Shown: positions 1 through 64,000 of the stretch, one piece after another
How the letters are laid out: the number at the start of each line of letters is the position of its first letter
How positions within the stretch are numbered: position 1 is the first letter of the stretch
DNA from: Candidatus Doudnabacteria bacterium RIFCSPHIGHO2_01_FULL_46_14
GTDB lineage: Bacteria > Patescibacteriota > Doudnabacteria > UBA920 > 2-01-FULL-46-14
DNA: 64,000 nt
NCBI GenBank assembly: GCA_001779925.1
Contig: MFEK01000016.1
Coordinates: 78,504-142,503 of the forward strand
Direction of reading: 5' to 3'
Made by a program: the position numbers and the translations under genes
Notes under the pieces: model-generated
Database searches by the model: none
Seen by the model: the letters and a program-made list of their open reading frames with translations, nothing else
What the model was told of the DNA's origin: nothing

Positions 1-855
1 GAAGCAGGCTCAAATCATCCGTTGGCCAAGGCTATTATTGAAGAGGCAACCAAAAGAGGCACTATGCCGCTAGAGCCTGTTGAAAAATTTCAATCTGTAG
101 CCGGCCACGGCTTGAAAGCAATTATTAAGGGTATGCCTGTCCTTGCGGGTAAAGAAAAGCTGCTCACCGATAACGGAGTATCTATCAATTCTGCCGCGCG
201 CGCACTGCTAGATCGGTTGGCCGGCGAAGGTAAAACTTTGAGTTTGATTGCCTGCAGCGGCAAGCTTGCCGGTGTGGTCGCAGCCGCTGATACCATTAAA
301 CCGACTGCTAAAAAAACTATTGCCAGTTTACAACAGCTTGGCATTGAGGTGGCCATGATTACCGGGGATCACAAAGGAGTAGCTCGCGCGGTAGGAAAAG
401 CGCTCGGAATGGATAGAATCTTTGCCGAAGTCCTGCCCGGAGATAAGGCCAAATATGTCAAAAAACTCCAAGACGAGGGCAAATTTGTGGCAATGGTAGG
501 AGACGGCATCAATGACGCTCCCGCTTTGGCGCAGGCCGATATCGGCATTGCCATCGGCGCGGGAACCGATGTGGCGATTGAGACCGGCAACATTGTGCTT
601 ATGAAATCAGACCCATATGACATTGTAGCCGCTATAAGACTTTCCAAAGCCACTGTCACAAAAATGAAGCAGAACCTGTTTTGGGCGGCGATCTACAACA
701 TGCTGGCTATTCCCGTGGCAGCCGGAGTGTTTTACAATTCGCTCGGCTGGTCATTGCGCCCCGAGATTTCTGCCCTGCTTATGTCCGCGTCATCTATTAT
801 AGTGGCAACGAACGCGGTACTATTAAAGCGGGTTGAACCAAAATTGAAAATCTAA
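1..855 (+). CDS. Heavy-metal-translocating P-type ATPase, C-terminal part; the 5' end lies outside the window
   Basis: Reading frame is open from base 1. HAD/P-type motifs MITGDH and GDGINDAPAL are present, followed by C-terminal TM helices. Confidence 0.85.
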   Translation, partial: EAGSNHPLAKAIIEEATKRGTMPLEPVEKFQSVAGHGLKAIIKGMPVLAGKEKLLTDNGVSINSAARALLDRLAGEGKTLSLIACSGKLAGVVAAADTIKPTAKKTIASLQQLGIEVAMITGDHKGVARAVGKALGMDRIFAEVLPGDKAKYVKKLQDEGKFVAMVGDGINDAPALAQADIGIAIGAGTDVAIETGNIVLMKSDPYDIVAAIRLSKATVTKMKQNLFWAAIYNMLAIPVAAGVFYNSLGWSLRPEISALLMSASSIIVATNAVLLKRVEPKLKI

Positions 856-910
856 TATATCGCACTTTCGCAGGCAACTAAAAAAATAATTAACGGCTTT
901 TAATTCAGAT

Positions 911-1519
911 ATGGCAAAGATGAATCAGTTGGAAAAATTTTTTGTGAACAGCCGGCTCCAATACTATTTGCACAGATGGTTTGGTTTTGGCAGATTTCTT
1001 GAAAAATTACCCTCGACATCTTATGGAGATATTTTAGAAATTGGGGCAGGGGTAGGCTTCACATCGCAGTTATTGTCAGAAAAATATCCTAATGCCAGAA
1101 TCCTAGCTACGGATTTTGACGAAGGTTCAATTGAAATCGCAAAACAGAAAAAACATTCGTCTAACATCTCATTCCATCAGGCGGATGCAACCAAACTGAC
1201 GCTTTCCGATAGTCAATTTGATGCTGCCTTTTCTATCTTGACGCTCCACCATATTCATGATTTTGAAAATGCAATTGCCGAACTTGCCCGTATCGTCAAA
1301 CGAGATGGTGATGTTTATATCATGGATATGCCATCGGCTTCGTTTAATTTTACTCATTTTAGAAGGAACGTTGTTCCGGGAGTCTTTACAAAGAGTGACT
1401 TGATAAAAATAGGAGAAAGGCACGGCCTCAAAATGCAAGATTGTGGAGGCAAGTATTTATTTAAGCTTTGTGGAAAAAAATATGATAAACCGGCCCAAAA
1501 AATATGCACTTTCAGCTAG
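911..1519 (+). CDS. Class I SAM-dependent methyltransferase
   Basis: Motif I ILEIGAGVGFTS and Rossmann-fold layout. The stop overlaps the start of the downstream TrmB-like gene. Confidence 0.7.
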   Translation: MAKMNQLEKFFVNSRLQYYLHRWFGFGRFLEKLPSTSYGDILEIGAGVGFTSQLLSEKYPNARILATDFDEGSIEIAKQKKHSSNISFHQADATKLTLSDSQFDAAFSILTLHHIHDFENAIAELARIVKRDGDVYIMDMPSASFNFTHFRRNVVPGVFTKSDLIKIGERHGLKMQDCGGKYLFKLCGKKYDKPAQKICTFS

Positions 1520-2244
1520 TCTTGCAACAACTTGGATTATCCGAACATGAGGCAAAACTTTATCTTGCTTCTTTGAAAATGGGCGAGGCCAATATCGCAG
1601 ACTTGGCGCAGGCTTTGCAATGGCCGAGATCCACCGTAAAAGAACTGGCGGAGGCCATGCACAACAAAGGCCTGATGCATTTCTACGTCAAACACGGCCG
1701 AAGATACTGGATTGCGGAAAATCCTGACAAGCTCATGATCAATTTGGAGGAACGCCGGGCGGCCCTCAAAACCATCATGCCTAACCTCCAGGCCATGCGC
1801 TCGGAAATCGGCGGTAAACCCAATGTTCAGCTTTACGTGGGAGCACAGGATATCAAACAGATTCTCGATGACATTATCGAGACCAAACATCATATAGCCG
1901 CCCTAATGTCTCATGATGACTGGCTGGATACTTTTGGCGAGGAATATACCAACGATTTTATCGAACGGCGCAAGTCTCATTTCTTAAGAATGAGGCTCAT
2001 TGCACCGCGTACGGATTTTACCACGCGCCTCAAGCAAAAAGACTCGGAAAGCCTGCGGCAAACCCGATTTTTGTCCGAACATATTGACCTGCGGCGCACT
2101 TCCAATTTTATCTACAACGGAAAAACCGCGGTAATTTCCCTGAACCAAAAGCGGCCGACCGGCATCCTCATTGACGACCCTGACGTGGTGCACGCCCAGC
2201 TGATCTATTTTGAAGCTCTGTGGCACCAGAGCAGCGAGCAATAA
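1504..2244 (+). CDS. TrmB-family HTH transcriptional regulator (paralogue 1 of 6)
   Basis: N-terminal LGLSEHEAKLYLASLKMGEANIADLA winged-HTH typical of TrmB, followed by a roughly 170 aa C-terminal domain. Confidence 0.7.
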   Translation: MHFQLVLQQLGLSEHEAKLYLASLKMGEANIADLAQALQWPRSTVKELAEAMHNKGLMHFYVKHGRRYWIAENPDKLMINLEERRAALKTIMPNLQAMRSEIGGKPNVQLYVGAQDIKQILDDIIETKHHIAALMSHDDWLDTFGEEYTNDFIERRKSHFLRMRLIAPRTDFTTRLKQKDSESLRQTRFLSEHIDLRRTSNFIYNGKTAVISLNQKRPTGILIDDPDVVHAQLIYFEALWHQSSEQ

Positions 2245-2256
2245 AAATCGAACTAC

Positions 2257-2292
2257 TGCAAAAACTAACGGCAAATTTGCCGTTAGTTTTTT
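2257..2292 (+). terminator. Rho-independent terminator hairpin plus T-run after the TrmB-like gene
   Basis: aactaacggcaaatttgccgttagtttttt. Confidence 0.5.
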
Positions 2293-2653
2293 ATGCAAAC
2301 GCAGAAAATTTCAGCAAATTTTTTCCATAAATAAGCAAAAAACAAAGATAAAAAAATTTCTCCCGAAATCTTTTTTCCTCGAGGCTTGTTTCTATTGCCA
2401 TCGGTGTTGGAAATGGGATACTGGATCTAAGAGGATTCCTGCTCTCCACAAACGCAGAAAAGAAACAACAATTCAAGACCGGTGGAGGCGGCCAAAGCGA
2501 GCGGTCTTAAACCGCAAGGCAGAGCAGGAATCCCGCCAGAAAAAAAATATACACGAGCAAAATGAAAAATCGCAGGCGTTAGAATAGTTAGTCAACCATC
2601 AGAACAAAGCCGAGGAAATTAATAAAACTTTTTTCGAGGGAGGTGAAAACCAT

Positions 2654-3100
2654 ATGTATCAAACTATTCTCACCATTAAAACCGAATGTCGGCAGGAAGC
2701 TGTTGATATTACCGGGCAGGTAAATGACATAATCGGCAATCACCAGATTGAACAGGGTCTGATTCTGCTGTTTGTTCTGCATTCCACGGCCGCGCTTTCT
2801 ACGGTAACTTTTGCGCCAGGTAAAGACCTGGACATTCTGGAATCACTTGAGCCTGACGTGCCTGCCGGTTTTGAACACTTGCATGGGCATTTTCACCTGC
2901 CTCACCATCTGGTTTCAGCCCTGCTCCACCAAAGTTTAGTTCTACCGATCAGAGATAACCGACTTCTGTTGGGGCAGACTCAAAAGGTTAATCTTGTCGA
3001 ACTAAATGGTCCGAAAGACAGGCAAATCGCGGTGATGCTCTTTGACCATAATGGCCTGAAAATTCCGGCTTTGGCCCACTCGCAAATTAACTACGAATGA
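2654..3100 (+). CDS. YjbQ/UPF0047 family protein
   Basis: HSTAALSTVTF, EHLHGH and NGxL...GxxQ motifs match the YjbQ pattern. An SD ggaggtg sits upstream. Confidence 0.6.
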   Translation: MYQTILTIKTECRQEAVDITGQVNDIIGNHQIEQGLILLFVLHSTAALSTVTFAPGKDLDILESLEPDVPAGFEHLHGHFHLPHHLVSALLHQSLVLPIRDNRLLLGQTQKVNLVELNGPKDRQIAVMLFDHNGLKIPALAHSQINYE

Positions 3101-3195
3101 TAATACCAAAAAATATCCATCCGCTGCGCCCTTACGGGCAAAAAAAATAATCATTAACGGTCGAAAACTTAATTTGCACAAAGGAGAATAAACAT

Positions 3196-3579
3196 ATGAA
3201 CAACTTCAATTGGACAAAAGCTTTCGGATTCGGAGCTCTCATCTGGGTTATTATGTTCGCGGCAGCCGCAATCCTGGTCAGTTTGAATGTGGTTCTCTCT
3301 GTCTGGACCATGTTGGCTCTGGCCGTGATCGCCGGAGTACTCTCATACAGCTTTGCGATCAGTGCCAATCCGCAGACAGCCGGAGAAGCTCTGGGTTATG
3401 GGGTACTGTGGGCAGCACTTGGTATTGTGCTGGACCTGCTCATCAGTCGGCAGTTCAATGTGGGCAGTGGAATCTTCGGGGTCTGGACCTACTGGCTCGG
3501 CTACGCGCTGATGCTATTTGTGCCGTCCCTGCGGGTCCCGTCCGAGGTGGGCACCGGCGCCCAGCACCATCCAATCTAA
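3196..3579 (+). CDS. Small polytopic membrane protein, hypothetical
   Basis: Strong SD aaaggagaa. Four hydrophobic helices. The overlapping alternative frame is R/S-rich and looks like junk. Confidence 0.55.
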   Translation: MNNFNWTKAFGFGALIWVIMFAAAAILVSLNVVLSVWTMLALAVIAGVLSYSFAISANPQTAGEALGYGVLWAALGIVLDLLISRQFNVGSGIFGVWTYWLGYALMLFVPSLRVPSEVGTGAQHHPI

Positions 3580-3639
3580 ACTTCGCGAGGGCGCAGCAGT
3601 TCAATTCAACATTAAGCAATTAGCAAGGGAAACACGTAT

Positions 3640-3861
3640 ATGATGGGTTTTGGATATTATCAACCATTCGGCGCGCTGGGGATGATCCTGTCATGGGTCG
3701 TTATCATAGCAGTCATTGCGCTCATTGTTCGCTGGGTTGCGCGGGCTAACGGCAAACTGCCCGGGACAAACACTGCCTTGGATATCCTCAAAGAGCGTTA
3801 TGCCAAAGGCGAAATAGGCAAACACGAATTCGAGGAAAAGAAAAAAGACCTGGAGAAATGA
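3640..3861 (+). CDS. SHOCT-domain small membrane protein
   Basis: N-terminal TM helix, then a C-terminal LKERYAKGEIGKHEFEEKKKDL SHOCT-like motif. Confidence 0.55.
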   Translation: MMGFGYYQPFGALGMILSWVVIIAVIALIVRWVARANGKLPGTNTALDILKERYAKGEIGKHEFEEKKKDLEK

Positions 3862-3961
3862 GACGGTGACTCATGAACGAAACCATTGAGATTCCCAAAA
3901 TTCCTCACTATATATTTATGGCAATGCTGAGTGAAAAAAATAATCCTAACCCATAACCATT

Positions 3962-4591
3962 ATGCATTTTAAAGACCGACAACACGCGGCCAAGCAACTA
4001 TTCCCGGCTTTGGAAAAATATAAAGGCCGAGACGTTGTAGTATATGCGCTGCCGCGCGGCGGTGTTATGTTGGGTGTAGAGATAGCCAGACACTTGGGCG
4101 CTGCGTTTGATTTACTAATTCCTCGGAAGATTGGGCATCCATACGATCCCGAGTATGCTATAGCCGCAGTTTCCGAATCAGGCGAAGTGATAAAAAATGA
4201 AGAGGAACATAAGCATATTGATCAGCAGTGGTTTGCGAAAGAAATGGAAAAGGAGCTTGTGGAAATCAAACGCCGCCGCCAGCTTTATCTGGACGGCCGA
4301 AAATCTGTTGATCCAAAAGGCAAAATCGCGATCATTGTGGATGATGGGTTGGCCACCGGACTGACCATGAAGGTAGCGATCAAGCAGCTGCGCAATCAAA
4401 AAATCAAAAGCATCATCGTAGCCGTACCGGTCGCTCCAGCAGACACGGCCAGGGAAATCGGAGATTTGGCGGACGAACTGATAGCCCTGCATGTCCCGTC
4501 AGGCTTTGCCGCCATCAGCGCCTATTACCGGGATTTTCCGCAAGTATCGGACGAGGAAGTTATTTCGCTTATTAAATCTCTGGAACCGTAA
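3962..4591 (+). CDS. Phosphoribosyltransferase family protein
   Basis: PRPP-binding motif IAIIVDDGLATGLTM. Confidence 0.75.
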   Translation: MHFKDRQHAAKQLFPALEKYKGRDVVVYALPRGGVMLGVEIARHLGAAFDLLIPRKIGHPYDPEYAIAAVSESGEVIKNEEEHKHIDQQWFAKEMEKELVEIKRRRQLYLDGRKSVDPKGKIAIIVDDGLATGLTMKVAIKQLRNQKIKSIIVAVPVAPADTAREIGDLADELIALHVPSGFAAISAYYRDFPQVSDEEVISLIKSLEP

Positions 4592-4677
4592 AAAATGTTT
4601 GATTGAAAGAGCTGGCATCGGCATTGTATGATCACGGATTTTTCTGATCTCCACGAACATTTTTATCAAATACCGGA

Positions 4678-5058
4678 TTGGGGAAATATTTGAAAAAGGG
4701 GTATAATATATATCTATGTTTTGGCTGTACCAGGGGCAAAGACAGGCACTGTCAAAACAAGTACATCCAAGAAAAGGACATGATCGAGGAACTCCTGAAA
4801 ATCCTTAATCAGATAGACTTAAGTGAACTTGGAACGCGGCAAAAGCTTGAGGAAGAAATCAACCGGTTCCATAAATTCCAAAATACGGTACTCAAATCCA
4901 AGGATTCGGCTGGACAGAAAACAAGCCACATTGATATCCGGACCTATGCCAAATATCTGCTCAAGGAAGGCAGTATCACTGAGAAGCGAGAACTGTTGGC
5001 GAACCTGAAAAGCAAACTGGTGTACAAAGATAAAACAATCACACTACTCCAACAATAA
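4678..5058 (+). pseudogene. Remnant of a large serine recombinase: only the C-terminal zinc beta-ribbon and coiled-coil segment remains
   Basis: YNIYLCFGCTRGKDRHCQNKY followed by a coiled coil matches the recombinase zinc-ribbon domain. There is no catalytic domain. The frame opens just after a stop at 4645 and starts with TTG, not ATG. Confidence 0.5.
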
Positions 5059-5069
5059 CCGCTAAACAA

Positions 5070-5097
5070 CAACACCGCTTTTTAAAGCGGTGTTGTT
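5070..5097 (+). terminator. Terminator hairpin
   Basis: aacaacaccgctttttaaagcggtgttgtttt. Confidence 0.55.
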
Positions 5098-5167
5098 TTG
5101 GTTGCCACTCGATCTTGCTACCAGCGCCACCCGAGGTACTCGGGTCTCGCTCGATAACAAAATGTCG

Positions 5168-5257
5168 TGGCGGAGAGGGTGGGATTCGAACCCACGAGAC
5201 CCGATGAAAGGTCACAGTTTTCGAGACTGTCGCCTTGAACCACTTGGCTACCTCTCC
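5168..5257 (-). tRNA. tRNA-Ser(CGA)
   Basis: Hand-folded. Acceptor GGAGAGG/CCTCTCC, anticodon loop CTCGAAA, long variable arm, CCA encoded. Length 90 nt. Confidence 0.8.
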
Positions 5258-5496
5258 ATCTAAACTTAGTCCTATCAGTTTTTTAAATGCTCCACCACCT
5301 TTATAGCCCTTATTTGAAATTCTCGTCGGTAAGCATCCTGCTCAGTGAAAAATGTTTCATAATGCACTCGAACCGCCGTATTTCCGAAAAAATTGTTTCT
5401 TGGGATTTCAAAAAACCTTTTGATTTGCTTGCAAATCTTCCCGCCGACGAGCTTCGCTCGGAGGCGGCGTCATCAAAAAATTTGCAAAATTTCACT

Positions 5497-5570
5497 TGGT
5501 CGGGGTGCTGGGAATTGAACCCAGTCTACACGCACCCGAAGCGTGCGTACTACCGGCATACTCCACCCCG
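5497..5570 (-). tRNA. tRNA-Pro(CGG)
   Basis: Acceptor CGGGGTG/CACCCCG, anticodon stem CACGC/GCGTG, loop TTCGGGT, T-loop TTCAATT, CCA encoded. Confidence 0.75.
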
Positions 5571-5599
5571 AATGTGCTTTTGAATTTACTATTTAGTTT

Positions 5600-5650
5600 T
5601 GCCCCCAGAGGGAATCGAACCCCTATCTTGTCCTTAGGACGGATCTGCTC
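5600..5650 (-). pseudogene. Partial tRNA-Arg copy: the 3' half only, with no matching 5' acceptor strand
   Basis: About 50 nt nearly identical to the 3' half of the adjacent tRNA-Arg, including the anticodon arm and T-arm. The 5' portion is unrelated sequence. Confidence 0.55.
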
Positions 5651-5671
5651 CCCGCCCGCCTGACTCGTCTA

Positions 5672-5743
5672 TGTCCCTGGAGGGAATCGAACCCCCATCT
5701 TATCCTTAGGACGGATCTGCTCTATCCATTGAGCTACAGAGAC
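5672..5743 (-). tRNA. tRNA-Arg(CCU)
   Basis: Acceptor GTCTCTG/CAGGGAC, anticodon loop GTCCTAA, T-loop TTCGATT. CCA is not encoded. Confidence 0.75.
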
Positions 5744-5821
5744 GTCAGGCGAGTCGGGCGGGTATCCGCTTGTCCGACCTGGATCGGACTCCGACATTGG
5801 TCGGAGAGCTACGGGGACATG

Positions 5822-5895
5822 TGGTGGACCCGAGGGGAATCGGACCCCTGACTGCTCCATGCCATGGAGCCGTGTTACCATTATACTACGGGCCC
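5822..5895 (-). tRNA. tRNA-Ala(GGC)
   Basis: Acceptor GGGCCCG with the G3:U70 alanine identity pair, anticodon loop ATGGCAT, CCA encoded. Confidence 0.8.
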
Positions 5896-5977
5896 TAATT
5901 AACTTTTCAGTTTATATATTGTAATGAAAATCGTGATTTATTTCAATGTTTCACATTGAGGCGTATATAATGAAACA

Positions 5978-6640
5978 GTGATCACCCCAACCTACACTAA
6001 AGAATTAGAATTACTCCCGAATTACCGCCTTATTGCCGGCGTTGATGAGGTGGGCCGCGGGCCGCTCGCTGGGCCCGTAGTGTCAGCGGTTGTAATTCTC
6101 AATCCTGCAGCGGTTGGAAAATACCGTAGCAAGACCAAATGGTGGAGCGCGGTTCGCGACAGTAAAACCGTGCCAGGGCACAGACGGCAATCTTTGGCGG
6201 AATTCATAAAAGAGAACGCTATTGATTATGCCGTCGGTCTTGCTACGCATCGGGAGATTGATGAACTCAATATTCATTTTGCCTCACTGCTCTCCATGAA
6301 GCGTGCAGTAGAGAATCTGAAAATCTCACCCGATATCGTGCTCATAGATGGACTTTACAAAATTCCACATTCCATATTCCAGATTCAAACTATCGTAAAT
6401 GGCGACGCAAAAATTTTATCTATCGCGGCTGCTTCCATTCTCGCCAAAGTTTATCGCGATGATCTCATGAAAAAATATTCCGGAGAATTCCCAAATTTTG
6501 GTTTTGAAAAACATAAAGGCTACAATACTCTATTTCATAGAAAGGCGATTATTGCGCACGGCGCTTGTCCCATCCACCGCATGAGTTTTCCTGCTCTGCA
6601 AACAGTGATTAGCAAAAGATTTGCAAATCTGCTAAAATAG
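5978..6640 (+). CDS. rnhB: Ribonuclease HII
   Basis: LIAGVDEVGRGPLAGPVV active-site motif. GTG start. Confidence 0.85.
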   Translation: MITPTYTKELELLPNYRLIAGVDEVGRGPLAGPVVSAVVILNPAAVGKYRSKTKWWSAVRDSKTVPGHRRQSLAEFIKENAIDYAVGLATHREIDELNIHFASLLSMKRAVENLKISPDIVLIDGLYKIPHSIFQIQTIVNGDAKILSIAAASILAKVYRDDLMKKYSGEFPNFGFEKHKGYNTLFHRKAIIAHGACPIHRMSFPALQTVISKRFANLLK

Positions 6641-6666
6641 TACCGCAAGGAAATCAAGAACAGCCG

Positions 6667-6693
6667 CGTAAGAGTTGCTGTTTTTTTACGTCA
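6667..6693 (+). terminator. Terminator hairpin after rnhB
   Basis: aacagccgcgtaagagttgctgttttttt. Confidence 0.5.
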
Positions 6694-6699
6694 AATCAT

Positions 6700-7206
6700 A
6701 TGGATCAAGATCAAATGCAAAAAGAAAAGTTCCTGGAAAGCTATGACAGCTACGCAGATGCGATTTTCCGCTATTGTTTGATTCGGGTCTATGACCGCGA
6801 AAAAGCGCGCGACCTCACCCAGGACGTATTTATCCGCGCCTGGGATTATATTGTTTCCGGCAAAGAGGTTGAGCACTGGAAAGCGTTTCTGTACCGCATT
6901 GCCACGAACCTTATAATCGACAATGCCCGCAGAAAACACGAGCTCATCTCCCTGGAAACATTAATGGAAACCGGATTTGATCCGGGCAAGGATGATCGCT
7001 CGCATGTTGATGATTACATAGACGGGCAAAAAGCTGTCGCCGCGATCAACGATCTCGGAGAAATCTACCGCGAACCGGTATACTTAAGATATGTGGAAGA
7101 TATGTCCCCCGCAGAGATTGCCGAAATCACCGGAGTCTCGGAAAACGTAGTCTCGGTTCGCATCCACCGCGGACTCTACCAATTAAAACGCAAGCTGAAG
7201 CAATAA
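6700..7206 (+). CDS. ECF-type RNA polymerase sigma-70 factor
   Basis: Regions 2 and 4 are present: DLTQDVFIRAW and a C-terminal HTH ending VSVRIHRGLYQLKRKL. Confidence 0.85.
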   Translation: MDQDQMQKEKFLESYDSYADAIFRYCLIRVYDREKARDLTQDVFIRAWDYIVSGKEVEHWKAFLYRIATNLIIDNARRKHELISLETLMETGFDPGKDDRSHVDDYIDGQKAVAAINDLGEIYREPVYLRYVEDMSPAEIAEITGVSENVVSVRIHRGLYQLKRKLKQ

Positions 7207-7207
7207 T

Positions 7208-8395
7208 ATGACAAATTTCTTTAAACAATTTAAAAATATAAAACTCGCGGACCAAGAGCGTACAAAAATCCGCGCTAATTTGCTTGCTTATTTGGAAAAC
7301 AATCCGGTAAGACCTTTGAAGATTGCCCGTCATAACTGGCAAAGGTCGAGTATCTTTTCTTTATTCTTAACTAGAGAAGGAACACTCACTATGCCAGCAT
7401 TAATTATAGGTTTAATCATCACGCTTTCCGGAGGAATCTCTGCGGGTGCTGCCGGCTCTCTCCCCGGGGATTTGCTTCACCCTATCAAGATCAATGTCAA
7501 TGAACGGGTCAAAGCCGCGCTAGCCGTAGGCTCCGAGGCCGAGGCCGATCTCGCGCTGAAACTAATGGATGAAAGGCTTCAGGAAACCGAACAGCTTGCT
7601 GTCAAAGCTGATCTGAAAACTGAGCTTGTCGCCAAGGTAGACGAACGGTTTACTATTCAAGCGGATAAGCTCAAAGGTTTGATTGCCCGGTTTGAAGCGG
7701 AAGGAAAATCCGAAGTCGCTGCCAAGCTAAGCGCGAACCTGAACGCTCTCCTGAAAGTTCACGAGCAAATCCTCGCGCAGCTGCGTGAAAAACTCGCAGG
7801 TATTGATCCGGCAAACCTTGATAAGATCCAAACCAGGATTAGAGCCGAGATCAAAAACGCTGAGGACATTAACGTCCGTGTAGAAACCCGAGTCAAAGCA
7901 GGCGACCAGTCTGCAACCTCTACCAAACCCGATATTGAGCACCGTGCAGAGGCCGCAGCTCGCGCCAAGCTTGCCGCTGCAGAGAATAAAATTGCCGAGG
8001 TGGAAAGATTCCTGAATGCGAAAAAAGATCAGGTGACTGCCGAATCTTGGAACCGCGCCAGTGCCAAGCTGGACGAGGCGAAAAACCTCGTTGTCCAAGG
8101 CCAAGCCAAGCTGGAAACAAAAGCTTTCGTGGAAGCTTTCCGATTATTCCAGAAAGCTCATGTGACAGCTCAGGCCGCCAAGCTCCATCTGCTCATCGAA
8201 CATCGCCTGGAAATAAACATTCCGGATCGTAACGAAAGAGATGATCGCGATGAAAGCAAGACTGAACAAAAAGAACTCGACAGAACGGATAAAGACAATC
8301 ATGATGAAGATGACGAAGACAGAAATGAAAAAAATTCCGATAATGAGCTCATCGAACTCAAGCTGAACGGCAAAACCAAACTCGAGGTTCGCTAG
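7208..8395 (+). CDS. Putative anti-sigma factor: membrane-anchored coiled-coil protein with an acidic C-terminal tail
   Basis: Start lies 1 nt after the sigma gene's stop. One TM helix near residue 60, then a long coiled coil and a D/E/R-rich tail. Confidence 0.45.
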   Translation: MTNFFKQFKNIKLADQERTKIRANLLAYLENNPVRPLKIARHNWQRSSIFSLFLTREGTLTMPALIIGLIITLSGGISAGAAGSLPGDLLHPIKINVNERVKAALAVGSEAEADLALKLMDERLQETEQLAVKADLKTELVAKVDERFTIQADKLKGLIARFEAEGKSEVAAKLSANLNALLKVHEQILAQLREKLAGIDPANLDKIQTRIRAEIKNAEDINVRVETRVKAGDQSATSTKPDIEHRAEAAARAKLAAAENKIAEVERFLNAKKDQVTAESWNRASAKLDEAKNLVVQGQAKLETKAFVEAFRLFQKAHVTAQAAKLHLLIEHRLEINIPDRNERDDRDESKTEQKELDRTDKDNHDEDDEDRNEKNSDNELIELKLNGKTKLEVR

Positions 8396-8411
8396 GATAG
8401 CGTTTCACAAA

Positions 8412-8434
8412 CCCCTCCTTCATTGAAGGAGGGG
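8412..8434 (+). terminator. GC-rich palindromic hairpin of the CCCCTCC/GGAGGGG family, acting as a terminator
   Basis: cccctccttcattgaaggagggg. Confidence 0.55.
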
Positions 8435-8475
8435 TTTGACTAATTTTATTAATCGATTATGATTATTCTTACCAT

Positions 8476-9801
8476 ATGTTTAAGGCTCAAGCGCAAACAG
8501 CCACAAAAACTGCGGAAAATCTCCATAAACGCCAGAAACAGGCCGAAAAAATAAGTCTTTCCAAGTACTTCCCCAAAGGAAGTGTTTATTTTTACGCTTT
8601 TCCGGCTGGAGAAGAGTCCAATTTTTACAATGCCGTCCCCCCATGGATCGAGGAACTTGTGGCAGCCCGGCCCATGATTTGCGCGGGAGACGACATCAAG
8701 GTTTTGAGCTTTGCCGCACCCGCAAATCCTGATCTCAGAAACGTTCTCGAGAATGAATGTGGTCTCAGTCTCAGCCATCCGGAACGGATCATAGCACTTT
8801 CCAAAAATATTTCTTCGGAGGTCCAAGGCCGCGAGCGTAACGAAATTGTCAAAAACAATCTTGCCCGTCTGTTCAGCGAGAAGCAGCTTATCATGGCTCA
8901 GCCATTCCTCGACCGCAATCTCAAATCTGCCTTTCAAATCGATCCGGAGCTGACCATTTGGCTGAACGACAAAAAAAACCTGCCATACCTTGTGCCCTCG
9001 CAATACCTGCCAGAGCGCCTGGCCGAGTTCACCAGCGGATCGGAATTCGCTGCTGGTGGCAACCTAGGAACACCCTGCGTGGTCAAGGTTTCTTCCTCGA
9101 GCGCGGGAGACGGAGTGCGCATTTGCCAAGGAGAAAAAAGTCTGGATCAAGCGCGGCAAGATCTAAAAAATCTGCGCGGTCATATCCTAATCGAACAGTA
9201 TATTCGAGCCCGTGATAATTACTGCGTGCAATTTGCCATACCTTACGACCCAGACCAAGACATAGAAATCATCGGCCAAAATCGCCAGCTCATTTCCCCG
9301 GCCGGAGAGTTCCTTGGCGCGGCCGTGGATCAGCACGATCCCAATCCAACCCTCGCAGATATCTACCGCGTCCTGGAAAAATACATCTTGCCGCGAGTAC
9401 GCGCCCGCGGCTGGTATGGCATCGGCGGCATTGACGTGCTCGTCGCTGAAAATGGAGAATTCTATTTCATTGATGCCAATTTCCGCATGACCGCCACCTT
9501 TGCTTATGTTTGCCAGGTAAAAAACGGTGCTATAAAAAAACCACTGATCAGTTTCACTGGCTCGTTCCAAGGTTCCCTTGATGAGCTGAAAAATATTTTT
9601 GCACCGCATGCGGTGCGCGGACACGCAAACCAGATTCTGCAAATGCTGTCCATAACGAAAAAACAAAACAGCTACTGGTTTAATGCCGGCATGCTATTTG
9701 ACCACCCGGAAACAGTCTGGGAAAACGCACAGGATTTGCTGAAGCTCGGGATTAATTCCCAGGTCCTGGCTAACCTCGCGCAAAAAAATAACCTAGTCTA
9801 G
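8476..9801 (+). CDS. ATP-grasp domain protein (carboxylate-amine ligase-like)
   Basis: ATP-grasp core GTPCVVKVSSSSAGDGVRI and GIGGIDVLVAENGEFYFIDANFR. Confidence 0.55.
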   Translation: MFKAQAQTATKTAENLHKRQKQAEKISLSKYFPKGSVYFYAFPAGEESNFYNAVPPWIEELVAARPMICAGDDIKVLSFAAPANPDLRNVLENECGLSLSHPERIIALSKNISSEVQGRERNEIVKNNLARLFSEKQLIMAQPFLDRNLKSAFQIDPELTIWLNDKKNLPYLVPSQYLPERLAEFTSGSEFAAGGNLGTPCVVKVSSSSAGDGVRICQGEKSLDQARQDLKNLRGHILIEQYIRARDNYCVQFAIPYDPDQDIEIIGQNRQLISPAGEFLGAAVDQHDPNPTLADIYRVLEKYILPRVRARGWYGIGGIDVLVAENGEFYFIDANFRMTATFAYVCQVKNGAIKKPLISFTGSFQGSLDELKNIFAPHAVRGHANQILQMLSITKKQNSYWFNAGMLFDHPETVWENAQDLLKLGINSQVLANLAQKNNLV

Positions 9802-11043
9802 CAATCGCGTTCCCGGAATCGGCTTTATAAATTCCTGCGCCAGAGTGAAACGATAAGCCCCTTGGTTTGGTATCACGATCACGTCCCCGGACGTGATTTT
9901 TTTGGCAAAAATATAATAGCCCCAGATGTCCCGCGGCGTGCAGAGCGAGCCATAAATGGGAAACCGAAGCTCGCGCTTGGAAAAATTACTTAGATTGATA
10001 ATAGGCAAATAAAATTCTTTGCCAAACTCCCAGCCCATCATGTTAATGCCACCGTCAGTGATAGCGAGCCCCTCTTTGACATCCACGATCCTCAGCACAA
10101 GATGCATGGCTTTCGTGGAAATGATTCGGCCCGGCTCTAAATAATATTCCGGTTTCAGAATTGACTCGAGATGTTTCTTGATTGCGATTTTTAAACTTTT
10201 TGCAAATTGCTCGGGACTAACTGCTCGGGTTGCCGAATAGCCTTTGCCGTTTTTCAAATACACCCCTTCTACCTTATTAGGAAAATATCCCCCGCCAAGA
10301 TCAATATATTTGATTTGAGAGAGCATCTCCGGAGAAAAATTCTTTCGCAAATACTGCCCCAATTCTGCAATGATCTTTACATTTCTATCCGCGGTCAAAT
10401 TGTGACTGGAATGAAACTGGATGCCCCGCAGATGAAGATTGGGAATTTCATTTGCGGCTTTCCAAAATCTTGCCAAGTCTTTCAGAGGAATGCCAAATTT
10501 TGTCCAATGCCCATGATGTTTACTGAAAAATCGTACACCTGCGTGAAGCTGAACCCGTTTATTTTTTAGAAGTTTACCCACGCGCGACAGCTCGCTGAAA
10601 TTATCAATATTGAGAATCACTTTACCTGTGTGTTTCAAGGCCAGTTTTAACTCTGCATCGGTTTTGCCTGGGCCAGTAAACAGAATCTCCTTTGCACCAG
10701 CCTTTAAAGCTAGGTTTAGTTCCCTGCCGCTCGACGCATCAAGTCCCCAGCCGTGCCGAACGACTTTTTGAAGTATGTGCGCATGATAGTTTGATTTGAT
10801 CGCGTAAAAAAACCTGCTCTGCGGCAAATGCTTGCGAAAGGCTTTCTGGAATTCATTAATACTTTGGTTCAGACCCAAATCATCAATCAAATAAAACGGC
10901 GTAGGGAATTTCTTGGCAATCGCCAAAATTTTTGCTTGTTTTTTCTTTATGTCCAAAACTACTTCTATAAATTTGTTCATAGCTTCGCCAGTATAACAAA
11001 AAACCAGCTTCAATTCATACCTCGAATAGCTTAAACCCAGCAA
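9793..11043 (-). CDS. PLP-dependent decarboxylase, Orn/DAP/Arg decarboxylase family 2 (fold type III)
   Basis: FYAIKSN PLP-lysine signature and the IDLGGGY second signature. Confidence 0.75.
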   Translation of the reverse strand: MLGLSYSRYELKLVFCYTGEAMNKFIEVVLDIKKKQAKILAIAKKFPTPFYLIDDLGLNQSINEFQKAFRKHLPQSRFFYAIKSNYHAHILQKVVRHGWGLDASSGRELNLALKAGAKEILFTGPGKTDAELKLALKHTGKVILNIDNFSELSRVGKLLKNKRVQLHAGVRFFSKHHGHWTKFGIPLKDLARFWKAANEIPNLHLRGIQFHSSHNLTADRNVKIIAELGQYLRKNFSPEMLSQIKYIDLGGGYFPNKVEGVYLKNGKGYSATRAVSPEQFAKSLKIAIKKHLESILKPEYYLEPGRIISTKAMHLVLRIVDVKEGLAITDGGINMMGWEFGKEFYLPIINLSNFSKRELRFPIYGSLCTPRDIWGYYIFAKKITSGDVIVIPNQGAYRFTLAQEFIKPIPGTRLLD

Positions 11044-11524
11044 CCAAGAAGGCGTGAAGCAGGGTAGGAATGAATAGGCTGTTTGTTAGTGCAAATATCA
11101 AACCAAGGAGCAGGCCTGCCAAGAATGTAATTCCAGAAAGTTTCCAATTCCAGCTCAGAGGGTAGAAACCTCTAGCGCCATTGAATAGATGAGCGATTCC
11201 GAATATGAGCGCGGAAAGCAAAACAGCAGTGGCGATATTGGTATAATATTCTTGAAAAAATCCCTGAATAATACCCCGAAAAAATATTTCTTCCGGAAAG
11301 GCAAACATGACGCCATACAGTACTGCTAAAATAACCCTCAATCTATGGAAAAAATAAACCCCTAGTAAAGAGGGGGCGATAATAATCACTATCGCTCCCC
11401 AAAGATGGTGGGGCAGATCATAACGTAATTTACCGGGGAGGAAAATAAAAAACAAAGGAGTTATTACTGAATAAAGAGCCAGAACTCCTAAATGATAGTT
11501 GGAAAGTCCGAAATATTTTTTCAC
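11015..11524 (-). CDS. CPBP family intramembrane metalloprotease (CAAX protease/Abi-like)
   Basis: EEIFFRG motif and FGIAHLFNG motif, multi-pass TM. Overlaps the downstream decarboxylase gene by 29 nt. Confidence 0.75.
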   Translation of the reverse strand: MKKYFGLSNYHLGVLALYSVITPLFFIFLPGKLRYDLPHHLWGAIVIIIAPSLLGVYFFHRLRVILAVLYGVMFAFPEEIFFRGIIQGFFQEYYTNIATAVLLSALIFGIAHLFNGARGFYPLSWNWKLSGITFLAGLLLGLIFALTNSLFIPTLLHAFLVAGFKLFEV

Positions 11525-11585
11525 GTTTATGCAATCTTCGACAAATCTGCTTCTGGCGTAAGCCAGCCGTAGCTTTAGCGAAGGC

Positions 11586-11659
11586 TGGAGCGGCTAACGG
11601 GAATCGAACCCGTGTCCTCTCCTTGGCAAGGAGAAATTCTACCATTGAACCATAGCCGC
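11586..11659 (-). tRNA. tRNA-Gly(GCC)
   Basis: Acceptor GCGGCTA/TAGCCGC, anticodon stem TCTCC/GGAGA, loop TTGCCAA, CCA encoded. Confidence 0.75.
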
Positions 11660-11666
11660 TTATTTT

Positions 11667-11741
11667 TGGTGCCGGGCCCCAGAGTCGAACTGGGCACGCC
11701 TGCCTCTTCAGGGCAGCGCTCTACCGATGAGCTAGCCCGGC
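11667..11741 (-). tRNA. tRNA-Phe(GAA)
   Basis: Acceptor GCCGGGC/GCCCGGC, anticodon loop CTGAAGA, T-loop TTCGACT, CCA encoded. Confidence 0.8.
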
Positions 11742-11794
11742 AAATTATTAAACAGCTTTTGTATTTTACCCTAACTTTTATTTTTTTTCAACCC

Positions 11795-12574
11795 TCACCT
11801 CAAACTGCTCCAGAGCTGGCGGAACCACATTACAAATGTGTCAACGATGGCTTGGTTTTCGATAATGATCCCCGAGGGATGACCGGTCATATCCAGAATA
11901 GCAATTTTATTCATCCAACATAATGTATCCGTGGGGAATTCTTTTTTCTCCTGCGGCCAGACTTTATGGAAAAAATTCTTTTGCTCATGCTTTTTTACCT
12001 GCTCGAGAAAATCCTTCAGCATAGGCGTTTCGCTGATGATTGCGTATTTGCGCATCTGCTCGTAGTAAATATGCTGATTATGTTCGATCCATCCGGGAAT
12101 CACAGTCTCCATCCGATCCGCGGAAAACACTACGTAAAAATTATACGGGCGTACCAACTTTGAAAGATCCTTGCGAATCTCCGCGTTGATGCTCTTAATC
12201 CCTTCGACCCCTTCAAAAAATCGCACCTTGGTTTTCTGCGGCATACTGCTTTGCAAAGCCTGGAACATTGGCGCAGCTTTTACCAAGTCCTTTTCTAGCC
12301 GCTGCATGTCCCTCTGTTTTCTTTCCACATAAGCTACGAGCCCGCCGTAATCTAAAGCCTGCACTTTTTTTATGCCATGCTTTTCTTCGAACTCTGCAAA
12401 AAGCCCTTTTTCTTTGAGTTGCTCGGCAATCTCATAAACATAAGTGCGGGCAACCCCCGCCTCTCTTGCGACCCGGCTAATCGGAGCGGCGCCGATTTTG
12501 AGCGCGCCTAAAAACACTTTGGTCTCATTCGTGCTCAAACCGATATCTTTCAATATCTTTTCAATTCTATCCAT
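11795..12574 (-). CDS. TrmB-family HTH transcriptional regulator (paralogue 2)
   Basis: IGLSTNETKVFLGALKIGAAPISRVAREAGVARTYVYEI winged HTH. Confidence 0.7.
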   Translation of the reverse strand: MDRIEKILKDIGLSTNETKVFLGALKIGAAPISRVAREAGVARTYVYEIAEQLKEKGLFAEFEEKHGIKKVQALDYGGLVAYVERKQRDMQRLEKDLVKAAPMFQALQSSMPQKTKVRFFEGVEGIKSINAEIRKDLSKLVRPYNFYVVFSADRMETVIPGWIEHNQHIYYEQMRKYAIISETPMLKDFLEQVKKHEQKNFFHKVWPQEKKEFPTDTLCWMNKIAILDMTGHPSGIIIENQAIVDTFVMWFRQLWSSLR

Positions 12575-12693
12575 AAATTCGTAAGTAATTTTCTTACACT
12601 ATTATATTATATCTTAGCCATAATCTCGTCAATTACTATTGAAATTGTTAAATTAATGTTTACAATTATTTTTAAATTCCTTATGATTCTTCG

Positions 12694-13683
12694 TTGAACA
12701 TTAATTTCCGCGGAATGAACACGAGTATTGATATCACAGACCTGTTCATCATGGCAGGTATTGAACACAAAGGTCGGGTACAAATAACTCACGAAGATAT
12801 GAGCGGGCTTGAACCGCACCCCAAAAACGATTGGCTTTACTTGGGACTCTTGTCTTTAAAAGAAATCGCGAAACGCGAAGGGGTTTTTATCCGCTCATCT
12901 GCGTTTATTGGGAGCGGTAATGGCATTGAAACCATAGCCGCACTGAAGCTTTTTCCAAATCTAGAAACCATTTTTATCACTGACCTGGTAAAAAATATTC
13001 AACCCGCGATCATCAAAAACATTACCGCCAATGCGAATGAAGAACTAAAAGGCATCAGAACCTACTGCTTGGAAGGACGCGACTGCTCCCCTCTTTCAGA
13101 ACCTGTTGACCTCATCTATGGGAATCTCCCCTTGATCATGATTGACCAAAGGGAAATCGAAAAACACCGCCTTTCACTCACGACTCTTACGGACGAGCAA
13201 ATGTATATGCATCTCTCGCAAGGACCGTATGATATGCTGACACGCTGGTCTCTGCTTTCTCAACTGGGATTTTTACTCAGCGCGAAAGAAAAGCTCGCAC
13301 CGGGCGGCTCTATTCTGACCTTTATTGGCGGACGAATTCCTTATTACGCAATCGAGCAGTGTTTTCGTAGAGCAGGGGTTGGCTATCGAAAGCTCTTTAC
13401 TTCGTTTAAACGACAAAGTGATGGGCAGTTTTTCAAACAGTACGCAGAATACGAAACCAAAGAAGGGGTAGATTTTGCCTTTTATGATTATAAGGAAGCA
13501 GTAGAAATCCTCCGGCAGAAGCTCGGCATAATCGCTCCAGAAATCATTGTCGATATTGAGGATGCTGATTTAAAAATCCTTCTTGCCCCAACGCTGATCT
13601 CAGCAAACAAGGCCTACGAAAATTATCAAAAAGGAATGTCGGTGGGACATATTGCGCATGCATTCGAGGCTTGGAATGACTAA
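12694..13683 (+). CDS. Hypothetical protein, possibly a Rossmann-fold methyltransferase
   Basis: FIGSGNGIE resembles motif I, ITDL a post-I acidic residue, and DLIYGNLPL a degenerate (D/N)PP(Y/F)-like motif IV. This is a weak call. Confidence 0.35.
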   Translation: MNINFRGMNTSIDITDLFIMAGIEHKGRVQITHEDMSGLEPHPKNDWLYLGLLSLKEIAKREGVFIRSSAFIGSGNGIETIAALKLFPNLETIFITDLVKNIQPAIIKNITANANEELKGIRTYCLEGRDCSPLSEPVDLIYGNLPLIMIDQREIEKHRLSLTTLTDEQMYMHLSQGPYDMLTRWSLLSQLGFLLSAKEKLAPGGSILTFIGGRIPYYAIEQCFRRAGVGYRKLFTSFKRQSDGQFFKQYAEYETKEGVDFAFYDYKEAVEILRQKLGIIAPEIIVDIEDADLKILLAPTLISANKAYENYQKGMSVGHIAHAFEAWND

Positions 13684-14578
13684 TTTATTGGGAGCGATCG
13701 GCAACACGCCGCTTGTTCAGGTGAATTTCAAAACTAACGCAAGGGTTTTTGCCAAGCTTGAATATCTAAATCCCGGCGGCAGTATTAAAGATCGCTCTGC
13801 TTTATACATGGTAGAGGAAGCGGAAAAACAAGGCTTGTTGAAACCTGGCGGCACGATTGTGGAGGCATCCTCTGGAAACCAGGGAATCGCCCTGGCGATG
13901 ATCGGCGCGGTTAAAAGATACAAAGTTATAATTACAGTCTCGGAAAAGATCAGCGAAGAAAAACTAAAAACTCTTAAAGCCTATGGTGCAAAGGTTGTGA
14001 TTTGTCCCGCCACAAATTTTATTGATGATCCAAAGAGTTATCATAGTCAGGCCAGAATCATACTGGGAAAAACGCCTAGGGGGTTCATGCCAAATCAGTA
14101 TTTCAATTTAAAAAATCCTGAGGCACATTATAACTCTCTTGGTCCAGAAATCTGGCAACAAACCCAAGGCAAGATTACTCATCTTTTCGCGGCCGCGGGA
14201 ACTGGTGGCACTGTAAGCGGAGCTGGCAAGTTCCTTAAAGAACAAAATCCTAAAATACGAGTGATCGCTGTGGACGCCGCTAGCTCTTTTGATGCGACAC
14301 GAGGACATCCGAAGCCCTACAAAATGGAAGGAATAGGTATAGATTTTAACACTCCGTGTCTTGACCGAGAAATTTTGGATGAAATTATCCCAGTCGCTGA
14401 TGATGAGGCTTTTGTCATGATGAAAATCATGGCTCGCAATCGCGGCTTGCTCGTTGGCACTAGCAGCGGCGCCGTTGCTCATGCGGTAAATCAATATGCG
14501 GAAAAATTCGAGGACGGCGATGTAGCGGTGATGATCTTTGGGGATTCCGGCAGAGCTTATTTGTCAAAAGATTATTAG
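13652..14578 (+). CDS. Cysteine synthase / cystathionine beta-synthase family PLP enzyme
   Basis: LNPGGSIKDRSALYM PLP-lysine motif and SSGNQGIALA. The real start may be ATG 13676 (MTNLLGAIGNTPL). Confidence 0.8.
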   Translation: MRMHSRLGMTNLLGAIGNTPLVQVNFKTNARVFAKLEYLNPGGSIKDRSALYMVEEAEKQGLLKPGGTIVEASSGNQGIALAMIGAVKRYKVIITVSEKISEEKLKTLKAYGAKVVICPATNFIDDPKSYHSQARIILGKTPRGFMPNQYFNLKNPEAHYNSLGPEIWQQTQGKITHLFAAAGTGGTVSGAGKFLKEQNPKIRVIAVDAASSFDATRGHPKPYKMEGIGIDFNTPCLDREILDEIIPVADDEAFVMMKIMARNRGLLVGTSSGAVAHAVNQYAEKFEDGDVAVMIFGDSGRAYLSKDY

Positions 14579-14647
14579 AATTAAAAAGCCCCAACGCGGA
14601 GTCGGAGCTTGAGCGGGGGAATTAAGTAACGGGGAATTTTACGCGAA

Positions 14648-14878
14648 CTATCTTCGCAGATTTCTTTGCGATCTTGGTTTGAAGTTCTCCATAAAGAGAA
14701 CTAAGGCCAGAATACTGAGCGCTACCACGAGTCCGGTTCTGACAATCGAGTCAAGCGCCGAACGACTGTCGTTCAAGCTGACTGCCGCGATTACTGCCAA
14801 AACCGCAAGAACAACTGCGAAGAAACAACCGGCGATGCGGTCGATTCTTCCGGGCAACCACACTACTTTTTTCATGTG
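14648..14878 (-). CDS. Small membrane protein, hypothetical
   Basis: Start refined to ATG 14876-78, which has an SD aaggagga. Two TM helices. Confidence 0.45.
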   Translation of the reverse strand, partial: HMKKVVWLPGRIDRIAGCFFAVVLAVLAVIAAVSLNDSRSALDSIVRTGLVVALSILALVLFMENFKPRSQRNLRR

Positions 14879-14967
14879 GGCTTCCTCCTTTGACTGCGCA
14901 GATGATAGCACAAAAACAGCCCTCTGTCTAGGGCTTGTTTACTTACAACTTATAACTCTACAACTTA

Positions 14968-15468
14968 CTACTTCTTCACGAGTCCCCACTCTTGCTTGGC
15001 GATTTCTTTATCGCCGGCAAGGAGTTTCACTATATCGGCTCGCGACACAATGCCGACGAGCTTGCCGTTATCAAGCACGGGCACCGGGTTGGCTTTTTTG
15101 TGCAAAAATGTTTCAGCGAGAGTCTCGAGCGTGTCGTCCGGTTTTGCAGTCATAACCTCTTCAGTCATAACCTCTTCAACCTTGGTCGCAGTGAGAACCT
15201 CAAGCTGTTTTTCAATCTCATCGCCGTTGGCGGGGTTGTCCAGATAAACGAAGCTCCCCAGTATGCCTAAAATTTTTGGGATATGGACAGGTTCTTCCAT
15301 TTTGACCAGGTCCTGCTCAGTCACAATTCCTATGAGTTGTTCGGCCTCATCCAAAACCGGCAAACCGGAAAGACCGTTAAGATACATAAGCCTTGCTGCT
15401 TCCTTGATCGAATCATAAGGCGTACAGAAGATTACGTTTTTGGTCATTATGTCTTTGACTGTTGTCAT
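14968..15468 (-). CDS. CBS-domain pair protein
   Basis: Two tandem CBS motifs. Confidence 0.8.
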   Translation of the reverse strand: MTTVKDIMTKNVIFCTPYDSIKEAARLMYLNGLSGLPVLDEAEQLIGIVTEQDLVKMEEPVHIPKILGILGSFVYLDNPANGDEIEKQLEVLTATKVEEVMTEEVMTAKPDDTLETLAETFLHKKANPVPVLDNGKLVGIVSRADIVKLLAGDKEIAKQEWGLVKK

Positions 15469-15539
15469 AGTTTTACGAATTACGAATTTTTACGAACTTA
15501 CGAATTCGTACATTCGTATCCATTCGTTATTCGTAAAGC
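15469..15539. repeat. TACGAAT-heptamer intercistronic repeat element, palindromic copy 1
   Basis: gttttacgaattacgaatttttacgaacttacgaattcgtacattcgtatccattcgttattcgtaaagc. Fills the entire gap between the nrnA stop and the CBS gene's start. Confidence 0.6.
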
Positions 15540-16514
15540 TTAAGTTATCTTCCACCCATTCTCTGTTTTCTCTATTGTCCCTTTAAATTTAAATCCTGCC
15601 GCCAGTTTGTGTCCTCCCCCGCCGAAGCTGCGTGCAATCTCGGAAACATCCACGCCTTTGTGAGGTTCGCTGCGTAGACTTCCCTTAATCTCAGAACCGC
15701 GCTGCTTTAAAAGCATGGAAAATTTCGCTTCGGGAATGGTGTTGAGGAGCTCTACTACCCCCTCGAGATCCTCCTCGGAAGCCTGAGCTTTTTCCAAATC
15801 CTCAGCTGTAACTACAGTATATACGACTCTGGCTTTCTCATCAAAACGGGCTTGGTCGAGTGCCATGGCCCAGACCTTCAGTTTCGGCAAATCCTTTTGC
15901 GAAGAGGTAAAACGCGAAACAAGATCGAGCCTTGCGCCTTTGCGCAAAAGCTCGGCAGCGATTTCCAGAGTCGCGGCCGTGACATTAGCGTGCCGGAAAC
16001 CGCCAGTATCCGTAAAGATCCCGGTAAGCAGACAAAGCGCCATGGCCTTGTCTATTTCCACCCCCCATTCTCCGAGCATCACGTACACGAGCTCGCAGTT
16101 GGCAGCCCGGGTTTCATCCCAGACATTTACTGTTCCAAACATTTGCGTATCGTGATGATGATCAATGTTCAAAATGGATTTTTGCCAATTGTTCAGCTCG
16201 GCAAATCCGGTGCGATCGAGCTTGCCGCAGCCCATGGTAAGGATCGCGTCGTAATTAGCAAAATCTACCGGCAGTTTGTCATACACATCGCTGTGACCCG
16301 GCAGAAAAAGTAAATTTTCCGGTACCCCGCCGTACGCCATACTCCAAACCTCTTTGCCCATCCCCTCCAAAGCTCGCGCAAGCGCAAGCACGCTTCCGAG
16401 GTCGTCCCCGTCAGTGTATTCATGGGAAATCAAAATAAAACGCTTGTTAGCGTTTACCAAATCATAGGCTTTCGTAAACTCGGTTTTTAATTCACTCTTA
16501 ATCTCAATCGCCAT
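15540..16514 (-). CDS. nrnA: DHH/DHHA1 phosphoesterase (NrnA-like oligoribonuclease / pAp phosphatase)
   Basis: DHH motifs SHEYTDGDD and NIDHHHD. DHHA1 motif GGGH. Confidence 0.8.
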   Translation of the reverse strand: MAIEIKSELKTEFTKAYDLVNANKRFILISHEYTDGDDLGSVLALARALEGMGKEVWSMAYGGVPENLLFLPGHSDVYDKLPVDFANYDAILTMGCGKLDRTGFAELNNWQKSILNIDHHHDTQMFGTVNVWDETRAANCELVYVMLGEWGVEIDKAMALCLLTGIFTDTGGFRHANVTAATLEIAAELLRKGARLDLVSRFTSSQKDLPKLKVWAMALDQARFDEKARVVYTVVTAEDLEKAQASEEDLEGVVELLNTIPEAKFSMLLKQRGSEIKGSLRSEPHKGVDVSEIARSFGGGGHKLAAGFKFKGTIEKTENGWKIT

Positions 16515-16839
16515 GCAATTTTTTTAAGACTTTGGAAATGTACTCGGCGTACTCGCCGGAAGAATCAGAGATAAAGGCAATGCGCGGCACTTTTTTCATT
16601 TCCAGCTTGTTATAGAGCACACCCTGGATTTCATAAATGTTTTTCTTCAAAATCTCCAGCACATCCTGCGGGTCCTGTCCGAGAGAAGAAAAAAAAATTT
16701 TCGCATGCTCCAAATCGCCGGAAACATCAACTGCGGTTACTGTAACAAGACCAGTGATGCCTTCCGGCTTATCTTCAACCAAGTGCTGGCTTATCAGCTG
16801 CTGGATTAATGAATTTACTTTCTCTTGCCGTGTAGACAT
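16504..16839 (-). CDS. rbfA: Ribosome-binding factor A
   Basis: RbfA pattern (KVNSLIQQLISQHL...GLVTVTAVDVSGDLEHAKIFFS) and position downstream of infB. Confidence 0.85.
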   Translation of the reverse strand: MSTRQEKVNSLIQQLISQHLVEDKPEGITGLVTVTAVDVSGDLEHAKIFFSSLGQDPQDVLEILKKNIYEIQGVLYNKLEMKKVPRIAFISDSSGEYAEYISKVLKKLHGD

Positions 16840-16913
16840 TCCCTACTAAATTACGAATAGTTACCAATTACGAATCCGGATTCGTAATTGGTATTGATTA
16901 GTAATTTGTAGGG
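16840..16913. repeat. TACGAAT-element copy 2, a long imperfect palindrome between infB and rbfA
   Basis: Contains ccaattacgaatccggattcgtaattgg and outer arms ccctac/gtaggg. Confidence 0.55.
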
Positions 16914-18842
16914 TTATGTGCCTTTTTTCCTCACCGTCTCGTCAAAAATTTCCAGCACATCTCCTTCTTTTACCGGTGTTTTAACCTTGATTTTCAGGCC
17001 GAACTCTTTACCCAGAGACACCTCACCGACTTCGATTTTATTTTGCTGAAGCTCTTCGATCTTGCCTTCGCCGGCCAATACCTTGTCCCTAAAAATTCTA
17101 AATTTTTTCTTATCCACGATTTTTCCATCGGCCACCTCGCCGCCAACAATCATGACATCTTTTTCCGTGCGGAACACCGCCTTAATTTTGGCTTTCCCAA
17201 GAATAGTCTCCACTACAACCATGGGCATCATGACCAGAAGCGCCTGAGTGACATCCTCGATCAGCTCATAAATAATGTCATACATATCAACCGTAACATT
17301 TTTCTGCTTGGCCAACTTGGCCGCCCCGGCTGTCTGGCGCGTATGAAATCCGATGATGATGCTTTGCGTATTTTCCGCAAGCGCGATATCCGATTCGTTG
17401 ATCTCCGCAACTTTTTGATCAACTATATTCAGCTTTACATCCTCAGTATCGAGTTTCCCCAGCGCGTCCGTAATCGCGCCTAAACTGCCGGCCACATCCG
17501 CCCGTAAAATTAATTTCAATTCTTTCGTGTTTGAATCAGCTTTCAGCTGGGGCCGGCTCATCAGCCTTTTTACGCGCTCCAATTTCTGCAAATTCAGCGC
17601 CTCATGCTTAGCCTCATCAAGCGAACCCGTGACTTTCAAAATATCGCCGACCTCCGGCACGCCAGAAATTCCGGAAATGAGCACCGGGTAGGATGGTCCG
17701 GCTTCTTTAACTTTTTTAACAAGAGCGTCTTCCATAGCGCGGATTTTCCCATACGCAGTTCCCACGATCACAGTATCGCCGATCTTCAACGTCCCGTTCT
17801 GCACCAGTACAGTCGCAACTGCGCCGTGCGAGCGCGAAAGATGTGATTCGATGACAGTACCAAGAGTCTGCCCTTCCGGATTGGCTTTCAGCTCCTCCAC
17901 GTCAGCCACAATCAAAACTGTTTCCAGCAATTTATCAATCCCCATGCCGGTTTTGGCAGACAAAGGAACAGCCGGGGTATTGCCGCCCCATTCCTCAATA
18001 GTTACGCCAAGCTGGGACAAATCCGCTTTGACGCGGTCTATATTGGCCTCGGGTTTATCAACTTTGTTGATGGCCACAATCATCGGAGTCTTGGTAAGCT
18101 TGGCGCGGTTGATGACCTCAAGGGTTTGCGGCTTCACACTGTCGTCAGCCGCCACCACCAAAACAATAATGTCCGTAACGTTTGCGCCGCGGGCGCGCAT
18201 GGCCGCAAACGCCTCATGACCCGGGGTGTCGAGAAAAGTAATTTTGCGGCCATTAGATTCAACCTGATAAGCACCGATGTGCTGAGTGATCGCGCCCGAT
18301 TCCGTGGCCACAACATTAGTTTTGCGAATCGTATCAAGAAGCGTGGTTTTGCCGTGGTCAACATGGCCCATGACCGCCACAATCGGGGGCCGCTCTTTCA
18401 GGTTGGCAGGATCTTCTTTGGCCACCAAATCGAAAACATACCCGAGCGCCATTTTTGCAGGATCAGAGTTCGCTTTTTCCAGTTCTACCTCTACTCCAAA
18501 CTCGGAAGCTATGATGCCCGCAGTATCAGCATCTATCTCTTCATTAATAGTTGCCATAACCCCGTTCATAATTAATTTCTTTATAACTGCCGTAACCGGC
18601 TGTTTGAGCTTGGCAGAAAAATCCTTGACCGAAATAAGCTGGGGAATAATGATGCTGGTAATTTTCTCATCCATGACCACAGGCGCCGTGCTCTGTCCCG
18701 TCAGTTTTCTCATAATCTCGCGCGCCAGACTATTGTCAACTTTGCGCGCCTTCAGAGACACGCGAAAACCCGCCTCGCGCATTTTATTGCGCAGGTCCTG
18801 GACTGACATATTTAATTGCTGGGAAAGTGTAGAAAGATCCAT
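16914..18842 (-). CDS. infB: Translation initiation factor IF-2
   Basis: GTPase motifs VAVMGHVDHGKTTLLD and DTPGH. 642 aa. Confidence 0.95.
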   Translation of the reverse strand: MDLSTLSQQLNMSVQDLRNKMREAGFRVSLKARKVDNSLAREIMRKLTGQSTAPVVMDEKITSIIIPQLISVKDFSAKLKQPVTAVIKKLIMNGVMATINEEIDADTAGIIASEFGVEVELEKANSDPAKMALGYVFDLVAKEDPANLKERPPIVAVMGHVDHGKTTLLDTIRKTNVVATESGAITQHIGAYQVESNGRKITFLDTPGHEAFAAMRARGANVTDIIVLVVAADDSVKPQTLEVINRAKLTKTPMIVAINKVDKPEANIDRVKADLSQLGVTIEEWGGNTPAVPLSAKTGMGIDKLLETVLIVADVEELKANPEGQTLGTVIESHLSRSHGAVATVLVQNGTLKIGDTVIVGTAYGKIRAMEDALVKKVKEAGPSYPVLISGISGVPEVGDILKVTGSLDEAKHEALNLQKLERVKRLMSRPQLKADSNTKELKLILRADVAGSLGAITDALGKLDTEDVKLNIVDQKVAEINESDIALAENTQSIIIGFHTRQTAGAAKLAKQKNVTVDMYDIIYELIEDVTQALLVMMPMVVVETILGKAKIKAVFRTEKDVMIVGGEVADGKIVDKKKFRIFRDKVLAGEGKIEELQQNKIEVGEVSLGKEFGLKIKVKTPVKEGDVLEIFDETVRKKGT

Positions 18843-18974
18843 CGCTGTTGATCCCTCTCCTTTGCAAGGAGAGGTAAAACTTTATGAATTAGAAATCATT
18901 ATGGCACTTTATTGGCATTTTTGCAATCATTCGAAAAGCGAAACGGGCGGTCCTAATGAACGCGCCCGTGAAAC

Positions 18975-19691
18975 TTACCGCTTTTTAATTTTGGCTTTTC
19001 TGCGCCGATAACGCTCTGACTCAAGACGTTGTTGTGCTCGAATTGTAATATCTTTCATTTCTTCTACACAACGACGTTCCCGCTGTCTCAATATCAGCCT
19101 TGATTCCAAAGAAAGGCCTGCGCAATCAATCGGCACCTCTATAAGGCGTTCCGCAATTGCGTCAGCGTCGGCCGCACTCAATCCGCCGCCGTAGAATCTT
19201 CGAGCCTCCCTGTATCGCTCAACAAACTCGGAGGCCGTGATGATTCTAACCAATTCGATGCCGAGTAGACAAGCAAACATACCCGCCAATGCATACTCCG
19301 CCGATTCGATAATACTGCCTGGTATCGCTGAATTAATTTTGGAGAACCAATACAGCCACTGAGCCAACCATAATTGTATTCCCGACCAGTACGGAGCGAT
19401 TAGCCACATTGGCCAAAATACGCTCCCCGCAACAATGGCTGTAATCCAAAATTGATCTTTCCGAAGCAATAAGCATGTCATGCCCGCACCGAATGCCAAT
19501 ACAATTATCAACTGCCCCCATCCTACCTGTGGGGGGATGATCTTGAAAAAAGACAGTACAAGCATCGTGAAACTCGTGCCCAATGACCAAAATGCCCGCG
19601 TTCGCACTTTATGTTTGTCTTGCAAAGCCGCCAGCGATTTTTCTTTAACCGATACCCAGACGTTGCCCCACGCCAAAACTTTACTCATCAA
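18975..19691 (-). CDS. Hypothetical polytopic membrane protein
   Basis: Multiple TM helices. Co-directional with, and immediately downstream of, TrmB paralogue 3. Confidence 0.5.
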   Translation of the reverse strand: MMSKVLAWGNVWVSVKEKSLAALQDKHKVRTRAFWSLGTSFTMLVLSFFKIIPPQVGWGQLIIVLAFGAGMTCLLLRKDQFWITAIVAGSVFWPMWLIAPYWSGIQLWLAQWLYWFSKINSAIPGSIIESAEYALAGMFACLLGIELVRIITASEFVERYREARRFYGGGLSAADADAIAERLIEVPIDCAGLSLESRLILRQRERRCVEEMKDITIRAQQRLESERYRRRKAKIKKR

Positions 19692-19754
19692 CTCCTCCGC
19701 CGTATTGTGAAACCCTGATTCCCTATTCTACATCTACTTGGATTTTTCGCAAAA

Positions 19755-20507
19755 TCAACTCTTGATAACTTTTTCGTAAGGCACGCCTGCCATCCACGCC
19801 ATATCAAACAAAATCCGCAGGGACTGGCTCACCTCCCGGCTTTCGATCTGCACTGCAAATACTGCCGGCTTGAAAGAGAAAAAAGCCACATGATTTCCGT
19901 AAATCGCGCTGTCAGTTAAAAATTCCGGAAAACTCTTTGGTGCAAAACGGCTTTGATAATATTCATGCTGTTTTATCCAGCTGACGTACTCGATGTCGGC
20001 TGGCGTCTGGGTAAGAATTTCTCTGACTTTTGTTTGTTTGGTAATCACCCGCTCCCGCAAAAGCTTGGGCATGTCCGGGAACATGGCGAACACATCTCGG
20101 ATCGTGGAAAAAAAATCAATCGCGGGCGAGGAAAATATTTTATCATAGACCTGCCTCAAACCTTGCTTGCCTTCATAAAGCTGCACTTGGGGTTTTTCTT
20201 TTTTCGCATTGTAAACCGCGAGCAGATTGGGCATGAATCTTTTGAGGAGCTCTTCCTTGCGATTAATCTCTGTCAAAATCAGCTCCGGTGATTCGGCAGT
20301 GTATAGAGTTTTCCTGGCACGAGGCACCAGACTCACTAATCCTCGCGTTTGCAAATCATCTAAGACCAAATAAGTTGTGGGTCGTTTGGTTCCGGCTTTT
20401 TTGGCAATGGATTCTACCGAAGCCACGCCCAGCTCCAAAGCGGCCAGGTAAACGCTGGCTTCTTTGGCATGTAGCCCCAGTTTTTCTAAAGTGTCTGTCA
20501 GTTCCAT
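19755..20507 (-). CDS. TrmB-family HTH transcriptional regulator (paralogue 3)
   Basis: LGLHAKEASVYLAALELGVASVESIAKKAGTKRPTTYLVLDDL. Confidence 0.7.
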   Translation of the reverse strand: MELTDTLEKLGLHAKEASVYLAALELGVASVESIAKKAGTKRPTTYLVLDDLQTRGLVSLVPRARKTLYTAESPELILTEINRKEELLKRFMPNLLAVYNAKKEKPQVQLYEGKQGLRQVYDKIFSSPAIDFFSTIRDVFAMFPDMPKLLRERVITKQTKVREILTQTPADIEYVSWIKQHEYYQSRFAPKSFPEFLTDSAIYGNHVAFFSFKPAVFAVQIESREVSQSLRILFDMAWMAGVPYEKVIKS

Positions 20508-20520
20508 ATAATCGCATTGT

Positions 20521-20541
20521 TCCCCTCCTCGTGAGGAGGGG
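20521..20541. repeat. GC-rich palindrome cccctcctcgtgaggagggg of the CCCCTCC/GGAGGGG family
   Basis: Perfect hairpin. It is followed by a second hairpin, gaagcaatctcgggtgggattgcttc. Confidence 0.6.
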
Positions 20542-20816
20542 TTAGGGGAGGTTATTTGTCATTGCGAGGGTATTCCCGAAGCAATCTCGGGTGGGATTGC
20601 TTCGCCGACTACGGCTCGCAAAGACAGCGTAGCGAAGAATTTATATTCTGTCAATTTTTCTGACAAATTGCAAATGAACAACAAATTTTGCCTTAAATAA
20701 GGCATTATTTTCACTAATTTCTATCTAAAACTCTAGACAAATGTGTCAAAATTTGCTAATATACATCGTTACGCTGGAAATGTCTCTAGCCTAACATCAA
20801 AGCCAAAAGGAGGGTT

Positions 20817-20976
20817 TATGCCAAAGGTCTTAAAAATTGAAGGAAATGTAGCTGACAACGGAACGCTTCTAACCGGGGTAATAATGGTTCACTATGACCC
20901 GGAAGACTTGCAAAAATTCATGGATGATTGGCGCAAGGAAATGGAGGAGCGGAAGAAAAAAAGGAAAGAGCCTTAG
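20817..20976 (+). CDS. Small hypothetical protein (53 aa)
   Basis: Strong SD aaaggaggg 5 nt upstream of ATG 20817. The ORF-track start at 20743 has no RBS. Confidence 0.4.
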
Positions 20977-21130
20977 CACTCCCTCCCCGTCTGGCCAAAA
21001 TAGACGGGAATTTTTTCCAGACAATATTCAACGCAATGAATGTTGTTTGAAAGGAATTATAACAATATCAAGGGGGGTCTTATCTTCCAGTAAGTCCTGA
21101 CCGAAAGGCAGGCATGGATTGGAGGAAATC

Positions 21131-21472
21131 ATGAAAACCATTAACGAGAAAGTGGAATATCTTCGCACCGTCCTGATCGCTGTCTTCGGCCAAGAGGGGG
21201 ATAAAAGTATGTGCTTGTCTTGTCCCCCGGGTTGCTTGCAATCTTACCGGCCATGCCCCGATGTGTCAGACCTTCGAGCGATTCTTGCTCGAATGGAAGC
21301 TGACCGCGTGGCGGGAGAAGCGTTTAAGCGGAGATACCGAACTCCGATCTATGAGGCGCTCCTCAAGATCGGATTCAATCCGCAGGCTGCAGAGAGACTC
21401 ACCGACAGGACTAGCCGCGACTGTATACGCGGTGATGAGTTCCTGGAATTGGTGAGGAGCAATCTCTCGTAG
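21131..21472 (+). CDS. Hypothetical protein (113 aa), Cys-containing
   Basis: SD ggagg 5 nt upstream of ATG 21131. Confidence 0.5.
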   Translation: MKTINEKVEYLRTVLIAVFGQEGDKSMCLSCPPGCLQSYRPCPDVSDLRAILARMEADRVAGEAFKRRYRTPIYEALLKIGFNPQAAERLTDRTSRDCIRGDEFLELVRSNLS

Positions 21473-21591
21473 CCCAAACCCTTTCTCCGCCCGTGATTTG
21501 GCTTGCGACAATTCACGGGAATTTTTTCCAGATAAGTATCGCATGGGGCGATGGTTGTCTGAAAAGAATTTGAAAACCTTTTGGAGGAATT

Positions 21592-22194
21592 ATGCAACGG
21601 ACTTGGAAGAATTTCTTTGGGTTAGCAACTGCAATGATAGTGGTGATGATTATCGCCAGCAAATGCGATGCGCACGGACAAGGACTAGCAGAGATTCGCG
21701 GGACGAATACGAAATACCGTTACATTGATGCCGCCTACAGTTTCAAGAACAATATCATGCTTGATGGATTCTATCTTGGCGTGCCTGGCGAAAATCAAAT
21801 CCATGCCGGTGCCGGATACAATATCAAGCCCAGCGAACATTTTACAATCACCCCGGCTGTCTACATGACACGTTCAAAGGAAGGTGAAACTGGAATCAAA
21901 GCCGCTTTGCTCGTGAATGGAAGCCTGGGCCGCTGGAAAACTAATGCTTTTCTTGGGAAACACAAATCCCTAAAAAGTTTACCATCTTACACTTTTTTGG
22001 ACGCTCTCGAACTGGCACGCAGCGTGAAACAATTCGAGATCGGTGTCTCAACAGGATTCGTTCACATGGAGCGCAACTGGAACCCACTCGTCGGCCCGGT
22101 AGTAAAATTCAACGACAAATCAGGCGCATGGAGCTTATCCGTACGCAGCGGCAGTGAAACGGAAATCCGGCTCACGCGAACTTTCAACTTCTGA
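21592..22194 (+). CDS. Secreted protein, hypothetical
   Basis: N-terminal signal peptide. SD ttggagg. Ends ...RLTRTFNF with a C-terminal Phe, which is beta-barrel-like. Confidence 0.5.
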   Translation: MQRTWKNFFGLATAMIVVMIIASKCDAHGQGLAEIRGTNTKYRYIDAAYSFKNNIMLDGFYLGVPGENQIHAGAGYNIKPSEHFTITPAVYMTRSKEGETGIKAALLVNGSLGRWKTNAFLGKHKSLKSLPSYTFLDALELARSVKQFEIGVSTGFVHMERNWNPLVGPVVKFNDKSGAWSLSVRSGSETEIRLTRTFNF

Positions 22195-22206
22195 CAAGGA
22201 GAGTTT

Positions 22207-22926
22207 ATGGACAAATGGACACGACTTGACGACCGAATGCTGGAACGGCGATTCTTGACTGAAAAAAATCCCGCCCTCGTCAACATCGAACGGCAAAGTT
22301 TATCCGCGGCCGAGGAGCAAGGAACATGGATAGTCCGACAATATTGTTCCCTGGTCCGGATGATCATCGAATACCTGGGACTAGGGATGAGCCTCATCCC
22401 GATACATAGGGTGCAAACAGAACTTGCTCGAAATATCGGCGAAGAGCAAGGCTCGCGCACGGGTGGCGTGCCGCACCGGGAACTGCTAGCCAAGATCCTG
22501 CGCGATGAGCTGAACATGGAATGCTTTTCGCCCTGGTCACAGGCCACCCTGCGTTTTCACCTGGCTCTGCTGGGACAGTTTCAAACACAAGCTAAAAACC
22601 CGGTACATATCGCGGGAATGATCTACGCCCTCGAGGCCAGCGCGTGTCCGGAGCTTCTCGTGGTAGCCAGAATCATCAACAGTTTTGCCGGCTATCAGGT
22701 GGTCAATCTCGACACGGTTCAAGATTTCAATCGAAGTCGTGAGATCAAAACTCTGGAGGACTTCATCGCCGTCCATGTCATTGATTTCGAGCTCGGCCAC
22801 AAGCTCGGGCTCTGCCAAACCCTCGACAGATTTGCCTCCACTGACTGGGAGGCGTTCGAGCTGGGATTTGAATTCGTGCTGGACACCATGGCCGAGTGGT
22901 GGGAGGCGCTGAGCAATGGGGGATGA
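22207..22926 (+). CDS. Hypothetical cytoplasmic protein
   Basis: SD acaaggagag. No motif confidently recognised. Confidence 0.5.
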   Translation: MDKWTRLDDRMLERRFLTEKNPALVNIERQSLSAAEEQGTWIVRQYCSLVRMIIEYLGLGMSLIPIHRVQTELARNIGEEQGSRTGGVPHRELLAKILRDELNMECFSPWSQATLRFHLALLGQFQTQAKNPVHIAGMIYALEASACPELLVVARIINSFAGYQVVNLDTVQDFNRSREIKTLEDFIAVHVIDFELGHKLGLCQTLDRFASTDWEAFELGFEFVLDTMAEWWEALSNGG

Positions 22927-22942
22927 ATTTCGTACCAATTCA

Positions 22943-22987
22943 AAACCCGGGCGAGAGCAATCTCATCGCCCGGTTTTTTATTTTGCT
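22943..22987 (+). terminator. Terminator module D, copy 1
   Basis: cccgggcgagagcaatctcatcgcccggttttttatttt. Nearly identical to 24676-24717. Confidence 0.65.
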
Positions 22988-23002
22988 AATTATCCACAGA
23001 GA

Positions 23003-23095
23003 CTCACTTACTTCACAGCCGTGAATGAAGTGAGTACTTGTTAAATTATGCTGAAGTACCCCACAGACTTCACGATCGTGAAGTCTGTGGGGTAC
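23003..23095. repeat. Two tandem palindromes of the TTCACGATCGTGAA-core family. The second is a perfect 40 bp palindrome.
   Basis: 23003-23034 is ctcacttacttcacagccgtgaatgaagtgag. 23056-23095 is gtaccccacagacttcacgatcgtgaagtctgtggggtac. Confidence 0.65.
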
Positions 23096-23096
23096 T

Positions 23097-23885
23097 TTAT
23101 TTTTCTTCTCCGGTGGACTCCCAAATAAAATAAAAAAGCGAGCGCATGGTCGCGGCGATCTCTTTTGAACGGATGATGAGTCCGATTGGCTCGCTATCTT
23201 TGCGCCATAAAGCAAAAGATGCATTGTCGCCATAAATGTAGCAGTCGAGTGGCAACGGAAATTTCTTTGAATCCAAAGTTTTTACTCGGCGCAAAAAGGC
23301 AGGATCAGTTTTTAAATTCATCTCCGCTGATCTTGCGACGCCGCTCAGCAAAATATCAATTGCAATTCCGTATTTAATTCTTCTGGGAATATAATAATTA
23401 CTCGCATACTCATCAATCGCAGGATGGATGTTTTCTAAACCTACAAAATTGAGCGTCGGCTTGCGCTGATGGAGATTGTCCAAATAGATTTTCTTTACGC
23501 CTTCTACGCCTTCATAAAAAACAATTTTCGGTTTCACAGAAGCAGTTGCTAGTAACATCCGCAGCTCTGGCAGACGTTTCTGTATTAGCTCCAGTTCAGC
23601 TGCTTTTTTCTCTACATAGCTTTCCGGATCTTCTGCCACTAGAAAGCGTCTTTTGCCAATCATGGTTTCTGAGAGAAGGCCTTTGCTGAATAAATTTGGT
23701 AGGAGTTTATAGAGTGTTGGCCTTTTTACCCCTGATTTATCTGCCAAGTGTTTAGGCAATGACCTGCCCAATTCCAAGGCTGATAAATAAATGGCTGATT
23801 CGGCCTTGGAAAGTCCTAGATTTTCTAATGTTTCTTCAATATGCATATTAAAGTGTTGCAGTTTATGACACTTTATATCATGCAT
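23097..23885 (-). CDS. TrmB-family HTH transcriptional regulator (paralogue 4)
   Basis: LGLSKAESAIYLSALELGRSLPKHLADKSGVKRPTLYKLL. Confidence 0.7.
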   Translation of the reverse strand: MHDIKCHKLQHFNMHIEETLENLGLSKAESAIYLSALELGRSLPKHLADKSGVKRPTLYKLLPNLFSKGLLSETMIGKRRFLVAEDPESYVEKKAAELELIQKRLPELRMLLATASVKPKIVFYEGVEGVKKIYLDNLHQRKPTLNFVGLENIHPAIDEYASNYYIPRRIKYGIAIDILLSGVARSAEMNLKTDPAFLRRVKTLDSKKFPLPLDCYIYGDNASFALWRKDSEPIGLIIRSKEIAATMRSLFYFIWESTGEEK

Positions 23886-23961
23886 TATTTACTTTATCTC
23901 GTCAACAATATATGATCCAAAGTCACAATAGACACAAATTGTGACAGAAATTGGAGGAACG

Positions 23962-24120
23962 ATGACAGTTGAAGAAGGAATGTCCCGTGCCATTGAGATT
24001 GCAAAACAGCTTGCTGTGCAAATTGGTTGGAAACGACAAGGTGAAACCAGTGCATATTACGCACTAACTGTTGCAATTCTCGCCGCAGCAATCTTCAGCC
24101 GCATGGGAGGAGAAGAATGA
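23962..24120 (+). CDS. Small hypothetical protein (52 aa), translationally coupled (ATGA overlap) to the next gene
   Basis: SD ttggagg before ATG 23962. Hydrophobic C-terminus. Confidence 0.4.
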   Translation: MTVEEGMSRAIEIAKQLAVQIGWKRQGETSAYYALTVAILAAAIFSRMGGEE

Positions 24121-24668
24121 TCGAACAATTTCGAGTTACAAAACATAACGGGGAGGACCCTTACTATCCCGTCCGCTTCACAGCAGTGCTTCCCGAAAAA
24201 AAGCCTCTCAAGGCCCTGGTTAAGGAAGTCGTGAAAGCCATCTGTAATTGGAAAGCTCCCTGGGGTAAGGTCTTCGAGATTTACTGCGACAATCCCGCGT
24301 ACATTCCTTACAACTATGTTAAAACTGATGAAAAACGCGGAGTGGCGGCGTTTGTCCTTCTTCAAGAAAGACCTCTCATTGCAATCCTTCAAGGACCTGC
24401 AAGAGCATGGGATGAAGCTATCTACGCAATACGTCTGGAAGGTGACGTTGTCCGAGGCTGGCGCATTGAACACGGCTCTGGTTACCACGGACCTGATGGC
24501 GATGCATTCGGCAACCACTACCGATTCGTTCTGACAGAACTCAAAGCCGGAGTGCTGCGCTACACTGCAATGACCAAAACAGATCGGAGGAAAAACGATC
24601 AAGGTGTATGGACTTCGAAAATTCAGGATACTCCAAAAGAAATAGACCTACTCGCGGAGATACCCTAA
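24117..24668 (+). CDS. Hypothetical protein (183 aa)
   Basis: SD gggaggag. No recognised motif. Confidence 0.5.
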   Translation: MIEQFRVTKHNGEDPYYPVRFTAVLPEKKPLKALVKEVVKAICNWKAPWGKVFEIYCDNPAYIPYNYVKTDEKRGVAAFVLLQERPLIAILQGPARAWDEAIYAIRLEGDVVRGWRIEHGSGYHGPDGDAFGNHYRFVLTELKAGVLRYTAMTKTDRRKNDQGVWTSKIQDTPKEIDLLAEIP

Positions 24669-24675
24669 AAATTAA

Positions 24676-24717
24676 ACCGAGGCGAGAGCAATCTCATCGC
24701 CCGGTTTTTTATTTGCC
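24676..24717 (+). terminator. Terminator module D, copy 2
   Basis: aaccgaggcgagagcaatctcatcgcccggttttttatttgcc. Confidence 0.65.
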
Positions 24718-24767
24718 TAAATGAACCACCCCCGCAGCAAGCTGACGGGGTATCATAAGCCTACGAT

Positions 24768-24806
24768 TCACCCCTCCCTAACCCTCCCCATCAAGGGGAG
24801 GGAAAA
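24768..24806. repeat. Family-A GC-rich hairpin element, copy A1
   Basis: tcacccctccctaaccctccccatcaaggggagggaaa. It is 38/39 nt identical to 58651-58690 and close to 47147-47186. Confidence 0.7.
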
Positions 24807-24858
24807 AGCAGGGAACCGCGGCAAGCCGCGGGGAATTAGACCCGGGGAGATTAAATAG

Positions 24859-24897
24859 TGACCCATAGGATTCACGATCGTGAAGTCTGTGAGTCAT
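24859..24897. repeat. TTCACGATCGTGAA-core palindrome with chimeric arms
   Basis: tgacccataggattcacgatcgtgaagtctgtgagtca. The left arm resembles the 29235 copy and the right arm the 23056 copy. Confidence 0.6.
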
Positions 24898-24945
24898 TTT
24901 ACGCTATGACCTCCCCCTAGCCCCTCCTCAATGAGGAGGGGAATT

Positions 24946-25809
24946 TCAAAACTGCCGGGATTTGCCGACGATCATTTTGATTTTTTGTTTCGCGACCTTT
25001 ATTATTGCGGGGGCTTTGGTGTAGACTTGCCCCTCAATAGAGAGCGGTAGTTTCCGCGGGCCAAGGACTTCGATCTGTTTGGCGTGCATGATGGTAGCGC
25101 CGGGCACATTGTCGAGACAGCCGGTAGCCAGCTCACGGCGGTAGCGGATAATTTGCCCGCTTGCAAGTTTGTTCAGTAATAAAATATCGAGAAGTTTGTC
25201 AGTGGGATCCCCGAGTTTGACCTTGCACCCGGCGTTATTGCGGCAATTGATAATCTGCGCGCCCAACACCTCTGAGGAAACCCGAAACGAATCATCAAGC
25301 TCAAGCTGTACCTCGAAAGGTGCTAGCCTCATGAATGTGCGCACGCTTGATAGGCCCATAAACCCGGGCTCGATCTGGGAAAACTGATTTTCTCCAAGCT
25401 CCACCTTGGATAAAAAATAATGCTCATTAATCTCACCCAAATCCAGGCTCGCTACCAAGCGACCTGCCAAAGTCTTTACTGAAAGCTCGATGTCAGGCGT
25501 GATCCCGAAAATCTGCCCTAACCTGGAATCTGAATCAAGCGAAATAAAGCCCACAGTAATGTCAGCGTGATGGCGCACCAAGGCATTGATAGCGCGGTTG
25601 AGCGTACTATCCGAGCCTACCACAATGATAGTTTTGGCCTCAAGGCCAATGGCTTGATCCACCAAAAGCTCCACGGTTCGGATCGAGGTCACCCGATAAG
25701 TCTCCCCTTCTATATGGTGTTCCGCGATCAGGTTCAGGAGGCGTCCTTGGATGCGCTCAAAATATTTGACTTCTTTGTCCTTTCCCGGATCAAAGATATA
25801 AAAATACAT
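24946..25809 (-). CDS. Diacylglycerol/lipid kinase catalytic-domain protein (YegS/BmrU-like)
   Basis: IIVVGSDSTLNRAINAL...GFISLDSD matches the DAGK_cat pattern. Confidence 0.65.
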   Translation of the reverse strand: MYFYIFDPGKDKEVKYFERIQGRLLNLIAEHHIEGETYRVTSIRTVELLVDQAIGLEAKTIIVVGSDSTLNRAINALVRHHADITVGFISLDSDSRLGQIFGITPDIELSVKTLAGRLVASLDLGEINEHYFLSKVELGENQFSQIEPGFMGLSSVRTFMRLAPFEVQLELDDSFRVSSEVLGAQIINCRNNAGCKVKLGDPTDKLLDILLLNKLASGQIIRYRRELATGCLDNVPGATIMHAKQIEVLGPRKLPLSIEGQVYTKAPAIIKVAKQKIKMIVGKSRQF

Positions 25810-25895
25810 GGCTTTACGAATTACTAATCTTTACGAATATACGAATCCGAATTCACATTCGTAAATTCGTACCAATTCGTTATTCGTAAAACTTT
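25810..25895. repeat. TACGAAT-element copy 3, palindromic
   Basis: gttttacgaataacgaattggtacgaatttacgaatg... read in the minus orientation. Fills the gap between the bactofilin stop and the kinase start. Confidence 0.6.
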
Positions 25896-26300
25896 TTATT
25901 CTTCTTCCTCTGGCAGAACGTCACTAAGACTTTCGCCGCCTTCCGGCATGCTCATCGTGCAGGAGCCGGTAAACCGCGCTCCCTCAGCAATAGACAGACG
26001 CCCGCAGGAAATATTTCCCGAGACTTTCCCTGTTTCCTGGATGAGCAGACTGTCCTTGATTTTAATCTCGCCTTTAACCTGGCCTGCGATAACCGCGTTG
26101 CCAGAATCAATGTCGGCCTCAATGTTGGCGGCCGCTCCGACATAAAGATTTTTTGTAGTTTTTATTTTTCCGCTGACCGCTCCCTCAACGCGGATATCCC
26201 CTTCGCTGACCAAATCGCCTTCGATTTTTACTGAAGCGCCGACCACTGTTTCCGGGGCGCCGCCGTCATTGTAGTCTTCTCTTTTCGACATAATACCCAT
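25896..26300 (-). CDS. Bactofilin
   Basis: Repetitive beta-helix pattern GDLVSEGDIRVEGAVSGKIKT...GEIKIKDSLLI. Confidence 0.8.
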   Translation of the reverse strand: MGIMSKREDYNDGGAPETVVGASVKIEGDLVSEGDIRVEGAVSGKIKTTKNLYVGAAANIEADIDSGNAVIAGQVKGEIKIKDSLLIQETGKVSGNISCGRLSIAEGARFTGSCTMSMPEGGESLSDVLPEEEE

Positions 26301-26360
26301 TATTAATAATTTAAAATTAAAAAGTCAAAATGGAAAATTACGGTGTAAAATTGTTAATTG

Positions 26361-26858
26361 TCATTCTACGCTTTGATCTTTCAATTTTGCATTATTAATA
26401 GCTAGTTTTTCCTCCTCAGTCAGATGATACTCGGATTTGCCGTTTGCAATGGATTTGCCATATATCCTCGTTCCTTCCCTGGCATGGAGTGAGCTTATTA
26501 CTATACCATTGTCATTCCCATCCAGTAAAGCGAGGGTAAAACTCATGTTGCCGCCTGCTTCCGCAAACGGATTGAATCGCACGAGCCCGGTTTTTTGAAC
26601 ATTAAATCGATTACTCTCCACCAACTCCTCGAGAATCTTGCCCAGCTCTTTGAGATTTTTGTTGTGAGTGGCCAGGGTTTTTTTATGCTTAAGCACGATC
26701 TCCTCGATTGACGGCACTTCTTCACCGGCTACCAGCTGGCTGTGCTGCATGCCGAAATCACGCAAACGCAAAAATAGCCAAATCAATAACAACACATTGA
26801 TTATTGATACTATTCCGACAGCCAAAATGAAGTATGGATTATTTAAAAAATCTATCAT
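26361..26858 (-). CDS. Membrane-anchored protein, possibly DUF4446-like
   Basis: N-terminal TM helix. C-terminal VRFNPFAEAGGNMSFTLALLDGNDNGIV is reminiscent of DUF4446. Confidence 0.4.
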   Translation of the reverse strand: MIDFLNNPYFILAVGIVSIINVLLLIWLFLRLRDFGMQHSQLVAGEEVPSIEEIVLKHKKTLATHNKNLKELGKILEELVESNRFNVQKTGLVRFNPFAEAGGNMSFTLALLDGNDNGIVISSLHAREGTRIYGKSIANGKSEYHLTEEEKLAINNAKLKDQSVE

Positions 26859-26893
26859 ATAATAACCGAGTCCTTAACCTTAATTTCCCTAAT

Positions 26894-27073
26894 TATACTC
26901 ACATGTCAGATAATACCCAAATAGATCCGGATTTTCAGAAAGATTACGACCACATCAGAGCTGATGTCAAAAAGGTCGTGATAAATAACATCCTGTTCGT
27001 GGGCTTGCTCGTGGCCATATATTTCGCCAATCAGCGATTCGGGTTTCTCAGCAGACTGGAGAATTTTTTTTAA
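26894..27073 (+). CDS. Small membrane protein, hypothetical
   Basis: ATG 26894. One TM helix. No clear SD. Confidence 0.3.
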   Translation, partial: YTHMSDNTQIDPDFQKDYDHIRADVKKVVINNILFVGLLVAIYFANQRFGFLSRLENFF

Positions 27074-27120
27074 TATGAAGCGCGGCATTTTTACCCCATA
27101 CTAAATTTTTGTGAATGCTT

Positions 27121-27194
27121 GGGGGTATAGTAAAGTGGTATTACGCAGCATTCGCATTGCTGAGGCTCGGGTTCGATTCCCGATACCTCCACCA
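27121..27194 (+). tRNA. tRNA-Ala(CGC)
   Basis: Acceptor GGGGGTA with G3:U70. D-stem GTAA/TTAC, anticodon stem CAGCA/TGCTG, loop TTCGCAT, CCA encoded. Confidence 0.8.
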
Positions 27195-27264
27195 CAAAAA
27201 TTTTAGTACCGGATCGCATTATAGAAATATCTACTATAAATCACTACCAAAAAAACGGCTGATA

Positions 27265-28128
27265 TTATCGCCGCTTTTTTCGTTTCTCCCAAGAAGTTTT
27301 TATCTCATTATGCCAACTGCGGTAGAGACTGGGATGAATAGGAAAACCGCCCGAGGCTGTGGCATTAAACTCGGCCACCAGACGGAGGACCTGCGTCCTG
27401 GTTACCACGCGGTCAGCAAGCGTCATCTCCATATCCGATTCAATCTCTACGATACCGTCAATGACTCTGTTGAGTTTGAATATCCAGTCCAAAAAATCAA
27501 AGATCAGAAGAGCGGGTAAAAGCAAAAAAACCAGCGACACAATCGCTGACGCTTCAATCTCATCATGACGTATAAATGACATGACGCTGACGACGATTCC
27601 GGCACTGATAATGGTGACCAAACCTAACCACATCAGACCGCGCAGTTTCATATACAATCTCTGCGCCCAAAAAGCAGATTCTGCTGTCAGCTCCAAAAGC
27701 CGCCTGGGCCCAGGAGAGGCTTTGGTATCCCAGTAATCTACCGGACGATTGCTATGCTTGAATTCATTTATCACTTTGGTTCCCGCTCGGGCTTTCCAAA
27801 TTGCAAACTGACGGCGATTCACATCCCAACCAAGGCCTTCGCTGAGTACAGATTGCCTCCTCATGGTTTCGGCCATATCAAAAGTGTCCTCGGAAACGAA
27901 ACGCAAATAGTACCCTAAAGTAAAACCGCTAAGCGCAAAAATTACCAAACCAAGCTTGATGGATGGATTCAGATGACCTTCGCTGAGCAGTACCATCATT
28001 GCCCCCATCACCATCTGAATCCCCACGCCCCACTGCCATTCACGTGCCGCTCGATTAAAAAGCAGCCCAGCCAAGTGGTTGAGCTCTTCGCCATGCTTGA
28101 TATTCTCAATAATATCCGGCTTCAACAT
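27265..28128 (-). CDS. Four-TM membrane protein, hypothetical
   Basis: Two TM hairpins, at residues ~30-75 and ~176-227, separated by a ~100 aa soluble loop and followed by a charged tail. Confidence 0.5.
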   Translation of the reverse strand: MLKPDIIENIKHGEELNHLAGLLFNRAAREWQWGVGIQMVMGAMMVLLSEGHLNPSIKLGLVIFALSGFTLGYYLRFVSEDTFDMAETMRRQSVLSEGLGWDVNRRQFAIWKARAGTKVINEFKHSNRPVDYWDTKASPGPRRLLELTAESAFWAQRLYMKLRGLMWLGLVTIISAGIVVSVMSFIRHDEIEASAIVSLVFLLLPALLIFDFLDWIFKLNRVIDGIVEIESDMEMTLADRVVTRTQVLRLVAEFNATASGGFPIHPSLYRSWHNEIKTSWEKRKKRR

Positions 28129-28306
28129 AGTGATTTCATCATAACATAAATTGAAAATGCCTTCGAAAGCGCCTGTTCCCTACTCGACGAAGGAATCTTC
28201 GGGGTGATTCCTCTCGGGTCCGCTTAAATAATTTTGTACAATTAGAAATGCTCCGGTCCATACTTGGGATCGGAGCATTTTCTTTTCACGTCAGCTCGAT
28301 AGCAAG

Positions 28307-29116
28307 CTATTGAGAGAACGCGAAATTCACAGTAATGGTGGTCACAACCGGCACCGGCTCGCCATTGAGCAGAGTTGGTTCGTAACACCACTGTTTGACT
28401 GCGTCGAGCGCAGCTTGGACGAGCAGTGGATGTCCTGTCAGCACTTTCAGTTTTTCAATCTTGCCGGCAGTGCTGATCTCAGCCTCCAAAACTACCACTC
28501 CTTGAACGCGCGCTTGTCTGGCGAGAGCTGGATATACAGGCGTAACTTTACATTTCAAATTAGCAGCCTGGACATTGCCCCCAACACGGACGCGCTCAGG
28601 AGTTTTTGGCGCTGGTGGGGGTGGAGGAGGCGGTAGAGGCGCGGCTTCTGGCGTGTCGCCGCTCGGGAATGGAAATCTTGCCCGATCAGAACCACCACCT
28701 GGAATCCCTCCCGGAACTCCGCCTGTCACACCCGTATTATCCTTGGGAGGTTCCGGAACAAAAAGATCAGGTCCTGGAATGTCCCTTGGAATAGACGGCG
28801 GTGCGGTAAATCTATCGTCTACTTTCGTCTCTGTTTCTCTGGGTTTCTCCTTTTCTTTCGTAAACACTTCAACATCAGGTGTTTTCTTTTTTTCCGGCGG
28901 CGGAGCAAACAGCTTATCAGCGAGCACGACTGCCGGAGTGTTGGTGATGAAAAGCGGCACTAGGATTAGCAATGCTACGACCAGCACTTGCGCTGCTGTC
29001 GAAAGAATCATGGCCAAACCAAACCGCTTGCGGTTTTTACCGTTGAGTTGTGAATTTTCGAACATTTTCCCTCCTACGAGGTGGGAAAGTTGCAGGTGCC
29101 CGTTTGCACAGTACAC
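28307..29116 (-). CDS. TonB C-terminal-domain protein (TM anchor, Pro-rich spacer, then a TonB_C-like domain)
   Basis: N-terminal TM helix, PPPPPPAP linker, then a C-terminal VTPVYPALARQARVQGVVVLEAEISTAGKIEKLKVLTGHPLLVQAALDAVKQWCYEP. Confidence 0.6.
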   Translation of the reverse strand: MYCANGHLQLSHLVGGKMFENSQLNGKNRKRFGLAMILSTAAQVLVVALLILVPLFITNTPAVVLADKLFAPPPEKKKTPDVEVFTKEKEKPRETETKVDDRFTAPPSIPRDIPGPDLFVPEPPKDNTGVTGGVPGGIPGGGSDRARFPFPSGDTPEAAPLPPPPPPPAPKTPERVRVGGNVQAANLKCKVTPVYPALARQARVQGVVVLEAEISTAGKIEKLKVLTGHPLLVQAALDAVKQWCYEPTLLNGEPVPVVTTITVNFAFSQ

Positions 29117-29234
29117 GTCTCGAGAGCTCTCGGCTCCCCGGCAATTTCAGCCAAAGTAGGACCGACTATGCACGTCTCCTGCAGTTACACTTAATATCAT
29201 TGTAGACCTGTCATTTAAAACGTCAAGAAAAAAT

Positions 29235-29270
29235 AACCCATAGGCTTCACGATCGTGAAGCCTATGGGTT
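29235..29270. repeat. TTCACGATCGTGAA-core perfect 36 bp palindrome
   Basis: aacccataggcttcacgatcgtgaagcctatgggtt. Confidence 0.65.
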
Positions 29271-29349
29271 ATCGGATTTGAATACAAAAAACACAAGCCG
29301 CTGGACATCCATTTCTGGACGCCAGCGGCTAAGTTATCCATGCGAGCCC

Positions 29350-29577
29350 CTACCTCTTATTCTCGGTTCTCGCGAGAAGTAAACTGCGCAGTCGCCTCTC
29401 TTCCTTGGCCGGCTTTCGCAAAAAGAAAGCCTCAGCCTCGCGAATGGCTTGCACTTCTCGCGCACAACTCACGCACTGTCGCACATGTTGAGCCATGCGT
29501 GTGTGCTGATGGCCAAATGTCACCGCCTTCGCAAAAAAAACCTGCAGCCTTCTGAAGTCCCTGCAATTTTCAATCAT
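29350..29577 (-). CDS. Small protein with a zf-HC2-like (anti-sigma zinc-finger) motif
   Basis: C-x...H-x3-C-x2-C pattern (MIENCRDF...QHVRQCVSC). SD ggagga. Confidence 0.4.
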   Translation of the reverse strand: MIENCRDFRRLQVFFAKAVTFGHQHTRMAQHVRQCVSCAREVQAIREAEAFFLRKPAKEERRLRSLLLARTENKR

Positions 29578-29589
29578 TGGCTTCCTCCT

Positions 29590-30141
29590 TCAACGCACTG
29601 CGGCAAGTTGCTGACCGACGACCGGTGCAGGCTTTGATTTTTGCCACCGCGGAGGTGGCGTATCCGGACTCCAGAAACCCATGATTCCTCCAGATCGAGG
29701 CTGGTATTGTTGGTCAACTACACGCACTCCTTTTATAGTTTCCAATGGACGGCGAAAGTGCGAGCCAGAGATCACAACCGGTTTGGATGAAAGGGGGATT
29801 TCGAAAATGATCGTAACATTTCCTGAGCTTTGACTGTACCAATTTACAAAGCCCAGTTTCTTGAACTGTGAATCCTGACCGATCATCTTCCATTCTTCAG
29901 CGGTAAAAGTGATTTGTAAGCGCGGCGGATTGGTGTAGTTTTGCTCTCCGAATTCATAGAAGTATCGGTAACCGTCAGTAGTCCGTTCGGCTCTGGTGCT
30001 CATCACGATACGTTCGCCCTTCGGATCACAATCTCCAAACAAAGCGCCAAGCTGTATTCCCAGGATTGATTTTGGGATTGGTGCAAAAGCCAGCCCAACC
30101 GCCACGCAAATCAAAACTGCCAAGACAAGTTTTTGTATCAT
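29590..30141 (-). CDS. Secreted/lipoprotein-like hypothetical protein
   Basis: Signal peptide MIQKLVLAVLICVAVGLAFA. Confidence 0.5.
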   Translation of the reverse strand: MIQKLVLAVLICVAVGLAFAPIPKSILGIQLGALFGDCDPKGERIVMSTRAERTTDGYRYFYEFGEQNYTNPPRLQITFTAEEWKMIGQDSQFKKLGFVNWYSQSSGNVTIIFEIPLSSKPVVISGSHFRRPLETIKGVRVVDQQYQPRSGGIMGFWSPDTPPPRWQKSKPAPVVGQQLAAVR

Positions 30142-30180
30142 ATTCTCCTCCGAGAAGTTCGAAATTTGCCTAGACTAATT

Positions 30181-31968
30181 TTACTCTGAAACCAGCATCC
30201 CTGCCACTATCCAAAACAGCAGACTCCCCTGCTGAAGCGACAAAAAATAGTGGTCGAAAAAGCCGAGGAACAGGAAACCTGCGAATGCAGTGAGCAGAAT
30301 TAACTTCTCCTGTCCCCCGCCTGCCATCCGGCTTGAGCCGTCAGGCGATTGGCGGGCAGGCCTATCCCCCCAGCCTCTTTTAAGAATTCCGTAAAGCACC
30401 CATAGAAATGCTCCGAGCCCGAGAATCCCAGTTTCGGCAAGAAGCAGTAAATAAATATTATGGGCAGGCTGGTGTAGATGCGGCAGGAGTTTGCCATCCA
30501 TAAAAGCGCGCGGATATTTTTCAGCCATCCCGTTATCCGACGGGATCTGCGCTAATGCTACGACAAAATTGCGCAAACCCACCCCGAAAACCGGATTGTC
30601 TTTGATCTCCCTCCAAGCGGCAGAATCAAAAAGCTGGCGATCGCGAATGCTTTCGTCCAAGACCTCCCCCATCCTCGCTCCTTCCCGAGGAGGGGGGTAA
30701 ATACGGTCTTTAATTTGTTTACCAAATAGAAACCAATTGGTACTGAAAGCAATCAATAGTAATAAAATGATAACTAATAACCGGCCGGGGAGATAAAACT
30801 GATTTCCTGTTTCACGCTGAGCTGTTTCCATCCGCGCAAACACTCTGTTTCGGTGAAACCGGCTTAGAATAAACAAAATAACTAGCGCCAAAACAGTTAC
30901 CAGCCAAACTGTTCGAGAAAAGGTCAGGGTCAGGCCAGTGGAGATGAGGATGAGGGAAAGGGCAAGAAATATTTCACGCGAAATACTTTTCACCCTCTCC
31001 CGACCCCTACCCTCCCAGCCTCCGCCCGAGGCTTCGGCGGACACAGCAAGGGAGGGGAATTCCTCCCCCTTGAGGGGGGAGGATACAGGTGGGGGTGTAG
31101 TTTGCCGAGATTTAGCATAGATAAGCGAAATACTGGCAAGCAATCCAACAAAAAGGAAGGCTCCGAGCAAATTTGGATGAGGAAACGTGCCATATGGCCG
31201 AATTATAGGAATAAAATCCTTACCACCCGCCATTATTTCATCGAAACGAAGATATTTCACAGAAATAAGGCTGTGAGTATAAAATTCCGCGATTCCCTTC
31301 ATACCTGATGTAAAAAACGTTTCACCGAAATGTTGAAATCCGAGAGAATGTTGATCAAAGTACTGAAGAATGCCGATTACCGACTGAATAACCGCTCCCG
31401 TCACAATTAGCCAAAGTGTGGTCCGTATTTCTGTGAAACGTATATTTTGTTTCATGTAGAGAAAAACCAACAAAAATTCCGATATTTTCACAAAACCGTA
31501 GAAACTAAGCAACGGTTTCTGTGAAATGGTAATAGAAATGCCTAAGATAAGCCAAAAAACCATTGTGGATTTAATGAGGACATCTTGTGAAATACTGGTG
31601 TATATCTTGTGGAATAACCCCTCACAACCTCCCCTTACCTTAAGGGGAGGAGTCATCGTTGGTTTTTCCTCCCCCTTGAAATAAGGGGGATTGCCCGCCT
31701 CGCCGAGACGAGTCGAGGTCGGGAGGGGGTCATGTTTCTGTGAAACACAAATTTCATACAACCAGCTCAATATCAGAACACAAATCAATATATCTGTCAA
31801 GTATATAAAAATTGTGTGGTAAAAAATATGATAACCAAAGAAAAAACTCGTTTCTGTGAAATACGCACGGTTGATGTTAAAGGGCAAAAGTAGAACCAAA
31901 GCATAAAAAAACAGCTTGGAAAGAGGAACACTTCTTATTATTTGGTATACGCTCTTACCTTGAGGCAT
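30181..31968 (-). CDS. O-antigen ligase (Wzy_C) family membrane protein carrying three in-frame GC-rich palindromic insertions
   Basis: Wzy_C motif HLHQPAHNIYLLLLAETGILG. Polytopic. Intact 595 aa ORF despite inserts at about 30666-30699, 31001-31097 and 31620-31725. Confidence 0.65.
   Translation of the reverse strand: MPQGKSVYQIIRSVPLSKLFFYALVLLLPFNINRAYFTETSFFFGYHIFYHTIFIYLTDILICVLILSWLYEICVSQKHDPLPTSTRLGEAGNPPYFKGEEKPTMTPPLKVRGGCEGLFHKIYTSISQDVLIKSTMVFWLILGISITISQKPLLSFYGFVKISEFLLVFLYMKQNIRFTEIRTTLWLIVTGAVIQSVIGILQYFDQHSLGFQHFGETFFTSGMKGIAEFYTHSLISVKYLRFDEIMAGGKDFIPIIRPYGTFPHPNLLGAFLFVGLLASISLIYAKSRQTTPPPVSSPLKGEEFPSLAVSAEASGGGWEGRGRERVKSISREIFLALSLILISTGLTLTFSRTVWLVTVLALVILFILSRFHRNRVFARMETAQRETGNQFYLPGRLLVIILLLLIAFSTNWFLFGKQIKDRIYPPPREGARMGEVLDESIRDRQLFDSAAWREIKDNPVFGVGLRNFVVALAQIPSDNGMAEKYPRAFMDGKLLPHLHQPAHNIYLLLLAETGILGLGAFLWVLYGILKRGWGDRPARQSPDGSSRMAGGGQEKLILLTAFAGFLFLGFFDHYFLSLQQGSLLFWIVAGMLVSE
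30666..30699. repeat. GC-rich palindrome inside a CDS
   Basis: cccccatcctcgctccttcccgaggagggggg. Confidence 0.5.
31001..31097. repeat. Composite GC-rich element (family B1) inside a CDS
   Basis: ccgcccgaggcttcggcgg ... gaattcctcccccttgaggggggaggatacaggtgggggtg. Shares its ends with 58697-58795. Confidence 0.65.
31620..31725. repeat. Cluster of GC-rich hairpins inside a CDS
   Basis: cctccccttaccttaaggggagg; cccccttgaaataaggggg; cgggaggggg. Confidence 0.55.
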
Positions 31969-31982
31969 GATATAATATTTCT

Positions 31983-32657
31983 ATGGGGCTTCCAAAAAAC
32001 AAAGTTAAAATCGGGTGGTCGCCAGAATTTGCATATGCTATTGGGCTCCTAGTAACAGACGGTAGTTTATCAAAAGATGGCCGGCACATTAACTTTACCT
32101 CGAAAGACTTAGATCTCATAGAGACTTTCAAAAAATGCCTGCATTTGGAGAACAAGGTCGGAACAAAAACTGGTTATAGAAGAATAAAAAATATTTTTCA
32201 AATACAATTTGGTGATGTAAATTTCTATCGGTTTTTACTCTCAATAGGATTGATGCCGAATAAAACCAAAATCCTTAAGAAAATAGCCATCCCCGAGGAA
32301 TACTTCTTTGATTTTTTGAGAGGACATTTTGATGGGGATGGATCATTTAATTCCTACTGGGACCCACGATGGAAATCCAGTTTTATGTTTTATATGAACT
32401 TTGTTTCCGCCAGTGAAAATCATATAAAGTGGCTTAGAAATCGCATTTTTGAAACACTGCAAATACGCGGCCATGTCAGCAAAGCTCGACTCAGCAGTTG
32501 CTATCAGTTAAGGTACGCAAAAAAAGAATCATTAAAATTGCTGGATAAGCTCTACTATAGAAAAGTTGTCTGTTTGCATCGAAAATACTTGAAAATTCGT
32601 GATGCTTTATTTATAATTAGCAAGCTTCTAAAAAAGAGCAATGCCCGGGTGGTGTAA
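31983..32657 (+). CDS. Single-chain (double-motif) LAGLIDADG homing endonuclease
   Basis: Two LAGLIDADG-like motifs, LLVTDGSLSKDG and LRGHFDGDGSF. TATAAT sits 6 nt before the ATG. The 3' end overlaps the first ~15 nt of tRNA-Leu. Confidence 0.7.
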   Translation: MGLPKNKVKIGWSPEFAYAIGLLVTDGSLSKDGRHINFTSKDLDLIETFKKCLHLENKVGTKTGYRRIKNIFQIQFGDVNFYRFLLSIGLMPNKTKILKKIAIPEEYFFDFLRGHFDGDGSFNSYWDPRWKSSFMFYMNFVSASENHIKWLRNRIFETLQIRGHVSKARLSSCYQLRYAKKESLKLLDKLYYRKVVCLHRKYLKIRDALFIISKLLKKSNARVV

Positions 32658-32728
32658 TGGTAAACACGCTGGCTTGAGGTGCCAGTGGGGGAAACCCTGT
32701 GGAGGTTCAAGTCCTCTCCCGGGCACCA
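32643..32728 (+). tRNA. tRNA-Leu(GAG)
   Basis: Acceptor GCCCGGG/CCCGGGC, anticodon loop TTGAGGT, long variable arm, CCA encoded. Length 86 nt. Confidence 0.8.
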
Positions 32729-32730
32729 AA

Positions 32731-32805
32731 GCGCACTTAACTCAGTGGTAGAGTACTTCCTTTACACGGAAGGAGTCGGGGGTTCGAATCCCTCAGTGCG
32801 CACCA
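32731..32805 (+). tRNA. tRNA-Val(UAC)
   Basis: Acceptor GCGCACT/AGTGCGC, anticodon stem CTTCC/GGAAG, loop TTTACAC, CCA encoded. Confidence 0.8.
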
Positions 32806-33066
32806 AATACTGCCAAAAAATGGCGGTTTTTTGTTGCTCGCAAAAAAATGCTGTTTTTGGCTAACTTTAGCCTAATTTATAAATAAAAATGGCTTAAATA
32901 AGCCATTTTTTCGCACAAAGCCCTTGATCAGATTGCTATTTTGTGCTAACATATACGGTTGCGTGCCCTATCCCTAACAGGGTAGGGTAGGCAACACCTA
33001 AATCGCACCTATGCCACCCCGCCTTCAAGCGGGATTAACTTTAAGAAAGGAGTTCTTTAATAAAGC

Positions 33067-33639
33067 ATGAATGCTACTAAATTTACCCTGATCGGCGTGC
33101 TCGTGTTGAGCTTTGCTCCACATGCGGCTTTCGCCCAATCTGTACCGGCTTATGAGCCATTCGTGTTTGAAATAAAAAATTCCCAAAATGTAAAAATCGC
33201 TCTTTCTGACCTGGATAATATAATTTTCGGCGATGAGCTTGCCAGAGAGAACATGGAGCATGAGCCGAAGGTTGATCCTCGCGCAGCGCCCTTAAGAGAA
33301 TATTTGAAAAGTAAAAATTCTCCGATGGCTGAACATGCTGAGGAGCTTCTCAAACACTATCACTACCGCTTGATTATTGGTATCTCTTTTGCGGAAAGTA
33401 ATTTCTGCAAACGAAACATCCGCCCCCACAACTGCTGGGGCATTGGCGGCGGGAAACCCGAGGTCTACACAGACTATGCGGCCGCTTTTGAAAGAGCGAA
33501 CGCGCTCATTCAAAAGTATCACGACGGCGGCCTGACCACTCCGAAACTCATGCGCAATCGCTGGGTCGGCTGGCAGAACAACAGCTGGATCGTGGCTGTA
33601 AACCAGGTTACCAAAGATTTGGAAACCAGAGGAATATGA
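33067..33639 (+). CDS. Secreted hypothetical protein
   Basis: Signal peptide. SD aaaggag. Confidence 0.5.
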   Translation: MNATKFTLIGVLVLSFAPHAAFAQSVPAYEPFVFEIKNSQNVKIALSDLDNIIFGDELARENMEHEPKVDPRAAPLREYLKSKNSPMAEHAEELLKHYHYRLIIGISFAESNFCKRNIRPHNCWGIGGGKPEVYTDYAAAFERANALIQKYHDGGLTTPKLMRNRWVGWQNNSWIVAVNQVTKDLETRGI

Positions 33640-33705
33640 CAAAAAGCTCTTCGAGAAATCGAAGAGCTTTTTGAACTTATAACAGATAACTGATAACGTA
33701 TAACC

Positions 33706-34842
33706 ATGCAGATTGAATACGACATTGAAAAAGACAAATGGAATCAGTTCGTCGCGGACAACTCCAGCCCGGCTTCTTTCCTTCAATCCTGGCAGTGGGG
33801 CGAGTTTCAAAAATCTTTGGGATTGAAAATTCACCGGCTTGGAGTTGCAGGGGAGTCAGGTGAGTTGATTGCGGTTGCGCAAGCAATTGTCCGGCCCCTA
33901 CATCTAGGGAAAACATATTTGGAAATAACAAAAGGACCGGTCGCAAAGCGACTGGCGACTGGCTATTTGCAATTAGACTTGATAATTGAGGAGCTAAAGA
34001 GGATTGGTGAAAAAGAAAAATCCATAATGATTAGAATTAATCCCCCCTATGAAGATTTAAAACTATTCGCTAATCGCTATTCGCTAATCGCCCCCGCAAT
34101 TCTCTTGCGGCAAACCGAACCCAACGACACTGTCCTTGTTGACCTCACTAAATCCGAAGACGAATTGCTCTCGAGCATGCATGAAAAATCCCGATACAAT
34201 ATCCGACTGGCTATAAAAAAAGGCGTAAGGGTTGCGGAAAAAACGACGGACCGGTCGGCTTTTGATAAATTTTTAGAATTGATTGAAGAAACTGCCAAAC
34301 GCGATGGCATCACAGTCTGGCCGCGGGAAAGATTTGAAAAATTTCGGCAGCAGTTCATGATTCATAACTCACCCCAACCCTCCCTTACCTTAAGGGAGGG
34401 AGTTCCCCCTCTTAATTTAAGAGAGGGCGGGGGTGAGTTATTGAATTCCGATCAACCTCGCGCCATCCTCCTCACAGGCTCGTTTGAAGGCAAAATTTTG
34501 GCGGCTGCCATTGTCATGCTGTTCGGCGACAGCGGGACTTATCTGTATGCCGCGTCATCTGCAGAACAAAGAAATGCTAATGTTCCCAGCCTTGTACTAT
34601 GGGAAGCGATTCGCGCCGCAAAAATGGCTGGCAAAAAAAATTATGATATGTGGGGTATTGCGCCAGCCGGCAGTGATGAATCCCATTCCTGGGCTGGCAT
34701 CACGAGATTTAAAACCCGCTACATCAAGGCGGGGGAGACAGGGATGGAGAAACACTACACCGGTACATGGGATTTGATTTTAGATAAAACTTATCACAAT
34801 GTCTTCAAACTCGGAAAAATTTTAAAAAAAATTATAAAATAA
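33706..34842 (+). CDS. FemAB-family peptidyl/aminoacyl transferase (peptidoglycan bridge formation-like) with an in-frame repeat insertion
   Basis: FemAB N-terminal pattern KWNQFV...SFLQSWQWGEFQ. A GC-rich element at 34371-34440 encodes NSPQPSLTLREGVPPLNLREGGGEL. Confidence 0.55.
   Translation: MQIEYDIEKDKWNQFVADNSSPASFLQSWQWGEFQKSLGLKIHRLGVAGESGELIAVAQAIVRPLHLGKTYLEITKGPVAKRLATGYLQLDLIIEELKRIGEKEKSIMIRINPPYEDLKLFANRYSLIAPAILLRQTEPNDTVLVDLTKSEDELLSSMHEKSRYNIRLAIKKGVRVAEKTTDRSAFDKFLELIEETAKRDGITVWPRERFEKFRQQFMIHNSPQPSLTLREGVPPLNLREGGGELLNSDQPRAILLTGSFEGKILAAAIVMLFGDSGTYLYAASSAEQRNANVPSLVLWEAIRAAKMAGKKNYDMWGIAPAGSDESHSWAGITRFKTRYIKAGETGMEKHYTGTWDLILDKTYHNVFKLGKILKKIIK
34371..34440. repeat. GC-rich hairpin element inside a CDS
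   Basis: accccaaccctcccttaccttaagggagggag ... ccccctcttaatttaagagagggcggggg. Confidence 0.6.
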
Positions 34843-34899
34843 AAATACGGTCTGACGCACGCCATTGTGCGCCAAACCGTAAAATCCTACAGAGGGGAG

Positions 34900-35232
34900 T
34901 CATTCTGCTGCCACCTCCTCAAAAATCACTGCCTCAACCATAGCCCCAAGCGGCGGTATGATCATCTTACCGTTTTTGATTAAATCCCCGAAAGGACCGC
35001 CTGAAACAGGAAAGGCTGCCGCAAATTTTCCCCAGAGTATCACCGCCGCATAGCCTGACTCGCCTGGAAATTGAATTCGCCCTTTTGCAAGGTTGTAGAA
35101 TTCGATCTGTTTGGTGACAATCCGCAGGCATCTGCCTTCCTTATTCAAAATTACATCCCCGACATTTAGGTCGGATTGCCGCACGGTTTCTTGTTTCCCA
35201 TTAACAATCCGGACCACAGTATTCTCGCTCAT
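34900..35232 (-). CDS. Hypothetical protein (110 aa)
   Basis: ORF with coding-like composition. Sits downstream of the anti-sigma-like gene. Confidence 0.4.
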   Translation of the reverse strand: MSENTVVRIVNGKQETVRQSDLNVGDVILNKEGRCLRIVTKQIEFYNLAKGRIQFPGESGYAAVILWGKFAAAFPVSGGPFGDLIKNGKMIIPPLGAMVEAVIFEEVAAE

Positions 35233-35293
35233 AGTGCCTCCTTATGAACGTCATATTAGCATTAAACAACCTCGCTGTTAACCCCGCGCTATC

Positions 35294-36457
35294 TCAAGGA
35301 ATCAGAAGATGGGATCTATGACGGTGCCAGAGATAAGCGGTTAATGCCAACGCGCCGAGAATCCAGGTGAGGAGCGGGCCGGGCAGGTAGAGATCCATGA
35401 TTTCCCAAAGGCTGATCCAGTTCAGGGTGATGTAGCCCTGGACCGTGGCCACATTGTCCAGTAAATTCTGATCTTGTTTTTCGACGGCTTCCAGATTAGA
35501 CTCTGCGCTGGCGATTTGAGAGTCAAACGAAACCAAGTTTGCTTCGTAATTTTTATTCTCATTGTAGACCCGACTTTCCAGAGTGATTTTTTGCGGTTGA
35601 AGCTGGGCGATCCTGGCGTCAATCTGGGCGCGGCGCTCTGGGTCGTCTGTGACCTCGGCGCGCAGAGCTGCCAGCTCTTTATTTGCCGCATTCAATTGGC
35701 TTTGCAGGGAAGACAAGGTTTTTTTGTGATCAATCATGAGCTTATCGCGGTCAGCACGAAGCTGTCCCAATGTTTTTTCAATCTGGGATTGCTCCTGCTC
35801 TATGGACTGTTTTTGCGGCAACAGATTTTGCGAGGAAACGTATTCCGTATAAAATTTCGCACGGATGATAGATTTAATTTCCGCTCTAAAAGCTTCGAGT
35901 TTGCTGGCCGGAATCGCAAAACTGACATAGCCATATTTTTCCGAAGCAGAATAGCCGTCAATGCGGCCGTCATAACCGCGGACCATGGTCTGAATGCGGC
36001 CCGCCAGCTCATCGATTTTTCTCGTGCGAACCTGGGCATTGTAATCTTTTTTCAAAAATTCCCGCGTGTCTGTAATCGATCCGCCAGGCGAAGGGCTCGG
36101 CCACGGCCGGATCAAACTGTTCCTTGAATCCTGCACGATCGAATTGGGCATGGCAAATGATCCCGAACCCTCCTCGCGCACTCCGGCCGTTGGAGCAGAA
36201 ACCATCATGGTTCGCGAACTGTAATTGACGCTTACCGCGTTCACAACAAGAATGATGGCTGCCAAACTAGTAAATGCAAAAGACAACCAAGGTAATCGGC
36301 GCAGGGAGTGATTCACAGTCGGAATGTTGCCAGCAGGAACCCTCGTAAGGATTTCAGCCTTCAGAATCTCGTTGCGAGCAGGGGAGCGGCGCTTGCCTCT
36401 GCCCCAGTCAGTTAAAATATTATGAATGTTTCGCGGCATATGATTTGGCTTGGACAA
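35294..36457 (-). CDS. Putative anti-sigma factor / membrane-anchored coiled-coil protein, possibly DUF4349-like
   Basis: Overlaps the ECF sigma gene. N-terminal and C-terminal TM helices flank a long coiled coil. Confidence 0.45.
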   Translation of the reverse strand: MSKPNHMPRNIHNILTDWGRGKRRSPARNEILKAEILTRVPAGNIPTVNHSLRRLPWLSFAFTSLAAIILVVNAVSVNYSSRTMMVSAPTAGVREEGSGSFAMPNSIVQDSRNSLIRPWPSPSPGGSITDTREFLKKDYNAQVRTRKIDELAGRIQTMVRGYDGRIDGYSASEKYGYVSFAIPASKLEAFRAEIKSIIRAKFYTEYVSSQNLLPQKQSIEQEQSQIEKTLGQLRADRDKLMIDHKKTLSSLQSQLNAANKELAALRAEVTDDPERRAQIDARIAQLQPQKITLESRVYNENKNYEANLVSFDSQIASAESNLEAVEKQDQNLLDNVATVQGYITLNWISLWEIMDLYLPGPLLTWILGALALTAYLWHRHRSHLLIP

Positions 36458-36905
36458 GAGCGCGGTGGAGTCTCACGCGCACTGTCACAAAATTAAGATT
36501 CAAAATTCGGGCGATGTCATTTATAGGCAGGTCAGCAATGTACCGCAGGCGGATGAGTTCCCTGTCGTCTTCGGAAAGATTGGAGAGTAGTTGGTCAACT
36601 AGGATCTGATTTTCTGAATTATTATCTGGGGCTGCCTTGTCGTGCTGTTCCAGGTCAAACGCTGCCTCGCGATTGCTTTTTCGCCAAGCTTGCCGGCACT
36701 CATTGCGGGCAATCGCAAACAACCAGGCTGGGAAACCCGCGCCTCGGCTTTTAAATTTCGGCATAGCCTCAATGGCTTTGAGCCAGGTGCTTTGCAGAAG
36801 ATCTTCAGCGAGCGACTTGTCGCGCGTGACGTTGACCAAGTAGCCGAAAAGTTTCGGGGTAGTTTCATCCCAGAGCTTTGAGAGAGCGTCTCTATCTAGG
36901 TTCAT
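36420..36905 (-). CDS. ECF-type RNA polymerase sigma factor
   Basis: Region 2 LLQSTWLKAIEAM and a region 4 HTH. Confidence 0.8.
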   Translation of the reverse strand: MNLDRDALSKLWDETTPKLFGYLVNVTRDKSLAEDLLQSTWLKAIEAMPKFKSRGAGFPAWLFAIARNECRQAWRKSNREAAFDLEQHDKAAPDNNSENQILVDQLLSNLSEDDRELIRLRYIADLPINDIARILNLNFVTVRVRLHRALVQAKSYAAKHS

Positions 36906-37021
36906 GTTTTAAATTAAAAATGTGATCACATTAGTATAATGCGGCAGTATACCGAAATGTTACACACAAATCAAAACTCCGCGAATCCCGCGGAACTTAA
37001 GTGTCGAAGACTTCGAGCGAA

Positions 37022-37105
37022 GTCGAGAAATGCCTGGGGAGGGACTCGAACCCTCAATCCCTCGCGGGCCCAGGATTTTAAGTCCTGTGCGTATACCAGT
37101 TCCGC
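37022..37105 (-). tRNA. tRNA-Leu(UAA)
   Basis: Acceptor GCCTGGG/CCCAGGC, anticodon stem CAGGA/TCCTG, loop CTTAAAA, long variable arm. CCA is not encoded. Confidence 0.75.
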
Positions 37106-37122
37106 CACCCAGGCATGGGTTT

Positions 37123-37146
37123 TATCCCTCCCCTTAGGCTAAGGGG
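37123..37146. repeat. GC-rich hairpin cctccccttaggctaaggggagg overlapping the 3' end of the DUF559 gene
   Basis: Same family as 31627 and 34374. It encodes the C-terminal residues TPPSLPLA. Confidence 0.55.
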
Positions 37147-37508
37147 AGGCTAGGAGGAGTTGTTTCCATTCTGAGCTTATCCGTAACTCCTTCTATGTTT
37201 TCAATGACGTCGTTATTCCAAAATCTTAAGACTTTAATTCTTCTATTTTTCAGAAATTCGGATCTTTTCTCATCATAAACCATATTTGTAGTTTCGGCAT
37301 GTTGTCCGCCATCCAGCTCAATTGCCAATTTCATGATCGGGCAATAGAAATCAAGTATGTAAGAACCCACACTATACTGCCTGAAAAATTTCAACCCCTC
37401 AAACTGCTTGTTTCTCAAAAGTTTCCATAATCTTTTTTCTACTTCAGTTTGGTTTCTGCGCAGGCCACGGCGGTGGTTTATTGTTTCAGAATTGTTATAT
37501 AAATACAA
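37134..37508 (-). CDS. DUF559 / Vsr-like endonuclease-fold protein
   Basis: EKRLWKLLRNKQFEGLKFFRQY...ILDFYCP...ELDGGQHAE...DEKRSEFLKNRRIKVLRFWNNDV. Confidence 0.7.
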   Translation of the reverse strand: MYLYNNSETINHRRGLRRNQTEVEKRLWKLLRNKQFEGLKFFRQYSVGSYILDFYCPIMKLAIELDGGQHAETTNMVYDEKRSEFLKNRRIKVLRFWNNDVIENIEGVTDKLRMETTPPSLPLA

Positions 37509-37554
37509 TTCTTAACTCCCCTAACCCCTCTTAGCTTAAGAGGGGAATAATACT

Positions 37555-37629
37555 TGGAGGCCAGGACGGGAATCGAACCCGTGCATCGCGGTTTTGCAGA
37601 CCGCAGCGTTACCACTTCGCCACCTGGCC
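37555..37629 (-). tRNA. tRNA-Cys(GCA)
   Basis: Acceptor GGCCAGG, discriminator U73, anticodon stem GCGGT/ACCGC, loop CTGCAAA, CCA encoded. Confidence 0.8.
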
Positions 37630-37642
37630 ATAGAGACATTAT

Positions 37643-37733
37643 AACCCCTCCTAGCGAGGAGGGGTAAGGGGAGGTCTGGGGTTCTGTTCCACGACCCCCT
37701 CTATCTCCCCCTCATGAGGGGGAGAATCAAACT
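37643..37733. repeat. Three consecutive GC-rich palindromes downstream of rpsA
   Basis: cccctcctagcgaggagggg; ggggaggtctgggg...ccccctctatctcccc; tccccctcatgagggggaga. Confidence 0.6.
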
Positions 37734-38946
37734 ATTTTGTTTCGCTTACTGTCTCTACTTGGGGCTCTTCTTGTTTAGTTTCTTCAGCTTTGGACTCTTC
37801 TTTCTTTTCTTCCCCGGCGCTTTCGGTCGGGGCTCCGACTCCGCCATCGGCGTACGTCAGAGCTTTCGTCTCCGCCTTCGGTGGTTTAAGCGATAAGCCG
37901 AGCCTGTGATCTGCAGGTTCAATGGAAATGATGCGAAACTCTTTTTCCTCGCCTTCTTTTAGAACCGCGGAAGCGTCAGCGATTTTTTCAGCAGAGAGTT
38001 CGCCTAGGTGCGCAAGACCGTGAATTTCCGGATCAAGCTCCACGAAAGCACCGAACGGCGCGAGCTTCAACACCTTGCCTGTCACCATCTGACCGATCTT
38101 GTATTTCTTAACTGCGTCTTCCCACGGGTCTTTTTGCAGTCTCTTCAAAGATAAGCTAATCCGGTCATTATCAATGGCAATGACTTGAGCCTTGACCTTG
38201 TCACCAACCTTTACGATGTCCTTGGGATTTTCAATCCTCTGCCAGGCCAGTTCCGAGATGTGCACCAGCCCCTCAAGTCCCTCGCCGAATTTCATAAAAG
38301 CCCCAAAATCCACCACACCGGTAATCTCGCCGTCTACAATATCGCCGATCGCGAGCTTGCTGATTTTCTGCAGGATCTCGCCTTCGATAACCGCGCGCTC
38401 GGAGACAATGAGTTTTTCGCCATTCTGCTCAGCTGTAATAATACGCACATCAAAATCCTGATTAACAAAGCCGCGCAGGACTGACAAAATCTTATTCTTG
38501 TCGCCATCCTCCACGCGCGGATAGTGGGCTGGCGCAAGCTGGGATACAGGCAGGAAACCAACCACACTGTTGATGCGCACCATGAGTCCGCCTTTGTTGG
38601 CTTCCAAAATCTTGGTTTTGATAATCTCCCGGCTTTCCATTTTTTCGCGGAGAGTCTGCCACACGCGCTCCAGTCCTGCCTTGCGGAACGACAGCTCAAT
38701 GTTGCCTTCTTTGTTCTCCATCTCCACGACAGAGGCAAACACTTCGTCGTCTACCTTGAGTGAGGACAAAATGGTTTCATCATCATAAAGCTCGCGGCCG
38801 CGGACCACGCCAATGCCAATGCCATCCACGTCCACGTAGACTTCATTTTTACCCACGCTCATAATGCGGCCCTTGATAACATCGCCATCCGTGAGAACTT
38901 TGATTTTTGATTGGAGGAGAAGCTCCTCCATGGTTAGTTCAGCCAT
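37732..38946 (-). CDS. rpsA: 30S ribosomal protein S1, four-S1-domain form with a charged C-terminal tail
   Basis: Repeated S1-domain patterns. Confidence 0.85.
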   Translation of the reverse strand: MAELTMEELLLQSKIKVLTDGDVIKGRIMSVGKNEVYVDVDGIGIGVVRGRELYDDETILSSLKVDDEVFASVVEMENKEGNIELSFRKAGLERVWQTLREKMESREIIKTKILEANKGGLMVRINSVVGFLPVSQLAPAHYPRVEDGDKNKILSVLRGFVNQDFDVRIITAEQNGEKLIVSERAVIEGEILQKISKLAIGDIVDGEITGVVDFGAFMKFGEGLEGLVHISELAWQRIENPKDIVKVGDKVKAQVIAIDNDRISLSLKRLQKDPWEDAVKKYKIGQMVTGKVLKLAPFGAFVELDPEIHGLAHLGELSAEKIADASAVLKEGEEKEFRIISIEPADHRLGLSLKPPKAETKALTYADGGVGAPTESAGEEKKEESKAEETKQEEPQVETVSETK

Positions 38947-39190
38947 AAAAAAATAGGTACTCTCTAATACCTAATTATTAACCCTGTCGGGATTTTCGCA
39001 AGTGATTAATAATTAGTAGTTTACCCCCACACCACAACATTGTTTGGTGTCGGGGGTTAATTAATGGTTAAAGTGTCTTGCAATAGACTTATTCAATTGT
39101 TTTCGTATATTAACAAATACCCGATGAAAAGACAAGTGGGCGCAGGATTATTGATAAATCCATCGCCCACCCCATAATTTCTTCCCGCAA

Positions 39191-39565
39191 TCATGAAGAG
39201 ATAAACTCTTGTATCATCTTTCCCAGGGACACATGAATCGGCGGAGTTTTGGTGATGACATTTGGCGCCCAACTCATAGTTTGGCAAACCGTCGACATGA
39301 AAATCACCTTGATTACCAATTTCATTTCATCTGTGGGTGGAGGATCATCGACATGAGTTTGCAAAAAAACTTCCTCACCGGACCATAGCGTGATTCCGCA
39401 GTGTTTAGAATGGAATTCTTCTAACAAAAAACGTAACTCTTTCACGGCGCTGCTCGTCTCGTCCTTAATCTGAAAAACTCCTGTCCAACCATCATCCGGA
39501 ATCGGTTTAGTGTCGAACAGCGTTGTCACAAGATCAAGAGCTTTTGGCATAGGCCCTCCTTTCAT
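39191..39565 (-). CDS. Hypothetical protein (124 aa)
   Basis: Co-directional with, and downstream of, TrmB paralogue 5. Confidence 0.45.
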   Translation of the reverse strand: MKGGPMPKALDLVTTLFDTKPIPDDGWTGVFQIKDETSSAVKELRFLLEEFHSKHCGITLWSGEEVFLQTHVDDPPPTDEMKLVIKVIFMSTVCQTMSWAPNVITKTPPIHVSLGKMIQEFISS

Positions 39566-39679
39566 AAATCCGTATTTTTATAACTATATATTAAAACCTT
39601 ATCGACAACAATAATACCTATAAAAATCTAGATCTGATATTAGCGTACTAGTATGCTAATACCGTATAAGATAAAAAAC

Positions 39680-40420
39680 TTAAGTCGCCTGCAGGGCGCC
39701 GAGCCAGGCCAGCTCAAAAATCGCTCTTTGCGTCTCAGCAATCTTTTGGCTTTCGATAATCACGCCGATTTTTTCCGGAAAAGAGAAGATTGCGACTTTG
39801 TCATTGTAAATATTGATCTCATTTTGAAAAACGAATTTAGCGGCAGAGACTAAAAGCAGATGCCGCATTTCTTGTTTGTCGCGGCGTGCATATTCTTGGC
39901 TGTCGTGAGTAGCAGGCACAATGCCGCGCATAAAAATCTTGCGCTTCACCCGCTCTCGCACATAGTCCTTTATGAATTCCTGTGAGACTGCTTCCCACAT
40001 CTCCGTGATCGCGCCGTAAGCCAGCACCACGCCTTTGCTTTCGAGCGTATCCCAGTACATAGCTTTCAACCCCTCAACGCCTTCGTAAAATCTGACGCGT
40101 GGTTTTTTGCCGCCAGTTTGAAATAGGAGCTTAAGTTCTGGTAAAGCTTCGAGAAACGCATGCTGCCGCGCTTTCAAAAGCGCCAAAACATTCTCTGGAT
40201 CCTCCGCCAGAAAATAACGCTTCTTTTTTTTAGTGACCATAGAAAACACACCCTTCTTTTCGAGGGAAGCGACAATGTCATAAACTGTCGGCCGCTTGAG
40301 ATCCGCCTGCTCTGCCAGCCTTTGAATGGAAGCCTCACCAAGCTCAATACCTGCCAGATAAACCTGGGCTTCTTTTTCCGAAAGCCCAGAGCTAGTTAAT
40401 AGAGAATGTAAATTGGACAT
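39680..40420 (-). CDS. TrmB-family HTH transcriptional regulator (paralogue 5)
   Basis: SGLSEKEAQVYLAGIELGEASIQRLAEQADLKRPTVYDIVASLEKKG. Confidence 0.7.
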   Translation of the reverse strand: MSNLHSLLTSSGLSEKEAQVYLAGIELGEASIQRLAEQADLKRPTVYDIVASLEKKGVFSMVTKKKKRYFLAEDPENVLALLKARQHAFLEALPELKLLFQTGGKKPRVRFYEGVEGLKAMYWDTLESKGVVLAYGAITEMWEAVSQEFIKDYVRERVKRKIFMRGIVPATHDSQEYARRDKQEMRHLLLVSAAKFVFQNEINIYNDKVAIFSFPEKIGVIIESQKIAETQRAIFELAWLGALQAT

Positions 40421-40577
40421 ATTCTGTCGGTAATTCTGACAACAAATATATTATAAATAAACCAATAGAATAAAGCAAATTTAATAAATAATTATAATCT
40501 AAGCCGCTAGAATTGACATTTGTGCCAAATTTGCATACTATGGCAAGTCCACAAATGGACAGAAAAGGGAGGAAGAA

Positions 40578-40844
40578 ATGGATAAACTCTTTGCGTTCTA
40601 TATAGTGCTTTTGACCGTGAACCTGCTTGTTGCTGTCATGTTTACTCAGAGCGTCAATACTTACGAGCTGCGCTTGCTAATGACAGGCATGATGTCTGTT
40701 GTCATGCTACTCCTGGGCAGACGTATTCTGCATCTTGACCTGAACAGCGACCCTCACAGGGTATTCATAGTGGTCGCGAGTGTCGCTTCAGTCGGTTTCC
40801 CAATTCTACTGAGCTACAAAATTTCTGCAAAAAAAGGGAAGTGA
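40578..40844 (+). CDS. Small membrane protein, hypothetical (first gene of a three-gene operon)
   Basis: SD aagggagga. Three TM helices. Confidence 0.5.
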   Translation: MDKLFAFYIVLLTVNLLVAVMFTQSVNTYELRLLMTGMMSVVMLLLGRRILHLDLNSDPHRVFIVVASVASVGFPILLSYKISAKKGK

Positions 40845-40851
40845 GGAGCCA

Positions 40852-41142
40852 ATGAAACAAATATGGAGCCCGATGGGGCATTTGCAAACAGATGTGGATT
40901 CAATCACAAAGCAACTCAAACAGATTTTCGGCGCGCAGGCGAAAATAAAGAAAATCGAGGTTGGTGATACGCCGCATCACCTGTATATCACAGTGAGCCG
41001 CCGAAAAACGCCAGTCATCGTGATCTTGCCTCGACCAATCAGACAAAGCACCGAAAAACCGGATCATGGGACTTGGTCTTATGATTATGGTGATCATGAT
41101 GAGGTTGTGGTAGTTCTTAAAAGATCACACGACTTGAGATAG
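40852..41142 (+). CDS. Hypothetical protein (96 aa)
   Basis: SD gaggag. 7 nt gap after the previous gene. Confidence 0.5.
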   Translation: MKQIWSPMGHLQTDVDSITKQLKQIFGAQAKIKKIEVGDTPHHLYITVSRRKTPVIVILPRPIRQSTEKPDHGTWSYDYGDHDEVVVVLKRSHDLR

Positions 41143-41169
41143 AGGACTGGGAGCCAGAAAAGGAGAAAT

Positions 41170-41679
41170 ATGAGAATCGTGTTTTTGACTTACAATGAAC
41201 TTGGCGGGAACCAGACAGTGACAGACAGGTACGAGCATAGATTCGAATGTTCGTGGATTCCGAATGGATGGACGCGAGTAGGAAAGGCTGGCCAGGCGCT
41301 CGTTTTGCAATATAAACGCAGTCCGACGGACAGCAAAGAAACCACCGCAATGTGGCAAGAGCTCGTGACAAAAATAATTACCGAAGATGATTACGTTGAT
41401 CATGTAATCGCCTACGTGTGTAGGGACGAAAGATCAAGGGATACCCTCGCTCTTGTCAGACACCTTGAGCCATCGCGCGTCACCTTGGTCTACTGCCCCT
41501 GCAACAGAGAGTATTTCGCAGAGCAAGTGGATTTGGCTGAAGCGAGGCACATCATCAGCGAATGCGGCGGCTGTGTGACCATGCTTAGCCTCTTTGCCAA
41601 TTACTTGGTGGCAGGCGAGGTAGTCAATGTCCGCAAACAGGAACCGGAGGCAACTTTGCCAGCAGAGCAACCGCACTAG
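41170..41679 (+). CDS. Hypothetical Cys-rich protein (169 aa)
   Basis: SD aaaggag. Cys motifs FECSW, VYCPCN and ECGGCV suggest metal binding. Confidence 0.5.
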   Translation: MRIVFLTYNELGGNQTVTDRYEHRFECSWIPNGWTRVGKAGQALVLQYKRSPTDSKETTAMWQELVTKIITEDDYVDHVIAYVCRDERSRDTLALVRHLEPSRVTLVYCPCNREYFAEQVDLAEARHIISECGGCVTMLSLFANYLVAGEVVNVRKQEPEATLPAEQPH

Positions 41680-41767
41680 TCATGGTCTGCTTTGGACAGG
41701 ACACGAAACAAGGAAAGGAGGTGAGGGAAAACCGGAGCAAGAACTCATGTTCTTGCTCCTTTTATTT

Positions 41768-42040
41768 TTATTTTTGCCGCTCTTTCTCAACGCCCCTGGC
41801 AATATATTGTTTCATGAGGGCTTGATATGGGATATCGAGTTTATTAGCTTCGACTTTGACCTCGTTGATGATGTATTCCGGAAGTCTAATAGAGATCGAG
41901 CGTGAGGTGGGTTTTAGATTTGGAAAGATGACCCCCTGGGCCTTTGACCAGTCTAAATATTCAGTAGAATCATGGGTGTTCCAAAACTCGGCTTCTTCAT
42001 CCTCAGATTTGAATTTGGGAATCTTTTTAAGTTTTTTCAT
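41768..42040 (-). CDS. brnA: BrnA-like antitoxin (DUF4415/COG3514)
   Basis: EEAEFWNTHDSTEYLDW...IRLPEYIINEVKVEANKLDIPYQALMKQYI. Overlaps the upstream toxin gene. Confidence 0.6.
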   Translation of the reverse strand: MKKLKKIPKFKSEDEEAEFWNTHDSTEYLDWSKAQGVIFPNLKPTSRSISIRLPEYIINEVKVEANKLDIPYQALMKQYIARGVEKERQK

Positions 42041-42323
42041 AATTACTCCTTTCCTTTTTACCGGCGCTGCGCGCCGAAATTATTCTAATTTTATTCTTCC
42101 TAATAGTGAAAACTATAAAAAGTATTCGTCCGCTATTGGAGGACCCTAATAACTGATATCTCCTCTCGGCAATGCTGTGCTTAACATCAAAAAATACTGA
42201 ATGATCATTGATAAATAGCTGCTCTGCTTCTTCCGAAGAGATATTATGGCGTAATCTGAGCTTGGCACGGTTGTGCTCATCCCACTCAAACTCTATTGGC
42301 TCAGAAAATTCTATATTTGCCAT
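42027..42323 (-). CDS. brnT: BrnT-like toxin (DUF497 ribonuclease toxin)
   Basis: FEWDEHNRAKLRLRHNISSEEAEQLF...ILFIVFTIRKNKIRIISARSAGKKER. Confidence 0.65.
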   Translation of the reverse strand: MANIEFSEPIEFEWDEHNRAKLRLRHNISSEEAEQLFINDHSVFFDVKHSIAERRYQLLGSSNSGRILFIVFTIRKNKIRIISARSAGKKERSNYEKT

Positions 42324-42403
42324 ATTTCATATTGTATATGAGAAATGATACATCGTCAAGTCTTTCTCTTTATTTTTTGCCCTTTTCAGGGTATAATTAC
42401 CTC

Positions 42404-43027
42404 ATGGTAATATCCTGGTTTGGACTGTCGAGTTTCAAGATTTCCTCAGGCCCGCTAACGCTCATCACTGACCCTTTTTCCAAAAGCGCCGGGCCAACGC
42501 CCCCGCGGGGGCAGACTGACATAGTCATTATTTCTAACCCTTCTTCTGATCTCTACAATAACCGCGAGGCAGTAGGGGATGAGAAGACTTTTGTGGTGGA
42601 CAGCCCCGGCGAATACGACATAAAGGGACTGTTTATCAGGGGTGTAGCGGCAGCCGGGGCTGCGATTTATGCCATACGCATGGAAGACATGCGCTTGGGG
42701 TTTTTAGGTTCGCTTAAACAAAAAGAGCTTTCTGACCAGCAGCTTGAAGACCTTGGTGATATTGATGTTTTGTTTGTACCGGTTGGCGGGAAAATCGTCT
42801 GCGATGCTGAGGAGGCCGTAACCATCGTCAATCAGATTGAACCGCGATTTGTGGTGCCCATGCACTATGCTCAGCCCGGCCTAAAAATCAGCCTCGATAA
42901 GGTTGACCAGTTTCTCAAAGAAATCGGAGGCGCTAAAGCCGCACCCCAGGAAAAACTAACTATCAAGAAATCCAACATCCTGGAAGGAGAAAATACCGAA
43001 GTCGTAATCTTGGAGCCTCTGAGGTAG
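42404..43027 (+). CDS. MBL-fold metal-dependent hydrolase (UPF0173-like)
   Basis: Start moved to ATG 42404, 6 nt after a TATAAT at 42393-98. DIDVLFVPVGG...VVPMHY. Confidence 0.55.
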   Translation: MVISWFGLSSFKISSGPLTLITDPFSKSAGPTPPRGQTDIVIISNPSSDLYNNREAVGDEKTFVVDSPGEYDIKGLFIRGVAAAGAAIYAIRMEDMRLGFLGSLKQKELSDQQLEDLGDIDVLFVPVGGKIVCDAEEAVTIVNQIEPRFVVPMHYAQPGLKISLDKVDQFLKEIGGAKAAPQEKLTIKKSNILEGENTEVVILEPLR

Positions 43028-43060
43028 TTTTACGAATAACGAATTAGTACGAATATACGA
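43028..43060. repeat. TACGAAT-element copy 4. The start codon of the next gene is embedded in it.
   Basis: gttttacgaataacgaattagtacgaatatacgaATGgag. Confidence 0.6.
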
Positions 43061-43276
43061 ATGGAGTTATTAAAGAGATTACAAGCTAGGCCCGAGAAAG
43101 AAAAAATCCGCATCCTGCGAATCTCTGTAGCTGTCACTGTCATTCTTATCCTCGTCATCTGGGTGCTGACGCTGAAATATAGAACCATTGAGCAAGGGGA
43201 TACCACGAAATTTCAAAAAATTTGGAATAATGTTAGAGAACTCAAGTCAAAATTTAAAAATCAAAATGGAAAATGA
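43061..43276 (+). CDS. Small membrane protein, hypothetical
   Basis: One TM helix. Confidence 0.4.
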   Translation: MELLKRLQARPEKEKIRILRISVAVTVILILVIWVLTLKYRTIEQGDTTKFQKIWNNVRELKSKFKNQNGK

Positions 43277-43343
43277 CAATTCAAAATTTTAAAATTTTAC
43301 ACTGTCATTTTGATTTTTGAACTTTACATTTTTCATTTAACCT
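43261..43343 (+). promoter_or_regulatory. AT-rich palindromic upstream module shared with the yebC upstream region (family E)
   Basis: tcaaaatggaaaatgacaattcaaaattttaaaattttacactgtcattttgatttttgaactttacattttt runs straight into the gyrA ATG with no SD. Confidence 0.5.
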
Positions 43344-45836
43344 ATGGCTAAGCACTCAAACAACAAAATTCCCGATAAACCTGAGAAATCCTCCAACGAG
43401 ATTGGTTATCTCAAGCCGCGCAACATTGAGGACGAGATGCAGGAGTCATATCTTGACTATGCGATGTCAGTCATTGTATCGCGCGCTCTGCCGGACGTGA
43501 GAGACGGCCTCAAACCCGTGCATCGCAGAGTTCTATACGCCATGAATGAGATCGGACTGCAGCCCAGCGCGCGCTACCGCAAATCAGCGGCAGTGGTTGG
43601 TGAGGTGCTGGCCAAATACCACCCACACGGGGATGTGGCTGTCTACGATTCGCTCGTACGCATGGCTCAGGATTTTTCCATGCGCTATCCGCTCGTGGAC
43701 GGCCAAGGCAACTTTGGTTCTCTAGACGGAGATGCGCCGGCTGCCATGCGTTATTCTGAATGCCGCCTGGAAAGCATGTCCCTGGAACTGCTCGGCGATC
43801 TTGATAAAAATACTGTTAATTTCATGGACAATTATGATGCCACCAAAAAAGAACCGGTTGTTCTGCCCGCGAAACTCCCAAACCTTCTTTTAAACGGCAC
43901 GCTCGGCATTGCCGTGGGTATGGCGACCGACATTCCGCCGCACAACCTTGGCGAGGTTGTGGATGCGACGACAGCGCTCATTGACAACCCGAAACTTACA
44001 AGCGAAGACTTGGTGCAATTTATCCAAGGACCGGATTTCCCTACGGGTGGCATCATCTATGACTGGAGTGCAATCAAATCTGCGTATGCTACAGGTAAAG
44101 GCTCGGTTGTGGTGCGCGCGAAAACAGAAATCATTGAGGTGAAAGACGGCAGCTATCACATCATTGTCACGGAGATTCCGTACCGCGTAAACAAAGCCAC
44201 GCTTCTGGAAAAATTTGCCGAGCTAGTCAATGAGAAAAAAATCGAGGGCATCCGCGACCTGCGCGATGAGTCTGATAAAGACGGGGTACGCATAGTCATT
44301 GAGCTGAAGCGCGACGCAATCCCCAACAAAGTGCTTAACCAGCTTTTCAAAAATTCTCAGCTGCAGGACACGTTCCACATGAATATGCTGGCGCTCGTGG
44401 ACGGCATTGACCCGCGCGTTCTGAATCTGAAAATGATCCTGGAATATTTTGTGGCGCATCGCCGCGAGGTGGTCACGCGGCGCACGCGTTTTGAGCTGGA
44501 AAAAGCAAAAGACCGCGCCCACATTTTGGAAGGCCTCAAAATCGCGCTCGACCATATTGACCAGGTAATCAAGACTATAAAGCAGTCGGAGACAAAAGAA
44601 GAAGCGCACAGCGCTTTGATGAAGAAATTCAAACTTTCGGACAAGCAGTCAGCAGCGATCCTGGAAATGCGGCTCTCTGCTTTGGCGGGACTAGAGCGCA
44701 AAAAGATTGACGAAGAACTCAAAGAAAAGCGCAAGCTTATTGCCGAACTCGAAGATCTTTTGAAAAGTCCGAAAAAAATCGACGGAGTCATAAAAAAAGA
44801 AGTGCTTGACCTCAAATCCAAATTTGGCGACGCACGGCGCACCAAGCTTGTAAAAACCCCGATTGGCGAGTTCAAGATCGAGGACCTGATTGCCAACGAA
44901 GAGGTCCTGATCGTGGTCACCAAATCGGGCTATGTGAAACGCCTGCCTCCTGACACTTATCGCAAACAGGGGCGCGGCGGCAAGGGCGTGATCGGCATTA
45001 CCACCAAAGACGAAGATTTTGTCGTGAAAATGCTTTCCGCAGAAACCCATGATGATATTCTGTTTTTCACAAACAAAGGACGACTCTTTCAGACCAAGGT
45101 TTATGAACTGCCGGAAACATCCCGCACCTCCAAAGGCCAGGCTCTGGTAAATTTCCTAAACCTCGGACCGGGCGAATTTGCGACCGCCGTCCTGACCTAT
45201 GGCAAAACAGAATCAAGCAAATACAAATTTATGTTTATGGGTACTAAAACAGGCGTAGTTAAAAAAACCGCGATCGAAGAGTTTGTAAAGGTCCGCAAAT
45301 CAGGACTTATTGCCATGAAGATGCGGCCAGAAGATGAACTCAAATGGGTGCACCTCACGAGCGGCAATGACGAAATCATGATGACCACCGCCCAGGGACA
45401 AGCCATCCGGTTTAAAGAAAGCCAAGTACGCTCCATGGGCCGCAATGCCTCAGGAGTGCGCGGCATCCGCCTCAGAAAAGGTGACGAGGTTATGAGCGTA
45501 GACATCATTGAAAAATCCGCTGATCCGAAAAATCTCCAAGTCCTCGTGGTGTCCGAGTTCGGCATGGGCAAAAAAACCAATATTTCTGAGTACAAAGTCC
45601 AAGGCCGCGGCGGCTCTGGAATCAAAACCATGAACATCACCAAAAAAACCGGAAACATTTGCGTGATGCACATCGTGGACCGCGCCGAAGAGGCAGACCT
45701 CGTGGTCATCTCCCGCGCTGGCCAGACTCTGCGCACCGCACTCGGCACTGTTTCGACATTAGGACGCTCCACCCAAGGCGTGCGCGTCATCCGCCTCGCC
45801 GAAAAAGACACCCTTGCCTCGGCAACGATTGTTTAA
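43344..45836 (+). CDS. gyrA: DNA gyrase subunit A
   Basis: Conserved N-terminus [27 protein letters not shown]. 830 aa. C-terminal beta-pinwheel repeats. Confidence 0.95.
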
Positions 45837-45925
45837 TCTACCTTCCGTCATTGCGAGGCGTACTCGCCGCGGCAATCTCGTAAAAAAAGACGGTGGAATC
45901 GCATCAATGCTATCCACCGCTTTTT

Positions 45926-46474
45926 CTATCTCTCGCGCAAAACGTTTTCGCTTCTGATCAAACCTTTTTGAGCTTCTGACAAGTGCTTCAATGCGTTTCC
46001 GCAGGTCCGAATCATCGCCGCTTTGTCTCCTGAAATGACTGATTCAATCAGTTCGTCGGCAATTTCGGATTTCCCCTCAGCGTTCAGAATAGCAATCATC
46101 CTCGCATGGTCTGGCCAGAAATCCGCAAAGCCGAGCTGAAACTGTTCCAACCGATAACGCCGAGAATCCGAACTATTTTTCCAGCTCGCGAGGTGAATAG
46201 AACCAGAACAGAGCAGGACGGAAAGACCGTCGATTCCGGCTTCATGCCAGACCGCAGGCGTGAATATGCCAAACAAGGCCGCTGGCGCATACTGCAAGAC
46301 AAATTTCTGCCACCACTCGCCCCGGGACAGGCCAGCAAACGGATGTTTAAACGATGCCACTAACGCCGTGATGGTAAAAGCTGACAAAAGCAGCGACGAT
46401 CGGGATACTGCCTCTGCTGACAATGTCAGCCCAATCACGCACCCAAATAAATAGGCCATGAGCGTTTTCAACAT
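45926..46474 (-). CDS. Hypothetical membrane-anchored protein
   Basis: SD aaggagag. N-terminal TM helices. Confidence 0.45.
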   Translation of the reverse strand: MLKTLMAYLFGCVIGLTLSAEAVSRSSLLLSAFTITALVASFKHPFAGLSRGEWWQKFVLQYAPAALFGIFTPAVWHEAGIDGLSVLLCSGSIHLASWKNSSDSRRYRLEQFQLGFADFWPDHARMIAILNAEGKSEIADELIESVISGDKAAMIRTCGNALKHLSEAQKGLIRSENVLRER

Positions 46475-46487
46475 TTCAACTCTCCTT

Positions 46488-47045
46488 TCAGCGTTTTTCT
46501 TCTGTTGACCCTAGAATTTGTTGTGATACTTCAATGAGCTCCCGGCAAAGTTTGTGGAGCTGCTTTTCAGCCTCCACAAGTTCGCCCTCGGTATTCTGGA
46601 GTTTTCTCACCGCCTCTTTTTTCCCTTTTTCCACATCTGCCTGCCAAGCCAGAAGAACTGCCGGCAACGTGGACAAAGCTTGGACTGCTCCAAGTACTTC
46701 CGAGGGTTTAACCAACAGCGCATGTCTTTCAAACCACACGCCCTGACTAAGCCTTATTTTCCTTCCCTGCTTTTGAGCCACAAGACAGGTTGCCGTACAA
46801 CGACGCGAATCTGTTCTTGGAATTTCAGCTATGGCCAGCGACCAACCGTTATTAGTTGGTACGGAACCAAACAGATGTCCTAGCCTATCACTGTGTGGAA
46901 GCAATGCCCCTGCCAATATTTTCACTTCGCTAGGCAATGGGGTCACCGGAACTTTTTCATCACGAATCTGTTCGATACCCTTATCCTCTTTTGCTAAAAG
47001 GGCCATATTTTCCGCCAATTTCAGCCTCGCATTCTCTGTATCCAT
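46488..47045 (-). CDS. Hypothetical coiled-coil protein
   Basis: Start refined to ATG 47043-45, which has an SD gaggagga. Confidence 0.45.
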   Translation of the reverse strand: MDTENARLKLAENMALLAKEDKGIEQIRDEKVPVTPLPSEVKILAGALLPHSDRLGHLFGSVPTNNGWSLAIAEIPRTDSRRCTATCLVAQKQGRKIRLSQGVWFERHALLVKPSEVLGAVQALSTLPAVLLAWQADVEKGKKEAVRKLQNTEGELVEAEKQLHKLCRELIEVSQQILGSTEEKR

Positions 47046-47146
47046 GATTCCTCCTCTGCACCCCGCCAAAAAAGCTTGACGATGGTGACAGGGGAGTGTA
47101 TATTATTCTTATTGAGTGGCCAAGAGCACCATAGGGTGATAACTGC

Positions 47147-47186
47147 CACCCCTCCCTCAGTCCCTCCCCATCAAGGGGAGGGAAGA
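47147..47186. repeat. Family-A GC-rich hairpin element, copy A2, just upstream of TrmB paralogue 6
   Basis: ccacccctccctcagtccctccccatcaaggggagggaag. Confidence 0.65.
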
Positions 47187-47195
47187 AAGATTGGA

Positions 47196-47939
47196 ATGTA
47201 CGCAGAAACATTAGAAAATATCGGGCTGTCGCCTAACGAGGCCAAAATCTACGAAACCCTGCTCGCCAGCGGGGAAATTGGCGTATCTGAGATTTCGTTG
47301 AAATCCAACGTGCACCGTAGAAATGTCTATGACGCATTGAATCGCCTCATTGAAAAAGGCGTGGTGTTTCGTATCTTCCAAAAAAATGAGCATCAATTTC
47401 GAGCGGTGACGCCGGATAAACTGGCAGAAATTCTTGCAGAAAAACAGCAAAGTTTAGATCGCATATTACCGGGAATGCGCAAGCTTTACGAAACAAAACC
47501 GATTGAGGAAGCGGCTTTCATTTACAAAGGCAAAGAAGGCTATAAAAATTATCTGCGCGATATGGCACGCGTGGCCGAGGATACATATTTTTTGGGGGCC
47601 AAGGGACTGTGGTTTACGCCTTGGGTGGAGAAACATTATTTGCTGGATTTTCAGGACGCCATGCATCGCAAAAAAAAGAAATACTACACTCTCTACGATC
47701 CGCGGGTCAAAGAAAAACTGCCCGATGCAGTAAAAAACGTCAAAGGCGAATATAAATTTCTGCCGACCAAATATGCCACGCCAGGCGTAACTGACGTCTT
47801 TGGCGATTATGTCGTGACTTTTACCAGTGTGGACATTGGCAATTTTGGCGAAGACGGAAAAATATTTGTTATGATACATCCAGAACTGGCAGAAACCTAC
47901 CGCACATGGTTTCGACTCATTTGGGATTTACTGAAATAA
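47196..47939 (+). CDS. TrmB-family HTH transcriptional regulator (paralogue 6)
   Basis: Start set at ATG 47196 (MYAETLENIGLSPNEAKIYETLLASGEIGVSEIS). The ORF-track N-terminal extension covers the repeat element. Confidence 0.65.
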   Translation: MYAETLENIGLSPNEAKIYETLLASGEIGVSEISLKSNVHRRNVYDALNRLIEKGVVFRIFQKNEHQFRAVTPDKLAEILAEKQQSLDRILPGMRKLYETKPIEEAAFIYKGKEGYKNYLRDMARVAEDTYFLGAKGLWFTPWVEKHYLLDFQDAMHRKKKKYYTLYDPRVKEKLPDAVKNVKGEYKFLPTKYATPGVTDVFGDYVVTFTSVDIGNFGEDGKIFVMIHPELAETYRTWFRLIWDLLK

Positions 47940-47945
47940 ATATTC

Positions 47946-48251
47946 ATGGAAGTAAAATCCAACCCTAGTGTAGACAAGTTTATTTTATCCCTGGAAATAT
48001 CTGTGGCTGCCAAAGTCGTAAAGACTGTACTATTGCTCAAAGAATTTGGCCATAGATTGACCATGCCTCAGAGCAAAAGTCTTGGAAATGGATTATTCGA
48101 GCTGCGAATTCGAGGGTCAAAAGAAATCAGAATATTTTATTGCTTCCATGAAAGATTCGCCCAGCTACTGCACGGCTTCGTGAAGAAAACTCAACAAACA
48201 CCGCGGAAAGAATTAAACACTGCGGTTGCTAAACTCAGGATGTTGACATGA
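47946..48251 (+). CDS. HigB-like / Gp49-family (RelE/ParE superfamily) toxin
   Basis: LGNGLFELRIRGSKEIRIFYCFH pattern typical of Gp49/HigB. Confidence 0.55.
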   Translation: MEVKSNPSVDKFILSLEISVAAKVVKTVLLLKEFGHRLTMPQSKSLGNGLFELRIRGSKEIRIFYCFHERFAQLLHGFVKKTQQTPRKELNTAVAKLRMLT

Positions 48252-48280
48252 TATAACTTATAGGTTATATTGATTCTACT

Positions 48281-48559
48281 ATGAAAACAACCTCTTTCGA
48301 AAGCTTAAGAAAACGGCTACTAAAAAATAAAGAGTTCAAAAAGGCTTATGACGAGCTAGAGCCTGAATTTGCGTTGATAAGAATGATTATTAGGAAACGC
48401 CTTAATAATGGTCTTACGCAAAAACAGCTAGCTGCAAAGCTGGGCACTAAACAGCCGGTTATCTCGCGCCTTGAAAGCGGCACATACAATCCTTCTATTA
48501 AATTTCTGCATCGGGTTGCGGACGCCCTGGGCGCTGAAATCCATATCTCGATTTCATAA
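48281..48559 (+). CDS. XRE-family HTH antitoxin (HigA-like)
   Basis: HTH LTQKQLAAKLGTKQPVISRLESG. Confidence 0.65.
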   Translation: MKTTSFESLRKRLLKNKEFKKAYDELEPEFALIRMIIRKRLNNGLTQKQLAAKLGTKQPVISRLESGTYNPSIKFLHRVADALGAEIHISIS

Positions 48560-48584
48560 TGTAAAACAGATATAATACCAGTAC

Positions 48585-48661
48585 GGGCGTGTAGCTCAGC
48601 TGGTTAGAGCATCTGTCTTATACACAGAATGTCCCTGGTTCGAATCCAGGCACGCCCACCA
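48585..48661 (+). tRNA. tRNA-Ile(UAU)
   Basis: Acceptor GGGCGTG/CACGCCC, anticodon stem TCTGT/ACAGA, loop CTTATAC, CCA encoded. The UAU anticodon is unusual. Confidence 0.7.
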
Positions 48662-48676
48662 CTACAAAATAAAATT

Positions 48677-49690
48677 ATGGTTGATCAATCACTAGTTTCC
48701 TATATCAAACAAAACATTCGGGACGGGTTTCCGCAAAACGAAATCCAGACCGCGCTTGTTAGTGCCGGCTGGGAAACCGCGGACATTAATGAAGCATTTA
48801 TCCAGGCTGGCCTTATGCCGCAGTCCAAAGCCGCGCCTGTGAATCTACCTCCCGAACTTGCAGGAGAGGGCCTGACCTACAGTCCGACAGAGCACACCTC
48901 TTTTTTGGCGAGACACGGAAGGCTTTTGATAGTTATTGTCGTGATGATCATCCTGTTGCCAGTGCTCGCTTACGGCGGGTTTTGGGCTTACCAGCGGTAT
49001 GCTGTGAAGTCCGAGAATCTCCCGACCCAAGTCGGGATCCCGACAGAGGTCGGGACACCGCCGCCAGCAGCTCCGCAAATCGATGCCCAAGCCGTAATCC
49101 GCGACGAACAGCGGCTCAAAGACATCGAGAGTCTGCAAACTGCGCTGGAAACATATTTTACCGCGAAAAAAACTTACCCCAAGCTGCTTGACGAACTCAT
49201 GGCCGAAAAAATTCTCACGAGCGTACCCACAGATCCAAAAAGCGGGGTACAGTATTTATACAGTCCCTTTGGCCAAACAAGCACTGATTATTCTCTGTCC
49301 TTTATCTTGGAGTCTGACATCGGTACTCTCAAAAAAGGTTTGAACGAAGTCAGCCCCGGCAAACCTCTCAAACCAGAGATAATCAAAAGCCAGGAAGAAG
49401 CAGTGAGGGGCGCCACCACAAAGCCGATCTCGGCCAGTTTACAAATCACTGACCTCTCGCAATCTCCTTTTTACGCAGGCGAAGAGGTGACTGTCAGCAT
49501 AAATTCCTCTGTCGCGCTTGACCAGGTTTTTCTTCTGGTCAACCACATGAAACTTACCGACGAACATTTTCCTTTTAATATCCGCTTTTCAGCGCCGAGA
49601 AATCCCGGAGAATATCCCGTGCAAATCTTTGGCTTCACTAATGATGGGGAGACTTTTATTCAGGCCACAAAATTAACGGTTAAACCTTAG
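48677..49690 (+). CDS. Hypothetical single-pass membrane protein with a large extracytoplasmic domain
   Basis: Start moved to ATG 48677, because the track start lies inside the tRNA. TM helix LLIVIVVMIILLPVLAYGGFWAY. Confidence 0.5.
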   Translation: MVDQSLVSYIKQNIRDGFPQNEIQTALVSAGWETADINEAFIQAGLMPQSKAAPVNLPPELAGEGLTYSPTEHTSFLARHGRLLIVIVVMIILLPVLAYGGFWAYQRYAVKSENLPTQVGIPTEVGTPPPAAPQIDAQAVIRDEQRLKDIESLQTALETYFTAKKTYPKLLDELMAEKILTSVPTDPKSGVQYLYSPFGQTSTDYSLSFILESDIGTLKKGLNEVSPGKPLKPEIIKSQEEAVRGATTKPISASLQITDLSQSPFYAGEEVTVSINSSVALDQVFLLVNHMKLTDEHFPFNIRFSAPRNPGEYPVQIFGFTNDGETFIQATKLTVKP

Positions 49691-49706
49691 AAAGGGGGTG
49701 GTTATA

Positions 49707-49838
49707 ATGCCAACTTGTCCAATGTGTAGCGCTGATGTTGACGATGTAGATCAGCATAAAGGCGAAGCCCATCCTGCGGATGCGGGCGGGCCGACTGAGC
49801 CACCTTCTACTCCTGATTCTGGTCAGAGCGCCCAATAA
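49707..49838 (+). CDS. Small protein (43 aa) with a CPMC motif
   Basis: Very strong SD aaagggggtg 7 nt before the ATG. Followed by a terminator. Confidence 0.35.
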   Translation: MPTCPMCSADVDDVDQHKGEAHPADAGGPTEPPSTPDSGQSAQ

Positions 49839-49844
49839 TTTCGC

Positions 49845-49888
49845 CCTTACCCTCCTCCCCCCTTCACGACCAGTCAGACTGGTCAGGG
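49845..49888 (+). terminator. GC-rich hairpin plus T8 terminator
   Basis: ccttaccctcctccccccttcacgaccagtcagactggtcagggggaggatttttttt. Confidence 0.6.
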
Positions 49889-49918
49889 GGAGGATTTTTT
49901 TTATGTTATGATTCACAT

Positions 49919-51274
49919 ATGCCATCCATAACTTTTTACGGCGCTACTGAGGAGGTTACCGGGTCATGCTATTTAATACGCGGTAAAAAAATAACCATCC
50001 TGGTAGACTGCGGACTGTTTCAAGGCGAGCGGTTTGCGCGGGCCAAAAATTATGAATCATTGCCTTTCGGCTGCGGCGAGGTGGACCACGTGCTCCTTAC
50101 CCACGCGCATGTTGACCATGCCGGGCGGCTGCCAAAAATCTGTCTTGAAGGTTTTGTGGGGAAAATTTATGCGACTGCTCCGACCTTGGAACTGACAAAA
50201 TATCTCTGGCAAGACGCTCTGGAAATAATGGATATCGAGTACCAGGAAACCGGCCGTCTGCCTTTGTATGCGGCGAAAGATGCTAAAAACGCGGAAAAAT
50301 TTTTTAAGCCAGTCGAATACGGAAAAAAAATCTTCCTCTCTGATACTGATTACGCAATTTTTTATGACGCGGGGCATATTCTCGGCTCTTCATTTATCGA
50401 GCTCGTCATAGACGGTAAAAGGATTGTCTTTTCCGGCGATATCGGCAATGTCCATCCGCCGATCATCCGTGAAACCGAAAAGCTTCCTGAGAATATTGAC
50501 CTGTTGCTTTGCGAGAGCACTTATGGCAACCGCTTGCATGAGCCGCCGGGGGAGAGGCGGAGACTTCTCGAGAAAACTGTGGCCCAGACTATCAAACAAA
50601 AAGGAGTCCTTCTCATCCCCGCGTTTGCTGTGGAGCGGACCCAAGAAATATTATATGAATTTAATCGCATGGTAAATGCAGGACTGATCCCAACAGTACC
50701 GATTTTCCTCGACAGTCCGCTTGCTATAAAGATTACGGAAGTCTTCAAAAAAGATCTCGGGTTTTACAACCACGATGACCAGTTGATTGCCGGAGAGGGC
50801 GATCACGACCTGTTCAATTTCCCGGGACTTCGCCTGACCCAGACGAGGCTTAAATCCAAAGACATTAACAGTGTTCGCCCCCCGAAAATCATCATTGCCG
50901 GCAATGGTATGATGAATGGAGGGCGCATCGTTTACCATTTGGAGCGTTATCTGCCTAACCACAATAATACCTTACTCATCATTGGTTATCAGGCAGCAAA
51001 CACCACGGGCCGGAAAATCCTTGAAGGCCATAAATGGATTCCGCTTTTTACGCGCAGCATTCCAGTGCGGGCTCGGGTGCAGGCAATCGGCGGTTTTTCC
51101 GCGCACGCAGACCAAAAAAAACTTCTATCATGGATTGGCAGCGCAAAAAACCTGAAACGGATTTGTCTAGTGCACGGCGACGCGGAAAATATGGTAGCAT
51201 TCTCTGCAACTATTGCGAAAAGTCTCAAAATCCCCACTTTAATTCCTAAATACGGCAGCGGTGTTGAAATTTAG
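49919..51274 (+). CDS. MBL-fold beta-CASP ribonuclease (RNase J/CPSF-like RNA-metabolising enzyme)
   Basis: HAHVDHAGRLP HxHxDH motif, followed by beta-CASP and a C-terminal RNA-specificity region. Confidence 0.75.
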   Translation: MPSITFYGATEEVTGSCYLIRGKKITILVDCGLFQGERFARAKNYESLPFGCGEVDHVLLTHAHVDHAGRLPKICLEGFVGKIYATAPTLELTKYLWQDALEIMDIEYQETGRLPLYAAKDAKNAEKFFKPVEYGKKIFLSDTDYAIFYDAGHILGSSFIELVIDGKRIVFSGDIGNVHPPIIRETEKLPENIDLLLCESTYGNRLHEPPGERRRLLEKTVAQTIKQKGVLLIPAFAVERTQEILYEFNRMVNAGLIPTVPIFLDSPLAIKITEVFKKDLGFYNHDDQLIAGEGDHDLFNFPGLRLTQTRLKSKDINSVRPPKIIIAGNGMMNGGRIVYHLERYLPNHNNTLLIIGYQAANTTGRKILEGHKWIPLFTRSIPVRARVQAIGGFSAHADQKKLLSWIGSAKNLKRICLVHGDAENMVAFSATIAKSLKIPTLIPKYGSGVEI

Positions 51275-51406
51275 AATTCAAAATGCAAAAATCAAAATTC
51301 CAATCAAAATTTAAAATTACACAGAAGTGTCGTCCTGGGGTACTACGAAGGATCTCTGAATCAATACGAGATTCTTCGGCGAGTACGCCTCAGAATGACA
51401 ATTAGA

Positions 51407-51439
51407 TTTTCATTTTGATATTTAAACTTTACATTTTTT
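51407..51439 (+). promoter_or_regulatory. Family-E upstream module abutting the yebC ATG with no SD
   Basis: ttttcattttgatatttaaactttacatttttt matches gyrA upstream 43304-43343. Confidence 0.5.
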
Positions 51440-52165
51440 ATGTCTGGTCACAGTAAATGGGCGCAAATCAAACGACAAAAGGGAACAGCTGACAAAAAGA
51501 AAGGCCAAGCGTTTTCCAAATTGGCCCGCGAGCTGGCCATTGCCGCCAAGCTTGGGGGAGATCCGGCTAGCAATTTCAAACTACGCCTCGTTATGGACCG
51601 CGCCAAAGACGCTGGCATGACCAAGGACGCAATCGAGCGGGCAGTCAAACGCGGCACAGGAGAAGACAAGGACGCGGCTGTCATCGAGGACGCGATTTAT
51701 GAAGGTTATGGCCCAGGCGGGACAGCATTTTATATTCAGACAGCCACAGACAACACCAATCGGACGCATGGCAACCTCCGGACGATTTTCACCAAACACG
51801 GTGGCAATCTGGCCAGCCGCGGCAGTGTGGCATTTTTGTTCAGCTCTCGCGGCCAGATTCTGGTGCCACGCGATGGCAATCCAAATCTTGAAGAATTAGA
51901 ATTACAAGCAATCGATCTGGGTGCGGAAGACGTGCGGCCATCAGATGAGGGTTTGGAAATTTACACGGTGCCGCTTGATTTGGAAAAAATAAAACAGGGG
52001 CTGGAAAAAGCTGGAATAAAAATCGCGTCTGCCGAAGTAATAATGCAGCCGCAAAACACAGTGGAAATCACAGACGAACAGCTCAAAAAACAAATCATCA
52101 ACCTCAGTTCCGCACTCGAAGAGGATGAAGACGTCATTGGGGTACATACTAACGCAAGCTTTTAA
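51440..52165 (+). CDS. yebC: YebC/PmpR family DNA-binding regulator
   Basis: MSGHSKWAQIKRQKGTADKKKG N-terminus. Confidence 0.9.
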   Translation: MSGHSKWAQIKRQKGTADKKKGQAFSKLARELAIAAKLGGDPASNFKLRLVMDRAKDAGMTKDAIERAVKRGTGEDKDAAVIEDAIYEGYGPGGTAFYIQTATDNTNRTHGNLRTIFTKHGGNLASRGSVAFLFSSRGQILVPRDGNPNLEELELQAIDLGAEDVRPSDEGLEIYTVPLDLEKIKQGLEKAGIKIASAEVIMQPQNTVEITDEQLKKQIINLSSALEEDEDVIGVHTNASF

Positions 52166-52206
52166 CTCAAAACTCAGATCTCAAATCTGATTCTGACATA
52201 TGACAT

Positions 52207-52707
52207 ATGAGTTCTAACATAATCCTAGGCATTGATCCCGGCACAGCCACAACAGGATATGGAGTCATTGATTCCTCCCCCTCGAGGGGAGAGGGCAGGG
52301 TGGGCGTGATGAAATCAATCGAATTCGGCTGTATCCGGACTTCAAAAGACAATTCTCTGCCAGAAAGGCTTGAGGAAATTTACAATGACCTGCAAAAGCT
52401 CATCAAAAAATACCAGCCGGATAAAATCGCTGTGGAATCGGTCTATTTTTATAACAATGTCAAAACCGCGATCGCTGTCGCACAGGCGCGGGGCGTGGTT
52501 CTCCTATGCGCCAGGCAAAATAAAACTCCGGTTTTGGAATTCACGCCGCTCCAGGTAAAAAATAACCTGACAAACTACGGAAAAGCGGAAAAAAAACAGG
52601 TTCAGCAAATGGTCAAAACCCTACTGAACCTGAAATCAATCCCCAAACCCGACGACGCGGCCGACGCCCTCGCCCTCGCCATCTGCGGGGCAAATAAAAA
52701 TTTATGA
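52207..52707 (+). CDS. ruvC: Holliday junction resolvase RuvC with a short GC-rich in-frame insertion near the N-terminus
   Basis: ILGIDPGTATTGYGVI...CIRT and DAADALALAICGA. The extra DSSPSRGEGRVGV segment is encoded by the hairpin cctccccctcgaggggagagg at 52274-52297. Confidence 0.85.
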   Translation: MSSNIILGIDPGTATTGYGVIDSSPSRGEGRVGVMKSIEFGCIRTSKDNSLPERLEEIYNDLQKLIKKYQPDKIAVESVYFYNNVKTAIAVAQARGVVLLCARQNKTPVLEFTPLQVKNNLTNYGKAEKKQVQQMVKTLLNLKSIPKPDDAADALALAICGANKNL

Positions 52708-53462
52708 TCCAAAGGAAGCCCGAAGGATATAAAGATCTTCTCGCTTACCGGAAAACCGCAGATGTCCAGGAGATGACTTTGGAGCTGACCAATCTGTTTC
52801 CAAGGGCAAAGAATATGCTTAATCTCAAGGACCAAATGGACAGGTCTGGGAGGAGCGGGACGAAAAACATCATCGAGGGCTGGAAACGAAATACCACCAA
52901 CGAGTATTTCACGTTTCTCGGATTTTCGATCGGTGCGTTAGAGGAATTGAAAGACGATTACGCGGATATTGCGAAAGGATTATACCGGAAACTAATGAGA
53001 ATCAAAAGATTGTGGAATCCAAAGGGAGAAATGGGCGAAACGGGAACAATGGGTCAACAGACAACAAATCAAACCCAACAACCGATTTTGTCTCCTGCTT
53101 CGGTTCTGCCCCTTAACCCCTTTCCGCCCTTTACTCCCATTCAGCTGGAATCCCTGCGATTCTACCCGCTCGACACTTCTCTTCCACCCATTGTCCAGCT
53201 TTACCTGAAATGCAAAGAGGTTTTAATGCTCCTCAATAAACTCCAAAAATCTCTGGACCTCAAAATGGACCAGGAAATGACTAAACCGTCCGGCGAACGC
53301 TCCCGCACTCGCATCCAACAATTTAAAATAGAGAACCACGCCGTCGAAAAAGAAATCACCAACCTGGGGTTGGTGAGGCCCGCGAGCGGCCAATTTATTT
53401 CCAAAGCTGAATTCGACTCCCGCACCGCCTCCGGCGAAAAATTAGAATTGTTCAATGGCTAA
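52704..53462 (+). CDS. Four-helix-bundle protein (TIGR02436-like) with a ~140 aa low-complexity C-terminal extension
   Basis: KDQMDRSGRSGTKNIIEGWKR...FLGFSIGALEEL pattern. Confidence 0.55.
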   Translation: MIQRKPEGYKDLLAYRKTADVQEMTLELTNLFPRAKNMLNLKDQMDRSGRSGTKNIIEGWKRNTTNEYFTFLGFSIGALEELKDDYADIAKGLYRKLMRIKRLWNPKGEMGETGTMGQQTTNQTQQPILSPASVLPLNPFPPFTPIQLESLRFYPLDTSLPPIVQLYLKCKEVLMLLNKLQKSLDLKMDQEMTKPSGERSRTRIQQFKIENHAVEKEITNLGLVRPASGQFISKAEFDSRTASGEKLELFNG

Positions 53463-53502
53463 TACCTCGTTTTGGCCGTTCCCTTTATTCCCTTTTCACC
53501 CT

Positions 53503-54687
53503 TTAAACAATCCTCAAAAACCTTTTACCGAGGCGGATCAAAGTGCCTTTTGTAAGTTTTACGCTCACATCTACGTCTTTGATTTTAGAGCCGTTCAGGG
53601 TAACGGCTCCTTCTTGTATCTTCCGGCGCGCTTCGGATTTGGAAGCCGCCAATTTACCCTCAACGAGAACGTCGAGAATAGCATAGCTTCCCGGGTTCTT
53701 TTTCAATTCAAAATCAGCTTTTATTTCTCCTTTGCTCTTTCCAAATTTGTTATCAAATTCGGGTTTTGCTTTTTCTGCATCTTTAACACTATGGTACAAT
53801 TTGACGATTTCGGTACCAAGCTTCTCTTTCCAGGCTTTAGGGTTGAAATTAACATTCTCAAGTTTCTTGAGAGGGTTCAATGGTTCTAATTCTATCTCAG
53901 ACACATCAGTCAACAGTAAAAAGTATTTCTGAATCAAACTGTCGGGAATTGACATTATTTTACTGTACATCTCCTGCGGAGATTCAGATAATCCAATGTA
54001 ATTGCCGTAAGATTTGCTCATTTTCTTTACTCCGTCCATCCCCTCAATCAAGGGCACCGTAACAACATCCTGTTCTTTCATACCATATCTGCGTTGCACT
54101 TTTCTGCCGGTCAATAAATTAAATTTCTGGTCAGTTCCCCCCACCTCCACGTCAGCCTTTACTGCCACGGAATCGTAACCTTGCAAAAGAGGATATAGAG
54201 CCTCTAGCATACTCACATCGCGACCATCTTTAATGCGCTTTTGAAAATCATCCCTCTCCATAATGCGCGCAATTGTAAATTTACTAGTGAGCTCAATCAA
54301 AAAGGCCATCCCCTTGGATTTAAACCACTCAGAATTATAACGGACCTCAGTTTTTTTTATATCAATTACTTTACCAGCTTCTTTTAAATAATTTTTCATG
54401 TTGGCCTTGGCTTCTTTCTCTGTCAAAACCGGCCGCTGCTCATTCCGCCCTGAGGGATCACCGATTGTCGCTGTAAAGTCACCAATAATTAAAACAATCT
54501 GATGTCCTGCATTTTGAAAATGTTTGAGTTTTCTTAAAACCACTGTATGGCCTAAATGCAAATCCTTTGCTGTCGGATCAATACCAAGCTTAACTCGCAA
54601 TTTTTTGCCAGACCTTAAAGCTTGCTCAAGATGGCTTTTCTCAATAACTTCATCAACTCCCCGGCTGAGAATCGTTGTAATGTCCAT
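53503..54687 (-). CDS. tyrS: Tyrosine--tRNA ligase
   Basis: HLGH-type motif (DLHLGHTV) and KMSKS motif. C-terminal S4-like domain. Confidence 0.9.
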   Translation of the reverse strand: MDITTILSRGVDEVIEKSHLEQALRSGKKLRVKLGIDPTAKDLHLGHTVVLRKLKHFQNAGHQIVLIIGDFTATIGDPSGRNEQRPVLTEKEAKANMKNYLKEAGKVIDIKKTEVRYNSEWFKSKGMAFLIELTSKFTIARIMERDDFQKRIKDGRDVSMLEALYPLLQGYDSVAVKADVEVGGTDQKFNLLTGRKVQRRYGMKEQDVVTVPLIEGMDGVKKMSKSYGNYIGLSESPQEMYSKIMSIPDSLIQKYFLLLTDVSEIELEPLNPLKKLENVNFNPKAWKEKLGTEIVKLYHSVKDAEKAKPEFDNKFGKSKGEIKADFELKKNPGSYAILDVLVEGKLAASKSEARRKIQEGAVTLNGSKIKDVDVSVKLTKGTLIRLGKRFLRIV

Positions 54688-54716
54688 AAACTCAATATTA
54701 TTGTATAATCAAGGAA

Positions 54717-57533
54717 ATGTCTAACCATTTCCGAGGTTGGAAAAAATCCTCTACAGCGCCATTCTTGCACGGTCCGGAGAGAAAAGTTTCTTCCTGGCTC
54801 CGCAAGATTTTTGCATTTGTCGGAAGCTCGCTGAAAAAATTCTGGAAGGTGAAAGGGATCTTCAAAAAACTCGTCATTGCCGGAATCTTTGCCGGCATAG
54901 TCGGGTTCATTTTTTTCGGCTTAGCATTTGCCTATTACGCTTTTAATTTGCCCGATCCGAACAACCTGATTGTCCGCGAAGTCCCGGAATCAACAAAAAT
55001 TTTAGACCGCAACGGGAAGCTCCTCTATGAACTCTACGACGAAGAAAAACGGACTCTGGTAAAATTGGAGGAGATCCCTCAATACGTCAAAGATGCCACC
55101 GTCGCCATTGAGGACAAAAATTTTTACAATCACAAAGGCATCAGCCTCACCGGGATTATCCGAGCCATACTCGTCAATATTCTGCGCGGCAGTAAGAGTC
55201 AGGGTGGATCCACCATCACCCAGCAATTTGTCCGCAATTCAGTTCTCACCCTCGAAAAAAGCTGGAGCCGCAAGATCAAAGAAATTGCCCTGTCTATTCA
55301 GATTGAACGGCGCTATTCCAAAAACGAAATCCTCCAGTTGTACCTTAACGAAATCCCTTACGGCTCAAACGCTTATGGTGTGGAAGCGGCCGCCCAAACT
55401 TTTTTTGGCAAAAGCGTAAAAGATATCAGCTTGATTGAAGCGGCCTATCTCGCTGCAATGCCGCAGGCCCCTTCCCGCTACTCCCCGTTTGGTCCGAATC
55501 GCGAGGCCTTGGACGGCCGGGCACGCACCGTGCTCGCAGCCATGGCTGACCAGGGGTACATCACAAAACAACAAAAAGACTCTGCCCTCAAAGAAAAAGT
55601 GGAATTTCACAGTCTGGGCAAGGGCATTCTGGCGCCGCACTTTGTCCTCTATGTTCAGGATTTGCTTGCTAAAACCTATGGCGACATCAGTCTACGGCGC
55701 GACGGACTGAAGGTTACCACAACTCTGGATCTCGATTTGCAAACCGCCGGGGAAAAAATAGTGGCCGAACAGGTTGCTGCCTCAGAAAAAAAATATAACG
55801 CCACCAATGCCGCGCTCGTAGCAATTGATCCGAAAAACGGACAGATTTTAGCGATGGTCGGCTCCAAAGATTATTTCAACAAAGAACATGACGGCGCTGT
55901 GAACGTAGCACTGCGCGCGCGGCAGCCTGGATCTTCATTCAAGCCATATGTATACGCCACGGCTTTCAAAAAAGGCATGAACCCTGCCACCATGCTCATG
56001 GATGTTACTACTAATTTCGGAGAGTTTGGCGGCAAGTCGTACACGCCTGGAAATTACGACGGGAAAAACTACGGCCCGGTTTCTGTACGCCGCGCCTTGC
56101 AAGGCTCCCTAAACATTCCTGCGGTGAAAACTTTGATTTTAACCGGCATTGAAGATTCCATTGAGACGGCAGAGAGTTTCGGTATTACCACTCTCAAAGA
56201 CCGCTCGCGTTTTGGCCCGGCTCTGGTACTGGGAGGCGCTGAGGTCAAGCTTTTGGAACACGCGGCCGCATATGGCGTGTTTGCGGCCGGCGGGATAAAA
56301 CATGACACCGCAGCCATCCTCAAAATCGAGGACAAATCAGGAAAAATTCTCGAGGAATACAAAGATTCGCGCGGGCAGGAAGCCCTTGATCCGCAAATCG
56401 CTTACCAGATCACAAACGTTCTTTCTGATAACCCTTCGCGTGTTTATATCTTTGGACAAAACAATCATCTGCAACTGCCAGGTCGGCCGGTAGCCGCCAA
56501 AACCGGAACGACCCAGGAATACCGCGATGCCTGGACCATGGGTTATACACCCTCTCTTGTCGCCGGTGTGTGGATGGGCAATAACGACAACACGCCAATG
56601 GCGGGAGGCGCTTCGGGTTCCCTTGTTGCAGCCGCAATCTGGCAAGAATTCATGAAAAAAGCCCTAGAAGGAAAACCGGTTGAAGATTTCGCGCGTCCCG
56701 AAGGGATAACAGAAATTGCTGTGGACAGCTTGTCCGGAAAATTGCCAACTGCATTTACCACGGAAACCAAAACCGAAATTTTTGCCAGCTTCAATATTCC
56801 ACAAGAATATGACGACGCACACATCTCCGCTACAGTGAATGGTTCGACTCAAATTTATACAGTACTACATTCGGAACGTCCTGAGGATCCGGCCTGGGAG
56901 GACCCAGTGATTCTCTGGGCACTGGCCAATGGCTACAACTATCCGCCCGACGGTAGTTTTGAAGAACGACCCCAGGCTAGCCAAATCGAAATTAACCTCA
57001 AAACAGCGGACAAGATCAGCGCCATGCCCTGGACAGTGTGGGCAGAGATTAAATCAGAGGAGGCGATCCGCGAGGTGCGATTTCTTTTGAATTCGCGCTT
57101 TTTAGGAATAGATAGCGAAGCGCCGTACGAATTGACGAGCGCGGAAAACCATGTGGACGGCACGCACCAATTAACTACTGAGGTTACCACTGCGGGCGGA
57201 CGAACTGCGCAAAAATCGAAAAACCTGGTTTTCTCAACGGGAAAAAATCTAATAATGATTGAGCCGCAGAACAATCAAGAATTAAAACTGCCGGCCAATC
57301 TGGCCGTAGAAACGAGCTTGAATGTTGATCCCTCGTCTGTTGAATTTGTACGGCGATCAGCAAACGGAAAAGAAATCAGAATTCCCGGCTCAGTTTCTAA
57401 TCGCAAAATCGCTGGTATTTTTCAATATACTCTAAACTGGGCCATGTCAGACAAGCCGAACCCGGGGAGTTATATAATCTACGCAAAAATAAGCGGCAAT
57501 AAAAGCAACGAGGTAACAGTCAAAATACAGTAG
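54717..57533 (+). CDS. Class A penicillin-binding protein (bifunctional transglycosylase/transpeptidase, PBP1A-like)
   Basis: GT51 motifs EDKNFYNHKGI and RGSKSQGGSTITQQ. Transpeptidase motifs SSFKP and KTGT. Confidence 0.9.
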   Translation: MSNHFRGWKKSSTAPFLHGPERKVSSWLRKIFAFVGSSLKKFWKVKGIFKKLVIAGIFAGIVGFIFFGLAFAYYAFNLPDPNNLIVREVPESTKILDRNGKLLYELYDEEKRTLVKLEEIPQYVKDATVAIEDKNFYNHKGISLTGIIRAILVNILRGSKSQGGSTITQQFVRNSVLTLEKSWSRKIKEIALSIQIERRYSKNEILQLYLNEIPYGSNAYGVEAAAQTFFGKSVKDISLIEAAYLAAMPQAPSRYSPFGPNREALDGRARTVLAAMADQGYITKQQKDSALKEKVEFHSLGKGILAPHFVLYVQDLLAKTYGDISLRRDGLKVTTTLDLDLQTAGEKIVAEQVAASEKKYNATNAALVAIDPKNGQILAMVGSKDYFNKEHDGAVNVALRARQPGSSFKPYVYATAFKKGMNPATMLMDVTTNFGEFGGKSYTPGNYDGKNYGPVSVRRALQGSLNIPAVKTLILTGIEDSIETAESFGITTLKDRSRFGPALVLGGAEVKLLEHAAAYGVFAAGGIKHDTAAILKIEDKSGKILEEYKDSRGQEALDPQIAYQITNVLSDNPSRVYIFGQNNHLQLPGRPVAAKTGTTQEYRDAWTMGYTPSLVAGVWMGNNDNTPMAGGASGSLVAAAIWQEFMKKALEGKPVEDFARPEGITEIAVDSLSGKLPTAFTTETKTEIFASFNIPQEYDDAHISATVNGSTQIYTVLHSERPEDPAWEDPVILWALANGYNYPPDGSFEERPQASQIEINLKTADKISAMPWTVWAEIKSEEAIREVRFLLNSRFLGIDSEAPYELTSAENHVDGTHQLTTEVTTAGGRTAQKSKNLVFSTGKNLIMIEPQNNQELKLPANLAVETSLNVDPSSVEFVRRSANGKEIRIPGSVSNRKIAGIFQYTLNWAMSDKPNPGSYIIYAKISGNKSNEVTVKIQ

Positions 57534-57562
57534 TTTTACGAATAACGAATAATTACGAATGT
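57534..57562. repeat. TACGAAT-element copy 5. The start codon of the next gene lies inside it.
   Basis: gttttacgaataacgaataattacgaATGtacgaattt. Confidence 0.6.
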
Positions 57563-58920
57563 ACGAATTTACCATAGCCATCAGTCTGTTATTATTCCTT
57601 CTTGCAAGCCTATACCGGCGGGAGTGGGGCGTATATTTGATTATTCTGCTTCTACCAACATATCAGATTCGCTTTCAAGTGCTCGGTATTCCCGCAACCT
57701 TTTTAGAAGGAATGATACTGCTGCTTGCCTGTCTGTCATTGCGGGCCATTTTAATAAATGACGAACCAATCTCTCTCAAAAACAGATTGCTTCATTTCAT
57801 TCATAATGACAAATTTACTTCTGTCTTTATTTTCCTTTTCCTCCTGGCCGCCGGCGTCTCTGTTTTTTTGGCTCCGGACATGACCCGCGCTGCCGGGATT
57901 TTCAAAGCCTTTTTTTTTGAAGCCATACTTTTTTATTTTCTGGTGCGGCTCATCATTGATTCGCGAGAAAAATTGGAAAAACTTTTCCAGAGCCTGGCTG
58001 TCCTGGTTTTGTACCTTTCGATTTTCGGGCTTTACCAGTTTTTGACTCTTTCTGGATTACCCCATTCCTGGTGGGGCGTAGAAATCGCGGAGCGCCGCAT
58101 TGTCTCCCTGGTCAATCATCCCAATGCGCTGGCCCTGCTCCTAGGACCTATCCTGGCCATGCTGGCATTCTTACCAAAAAATAAACTAAAATACGCAGCT
58201 ATACTTTTTGGGTTACCGGCCTTCTATCTCACATTGTCACGCGCCGGCTGGTTGGCGCTTGTGGCTGTGATTGTCGGCATTGGGTTGTTTACACAGTACA
58301 AGAAAAAAATTATCATACTGGCTTTGTGTGCAGTCATCGCCATCCTCGCGATCCCTTACTCTCGCACAAAACTTGCAAATCTTGCTTCTGGTCATGACCC
58401 AACCCAGGAAAACCGTTACTTACTGTGGAGCGCGGGCATAGACCTTATCAAAAAACATCCCCTGGCCGGGGTGGGGTTAATGGGTTTTCGCGAGCATTTC
58501 AAAAACTACCCTATCGGCCCGGATCGTGTCATACAAAACTATCCGCATAATTTCTTTTTGAATTTCTGGGTGGAAACCGGGCTCTTAGGGTTGGTAAGTA
58601 TGATCAGTCTGCTCATGCTTTTTTACAGAAAAATTTATCAACTTTACAAATCACCCCTCCCTAACCCTCCCCCTCAAGGGGAGGGAAATATAAAAGAGAA
58701 TTCCTCCCCCTTGCCGGGGTCCTCCAAAACTGTACTCGGTTTTGGGGTGGGCTTGAGGGGGGAGGACAAAGGTGGGGGTGGAAAAAATTATGCCCTCGCC
58801 GTCGTGGCTGCCATGGCCATGATCGTGGTTCACTCCCTCGTGGACGTATCCTATTTCAAAAACGACCTAGCAGTGCTGTTCTGGCTCATCTACGCCCTGC
58901 CGTTTATTGTTTCGGTTTGA
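57559..58920 (+). CDS. O-antigen ligase (Wzy_C) family membrane protein with a ~150 bp in-frame repeat insertion
   Basis: Wzy_C motif NYPHNFFLNFWVETGLLG. The segment 58651-58795 encodes SPLPNPPPQGEGNIKENSSPLPGSSKTVLGFGVGLRGEDKGGGGKNY. Confidence 0.6.
   Translation: MYEFTIAISLLLFLLASLYRREWGVYLIILLLPTYQIRFQVLGIPATFLEGMILLLACLSLRAILINDEPISLKNRLLHFIHNDKFTSVFIFLFLLAAGVSVFLAPDMTRAAGIFKAFFFEAILFYFLVRLIIDSREKLEKLFQSLAVLVLYLSIFGLYQFLTLSGLPHSWWGVEIAERRIVSLVNHPNALALLLGPILAMLAFLPKNKLKYAAILFGLPAFYLTLSRAGWLALVAVIVGIGLFTQYKKKIIILALCAVIAILAIPYSRTKLANLASGHDPTQENRYLLWSAGIDLIKKHPLAGVGLMGFREHFKNYPIGPDRVIQNYPHNFFLNFWVETGLLGLVSMISLLMLFYRKIYQLYKSPLPNPPPQGEGNIKENSSPLPGSSKTVLGFGVGLRGEDKGGGGKNYALAVVAAMAMIVVHSLVDVSYFKNDLAVLFWLIYALPFIVSV
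58651..58795. repeat. Family-A copy A3 plus family-B copy B2, which carries a nested 43 bp hairpin insertion, all inside a CDS
   Basis: tcacccctccctaaccctccccctcaaggggagggaaata ... gaattcctcccccttg[ccggggtcctccaaaactgtactcggttttggggtgggct]tgaggggggaggacaaaggtgggggtgg. Confidence 0.7.
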
Positions 58921-59356
58921 TTTGTACTCTTCGTTCTGGCTCTTCGCCAATAGATTCACTAACAACATCGGCTAGTATGCCAATTTCCGCGTGCACGACC
59001 CGTCTCTCGTAAGATGCCATTGGTTTGAGTAGCAAACTTTCTTTAGTTTCGCGCACGCGGTCTGCAGCTTGTCTTGCTAGCTCCCGGAGAAAATCTTCAC
59101 GCGATTTTTTATAGTTCTCCACGTCCACCACAAACTGCACGCTTTCACCGAGTCTTTTAAATGCTAAGAGGCGCGCCAGATACTGGAGTGAATTGAGGTT
59201 AGCACCATACTGGCCGATAAGCATAGCGCTGTCCTGCGTACGCAGATTAAAAATCACGGTTTCTTCTAGAAACCGCTGTTCAATCTCTGCGCTTATGTCC
59301 ATCTTTGACAAAATATCGAGCAGAACCTGTTTAATTACCTCGTATTTCTCATCCAC
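58904..59356 (-). CDS. jag: Jag/KhpB-like KH plus R3H domain RNA-binding protein
   Basis: R3H motif ...MASYERRVVHAEI. Position downstream of yidC. Confidence 0.75.
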   Translation of the reverse strand: MDEKYEVIKQVLLDILSKMDISAEIEQRFLEETVIFNLRTQDSAMLIGQYGANLNSLQYLARLLAFKRLGESVQFVVDVENYKKSREDFLRELARQAADRVRETKESLLLKPMASYERRVVHAEIGILADVVSESIGEEPERRVQIKPKQ

Positions 59357-59422
59357 GCCGTTAGAAATCCTGATACTTAATTCTTGCCATGTCCCCCGTT
59401 TGCTTCTTGGTTTCTACTAGGG

Positions 59423-60109
59423 TCAATGCTTTCTCATTATATACCACTGCTGGCCGATGGCAAAGACAGTGGTAATGATCCAATAAAGCGATAGTCCGGC
59501 CGGAAGCGACATGGCCACTACCGCGGTAATAATCGGCATTACATAAGTAAACTGCATGCTCATCATAGCTGCGGTTTTGTCCTGACTCCCTGTTTTTGGC
59601 GGGGTCATGAGTTTAGACTGCACAAACTGCGATGCGCCGGCAACAATTGCAAAAACTATATTTGGCTTGGCCAGCTCCAATACCCCAAAAAGCTTAGTAG
59701 TAATTGTTCCTGGATCGGCGATAAATGGATAGAGTTCGCCTGTAATCTCCCCGGAAAGACCTGTCCGAAACACACTGTAAAGCGCAATCAAAATCGGCAA
59801 CTGCACGAGAAGCGGCAAACAGGAAGAAAACGGATTCACCTTGTTTTCCTGATAAAATTTTAGGACTGCTTTAGTTTCCGCCTCTTTATCGCCCTTGTGT
59901 TTCTCTTTGAGCTCTTCGAGTTTCGGCTGAAGCTGTTGCAACTGCCTTTGCGATCGCAATGATTTTTGGAATGATGGATAAAGCAATATCCGGGTCAGCA
60001 AAGTTACGGAAATAATCGCCAGACCAATGTCATTCCCTGGCAAAACATTGTAAAACCAAATCAAAAGGTTTAAAAGCGGCTTAACTAGAATGATATGAAA
60101 AATATTCAC
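59423..60109 (-). CDS. yidC: Membrane protein insertase YidC, short 228 aa form
   Basis: YidC core with 5 TM helices. No large periplasmic domain. Confidence 0.85.
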   Translation of the reverse strand: MNIFHIILVKPLLNLLIWFYNVLPGNDIGLAIISVTLLTRILLYPSFQKSLRSQRQLQQLQPKLEELKEKHKGDKEAETKAVLKFYQENKVNPFSSCLPLLVQLPILIALYSVFRTGLSGEITGELYPFIADPGTITTKLFGVLELAKPNIVFAIVAGASQFVQSKLMTPPKTGSQDKTAAMMSMQFTYVMPIITAVVAMSLPAGLSLYWIITTVFAIGQQWYIMRKH

Positions 60110-60190
60110 CTCGTTAGAAATCCTTGTGGTTAATTATTGTCATAATTTTATGGTTTATCCTGATCGATTTTATTAGATTTCTAAAGATGT

Positions 60191-60433
60191 TCATGTCGTT
60201 CTATTAATCGGATCGTAAGCTGGGCGGCTAAACGGATTGCAGCGGATGATGCGCTTTATTATTTTTCCAATCCCCCATAACCCCTGATTTTCCAGTGTTT
60301 GCCTGGCATACTGCGAACAGCTTGGAGAAAATCGGCAAAATCCATAAGGATAGCGTGCTTTCCCTTGCACGCTATGGTCAGGAGAAAAAACAATCTGATA
60401 AATTTTTATAATCTGAATTAAAAACTTTGTCAT
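60191..60433 (-). CDS. yidD: Membrane protein insertion efficiency factor YidD
   Basis: CRFSPSCSQYA...RIIRCNPF...YDP. Confidence 0.85.
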   Translation of the reverse strand: MTKFLIQIIKIYQIVFSPDHSVQGKARYPYGFCRFSPSCSQYARQTLENQGLWGIGKIIKRIIRCNPFSRPAYDPINRTT

Positions 60434-60489
60434 TTGCCCGCCTAAAATTTTAAATTAATTGCATATTGCCGCATATCATTGACCTTGGC

Positions 60490-60843
60490 CTAAAATTTTG
60501 GCGGGTAAATGAGTTTTGCTTTGCTGAATAAATTCTCGATTTCCTGCCGTAGGAGCGCTGGTGGCGCGAGTTTGCTTGAGGCACGTGCTTGGATTATAAC
60601 ATCATATCCGGGTTTTATATTTTTTTTCTGTCCATGCACCGCTGCCCTGAGGATCCGCTTCACTCTGTTGCGCGCAGTGGCTTTGGATAATTCTTTTTTA
60701 GAAATAACAAAACCAAAACGCGTTACGTTTTGGTTTGCGCGAAGAACCGAAATGCGCAGATGGTTTCCTTGAATACGCTGGCCTTTTTTGTAAATACGCA
60801 AAAAGTCTTTTTCTTGCGTTAGTCTGAATACTCTGGAAAGCAT
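60490..60843 (-). CDS. rnpA: RNase P protein component
   Basis: Basic protein with FGFVISKK...RNRVKR. Lies between rpmH and yidD. Confidence 0.85.
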   Translation of the reverse strand: MLSRVFRLTQEKDFLRIYKKGQRIQGNHLRISVLRANQNVTRFGFVISKKELSKATARNRVKRILRAAVHGQKKNIKPGYDVIIQARASSKLAPPALLRQEIENLFSKAKLIYPPKF

Positions 60844-60978
60844 TCAGATTGTTAAGCGTTTGCGTTTTTTTTGGCGTCTCGCACTCAAAACAGCCCGTCC
60901 TGTTCGACTTTTCATGCGTTTTCGAAACCCATGCCTACGCTGGCGGTGTTTTTTCTTTGGCTGATATGTCCTTTTCAC
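60844..60978 (-). CDS. rpmH: 50S ribosomal protein L34, GTG start. Not in the ORF track because it is under 60 aa.
   Basis: Translation reads [44 protein letters not shown]. The stop abuts the rnpA ATG. Confidence 0.85.
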
Positions 60979-61119
60979 CTATTAGAAACCTTATTTTTAA
61001 TAATTATTATCGGTACCACTATCCAGCCTGTCGAATCTACAAATTTCTAACAGGGTAAATAATATAAATTATTATATATGAGTTGCGCGCTTTTAGAAAG
61101 AGCATAATGACCATTCCCA

Positions 61120-61276
61120 AGTTTTCCACATGTTATCCTCATGTGTCAAAATTTTTCTCTTATTTAAGCCAAATATCAGAATTTTACATGTTGATAACCT
61201 ATCTGGTAGAATGGCTTATAAATCTCCCTTGAAAATACTCAATAAACTCCATTTGAAATTTTTTTCTTGTGGATCA
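61120..61276. promoter_or_regulatory. Candidate oriC segment with four near-consensus DnaA boxes
   Basis: TTTTCCACA (61122), TTATCCTCA (61133), TGTTGATAA (61189), TGTGGATCA (61267). Each is one mismatch from TTATCCACA or its reverse complement. Confidence 0.5.
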
Positions 61277-62690
61277 ACAGGGTAAAATCGTCAATTGCAC
61301 TATTAATTTAAGGATTTCTAACAGGGTGAACTCTCCGAAACAAATTTGGCAGGCGGTCTTGGGCAATCTCGAACTTTCTTTGTCCAAGGCCAATTTTACA
61401 ACATGGTTTAAAAATACCGCTGTACTTGAACAAACTGGAGATAAAATCATTGTCGGCGTACCCAATACCTTCACCAAAGAATGGCTACACAATAAATATC
61501 ACCACGACATTCTTAAAGCCGTGCGAACCATCAATCCGGAAATAAAAACCATCGAATACCAAATCACCAGCAGTTTTGCACCGAAAATTTTCCCAAAGAC
61601 AGCACCGGAAGAATCTCGTACCTCTGCACCAAATCCGACCCCCTACCAAAAATCCTATGTCATCAACTCTGGCCTCAATCCGAAATATGGATTTGAGAGC
61701 TTTATTGTTGGTTCTAATAATGAGCTTGCCGCAGCCGCTGCCCAAGCGATTACCAAAAATCCAGGAAAGGCCTACAACCCCCTGTTTATCTACGGCGGGG
61801 TGGGTCTTGGAAAAACTCACTTAATGCAAGCAATCGGCAATGCCCTGCTCAAGAATGGAGAAGCCAAGCGGGTGCTGTATGTGACCACGGAAAAATTCAC
61901 GAATGAATTTATCCAGGCTGTCCGAGACAATAAAAGTGAGAATTTCAAAAATCTATACCGTAGTATGGACGTGCTTTTGATCGATGATATCCAATTTTTG
62001 GCAGGTAAAGAACAAACTCAGGAAGAATTTTTCCACACCTTTAATGCCCTGCACCAAAGCAACAAACAAATAGTGCTTTCTTCTGATCGGCTGCCTAAAG
62101 AAATTCCAGCGATTGAAGAACGACTTGTTTCCCGTTTTGAATGGGGTATGATTGCCGATGTCCAGCCGCCTGATTTTGAAACCAGGTTTGCTATTCTCAA
62201 ATCTAAAGCGCAGGAACGAGGCTATGTTGTTGATCCGAATGTTCTCGAATACATTGCGCAGACTATTGAAACAAATATCCGCGAGCTTGAAGGGTCGCTG
62301 AACCGACTCATGGTATTTTGCCAGCTCAATAACACTCAACCAACCCTGGAACGGGTCAAAGATGTTTTGGCTAATATTATTTTTTCCCCAAAAAAGCGCT
62401 TAGTTTCCCCAAAAAACATCATGGCGGTTGTGGCGGATTTTTATAATGTTTCAATTGATGACCTGATTAAACAGTCGCGCAAAAAAGAATATGTTACCCC
62501 GAGGCAAATCTCCATGTATATCATTCGAAAAGAGTTGGAAACGAGTTTACCGATGATTGGGGAAATTTTTGGCGGTAGAGATCACACCACAGTCATTCAC
62601 GCTATTGATAAAATCCAAAAACTTGCCAAAGAAAAGGAAAGCCTTAGGCAGGAACTCAGTTTGATAACTAATAAAATTTATATGGAATAA
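61269..62690 (+). CDS. dnaA: Chromosomal replication initiator DnaA
   Basis: AAA+ Walker A GGVGLGKTHL and a C-terminal DnaA box-binding HTH. The GTG start is uncertain; GTG 61326 is an alternative. Confidence 0.9.
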   Translation: MDQQGKIVNCTINLRISNRVNSPKQIWQAVLGNLELSLSKANFTTWFKNTAVLEQTGDKIIVGVPNTFTKEWLHNKYHHDILKAVRTINPEIKTIEYQITSSFAPKIFPKTAPEESRTSAPNPTPYQKSYVINSGLNPKYGFESFIVGSNNELAAAAAQAITKNPGKAYNPLFIYGGVGLGKTHLMQAIGNALLKNGEAKRVLYVTTEKFTNEFIQAVRDNKSENFKNLYRSMDVLLIDDIQFLAGKEQTQEEFFHTFNALHQSNKQIVLSSDRLPKEIPAIEERLVSRFEWGMIADVQPPDFETRFAILKSKAQERGYVVDPNVLEYIAQTIETNIRELEGSLNRLMVFCQLNNTQPTLERVKDVLANIIFSPKKRLVSPKNIMAVVADFYNVSIDDLIKQSRKKEYVTPRQISMYIIRKELETSLPMIGEIFGGRDHTTVIHAIDKIQKLAKEKESLRQELSLITNKIYME

Positions 62691-62699
62691 CTGAGGGTA

Positions 62700-62905
62700 G
62701 TGTGTGGACAACCACAGGACAAGTTTTGGATAGAATTTTTAAATAAAATCTAAAACAAATTTTATCAACAATCATTCAACACACAACCTACAGCTTATCA
62801 AAACCTTTTCCTCTAAAACTTCCTACAAACAAACAATAATAACCAACAGTTAACATTTACACAGCCTCTATTACTACTACTGTATTTAATAAATCTAACA
62901 AATTA
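62700..62905. promoter_or_regulatory. AT-rich dnaA-dnaN spacer with additional DnaA-box-like sites
   Basis: TGTGGACAA (62711) and TTATCAACA (62771). Strongly AT-rich. Confidence 0.4.
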
Positions 62906-62910
62906 CTCTT

Positions 62911-64000
62911 ATGAAAATGGTTTGTACAAAAAAAAATCTAAATTCAGGACTCGCTATCACTTCACGGGTAATTGGCTCAGGGAATACCCTCCCTATTTTA
63001 AATAATATTTTATTTAAAACCGAGGAGGGGAGATTAAGATTATCAAGCACCAACCTGGAAATGGCGATTAATACCTGGGTGGGGGGTAAAATCGAGGAAG
63101 AGGGTGAGATTACAGTTCCTGCACGATTGATAAATGATTATGTAAACAACATAGTTTCAGAAAAAATAACCATAACCAGCAAAAACCAAACCCTGCTTTT
63201 AGAAGCACAAAACACCCAGACGCATATCAAAGGACTTTCTCCGGAAGAATTTCCACTCATTCCTGAAATAAAAGAGGATGGTTTTGTTAAAATTGACGGA
63301 AAGGAATTGTCCGCGGCAATAAAAGAGGTGACCTTTTCCGCGGCTTTTTCCGAAACCCAGCCGGAAATTTCCGGGGTATTGTTTGTTTTTGAGGAGAACA
63401 CCCTAACCTTGGCCGCTACTGACCGTTATCGTCTTGCGGAAGCAAAGGTTAAACTGCAGTCACCAATTACATCTGCCAAACAGGTTATAGTGCCGGCAAG
63501 AGCCGTAAACGAGATCGGCCGGGTCATGGGATCAGGGGTGGTAGAAATCTTTCTTGGGGAAGGGCAGATCTGTTTCCGCGCGCCGGATATTGAGCTTATT
63601 TCAAGGCTTATTGAAGGGCAATATCCGGATTATAAACAGATTATCCCCAAAAATTACGCTACTGAGGCAGAGGTTTCTCGTGAGGAGTTTATTCAGTCTT
63701 TGAAGGCGGCAAGTCTGTTTGCCTCGGAAAATAATAATATTGAGCTTGATCTTAATCCACAAAACAAGCTCATTACCATCAAATCACAATCATCACAGGT
63801 CGGTGATAGTGAGATAGGTTTGGAAGCAAAATTCTCTGGACAGAAAAATAACATCATATTTAATTATCGCTATCTTTTGGAATGCTTGGGAAACCTTTCG
63901 GATGAAAAGGTTATGCTCAAGATCATTGGCGCTTCTTCTCCGGCCGCGATTGTGCCTATGGGGCGCGAAAATTATCTCTACATCGTAATGCCGATCAAAA
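62911..64000 (+). CDS. dnaN: DNA polymerase III beta sliding clamp; the 3' end lies outside the window
   Basis: Open frame from ATG 62911 to the window end. TLPILNNILFKTEEGRLRLSSTNLE and RAPDIELISRLIEGQYPDY patterns. Confidence 0.85.
   Translation, partial: MKMVCTKKNLNSGLAITSRVIGSGNTLPILNNILFKTEEGRLRLSSTNLEMAINTWVGGKIEEEGEITVPARLINDYVNNIVSEKITITSKNQTLLLEAQNTQTHIKGLSPEEFPLIPEIKEDGFVKIDGKELSAAIKEVTFSAAFSETQPEISGVLFVFEENTLTLAATDRYRLAEAKVKLQSPITSAKQVIVPARAVNEIGRVMGSGVVEIFLGEGQICFRAPDIELISRLIEGQYPDYKQIIPKNYATEAEVSREEFIQSLKAASLFASENNNIELDLNPQNKLITIKSQSSQVGDSEIGLEAKFSGQKNNIIFNYRYLLECLGNLSDEKVMLKIIGASSPAAIVPMGRENYLYIVMPIK

Follow-up and report, generated by a model that had tools for sequence, protein, structure and literature searches.

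In a 64-kb window (the whole stretch of DNA analysed, 64,000 nucleotides) from Candidatus Doudnabacteria, a groundwater bacterium of the CPR with a tiny genome, we identified six TrmB-family genes that probably encode autoregulated, palindrome-binding local regulators, carried in regulator-plus-cargo cassettes between core genes. Comparison of the sequences revealed a palindrome in the promoter or leader of five of the six copies, and orthologues keep it for four of them (TrmB2, TrmB4, TrmB5 and TrmB6). These palindromes overlap or abut promoter-like hexamers. We propose that each protein, as a dimer or tetramer, would bind a subfamily-specific palindrome of 17–40 bp in its own promoter, placed beside or over the −35 hexamer in some copies and, in others, after the −10 hexamer and ahead of the start codon. 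Binding there would repress the regulator's own transcription and, where the control region is shared, would also affect the divergently transcribed neighbour. Regulator and divergent cargo form small cassettes in variable slots between core genes, differing between related genomes.

The six full-length TrmB-like ORFs lie at 1504–2244 (+ strand; TrmB1, 246 aa), 11795–12574 (−; TrmB2, 259 aa), 19755–20507 (−; TrmB3, 250 aa), 23097–23885 (−; TrmB4), 39680–40420 (−; TrmB5, 246 aa) and 47196–47939 (+; TrmB6, 247 aa). A sequence-only reading of this DNA had named six such paralogues, and this was borne out: each ORF matched PF01978, the TrmB N-terminal winged helix-turn-helix (wHTH), at 35.9–60.5 bits compared with a gathering score of 25.6. 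A profile of the six copies, run against every window ORF of 50 aa or more, recovered exactly these six, with the next match at E = 1.4. A seventh copy with PF01978 (TrmB7, 273 aa) follows dnaA-dnaN-recF-dciA, ∼1.5 kb beyond where the window stops, giving seven copies in 65 kb; the 8.5-kb and 10-kb flanks of this stretch contained no further copy.

The six window copies share 21–32% pairwise identity over full-length alignments, and TrmB6 is the most divergent (21–27% to the others). Orthologues in other genomes are much closer, at 53–87% for TrmB5, 78–88% for TrmB6 (in many contigs), 63–86% for TrmB2 and 55% for TrmB4. The family comprises 3,487 clusters at E ≤ 1e-30, with named matches and GTDB loci mostly from CPR. 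By these comparisons, the seven genes are ancient paralogues from a single large TrmB-family branch that is found mostly in CPR; the protein family was already known, and its CPR branch is uncharacterised.

The window is a chromosome region adjoining dnaA, and the core genes infB, rbfA, rpsA, gyrA, tyrS, ruvC and dnaA are interleaved with the TrmB copies, and therefore the TrmB stretch is not an accessory island. GC content is even over the window, and an Rfam scan of the window returned tRNAs only. Seven copies in 65 kb with none in either flank, together with dispersed repeats beside TrmB4, might suggest recent local amplification or a horizontally acquired island. However, most copies have closer orthologues in other lineages than each other, and the interleaved core genes and even GC also argue against this origin, making it extremely unlikely; recent duplication was rejected on the 21–32% identities. 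Dispersed hairpin repeats (CCCCTCC..GGAGGGG) are present upstream of TrmB3, TrmB6 and TrmB7. We rejected these as a TrmB-specific shared leader element, since the repeat family is dispersed all over the window.

An AlphaFold2 (AF2) model of TrmB5 (pLDDT 95) contains a wHTH, a helix at residues 75–102 and an alpha/beta domain at 108–245. This is the domain order described for TrmB and TrmBL2 (PMC4877046). Foldseek searches with the model gave TrmBL2 (5bqt/5bpd) as the best match (E ∼3e-14, ∼260 columns), followed by TrmB (3qph, 5e-10), and the C-terminal domain matched, after TrmBL2 and TrmB, proteins with a phospholipase D (PLD) fold (PLD, F13 and PLD3; E ∼1e-4). The catalytic HxK(x)4D motif of the PLD superfamily was absent from all seven copies (H.K....D search). 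As modelled, a TrmB winged HTH leads through a long dimerisation helix to a single PLD-like C-terminal domain that is catalytically dead. The additional C-terminal sugar-binding subdomain of TrmB and TrmBL1 (proteins of ∼340 aa) is missing, as the window proteins end at 246–262 aa, and members in a representative library are also 240–260 aa long. This corrects the annotation of family members, which are labelled 'sugar-specific TrmB' or 'hypothetical' yet have no sugar-binding domain. NCBIfam equivalogs for TrmB, TrmBL1 and halobacterial TrmB scored 15–29 bits compared with cut-offs of 500–650. In the recognition helix, Y50 of TrmB is important for DNA recognition (PMC4158304). Six of the seven carry the equivalent Tyr, with K instead in TrmB1; the Tyr is nearly invariant (Y47) in a 57-sequence alignment, while the residue that follows it differs between the six Tyr-bearing copies (D, E, L, K, D and G).

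Since TrmBL2 is the best structural match, with equal length and domain order, and is abundant on the chromosome, where it acts as a global repressor (PMC4158304; PMC4877046), the high copy number here could reflect nucleoid-associated chromatin proteins that coat DNA with low specificity, with the palindromes being incidental. This is very unlikely. The palindromes differ by subfamily and hold their positions in orthologues, the enrichment of TGTC sites described below depends on spacing, and seven paralogues of 21–32% identity with differing recognition-helix residues would be unexpected of chromatin proteins. In addition, the NCBIfam TrmBL2 equivalog (NF041141) matched only two of the six copies, at 17–25 bits compared with a cut-off of 530.

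The TrmB2 subfamily is found mostly in Doudnabacteria, with a member at 42% identity in Peregrinibacteria. The candidate TrmB2 operator, AATTGTTAAATTAATGTTTACAATT (12643–12667; AATTGT-N13-ACAATT), is directly upstream of the TrmB2 −35 hexamer, and a promoter scan showed that it overlaps each of the two promoter-like sites that serve the divergent operon. The near-palindrome placed by the sequence-only reading at about 12640–12666 is real, and three TrmB2 orthologues (L183, L184 and L185) have AATTGTC/AATTCGTC-N11-GACA at the matching position. The TrmB2 palindrome is a degenerate version of the conserved AATTGTC-N11-GACAA site. The divergent cargo (12694–14578, +) consists of two genes. The first (12694–13683) encodes a class I SAM methyltransferase (AF2 pLDDT 93; best Foldseek match MmtN, E 6e-13) and the second (13652–14578) a PLP-dependent CysK-like enzyme, with a PALP match at 2e-72; a Pfam scan of ten neighbour proteins returned nothing besides PALP. 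In L185, a methyltransferase and PALP pair of 68–70% identity is likewise divergent from the TrmB2 orthologue, at a different junction. Across three Doudnabacteria, the TrmB2 module occupies a different core-gene junction in each.

TrmB3 and TrmB5 share a different type of site, TGTC-N9-GACA. The TrmB3 palindrome, TCTGTCAATTTTTCTGACAAA (20647–20667), overlaps a promoter-like TTGTCA-17-TAAATT ∼150 nt upstream of the TrmB3 ATG. Following TrmB3 on the same strand are a gene for a protein with three hydrophobic transmembrane-like segments (18975–19691) and then infB-rbfA-nrnA. The candidate TrmB5 operator, TCTGTCGGTAATTCTGACAAC (40423–40443), ends 4 nt before the ATG, in a leader that has no Shine–Dalgarno sequence. 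TrmB5 orthologues come from Giovannonibacteria, Falkowbacteria and other CPR lineages, and TTGTC-N9-(G/A)ACA is kept at five orthologous loci (L012, L013, L014, L015 and L019), ending 3–4 nt before the ATG in four and 11 nt before it in L019. Exact TGTC-N9-GACA occurs twice in the 64 kb compared with 0.48 expected, upstream of TrmB3 and TrmB5, and the chance that both matches fall upstream of TrmB genes is ∼8e-4. The window and flanks contained no further copy of this site and therefore revealed no target besides the regulators themselves. TrmB5 is flanked by three small orphan genes in divergent orientation (40578–41679) and a 124-aa orphan downstream. None of these neighbours was conserved at the orthologous loci, which keep just TrmB5 with its site; this conserved site supports autoregulation only.

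For TrmB4, the true start is likely to be the ATG at 23846 (23097–23846, −; 249 aa), with the longer ORF extending to 23885. The gene is divergent from ORFs of 52 and 183 aa (23962–24668), and repeated hairpins of a dispersed family occur on its flanks. A candidate operator with perfect arms, TAAAGTGT-N11-ACACTTTA (23849–23875), sits between the −10 hexamer of a promoter-like site (23905→23877) and the ATG. In L185, the TrmB4 orthologue, which is directly upstream of infB, has AAAGTGT-N11-ACACTTT at the unchanged position. A second palindrome, GTCACAAT-N8-ATTGTGAC (23922–23945), lies in the divergent region between TrmB4 and these ORFs. Placed directly before the ATG, the sites of TrmB4 and TrmB5 could act in the mRNA leader instead of on DNA.

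On such a view, the conserved palindromes directly ahead of start codons would be RNA hairpins affecting translation or stability of the mRNA rather than DNA operators. The TrmB4 and TrmB5 leaders have no Shine–Dalgarno sequence; their sites fall between the −10 hexamer and the ATG and therefore would be transcribed, and the leaders of TrmB3, TrmB6 and TrmB7 contain extra hairpin repeats. However, arms of 4–8 bp around loops of 9–13 nt of variable sequence would form weak hairpins, and the same class of palindrome is also found upstream of or over the −35 hexamer (TrmB2 and TrmB3), where it would be untranscribed. Dimeric HTH sites typically keep a constant spacing while the spacer sequence is free to vary, and the TrmB sites already described are palindromic and located where transcription starts (PMC4158304). 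We therefore regard an RNA role as unlikely and favour DNA operators.

At TrmB6, a promoter-like TTGACG-17-TATATT (47076–47104, +) aligns with TTGAC-N17-TAnAAT in L092, L097 and L181. Immediately downstream of the −10 hexamer is a candidate double operator of the GGTG/CACC type, ATTGAGTGGCCAAGAGCACCATAGGGTGATAACTGCCACC (47111–47150), with GTG/CAC half-sites repeated at intervals of 9–11 bp. Its core positions do not vary across five orthologous loci where the rest of the intergenic DNA is unalignable, and the pattern is unique in the window (0.00 expected). Between the operator and the ATG, a copy of a dispersed hairpin repeat (family D2/D4), CCCTCCCC..GGGGAGGG (47160–47184), has been inserted; it is absent from this position in L092, L097 and L181, and L180 has a different insert. 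The TTG-extended TrmB6 ORF of 285–287 aa is probably a miscall because the extension translates the hairpin repeat. Downstream of TrmB6 is a Gp49 (HigB-like) toxin and HTH_3 antitoxin pair (47946–48559, +). The close relative L180 keeps this pair, L092 has DUF4258/DUF2283 in its place, and L097 and L181 lack it. We rejected TrmB6 as a regulator of this pair on these grounds; from its distribution, the pair probably inserted opportunistically and is not a TrmB6 target. Conservation points to the divergent u193 and u182 (membrane protein) genes (45926–47069, −) as the likely TrmB6 partner, with u182 at 41% identity in L092 and 59% in L180, and u193 at 49% in L180.

TrmB1 differs from the other copies. 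It is the only copy in a co-directional unit, of which it is the tail gene: csoR-copA precedes a UbiE/BioC-type SAM methyltransferase gene (911–1519, +; assigned by Pfam and NCBIfam matches), whose 3′ end overlaps the start of TrmB1 by 16 nt. Its recognition helix has K-E in place of the Y-x of the other copies, no palindrome was found at the gene, and it had no close relative from other organisms among the matches and loci examined. The sequence-only reading had each copy heading or neighbouring a small gene set; the overlap with the methyltransferase is as it described, with TrmB1 at the tail rather than the head.

We then examined related loci gathered with the TrmB5 orthologue alignment as query. 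In 78 other GTDB CPR loci, TGTC-N9-GACA was 28-fold denser in zones upstream of TrmB genes than in other non-ORF DNA (p 1e-9), and TGTC-N10-GACA was 18-fold denser (p 2e-7). Enrichment was weaker for N8 and N11 and not significant for N7, N12 and N13 (ratios 1.5, 0 and 4.6; p 0.1 or more). Exact TGTC-N9/10-GACA was present in only ∼15% of family members in other genomes. By crude ORF calls, the upstream neighbour was divergent for 103 of 123 family members (84%) compared with 389 of 1097 other ORFs (35%; p 2e-25), and in the present region this arrangement holds for six of the seven copies. Radical-SAM proteins made up 19 of 100 divergent partners compared with at most 1 of 133 control ORFs; using CxxxCxxC as a proxy, the counts were 18 of 100 partners and 16 of 1044 (p 1e-11). 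In the slot between gyrA and yebC, relatives differ in the TrmB module that they carry.

In the CPR loci sampled, family members account for up to several percent of ORFs. Local TrmB density here is 2–3 times that around TrmB genes elsewhere, and six copies in 64 kb exceed both backgrounds measured. In other CPR genomes, the surroundings of TrmB genes contain 2.5 extra copies per 64 kb (Poisson P(≥6) = 0.04). A metagenome scan centred on TyrRS was intended to give an unbiased background, but most of the contigs recovered were non-CPR; only ∼9 loci (105 kb) look CPR-like, and these contained no TrmB copies, a weak background. In another locus (L046), seven copies within 20.7 kb repeat the pattern of a regulator with small genes.

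The sequence-only reading had taken the density of TrmB genes as a sign that the family was co-opted for accessory modules, with each paralogue a dedicated on/off switch for its listed neighbours. Those neighbours are all present as described at the six copies. The divergent arrangement with shared control regions, the TrmB2, methyltransferase and PALP cassette kept in L185, the variable slots and the L046 cluster all favour dedicated switches. Against them, the HigBA-like pair is swapped or missing at other TrmB6 loci, the downstream and divergent genes of TrmB5 are unconserved, the L185 TrmB4 orthologue adjoins a core gene, TrmB1 is the tail of its unit, and the upstream regions contain no one operator common to all six copies, their sites being subfamily-specific. 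We consider strict pairing with the listed genes possible but rather doubtful. Overall, the sequence-only reading is partly supported: local switching gains from the palindromes in own promoters and the prevalence of divergence and loses its single shared operator; among the proposed partners, the TrmB2 pair holds up and those of TrmB5 and TrmB6 do not; and accessory modules fit the relocating TrmB2 module and the gyrA–yebC slot, but not the interleaved core genes. Density by itself says nothing about co-option. Autoregulated regulators in movable cassettes, with partners that vary between loci, are the reading we prefer.

Gene regulation in CPR bacteria, which have very small genomes and are episymbiotic, is almost unknown, and our literature search found no paper linking TrmB with CPR. 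We tentatively raise the possibility that the family with TrmBL2 architecture is the main expandable transcription-factor family of CPR/Patescibacteria, consisting of autoregulated sensors in movable regulator–cargo cassettes with a simple operator code, with radical-SAM/SPASM proteins as about one-fifth of the cargo and TrmB-rich pile-ups in some lineages, such as the two seven-copy clusters described here. If true, the operator code (a TGT-N11-ACA core with subfamily-specific flanks) would allow regulons to be reconstructed over thousands of uncultured genomes. The operator predictions, with their coordinates, and the regulator–cargo rule are testable without cultivation.

Among known systems, TrmBL2 of Thermococcales (PF0496/TK0471), a tetramer, is similar in size (∼250–264 aa) and in its order of winged HTH, dimerisation helix and one C-terminal alpha/beta domain, and neither it nor the window proteins have a sugar-binding subdomain. 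In contrast, TrmBL2 occurs in archaea as one highly conserved chromatin protein, and its low-specificity binding extends to coding as well as intergenic DNA (PMC4158304), whereas the window copies are several divergent paralogues in one bacterial genome with specific, conserved candidate palindromes. Sequence similarity between them is limited to the HTH, and the NF041141 cut-off is missed more than 20-fold. The archaeal sugar-sensing regulators TrmB, TrmBL1 (Tgr) and VNG1451C share the PF01978 HTH and the conserved recognition-helix Tyr. Archaeal TrmB-type operators are palindromes at or near the transcription start (TACT-N3-AGTA, TATCAC-N5-GTGATA and TACT-N7-8-GAGTA), with repression by promoter occlusion and autoregulation reported for some members (PMC4158304). 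The CAC-N6-GTGAT core of the candidate TrmB6 site resembles TGM half-sites, but the window sites otherwise differ in sequence and spacing (TGTC-N9/10-GACA and others), and the host is a bacterium with sigma-70-type promoters. Finally, local regulators of the LysR, TetR and MarR types are likewise divergent from their cargo over a control region of ∼200 bp, with palindromes overlapping both promoters and with autoregulation, which we propose here from sequence; they differ in protein family and in the fold behind the HTH, with LysR, TetR or MarR effector domains in place of the PLD-like sensor domain of the Doudnabacteria proteins.

All six TrmB-family ORFs claimed in a sequence-only reading of the window were present: TrmB1 (1504-2244, +), TrmB2 (11795-12574, -), TrmB3 (19755-20507, -), TrmB4 (23097-23885, -; favoured start ATG 23846), TrmB5 (39680-40420, -) and TrmB6 (47196-47939, +). 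Its descriptions of the neighbouring genes were also correct. Each copy (6/6) matched Pfam PF01978, the TrmB N-terminal winged HTH (wHTH), above the gathering score, and a profile of the six retrieved exactly these six from all window ORFs. The copies share 21-32% pairwise identity and are alignable end to end; therefore, they also have a common C-terminal region of ~170 aa, which has no Pfam model. A seventh copy (TrmB7, 273 aa) lies ~1.5 kb past the window end, after dnaA-dnaN-recF-dciA, and no further copy occurs in the next 10 kb rightward or 8.5 kb leftward. Start codons vary between pipelines: the NCBI proteins are 221 aa long for TrmB1 and 249 aa for TrmB4, and some metagenomes have TrmB6 as 285-317 aa by read-through of a hairpin repeat. 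Operator positions favour lengths of 246 (TrmB1), 249 (TrmB4) and 247 aa (TrmB6).

By exact-sequence look-up, the window belongs to a Rifle groundwater MAG assigned to Candidatus Doudnabacteria (CPR/Patescibacteria), and its proteins are OGE77802-OGE77878 (locus tags A2751_01985-02430). Twelve tRNAs and core genes (infB-rbfA-nrnA, rpsA, gyrA, RNase J, yebC-ruvC, tyrS, class A PBP, yidC-rnpA and dnaA) are found throughout, so this stretch close to the replication origin is ordinary chromosomal DNA and no accessory island. The tRNAs include a tRNA-Ile with anticodon TAT (48585-48661), and a LAGLIDADG-like ORF (31983-32805; weak Pfam hit) adjoins a tRNA-Leu/tRNA-Val pair.

The density of copies was compared with two backgrounds. 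The first comprised 80 GTDB loci (1.33 Mb), each with a TrmB5-like gene at its centre; besides the central genes they contain 51 full-length copies, or 2.5 per 64 kb (1.7-3.6 by distance from the central gene). Their distribution is over-dispersed, with 7 copies in 20.7 kb of one locus (L046) and 5 in another (L072). TyrRS-centred metagenome loci had zero copies in the only ~105 kb of CPR-like DNA among them, which includes a locus (L114) with the synteny of the window (dnaA/yidC/PBP/tyrS/ruvC/yebC). Six per 64 kb therefore exceeds both, with Poisson P = 0.04 against the higher background, which comes from loci of other genomes. TrmB-rich stretches recur across CPR, and density by itself is no evidence for the proposed co-option of these regulators as switches for accessory modules. 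Among the 80 loci, dnaA lies within 10 kb of eight (L019, L024, L029, L041, L056, L071, L079 and L087), ~5x the chance expectation (P ~2e-4); dnaA is separated by 1-2 kb from the TrmB-like gene upstream of it in L041 and L087, and yidC intervenes in the latter.

Counted as clusters at 50% identity, the six-sequence profile recovered 3,487 clusters at E<=1e-30, 11,381 at 1e-10 and 20,462 at 1e-3. CPR lineages, including Giovannoni-, Peregrini-, Gracili-, Berkel-, Buchanan-, Moran- and Falkowbacteria, make up the majority of named hits and of GTDB loci, and a few records carry non-CPR labels. TrmB5 orthologues from other CPR classes are 53-87% identical to it and TrmB2 orthologues within Doudnabacteria 63-86%; the figures for TrmB6 and TrmB4 are 78-88% and 55%. 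TrmB1 had no clear orthologue among the hits and loci sampled. The paralogues are old: orthologues elsewhere are 53-88% identical, and the closest same-genome copy never exceeds 32%.

Every upstream region was read and compared with orthologous loci. Candidate operators of the form TGTC-N9-GACA were found at TrmB5 (40423-40443, stopping 4 nt short of the ATG) and, over a promoter-like site, at TrmB3 (20647-20667); the motif has no other exact match in the 64 kb or its flanks. TTGTC-N9-(G/A)ACA is kept at TrmB5 orthologues in L012, L013, L014, L015 and L019, ending 3-4 nt before the ATG in 4/5 loci and 11 nt before it in L019. TrmB5 and these orthologues consistently lack a Shine-Dalgarno, the candidate operator occupying the short leader, and neighbouring genes have strong GGAGG sites. 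The TrmB4 candidate (23849-23875; TAAAGTGT-N11-ACACTTTA) lies between the -10 and ATG 23846 and is kept at the L185 orthologue. The near-palindrome noted earlier beside TrmB2 proved genuine (12643-12667; AATTGT-N13-ACAATT): it overlaps promoter-like sites of the divergent operon and has a counterpart, AATTGTC-N11-GACAA, in L183, L184 and L185. TrmB6 has a 40-bp candidate block of alternating GTG/CAC half-sites (47111-47150) directly 3' of a promoter-like TTGACG-17-TATATT; its core is invariant across five orthologous loci in which the rest of the intergenic DNA is unalignable. No palindrome was found upstream of TrmB1. There is no operator common to all copies, and sites are instead subfamily-specific. 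The TrmB3, TrmB4 and TrmB5 sites have a common TGT-N11-ACA core surrounded by subfamily variants, the pattern expected of diversified, autoregulated HTH dimers.

Across the comparison loci, motif density in the 270-bp zones upstream of TrmB-like genes was set against that in the remaining non-ORF DNA. TGTC-N9-GACA was 28x and TGTC-N10-GACA 18x denser upstream; enrichment was weaker for N8 and N11 and not significant for N7, N12 and N13. Further GC-containing palindromes behaved likewise, e.g. AGTC-N10-GACT (11/14 occurrences).

The upstream neighbour is divergent for 6/7 copies, and in the GTDB loci for 103/123 family members (median gap 219 bp) versus 389/1097 other ORFs (p 2e-25); downstream orientation in these loci was unremarkable. 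Radical-SAM proteins, spread over several unrelated subfamilies, account for 19/100 divergent partners (7 with a SPASM and 3 with a B12-binding domain; e.g. L072:8499-9632, L072:11756-13048, L046:2080-3366 and L057:8433-9536, from loci L012-L091), compared with <=1 in 133 random ORFs of the same loci; a CxxxCxxC proxy gave 18/100 versus 16/1044. Other partners include four glutamine synthetases and several methyltransferases or binding proteins.

Cassettes differ in position and content between genomes. In L185, TrmB2 with its MmtN-like methyltransferase and PALP is kept (68-75% identity), but between infB and rbfA. The gyrA|yebC slot holds a TrmB2 orthologue without this cargo in L183 and the TrmB6 module in the window, which also has extra DNA including TrmB3 between TrmB4 and infB relative to L185. 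The divergent u193-u182 pair is the conserved partner of TrmB6, and the downstream toxin-antitoxin pair is exchanged or absent in other loci; for TrmB5, conservation is limited to the gene and its own site. The idea of local switches holds in part, but the likely partners are the divergent genes and not some of those originally named. Contigs with identical TrmB5 differ at strain level (42027-42323 versus L008/L009): a BrnT toxin gene upstream of a CopG antitoxin is called in L009 and not L008, and a Gp49 gene adjoining TrmB6 in L008 and not L009.

A CCCCTCCC..GGGGAGGG hairpin family is dispersed in intergenic DNA and at times inside ORFs (24762-24805, 37683-37726, 47142-47185, 58645-58688, 18851-18874, 31059-31082, 52271-52294, 31614-31653, 34364-34441 and 20521-20542). 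It lies 15-17 nt upstream of the ATG at TrmB3, TrmB6 and TrmB7, and is translated in a TTG-extended TrmB6 ORF and the TrmB7 C-terminus. A second palindromic family, TTTACGAAT(N)ACGAAT ... ATTCGT(N)ATTCGTAAA, sits at gene ends (15467-15541, 16848-16907, 25808-25894, 43024-43063 and 57530-57569; copies 79-95% alike). The cassette of TrmB4 and a 183-aa gene is flanked (22943-23095 and 24674-24897) by direct copies of an intrinsic-terminator-like element (AAACCCGGGCGAGAGCAATCTCATCGCCCGGTTTTTT, 91% identical) and a 45-nt palindrome (ACCCATAGG.TTCACGATCGTGAA..), the latter with a third copy at 29228-29272. Between promoter/operator and ATG, TrmB leaders also contain long MITE-like palindromes that have TGTC...GACA-type ends (20552-20640, L184:9885-9995 and L180:4015-4075); the inserted elements differ between genomes, which points to a favoured site of insertion.

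TrmB5 was modelled confidently with AlphaFold (57 homologues; pLDDT 95): residues 1-72 form a winged HTH, 75-102 a long helix and 108-245 an alpha/beta domain. Foldseek against the PDB placed archaeal TrmBL2 first (E ~3e-14, ~260 aligned columns), then TrmB (5e-10) and PLD-fold proteins on the C-domain; the copies lack the HKD motif found in active PLDs. A Tyr equivalent to Y50 of the TrmB recognition helix (PMC4158304) is present in 6/7 copies, and the adjacent residue differs among paralogues. The NCBIfam equivalog models of TrmB, TrmBL1 and TrmBL2 were all missed widely. Given these fold matches and missed models, the copies are TrmB-family proteins with TrmBL2 architecture, orthologous to no characterised member. 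Elsewhere in the family, P0142 (1061 aa, up to ~7 C-domain repeats), P0241, P0196, P0143 and P0140 have a single N-terminal wHTH followed by several tandem C-terminal domains; the C-domain is thus an autonomous module that can be repeated.

TrmB is an already known family, and no paper linking it with CPR was found in the literature searched. The best reading is that its TrmBL2-like form has expanded in CPR into many local regulators, predicted from sequence to be autoregulated and palindrome-binding, which would be arranged as regulator-cargo cassettes between core genes. For these copies we infer DNA binding, sign of regulation, oligomeric state and ligand. Archaeal TrmBL2 is the closest known structure, although its NCBIfam model is not reached, and the candidate sites parallel the known palindromic sites of archaeal TrmB at the transcription start.

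Follow-up and report, generated by a model that had tools for sequence, protein, structure and literature searches.

The window analyzed here is a stretch of 64,000 nucleotides (64 kb) from an uncultured groundwater CPR bacterium that is Candidatus Doudnabacteria-like. It contains a cluster of genes for tRNA-Ser(CGA), tRNA-Pro(CGG), tRNA-Arg(CCU), and tRNA-Ala(GGC), all of which were placed on the minus strand by ARAGORN and Rfam. The first gene of this tRNA operon is tRNA-Ala (5822..5895), and a promoter search identified a promoter-like site upstream of it (5946 to 5918), the only one for the minus strand. Further along are tRNA-Pro (5497..5570) and tRNA-Ser (5168..5257), which are separated by a spacer of 239 nt (5258..5496) versus 2 nt in the related locus L005. 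This spacer contains a GC-rich hairpin (5440-5469), showed no similarity to the other loci compared, and is probably another insertion remnant. The native 3' flank of tRNA-Ser (5138-5167) is conserved in a second related locus, L101, and positions 5138-5187 are 94% identical to L101 3896-3943.

The tRNA-Arg gene of the cluster is split by a 155-nt insert, which itself carries a complete tRNA-Arg(CCU). The insert consists of a 62-nt hairpin-rich leader (5744..5805), an intact and apparently working tRNA-Arg(CCU) gene (5672..5743; ARAGORN, and 60.2 bits with the Rfam tRNA model), and a 21-nt trailer (5651..5671), all on the minus strand. The old halves of the resident gene lie on both sides of the insert, and the intact gene lies wholly inside it. 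Both junctions correspond to the D-loop of the resident gene, the 8-nt D-loop of which was deleted at the insertion point, and there is no target-site duplication at the junctions. The uninterrupted (empty-site) form of the allele would be GTAGCTC-AATGGATA-GAGC. The insert contains no ORF and no integrase, recombinase, or endonuclease gene. The D-loop of the inner tRNA-Arg has G18, G19, and A20, and its closest counterpart is the tRNA-Arg of the related locus L188 (67/72). Standard tRNA finders report the inner gene only.

Sequence comparisons revealed a 13-nt 5' fragment of the outer tRNA-Arg(CCU), GTCCCCGTAGCTC (5806..5818, read from 5818 to 5806 on the minus strand), which comprises the acceptor 5' strand, U8/A9, and the D-stem 5' strand. 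It is identical to the 5' end of the inner tRNA at 11/13 positions and to that of the L188 tRNA-Arg at 13/13, and it starts 3 nt past tRNA-Ala, the position of the single tRNA-Arg in L005. The chance of such a match in the 78-nt spacer is ~3e-4, scaled from a window-wide expectation of 0.52. The outer 3' fragment (5600..5650, read from 5650 to 5600 on the minus strand) is 51 nt in length and runs from GAGC, the 3' strand of the D-stem, up to the discriminator. With the inner gene, it forms a direct repeat (5600-5650 and 5672-5722) of 90% identity (46/51), and the inner and outer copies as a whole are 89% identical (57/64). The outer 5' fragment and the acceptor 3' strand at 5601-5607 form a complete acceptor stem (7/7 pairs), and this 3' strand, TGGGGGC, is the same as that of the L005 tRNA-Arg. 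At two places where the 3' fragment differs from the L005 orthologue, a stem is broken (A28.C42 and A49.C65). No tRNA other than tRNA-Arg has a long partial copy in the 64-kb window (in its case a 43-nt match to 5650-5608); the remaining tRNA cross-matches are 13-19 nt in length and are mostly common T-arm motifs. tRNA-Pro is located 29 nt past the outer 3' fragment, and the last ~17 nt of the spacer preceding it resemble those of a further related locus, L016.

The leader contains two hairpins (5805 to 5790 and 5789 to 5772, minus strand; sequence and fold) and a conserved block, GTCGGACAAGC (5778 to 5768), followed by one arm of an inverted repeat (5762 to 5744). The other arm, GACGAGTCAGGCGGGCGGG (5669 to 5651), occupies most of the trailer. 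The inverted repeat that had been noted around the tRNA is present, and is the leader/trailer pair belonging to the insert. Its arms (5640-5664/5744-5768) are 72% complementary and its core (5651-5661/5752-5762) 91% complementary, and the left arm sits 43 nt inside the insert, not at its end. The leader-trailer duplex (-36 kcal/mol) was the strongest among 110 tRNAs, the median of which was -11.6. The leader has no match to an Rfam family, neither the leader nor the trailer has a second copy in the 64-kb window, and both are missing from the spacers of relatives. A similar double hairpin at 49020-49055 was considered as a leader copy and rejected because it codes for a peptide repeat within an ORF. 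A sigma-70 promoter within the leader was also rejected, with no match found.

The nested arrangement is present in three independent assemblies (L001, L002, and L003) from different samples and assemblers. L001 and L002 are identical across the region, and L003 is 99.4% identical with a single SNP within the nest, located at position 5652 in the trailer. The predicted fold consists of nested cloverleaves (z-score -3.2), in which the insert is closed by the D-stem of the outer gene. By inspection, this stem runs on into a helix (UCCG/CGGG) that has no 3-nt bulges, and no Rfam intron or ribozyme model matched the locus (E<=1). Viral contigs were scanned for the inner allele, a LAGLIDADG protein, and pairs of tRNA-Arg anticodon arms separated by 55-85 nt, and one unrelated match was the only return. 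In a phage database, only ordinary phage tRNA-Arg genes (75-80% identity) were found, and none matched the leader or trailer. A literature search on nested or D-loop-interrupted bacterial tRNA genes and on tRNA insertions in CPR bacteria found nothing relevant.

The tRNA-Arg gene is plain, that is, uninterrupted, in L005, L010, L099, L184, and L188. In L005, the order is Ala-3 nt-Arg-27 nt-Pro-2 nt-Ser, with the acceptor pair GCCCCCG/TGGGGGC. The full nest recurs in L101/L102, with a 5' fragment at 2350-2361, an inner tRNA-Arg at 2417-2488, and a 3' fragment at 2508-2551, and no recombinase is present near the L101 nest. The leader of L101/L102 has the junction hairpin TCCGCC/GGCGGA, and its trailer is complementary to its own leader (CCCCATCACCT/AGGTGATTGGG), in a sequence unrelated to the pair in the window. 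This pairing, kept with unrelated sequences in the two loci, is not explained by a pure scar and hints at an RNA-level role. L016-18 combine a complete tRNA-Arg with a homologous leader of 103 nt and a 5' fragment of 12 nt; no tRNA-Arg 3' fragment was found in L016. The leaders of the window, L101, and L016 are homologous: the hairpin at their junction follows the pattern TCCRNC..GNYGGA, and all three contain the block GNCKGACAASC, which did not occur elsewhere in 189 kb of related DNA. The junction is also alike in the three loci, lying directly past the D-stem 5' strand.

The recurrence was sampled in three lineages, the window and two distant Doudnabacteria lineages, one of which has the full nest. 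In an RNase HII tree, the interrupted lineages are scattered among plain-gene lineages; as a single-gene tree, it is weak evidence that the gains may have been independent. The outer fragment of L101 is only ~62% identical to every other tRNA-Arg and its acceptor 3' strand pairs 4/7 only, while the inner L101 tRNA is identical to that of L188 at 69/72 positions. The inner allele of L101 is clearly foreign to the resident gene, which is strong evidence of import. The corresponding comparison for the window copy (67/72 versus 64/72) is weak evidence that its inner allele may have been imported. Genome- and metagenome-wide scans yielded no nest examples beyond the three lineages. The genome-contig scan, which used an RNase HII alignment, was swamped by generic RNase HII genes of <=51% identity and returned no Doudnabacteria. 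A pattern scan of metagenome contigs (tRNA-Ala end, tRNA-Arg 5' fragment, and leader start) gave 79 matches, all due to chance; they were in coding DNA with no tRNA nearby, and the collection evidently did not contain the Doudnabacteria genomes in question.

The tRNA-Ser and tRNA-Pro genes of relatives have layouts of a fragment, an insert, and a complete tRNA, and a homing-endonuclease gene is the cargo in two. In L010, L011, and L009, a 22-nt tRNA-Ser 5' fragment at the ancestral position is followed by a LAGLIDADG ORF (331 aa; 41 bits versus a cut-off of 22.5) and then by a complete, different tRNA-Ser. In L016, a GIY-YIG ORF is located between an intact tRNA-Ser and a displaced tRNA-Ser 3' end that starts in the T-loop. 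In phage T4, the GIY-YIG homing endonuclease SegB, encoded in a tRNA cluster, recognizes the GGTTCRANTCC T-loop motif of tRNA genes (PMC2330249). No homologue of the LAGLIDADG or GIY-YIG proteins of relatives was found in the 64-kb window. The flanks of the LAGLIDADG insert are unlike the tRNA-Arg leaders, so that separate elements may have been at work at tRNA-Ser and tRNA-Arg. At tRNA-Ser(CGA), relatives also have classical integration scars as well as a full-length serine recombinase of another lineage.

On the plus strand, convergent with tRNA-Ser, an ORF (4678-5058) encodes the 3' remnant of a large serine recombinase, and a hairpin follows it (5068-5097). The first-pass annotation had described this ORF as a recombinase tail with neither a catalytic domain nor an ATG, and had noted the tRNA cluster downstream; both observations were borne out. 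The ORF starts with TTG, has no Pfam match to the Resolvase catalytic domain (PF00239), and aligns to the C-terminal ~115 residues (about residues 270-440) of proteins of 425-563 aa, with identities of 34-42% to the homologues checked. Four of these homologues carry Resolvase, Recombinase, and Zn-ribbon domains. The Recombinase domain (PF07508) and a complete zinc ribbon (PF13408) are also missing from the ORF, which contains the second half of the zinc ribbon and a coiled-coil tail. The homology begins at nt 4684 (4684..5058), leaving out the first Cys pair (CxxC), and the Pfam match to Zn_ribbon_recom was below the threshold (18 bits versus a cut-off of 25.3; profile positions 18-54 only). 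The ORF was also considered as half of a gene split by integration, which was rejected because no N-terminal fragment is present anywhere in the 64-kb window and homologues are truncated at ragged positions. A homologous fragment is carried on a 37-kb contig (L192) with no tRNA nearby. The remnant is ~540 nt from the nest and is separated from it by tRNA-Pro, the 239-nt spacer, and tRNA-Ser with 30 nt of conserved flank. Because two tRNA genes and native flank intervene, the remnant is probably an independent scar, unrelated to the tRNA-Arg event; it would be an older remnant just past the conserved downstream flank of tRNA-Ser.

We consider it fairly probable that a recurrent, site-specific, homing-like insertion replaced the resident tRNA-Arg with another allele and that the old halves are decaying. 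The resident tRNA-Arg(CCU) would have been interrupted at its D-loop by a 155-bp insert bringing a complete tRNA-Arg(CCU) allele. The whole unit may be transcribed from the operon promoter upstream of tRNA-Ala, and the inner tRNA would be freed in the ordinary way, by RNase P at its 5' end and a nuclease at its 3' end, perhaps with the aid of the leader-trailer helix. A20 is a major identity element for ArgRS in Escherichia coli. The two outer fragments are probably non-functional leftovers: the entire D-loop including A20 is missing from them, and mismatches have begun to build up in the stems. Since the insert contains no endonuclease or recombinase gene and the window no endonuclease homologue, the agent is inferred; site-specific homing-like double-strand-break repair or illegitimate recombination appears to be the most likely. 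Such an event would copy in a cassette, disrupting the target site, with the damage offset by the tRNA of the cassette itself. The copy in the window may be a version without the endonuclease gene, either decayed or non-autonomous.

The first-pass annotation had instead read the partial copy as the attL/attR scar of a tRNA-targeting integrative element that was lost or collapsed, leaving a recombinase fragment. In this model, the serine recombinase would have moved the element into the 3' part of tRNA-Arg, and a deletion would then have reduced it to 21 bp. Integration normally leaves each end of the element with a tRNA copy, complete at one end and partial at the other (PMC9897764). The complete copy and the 3' partial copy are in direct orientation, as this reading expects, and a recombinase remnant is nearby. 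The duplication of the 3' ~50 nt of tRNA-Arg beside the intact gene was confirmed by the alignment that had been suggested as a check (46/51), and the partial copy does mark a DNA insertion at a tRNA gene. However, a matching 5' fragment is present at the ancestral position 3 nt past tRNA-Ala, outside the interval that had been annotated, and a collapsed element leaves this fragment, the 62-nt leader, and the D-loop junctions all unexplained. The incoming DNA supplied a complete tRNA, not a substitute 3' end. The integrase sublocations reportedly recognized by Williams in 2002 do not include the D-loop; they comprise the anticodon loop, the T-loop, and the 3' end. Nothing links the recombinase remnant to the tRNA-Arg event, as had been proposed: it is outside the repeats and past tRNA-Pro, tRNA-Ser, and the native flank, and L101 has the same nest with no recombinase nearby. 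Because the 5' fragment of the disrupted gene lies upstream and the intact gene lies inside the insert, we do not regard the copies as a collapsed attL/attR pair, and this origin, which the 5' fragment contradicts, is very unlikely. A single local rearrangement, such as a tandem tRNA-Arg duplication with illegitimate recombination or slippage at hairpins, needs no mobile agent. It would account for the 89% identity of the copies and for an insert without an enzyme gene, and the palindrome-rich region could favor slippage. It does not fit the finding that three lineages, with plain-gene lineages between them, have homologous leaders at the same junction, two of the three with the full nest and the leader/trailer design; nor does it fit the clearly foreign inner allele of L101 or the spacers of relatives, which contain no leader and trailer. 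We therefore consider a one-off rearrangement unlikely.

Archaea are known to have split tRNAs whose flanks are GC-rich and complementary (PMC3218864), and the outer gene could in principle be a functional disrupted tRNA, with the insert behaving as an intervening sequence or intron. Once RNase P and a 3' nuclease had excised the inner tRNA, the acceptor stem, the D-stem, and the GC-rich leader-trailer helix would hold the halves together, and these would be ligated or would work as a two-piece tRNA, in the manner of archaeal split tRNAs or fragmented rRNAs. The outer acceptor stem is fully paired, the D-stem closes off the insert in the predicted fold, and leader and trailer remain complementary in both the window and L101 although the sequences differ. 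However, the outer RNA would have no D-loop or A20 and has gained two stem mismatches relative to the orthologue, the outer acceptor of L101 pairs at 4/7 positions, and L016 has no 3' fragment. Moreover, with an intact isoacceptor inside, nothing selects for the outer copy. By inspection, the junction appears to be a continuous helix instead of a bulge-helix-bulge, and no Rfam intron matched. A functional outer tRNA is, in our opinion, highly improbable. A chimeric join of tRNA-Arg strain variants is hardly credible: although the sequence comes from a metagenome assembly and assemblers can be misled by repeats of ~50 nt, L001, L002, and L003 agree across different samples and assemblers, and the 62-nt and 21-nt sequences are unique rather than repeats.

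We tentatively suggest, as a possibility short of an even chance, that CPR bacteria harbor a family of small site-specific tRNA replacement cassettes that home into the D-loop, or the T-loop of other tRNAs, and the damage from which is neutralized by a complete allelic tRNA and a processing helix, not by splicing. If such a family exists, homing elements would have a means of residing in an essential RNA gene without an intron, and tRNA alleles whose acceptor stems are altered could turn over horizontally by this route. If the recurrent nest reflects a mobile cassette, it would be a third survival strategy for selfish insertions in essential genes, beside self-splicing introns and inteins, and would show that tRNA alleles are replaced horizontally in the reduced genomes of CPR bacteria. 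A concrete target would then exist for the numerous small GIY-YIG and LAGLIDADG genes that neighbor CPR tRNAs. Partial tRNA copies are routinely taken as integrase att scars, and the tRNA-Arg nest shows another origin; tRNA fragments alone should not delimit genomic islands.

Among known systems, the ORF in the window resembles the large serine recombinases in its coiled-coil tail and in the second half of the zinc ribbon; unlike them, it is a gene fragment with no Resolvase domain, Recombinase domain, or first Cys pair. The insert differs from MITEs and other transposons with terminal inverted repeats in that one arm lies 43 nt inside it, with no target-site duplication and no second copy in the window. 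Bacterial group I introns, such as those of tRNA-Leu(UAA) and the alpha-proteobacterial tRNA-Arg(CCU), are also intervening sequences in tRNA genes and are sometimes mobile by a homing endonuclease. However, they sit in the anticodon loop and self-splice, whereas the insert in the window is in the D-loop, has no ribozyme core (Rfam), consists of tRNA for 72 of its 155 nt, and is rescued by a replacement gene. Archaeal and algal disrupted tRNAs (with BHB introns at non-canonical sites, split, or permuted) similarly have D-arm interruptions and GC-rich complementary sequences by the break points. In contrast, the present gene belongs to a bacterium, appears dead and redundant, seems by inspection to have no bulge-helix-bulge, and is interrupted by a sequence that is itself a tRNA gene; its halves are not conserved as parts of a functional tRNA, with the D-loop gone, mismatches in the stems, 4/7 pairing in L101, and no 3' half in L016.

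tRNA-targeting integrative elements are closer in that the incoming DNA restores a functional tRNA and a displaced partial copy is left as a scar, and the complete tRNA and its partial copy form a direct repeat in the window as well. Unlike these elements, the present insert delivers an entire tRNA, acceptor stem included, and not a substitute for one end; it has fragments on both sides instead of a one-sided duplication and a host/element hybrid gene, has its junctions in the D-loop, and is 155 bp with no integrase. The repeats do not bound an integrase-bearing element; only 21 nt lie between the copies, and the recombinase is outside. Free-standing homing endonucleases of the T4 SegB type (PMC2330249) differ in that the insert in the window has no endonuclease gene, lies within the D-loop, and leaves both old halves flanking a complete new gene; furthermore, the window is a cellular CPR chromosome, not a phage. 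An endonuclease gene in or beside such an insert was found only in relatives, at tRNA-Ser. However, the SegB system also targets a conserved loop motif within tRNA genes, and the endonuclease and neighboring tRNA genes are copied into the cleaved allele, replacing the resident tRNA markers. As in that system, the tRNA-Arg inserts occupy the same site with a patchy distribution in close relatives, in which GIY-YIG and LAGLIDADG genes are present at equivalent junctions.

All features listed in the first-pass annotation were present in the window. The partial copy of tRNA-Arg was recovered as a 51-nt repeat (5600-5650 and 5672-5722, 90% identity), and the flanks of the intact gene were complementary, as had been claimed. 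Their duplex (-36 kcal/mol) ranked first in strength in a set of 110 tRNAs taken from the window and all the fetched loci (median, -11.6). tRNA-Arg alone among the window's tRNAs had a long partial copy; other cross-matches spanned 13-19 nt and were mostly common T-arm motifs. The annotation had not included GTCCCCGTAGCTC (5818->5806, minus strand), which starts the Ala-Arg spacer 3 nt past the CCA of tRNA-Ala and corresponds to the first 13 nt of a tRNA-Arg (acceptor 5' strand, U8, A9, and D-stem 5' strand). It matches the intact tRNA-Arg at 11 of 13 positions, and its acceptor strand pairs at 7/7 positions with the TGGGGGC that ends the partial copy. A match of this grade is expected by chance approximately 0.5 times in the whole window (both strands) and approximately 3e-4 times when scaled to the 78-nt spacer. 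Since the partial copy opens with exactly GAGC, the D-stem 3' strand, and the 5' fragment pairs with its end, the locus is a single tRNA-Arg(CCU) gene that is interrupted between positions 13 and 22.

The 8-nt D-loop of this outer gene is replaced by 155 nt on the minus strand: a 62-nt leader (5805->5744) with two hairpins, a short third hairpin, and a GC-rich arm; a complete 72-nt tRNA-Arg(CCU); and a 21-nt trailer (5671->5651) with a GC-rich arm that pairs with that of the leader. RNAfold predicted a nested cloverleaf consisting of the outer acceptor stem, a leader-trailer helix, and the inner cloverleaf (z = -3.2). No Rfam intron or ribozyme was detected at the nest, the insert had no terminal inverted repeats or target-site duplication, and the window held no further copies. 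A tandem double hairpin resembling those of the leader (49020-49055, TCCCGACCCAAGTCGGGA TCCCGACAGAGGTCGGGA) was judged coincidental; it lies within ORF 48629-49690, in which it encodes the repeated peptide PTQVG/PTEVG.

The host belongs to the CPR (Patescibacteria), and several of the closest named homologues of its RNase HII (gene 5978-6640) are annotated as Candidatus Doudnabacteria. The tRNA operon comprises tRNA-Ala(GGC) (5895->5822), tRNA-Arg(CCU) (5743->5672), tRNA-Pro(CGG) (5570->5497), and tRNA-Ser(CGA) (5257->5168), all on the minus strand, and the sole promoter-like site on that strand is upstream of tRNA-Ala (5946->5918). The compact Ala-3nt-Arg-27nt-Pro-2nt-Ser cluster of L005, a relative's locus with a 75% identical RNase HII, represents the ancestral layout. 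The outer 5' fragment lies 3 nt from tRNA-Ala, as does the tRNA-Arg of L005; on the other side, 29 nt separate the outer 3' fragment from tRNA-Pro, and this fragment has the same acceptor 3' strand as L005. This position and identity indicate that the outer gene is the resident and that the inner one was brought in by the insert. The tRNA-Arg most like the inner gene is that of another relative, L188 (67/72), and the acceptor stems of the inner and outer genes differ at three base pairs. Compared with L005, the outer fragments carry one wobble-creating change and two stem-breaking changes (A28.C42 and A49.C65). The outer gene also lacks the D-loop and, with it, A20, a principal arginyl-tRNA synthetase identity element in E. 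coli, although CPR may differ. From the broken stems and the missing D-loop and A20, we conclude that the outer gene is probably a young pseudogene.

Syntenic clusters were fetched from eleven other lineages using RNase HII homologues as anchors, and two lineages with approximately 63-66% identical RNase HII (L101/L102 and L016-L018) repeated the phenomenon at tRNA-Arg. L101/L102 have a full nest: a 5' fragment (GCCCCGGTAGCT) 3 nt past tRNA-Ala, a 55-nt leader, the inner tRNA-Arg, a 19-nt trailer, and a 44-nt 3' fragment that starts from GAGC and has its own well-paired anticodon and T arms. In L016-L018, a 5' fragment of 12 nt and a leader of 103 nt precede a complete tRNA-Arg, and the 3' fragment is absent. 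The leaders of the window, L101, and L016 are homologous. A junction hairpin opens all three, its stem covaries (TCCGAC/GTCGGA, TCCGCC/GGCGGA, and TCCACC/GGCGGA), and the block GNCKGACAASC follows 31-45 nt further in; this block was found nowhere else in 189 kb of related DNA. The L101 leader and trailer are also complementary (CCCCATCACCT/AGGTGATTGGG), with a sequence unrelated to the window's pair. The L101 outer fragment is at most approximately 62% identical to any other tRNA-Arg and its inner gene is 96% identical to that of L188; the inner allele of this lineage was clearly imported. In a neighbour-joining tree of RNase HII, nest-bearing lineages were scattered among those with plain genes (L005, L009-12, L099, L184, and L188), which, read cautiously from a single-gene tree, implies several independent insertions or repeated precise losses.

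The neighbouring genes are also scarred. In three sister contigs (L010 1122-2170; also L009 and L011), a 22-nt 5' fragment of tRNA-Ser, extending through the D-loop (L010 2170->2149), remains at the ancestral position 3 nt past tRNA-Pro and is followed by a gene for a 331-aa double LAGLIDADG endonuclease and then by a complete tRNA-Ser of different sequence. The stop codon of this ORF lies inside the new tRNA-Ser. In L016 (3715-4197), a GIY-YIG gene separates an intact tRNA-Ser(CGA) from the displaced 3' end of its predecessor, which begins within the T-loop (TTC|GAAT). In L101 (3701-3943) and L013 (949-1106), an intact tRNA-Ser(CGA) precedes a 5'-truncated older copy with its T-loop split at TTC|GAAT, by a 42-nt GC-rich palindrome in L101 and a 37-nt GC-rich insert/palindrome in L013. 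The L101 palindrome and the core of the window's trailer share the ending ...CAGGCGGG. Turnover of tRNA-Pro is likewise seen in relatives: a 21-nt copy of its own 5' end and two GC-rich hairpins precede it in L016 (2423-2475), decayed copies lie upstream of the working gene in L099 (1789-1820), and in L101 (2551-2697), a perfect 13-nt inverted repeat encloses it and a mini-remnant (acceptor and T arm) follows. On one Rifle scaffold, L009 (2814-2895), tRNA-Arg is deleted and a tRNA-Ala/tRNA-Pro hybrid is joined at ...GGTCGGGG|TACGCACGC...; all three genes are present in L010 and L011. The hybrid reflects either real tRNA-gene recombination or assembly collapse.

The tRNA-Pro/tRNA-Ser gap of the window is 239 nt of non-coding DNA (5258-5496) versus 2 nt in L005. 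Within it lie a GC-rich hairpin of 30 nt (5440-5469, CGCCGCC..GGCGGG) and the T-arm-like GGCGGTTCGAGTGC. The spacer shows no similarity to the other loci fetched and is probably a further remnant of insertion. Just downstream of tRNA-Ser, within a small hairpin (5123-5151), is a perfect 10-nt inverted copy (5140-5149/5195-5204) of the variable-arm/T-stem junction of this tRNA (TCGGGTCTCG), which may mark a recombination boundary because it coincides with the end of similarity to the L101 flank (about 5138). Elsewhere, 48585-48661 is a tRNA-Ile with the anticodon UAU, which is uncommon in bacteria. Dispersed CCCCTCC...GGAGGGG hairpins (20522, 24782, 24921, 30666, 31061, 31628, 34378, 34405, 37127, 37525, 37704, 47161, 52274, and 58665) form a family, some members of which flank tRNA-Cys (37555-37629) on both sides or adjoin tRNA-Leu(UAA); they may be terminators or REP-like repeats.

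ORF 4678-5058 had been read as a serine-recombinase tail with no ATG, and this reading held. The ORF starts with TTG, its zinc-ribbon match is sub-threshold only, and it aligns to the C-terminal ~115 residues of proteins 425-563 aa long; Resolvase, Recombinase, and zinc-ribbon domains were confirmed in four of these proteins. Homology begins at nt 4684, the ribbon lacks its first Cys pair, and the rest of the window contained no N-terminal recombinase fragment; the ORF is a gene fragment. Its close CPR homologues (P0271-P0333) are nearly all short (72-206 aa) with ragged N-termini, even on 20-190-kb contigs, and a 91-92-aa subgroup has a common start position ((M/L)I.ELLKI). These short forms could result from decay that often leaves the 3' end intact, or a C-terminal fragment could have been kept for a role of its own. 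The remnant and tRNA-Ser are convergent, and 110 nt separate their 3' ends. The 30 nt adjoining the 3' end of tRNA-Ser (5138-5167) are native flank and share 94% identity with the flank of the displaced tRNA-Ser end of L101. L184 (4962-6549) encodes a full-length, 522-aa large serine recombinase of a different lineage, distantly related to the remnant, with its 3' end overlapping tRNA-Ser(CGA) on the opposite strand, which fits an element integrated at this gene. Given this native flank and the L184 recombinase, the remnant is best interpreted as a separate and older scar next to tRNA-Ser, within a cluster that is an insertion hot spot.

The first-pass annotation had attributed the tRNA-Arg copies to the collapse of an integrase element. 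However, that model leaves the 5' fragment, the leader, and the position of the junctions in the D-loop unaccounted for, and the recombinase remnant lies outside the repeats. An assembly error is excluded because three assemblies from different samples and assemblers agree: the nest is identical in L001 and L002, and L003 differs by three SNPs over 498 nt, one inside the nest. A one-off rearrangement is hard to reconcile with the finding that three lineages carry homologous leaders at an identical junction. The most exciting alternative is a functional split or intron-containing tRNA, which the conserved leader-trailer complementarity would favour. However, the outer gene lacks the D-loop and A20, its fragments have acquired new mismatches, the L101 acceptor strand is unmatched (4/7), and L016 has no 3' half; we consider this alternative very improbable.

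We favour, with some confidence, a nested insert derived from a site-specific, homing-like cassette. The structural part of this reading is near certain, whereas the chances of the homing mechanism are evenly balanced. In this reading, the resident tRNA-Arg would be broken site-specifically in its D-loop region and repaired by copying in the cassette, which would destroy the target site and bring a complete tRNA. The whole unit would be transcribed from the tRNA-Ala promoter, and the inner tRNA would be freed by RNase P and 3' processing, possibly with the help of the enclosing helix, while the outer pieces would be discarded. Since no endonuclease gene was present in the insert or the 64 kb, the window insert would be a version that has decayed or is non-autonomous.

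Archaea and algae have disrupted tRNA genes, which are BHB-dependent; the introns of bacterial tRNA genes belong to group I and sit in the anticodon loop, and tRNA fragments have otherwise been attributed to integrases or CRISPR (PMC9897764, PMC3218864). A literature search of incomplete coverage yielded no report of a bacterial tRNA gene with a second, complete tRNA gene nested in its D-loop. The weight of the finding is limited by the small sample and the likely non-functional outer gene, and we rate the nest as a variation on known tRNA-targeted insertion and homing. The T-loop motif GGTTCRANTCC of tRNA genes is recognised by T4 SegB, a GIY-YIG homing endonuclease encoded within a tRNA cluster, which drives the inheritance of its own gene and neighbouring tRNA genes (PMC2330249), providing a precedent for a homing endonuclease that acts at tRNA genes.

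Follow-up and report, generated by a model that had tools for sequence, protein, structure and literature searches.

Five gaps between co-directional genes in the 64,000-nt stretch of DNA analysed here (the window) are each filled to within 0-4 nt by one repeat family. This raises the question of whether the repeat is a signal belonging to these particular operons or an element that the operons tolerate. The anatomy, distribution, turnover, constraint pattern and predicted fold of the family are described below; a dispersed element tolerated by operons is most likely, rather than a gene-specific regulator, and the regulatory roles suggested in the initial annotation are borne out only in part. 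The best explanation, at a probability of roughly 0.5, is a dispersed, co-transcribed, REPIN/MITE-like non-coding element, whose heptamers would be the recognition sites of an enzyme.

Architecture and distribution of the repeat

The basic unit is an arm of about 35 nt, consisting of a terminus of 3-4 nt followed, from the outside to the inside, by TACGAAT-(A/T)ACGAAT-N3-TACGAAT-N-TACGAAT, with the start-to-start spacing of the heptamers fixed at 7, 10 and 8 nt. A complete element comprises two inverted arms flanking a loop of 0 to about 100 nt, and single arms are also found. The window, with roughly one copy per 13 kb, contains three doublets of inverted arms (71, 74 and 86 nt) and two singlets in the sense orientation. 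All five loci listed in the initial annotation were confirmed by reading the sequence, and the identities of the flanking genes were confirmed using Pfam, the gene order at the first locus being DHH/DHHA1 (nrnA-like), then CBS:

15469..15539, minus strand: doublet with inverted arms, between the DHH/DHHA1 (nrnA-like) stop at 15540 and the CBS ATG at 15468
16840..16913, minus strand: variant doublet with CCCTAC...GTAGGG termini, between the IF2 stop at 16914 and the RbfA ATG at 16839
25810..25895, minus strand: doublet, between the bactofilin stop at 25896 and the ATG of a DAGK-like kinase gene at 25809
43027..43062, plus strand: single arm in sense orientation, between the stop of an MBL-fold gene at 43027 and the ATG of a 71-aa ORF at 43061
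57533..57568, plus strand: single arm in sense orientation, between the PBP1A stop at 57533 and the ATG of a Wzy_C O-antigen-ligase-like gene at 57559

Three of the copies (15469-15539, 16840-16913 and 25810-25895) are indeed imperfect palindromes. On the gene strand, the sequence through the first arm of 15469-15539 reads TAA GCTT-TACGAAT AACGAAT GGA TACGAAT G TACGAAT, and the remainder TCGTAAG TTCGTA AAA ATTCGTA ATTCGTA AAAC T ATG. The sequence through the first arm of 25810-25895 is TAA AAA GTTT-TACGAAT AACGAAT TGG TACGAAT T TACGAAT, followed by GTGAATTCGG and then by ATTCGTA T ATTCGTA AAG ATTAGTA ATTCGTA AAGC C ATG, while the heptamers of 16840-16913 are degenerate (e.g. TACTAAT, TACCAAT). 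The 18-mer GTTTTACGAATAACGAAT, initially ascribed to all five loci, was found at four of them, the variant palindrome at 16840-16913 being devoid of it. It is exact at 25875-25892(-), 43027-43044(+) and 57533-57550(+), has one mismatch at 15470(+) and 15522(-), and has three mismatches at 25811(+). These six matches compare with 0.14 expected from shuffles; likewise, TACGAAT occurs 24 times in the window compared with 6.3 expected, and 21 of the 24 occurrences are inside the five loci. Some other short gaps of the window (26301, 33640, 43277, 48252 and 52166) show a 7-nt periodicity with different motifs. Global lag-7 periodicity of the intergenic DNA of the window is absent (0.283 vs about 0.275), the periodicity being restricted to particular gaps.

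The 28-base arm pattern was found in at least 120 metagenome stretches (134 unique contexts among the matches listed) and had no matches in viral contigs. The same architecture is present in named CPR genomes, affiliated with Yonathbacteria (L071), Saccharibacteria (L039) and Patescibacteria (L003). In the metagenome matches listed, the commonest form is (TAA or CAT-AA)CCC-TACGAATTACGAAT-N3-TACGAAT-N-TACGAAT, and 31 canonical doublets spanning 66-171 nt were counted, solo arms also being common. The 16-mer TTTACGAATAACGAAT, searched in 596 Gb of genome contigs, was too short, and most of its at least 120 matches represent chance or unrelated heptamer runs. Among the 16-mer matches listed, tandem WACGAAT runs occur in other phyla, and a chance match in Calothrix (L103) has an ACTGACC-type heptamer array directly after a TACGAAT-AACGAAT stretch; this array resembles the cyanobacterial STRR repeats. 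A search of the whole window against Rfam at a permissive E-value gave only sub-threshold matches of a microRNA hairpin model on two elements. A literature search turned up neither the 14-mers nor any account of CPR repeats of this type, and the family, present in this CPR host and in many relatives, is seemingly without earlier description.

Among the metagenome matches listed, the heptamers of the partner arms, on which the search pattern imposed no selection, are 95% consensus. Within the heptamers, variation is seen at position 4, where G becomes A or T, and at position 7, where T becomes A or C. When the two arms of an element are compared, their spacers are only as similar as random sequences (21% identity) in the matches listed; the N3 and N1 spacers occupy fixed positions and are unrelated in sequence, with at most two heptamers being contiguous. 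Within one element, complementarity extends to the three bases that lie outside the outer heptamers (34 of 58 cases among the matches listed, compared with 17.8 expected; p<1e-4), although the terminal triplets themselves differ between elements (CCC/GGG, CTC/GAG, ATC/GAT, GTC/GAC, TGC/GCA and others). Bases 4-5 outside the outer heptamers are not complementary, and thus the edges of the element are defined. Position -1 of the metagenome arms is C in 81% of the matches listed, most of which end C-TACGAAT / ATTCGTA-G, and many of the listed copies end CTAC...GTAG; the main type in the window ends GYTT-TACGAAT / ATTCGTA-AARC. One subfamily carries a nested GTAG with a GC-rich hairpin, for which six compensatory stem variants were found. 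Mere AT-rich low complexity, a possibility raised in the initial annotation, is not what is seen, as the architecture is fixed, the spacers are free and the termini co-vary.

The same features bear on whether the repeat might be an STRR-like simple repeat, generated by slippage and expanded in situ into gaps, with no defined unit. Such an origin would agree with the 7-nt periodicity of other motifs in five other short gaps of the window, with the tandem WACGAAT runs of other phyla and with the Calothrix heptamer array. However, slippage would also copy the spacers, and the arm has a fixed H-H-N3-H-N-H order with no long runs of heptamers, is found in inverted pairs with defined, co-varying ends and preserves identical 28 specified bases in at least 120 unrelated contexts. 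Slippage is therefore very improbable, being already largely refuted by the fixed architecture, the unrelated spacers and the co-varying ends.

Placement at gene boundaries and turnover among relatives

The ORF list and Pfam matches bear out that each element in the window spans from the upstream stop to the first ATG of the next co-directional ORF, and with the element subtracted the residual gaps are 0-4 nt at all five loci. The ATGs of the CBS and RbfA genes are real starts, since Pfam domains begin at residue 4 of both products. Two copies contain the downstream ATG (43061 and 57559), as had been noticed. In the arm at 43027, GTTT-TACGAAT AACGAAT TAG TACGAAT A TACGAAT(G), the first G is the final base of the TAG stop of the MBL-fold gene and the fourth heptamer provides ATG 43061 of the 71-aa ORF, which precedes gyrA. 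In the arm at 57533, GTTT-TACGAAT AACGAAT AAT TACGAAT G TACGAAT, the first G is likewise the final base of the PBP1A TAG stop, ATG 57559 lies within the third heptamer, and translation of the Wzy_C gene runs through the fourth (M-Y-E-F). The next in-frame start of this gene is a TTG at codon 27, the use of which would remove an N-terminal hydrophobic stretch.

A positional bias relative to stops and starts, the absence of which had been named as fatal to the idea of a placed element, is present both in the window and in metagenomes. In the window, 5 of the 14 originally tight junctions (<=5 nt) are occupied compared with 0 of 70 others (hypergeometric p ~6.5e-5); among the metagenome matches listed, 53% of the outer ends of arms are within 12 nt of a called gene boundary compared with 8% of random intergenic positions. 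Where genes adjoin listed palindromes on both sides, they are co-directional in 22 cases, divergent in one and convergent in none. Measured from the first base of the outermost heptamer, the gaps in the matches listed are most often 3-5 nt beside stops and 4-10 nt beside starts. The adjacent starts in these matches are ATG in 74/76 cases, and the stops adjoining listed arms are TAA or TAG in 29/31, with TGA in 2/31 compared with a background of 26% (binomial p ~0.006).

Solo arms in the metagenome matches listed mostly have their outer end 4-10 nt before an ATG, in the form ...ATTCGTAATTCGTA-GGGnn-ATG, and either fill a stop-start junction or sit just 3' of sigma-70-like motifs, the latter being an apparent 5' leader placement in contigs L179 and L227. 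Both heptamer orientations occur upstream of ATGs; among the listed solo arms upstream of starts, about 27 are of the ATTCGTA type compared with about 6 of the other, and the two solo arms of the window are oriented opposite to most of those listed. Arms cover the -40 to -5 region of many genes in the metagenome matches listed.

Some copies are located in essential transcripts. In contig L135, a ribosomal-protein gene cluster carries elements upstream of L16, in the L14-L24 gap and downstream of S8. In contig L133, one complete palindrome forms an apical-loop insertion of a 23S rRNA helix, and alignment to the Rfam LSU model places the whole palindrome in a hairpin loop at positions ~1213-1219. 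Short RNase III-type intervening sequences at this type of 23S site have been reported in CPR (PMC11270868), and the L133 copy may be cleaved by RNase III.

Judged by its IF2 homologues, the window belongs next to Candidatus Doudnabacteria, within Patescibacteria/CPR. Four relatives (L127, L128, L129 and L130), with 88-71% identity of IF2 and the same gene order as the window, allowed three of the junctions to be compared:

IF2 to RbfA: window, 74 nt; L127, 1 nt (TAA C ATG); L128, 85 nt, sharing a 17-mer with the window; L129, 84 nt; L130, overlapping genes (GTGA)
DHH to CBS: window, 71 nt; L127, not covered; L128, 83 nt of TTTCAAT-type repeats; L129, 83 nt with a TACGAA(A/T) palindrome; L130, overlapping genes (ATGA)
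Bactofilin to kinase: window, 86 nt; L127, 39 nt of AGCTA type; L128, 21 nt with its own AAGGA; L129, 82 nt with a TACGAAA palindrome; L130, 63 nt of AGCTA type

The IF2-RbfA elements of L128 and L129 are diverged copies, the 17-mer TATTCGTAATTTAGTAG being common to the element at 16840-16913 and to that at the same junction of L128. Alternative fillers of the gaps in the relatives are other short periodic repeats with a period of 7-8. At each of the three junctions L129 carries TACGAAA, the sort of genome-specific variant that an evolving repeat population would yield. The protein termini are unchanged among the relatives, being WKIT-stop in DHH and M-T-x-V-K-D in CBS, and the existence of empty junctions with unchanged termini indicates that the element is dispensable at a given junction. 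The element is gained, lost or replaced over time, each genome having its own heptamer variant. It is not a signal specific to these operons: the orthologous junctions are empty or contain different repeats, and the arm occurs in at least 120 unrelated stretches.

Filled and empty sites were seen among species-level relatives, and it is from such between-species comparisons that mobility may be proposed. Among the near-identical strains L121-L126 (99.9-100% identical over the loci) no insertion polymorphism was found; an apparent insertion in L126 proved to be a scaffold gap with Ns.

Both the constraint pattern and the turnover bear on the possibility that a host protein, for example a global repressor or a nucleoid protein with 7-bp sites, binds the repeat as an array of DNA sites. 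Ribbon-helix-helix heptad operators and CtsR-type 7-N3-7 repeats are precedents for such arrays, and TrmB-like HTH paralogues are one candidate for the binder, six TrmB-family HTH genes being present in the window. The heptamers are constrained in sequence and not in pairing, the spacers are fixed in length and free in sequence, and many genes have their -40 to -5 region covered by arms, all of which would suit an operator. On the other hand, most copies are within operons, where no promoter is expected, the sites turn over between relatives, one copy is inside 23S rRNA, and a co-varying terminal triplet is unexpected for a double-stranded operator. A DNA-binding array is accordingly improbable; like slippage and the termination role considered below, it fits the data poorly.

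Predicted fold and proposed translation and mobility

Folding of the RNA, recommended in the initial annotation, supported stable structures for the three doublets: -28.7 kcal/mol (z -6.5) for 15469-15539, -36.0 kcal/mol (z -8.6) for 16840-16913 and -37.6 kcal/mol (z -8.1) for 25810-25895. The two singlets are unstructured as RNA (z 0.1 at 43027 and -0.1 at 57533). The predicted doublet fold is an interrupted hairpin of about 30 bp, with internal loops of 3x3 and 1x1 at the N3 and N positions; the stop and the AUG are each 1-3 nt away from the stem base. On the sense strand of 27 oriented palindrome stems from the metagenome matches listed, 705 Watson-Crick, 5 G-U and 11 A-C oppositions were counted; since G-U is not in excess over A-C, pairing of the heptamers is explained by sequence conservation and not by selection for an RNA helix.

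Strong predicted hairpins at three loci might suggest a transcription terminator or attenuator between genes, the latter a role offered among the first candidates. This is the least probable of all the readings considered, because the stems, interrupted by internal loops, are AU-rich and are not followed by a T-run, two of the copies form no hairpin, and other copies lie between ribosomal-protein genes that are normally co-transcribed. A scan of region 14800-17100, covering the elements at 15469-15539 and 16840-16913, called no terminator at either of them and a canonical one at 14918-14935, just downstream of the CBS gene; the elements at 25810, 43027 and 57533, read directly, contain no T-run. 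A sigma-70 promoter within the arm was also rejected: on the gene strand (-), no promoter-like site was called in either element of the scanned region, and the heptamers bear little similarity to the hexamers. The sole promoter-like call overlapping the 16840 element (16833-16861, 9/12) is on the opposite strand.

The reported lack of a Shine-Dalgarno sequence in the gaps was reproduced. GGAG, GAGG and AGGA are absent upstream of the four scored genes and also from the gap before 43061, which was read directly, the 71-aa ORF being below the scoring cut of 100 aa. About 30% of the other window genes have a Shine-Dalgarno-type motif, a contrast with the five element genes that is not significant alone. 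A gene of an S1-domain protein is present in the window. Translational coupling or re-initiation is plausible as a consequence of the element.

These observations might alternatively be explained by a host cis-acting intercistronic cassette of polycistronic mRNAs, acting in processing and stability or in re-initiation. The cassette could be an RNase III-type processing or stability site, or its stem could bring stop and start together so that re-initiation proceeds without a Shine-Dalgarno; single arms might then act as AU-rich leaders, and the cassette might have been domesticated from a mobile repeat. This explanation, possible though tentative, is the main rival of the REPIN/MITE-like one, although the two are not mutually exclusive. 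The placement is in its favour: the elements of the window end 0-4 nt from both stop and ATG, the gap peaks at stops and starts recur in the metagenome matches listed, where nearly all adjacent starts are ATG, and copies are found in essential, highly expressed operons and in a type of 23S site that is cleaved by RNase III. So are the orientation bias of solo arms by starts, several of them just downstream of sigma-70-like motifs, the co-varying terminal stem, the compensatory changes in the nested stem of one subfamily and the absence of a Shine-Dalgarno motif from the downstream genes. Heptamers conserved beside saturated spacers would also fit in-place host selection. However, close relatives have an empty but functional junction at the same place, so that the element is not required there; G-U is not favoured over A-C in the stems and the spacers never become complementary; both heptamer orientations occur before ATGs, with the solo arms of the window opposite to most of the metagenome ones; and the missing Shine-Dalgarno is not statistically distinctive.

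A bolder and rather unlikely proposal is that the repeat is a CPR-wide signal read by a dedicated heptamer-recognising factor that acts on the transcript or on single-stranded DNA. This factor would cut polycistronic RNAs, as well as 23S rRNA, at the hairpins and so define the boundaries of cistrons, it might load ribosomes on Shine-Dalgarno-less AUGs 1-7 nt from the end of the element, and the signal would copy itself into stop-start junctions.

For the REPIN/MITE-like element, which remains the preferred explanation, a putative trans-acting protein, most likely a transposase or recombinase, would recognise the heptamers, and through it the family would spread and turn over within genomes. 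Such a protein would account for the conserved heptamers, the free spacers and the self-complementary termini. Single arms would be remnants of complete elements, and the surviving copies may accumulate at harmless sites, such as zero-length stop-start junctions, regions upstream of starts and the helix loop of 23S rRNA. The element would be transcribed together with its operon, the paired form folding into the interrupted hairpin of about 30 bp, whose base would bring the stop to within a few nucleotides of the following AUG. Having no Shine-Dalgarno, the gene that follows would probably depend for its translation either on ribosomes re-initiating after termination or on S1-assisted initiation at the AU-rich leader. 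Doublets and singlets with defined, self-complementary ends in many copies and many genomes, turnover at orthologous sites, genome-specific variants and tolerance in rRNA and essential operons fit a REPIN/MITE-like element best.

The search for its enzyme was negative. There are no transposase domains among the 67 ORFs of the window, and no Y1/RAYT gene was found linked to the repeats in the window or in about 1 Mb of element-bearing loci; two IS200-like Y1 genes in these loci have their own GC-rich hairpins and no flanking heptamers. Pairs of arms 0.25-6 kb apart in the available genome fragments enclose ordinary genes (ribosomal proteins, RpoA, YebC) and no transposase-like ORF. Direct target-site duplications of 2-4 nt are not above permutations (p 0.25, 0.38 and 0.09), and no recent copy-paste pair was found in the window or in contig L227, the spacers differing among all arms in both. 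A TA target site was considered and, on mixed results, rejected: there is no direct duplication, TA insertion cannot explain the conserved WKIT-stop of the DHH protein, and T at position -1 of ATG, found in 68% of cases beside elements, is already at 54% in the background, despite the depletion of TGA. Anatomy led to the rejection of integron attC sites, of DNA uptake sequences and of a CRISPR-like origin as well: the core sites mismatch, coding DNA is free of the heptamers and the adjoining genes have housekeeping functions.

The failure to find a mobilising enzyme, target-site duplications, a copy-paste pair or strain polymorphism counts against a REPIN/MITE-like element. In addition, the orientation bias of solo arms before starts (~27 vs ~6) is not what pure decay would predict, and untargeted insertion and selection would not easily, on their own, place all five copies of the window in zero-length junctions.

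Significance and comparison with known systems

CPR/Patescibacteria genomes are about 1 Mb in size and are usually called streamlined. A structured repeat occupies the tightest places of these genomes: coupled genes, start codons, ribosomal-protein genes and 23S rRNA. As the elements mark exact gene boundaries, they are usable for correcting start-codon calls in CPR annotation. If the element is mobile, it would be a small replicator with unusual modular ends and no known enzyme, and a possible source of the short 23S intervening sequences of CPR. If it is functional, it bears on the expression of Shine-Dalgarno-less genes after a hairpin of 70-90 nt and would provide a testable model of re-initiation or RNA processing in an almost uncultured phylum. 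Should the repeat be a CPR-wide signal, it would constitute an alternative system of operon punctuation and translation initiation in ultra-small genomes. The heptamer family is a palindromic intergenic repeat with an unusual modular arm, for which no description was found in the searchable literature.

Initiation bridged by a hairpin and termination-reinitiation coupling are known, for example, for phage T4 gene 38. The predicted stem of the heptamer element would similarly bring the upstream stop, with whatever immediately precedes it, to a distance of a few nucleotides from a Shine-Dalgarno-less downstream AUG, an analogy of consequence only; two heptamer copies, in contrast, have no stem.

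The L133 copy is comparable to 23S intervening sequences, including the short ones of CPR (PMC11270868), in being an extended hairpin that replaces the apical loop of a helix. No link between CPR 23S intervening sequences and a genome-wide intercistronic repeat family was found in the literature.

Cyanobacterial STRRs are long, uninterrupted tandem arrays of heptamers. They share with the present family the 7-nt unit, an intergenic and intra-operon location and the lack of a known function. An excess of heptamers in bacteria is noted in PMC4692102. The heptamer element differs from STRRs in having four heptamers at a fixed 7/10/8 spacing, inverted pairs and defined termini, and is not an uninterrupted head-to-tail array.

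Some bacterial MITEs are co-transcribed in operons, and some lie next to start codons or are substrates of RNase III. Like the heptamer elements, they are imperfect palindromes with terminal inverted repeats, which are dispersed in many copies in transcribed intergenic regions, form RNA hairpins and differ in presence or absence between related genomes. Examples are ERIC/IRU, Correia/NEMIS, RUP and BOX (reviews: PMC2229807 and PMC3184786). In contrast to MITEs, the heptamer element has no direct target-site duplication, no parent insertion sequence with matching ends was found for it in the genome fragments, and its ~70-90 nt consist almost wholly of repeats, organised as a modular arm with free spacers.

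REPINs and REP sequences (PMC3116915) are also short, non-coding and extragenic, with many copies. In a REPIN, an inverted pair of REPs is the replicative unit, and singlets are interpreted as decayed remnants (PMC3116915). A complete heptamer element is likewise an inverted pair able to form a hairpin in single-stranded DNA or mRNA, with single units also occurring, and in both cases there is no target-site duplication. Many metagenome copies of the heptamer family end CTAC...GTAG, and one subfamily combines GTAG with a co-varying GC-rich hairpin, features reminiscent of the conserved terminal GTAG of REP units; the main type in the window ends differently, with GYTT-TACGAAT / ATTCGTA-AARC. 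The differences are in the unit, the enzyme, the host and the placement. A REP unit is a small imperfect palindrome, whereas a heptamer arm comprises four direct heptamers and solo arms fold like shuffled sequence. REPINs are mobilised by RAYT transposases, whereas no RAYT/Y1 gene was found linked to the heptamer repeats in the genome fragments. REPINs occur in Proteobacteria and cyanobacteria, the heptamer repeats in CPR. Finally, REPINs are reported to be random in extragenic space (PMC3116915), while the heptamer copies are located in zero-length junctions and against starts.

Periodic and palindromic repeats of other types

The TACGAAT element is accompanied in the window by further short gaps separating co-directional genes in which a period of 7 nt is carried by motifs unlike TACGAAT:
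14912-14967, 7-nt periodic gap
26301-26360, 7-nt periodic gap
33640-33705, 7-nt periodic gap
48252-48280, 7-nt periodic gap
52166-52206, 7-nt periodic gap

Their motifs include TAAGTTG (three times, then a terminator), AAAATnn, the series CTTATAA CAGATAA CTGATAA CGTATAA, which is preceded by a terminator, and CTCAnnn. Four of these gaps have an identity of 0.46-0.62 at lag 7 versus 0.20-0.36 at other lags; the period of gap 14912-14967, which lies outside the set of gaps exceeding the 0.45 cut, was judged by eye. The bactofilin-to-kinase junction carries yet another repeat, with AGCTA cores spaced 7-8 nt, in two relatives with the same gene order (L127, 171-209, and L130, 3195-3257), and thus the periodic repeats that fill this junction are unrelated from one genome to another.

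TCAAAAT heptamers are the building block of a second repeat family in the window, represented by two copies that have the tail ACTTTACATTTTT in common:
43247-43343, starts in the 3' end of a 71-aa ORF and extends into the gap upstream of gyrA
51275-51439, occupies the whole 165-nt gap directly after dnaA (49919-51274)

The second of these copies lies in a region, with rnpA, yidC, jag and dnaA, where the replication origin may be located.

The GC-rich hairpins CCCTCY-N3-9-RGAGGG form a further family, with nine sites in the window against 0.04 expected:
8413, 20523, 24782, 24922, 37526 and 37646, hairpin sites
34407 and 47162, hairpin sites within called ORFs
58665, hairpin site within a called ORF, the Wzy_C gene

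Three of the copies are near-identical (CCCTCCCCATCAAGGGGAGGG), the third differing by one base.

TrmB-family, LAGLIDADG_3 and 23S_rRNA_IVP proteins of the window

The 64 kb contain six genes for TrmB-family HTH proteins, each about 250 aa long (11795-12574, 19755-20507, 23097-23885 and others), and several of these genes adjoin element-bearing operons. For a small genome, so many paralogues in such a stretch are unusual. A LAGLIDADG_3-domain protein and a 23S_rRNA_IVP family protein are also encoded, one among the 19 ORFs of 19758-38946 and one within 39194-62687. Despite the presence of the latter family, scanning of the window with Rfam revealed no rRNA genes.

TACGAAT-like repeats in other genomes

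One metagenome locus, L133, carries a complete palindrome inside a 23S rRNA copy:
L133 2183-5990, - strand, 23S rRNA
L133 4475-4585, complete TACGAAT palindrome within it

The palindrome is inserted where a helix of the 23S rRNA has its apical loop (positions ~1213-1219 of the Rfam LSU model) and is bordered by the stem halves GGGAAUUC; upstream of the 23S 5' end, at a distance of about 330 nt, there are additional heptamer arms.

Intergenic runs of WACGAAT-like heptamers (AACGAAT, TACGAGT, AACGTTT) were identified in MAGs labelled with non-CPR taxa, namely Bacteroidales, Ignavibacteria, Manganitrophaceae (55-58% GC) and Calditrichia (loci L011, L058, L084, L089, L109, L120 and L038/L107/L115), and heptamer repeats with an ACGAA core may extend beyond CPR. 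The MAG FW215_bin.19, Bacteroidetes by label only, contains a canonical arm (L052, 90-160) with a GTAAA terminus that shares bases with the start codon ATG of the following gene (ATTCGTAAATG), and a separate heptamer run of the GACAGTA type adjoins this arm.

In one TACGAAT subfamily, the 3' arm is broken by an insert made up of GTAG and, after it, a GC-rich stem (GCCGAAAGCG...CGCTTTCGG) (metagenome loci L131, L156, L163, L183, L190, L203, L218, L227, L232, L233, L243 and L250). The loop of this stem contains two heptamers, the stem itself occurs in six compensatory variants, and an ATG lies 1-3 nt downstream. With this architecture, the subfamily looks like a REP unit nested within the element.
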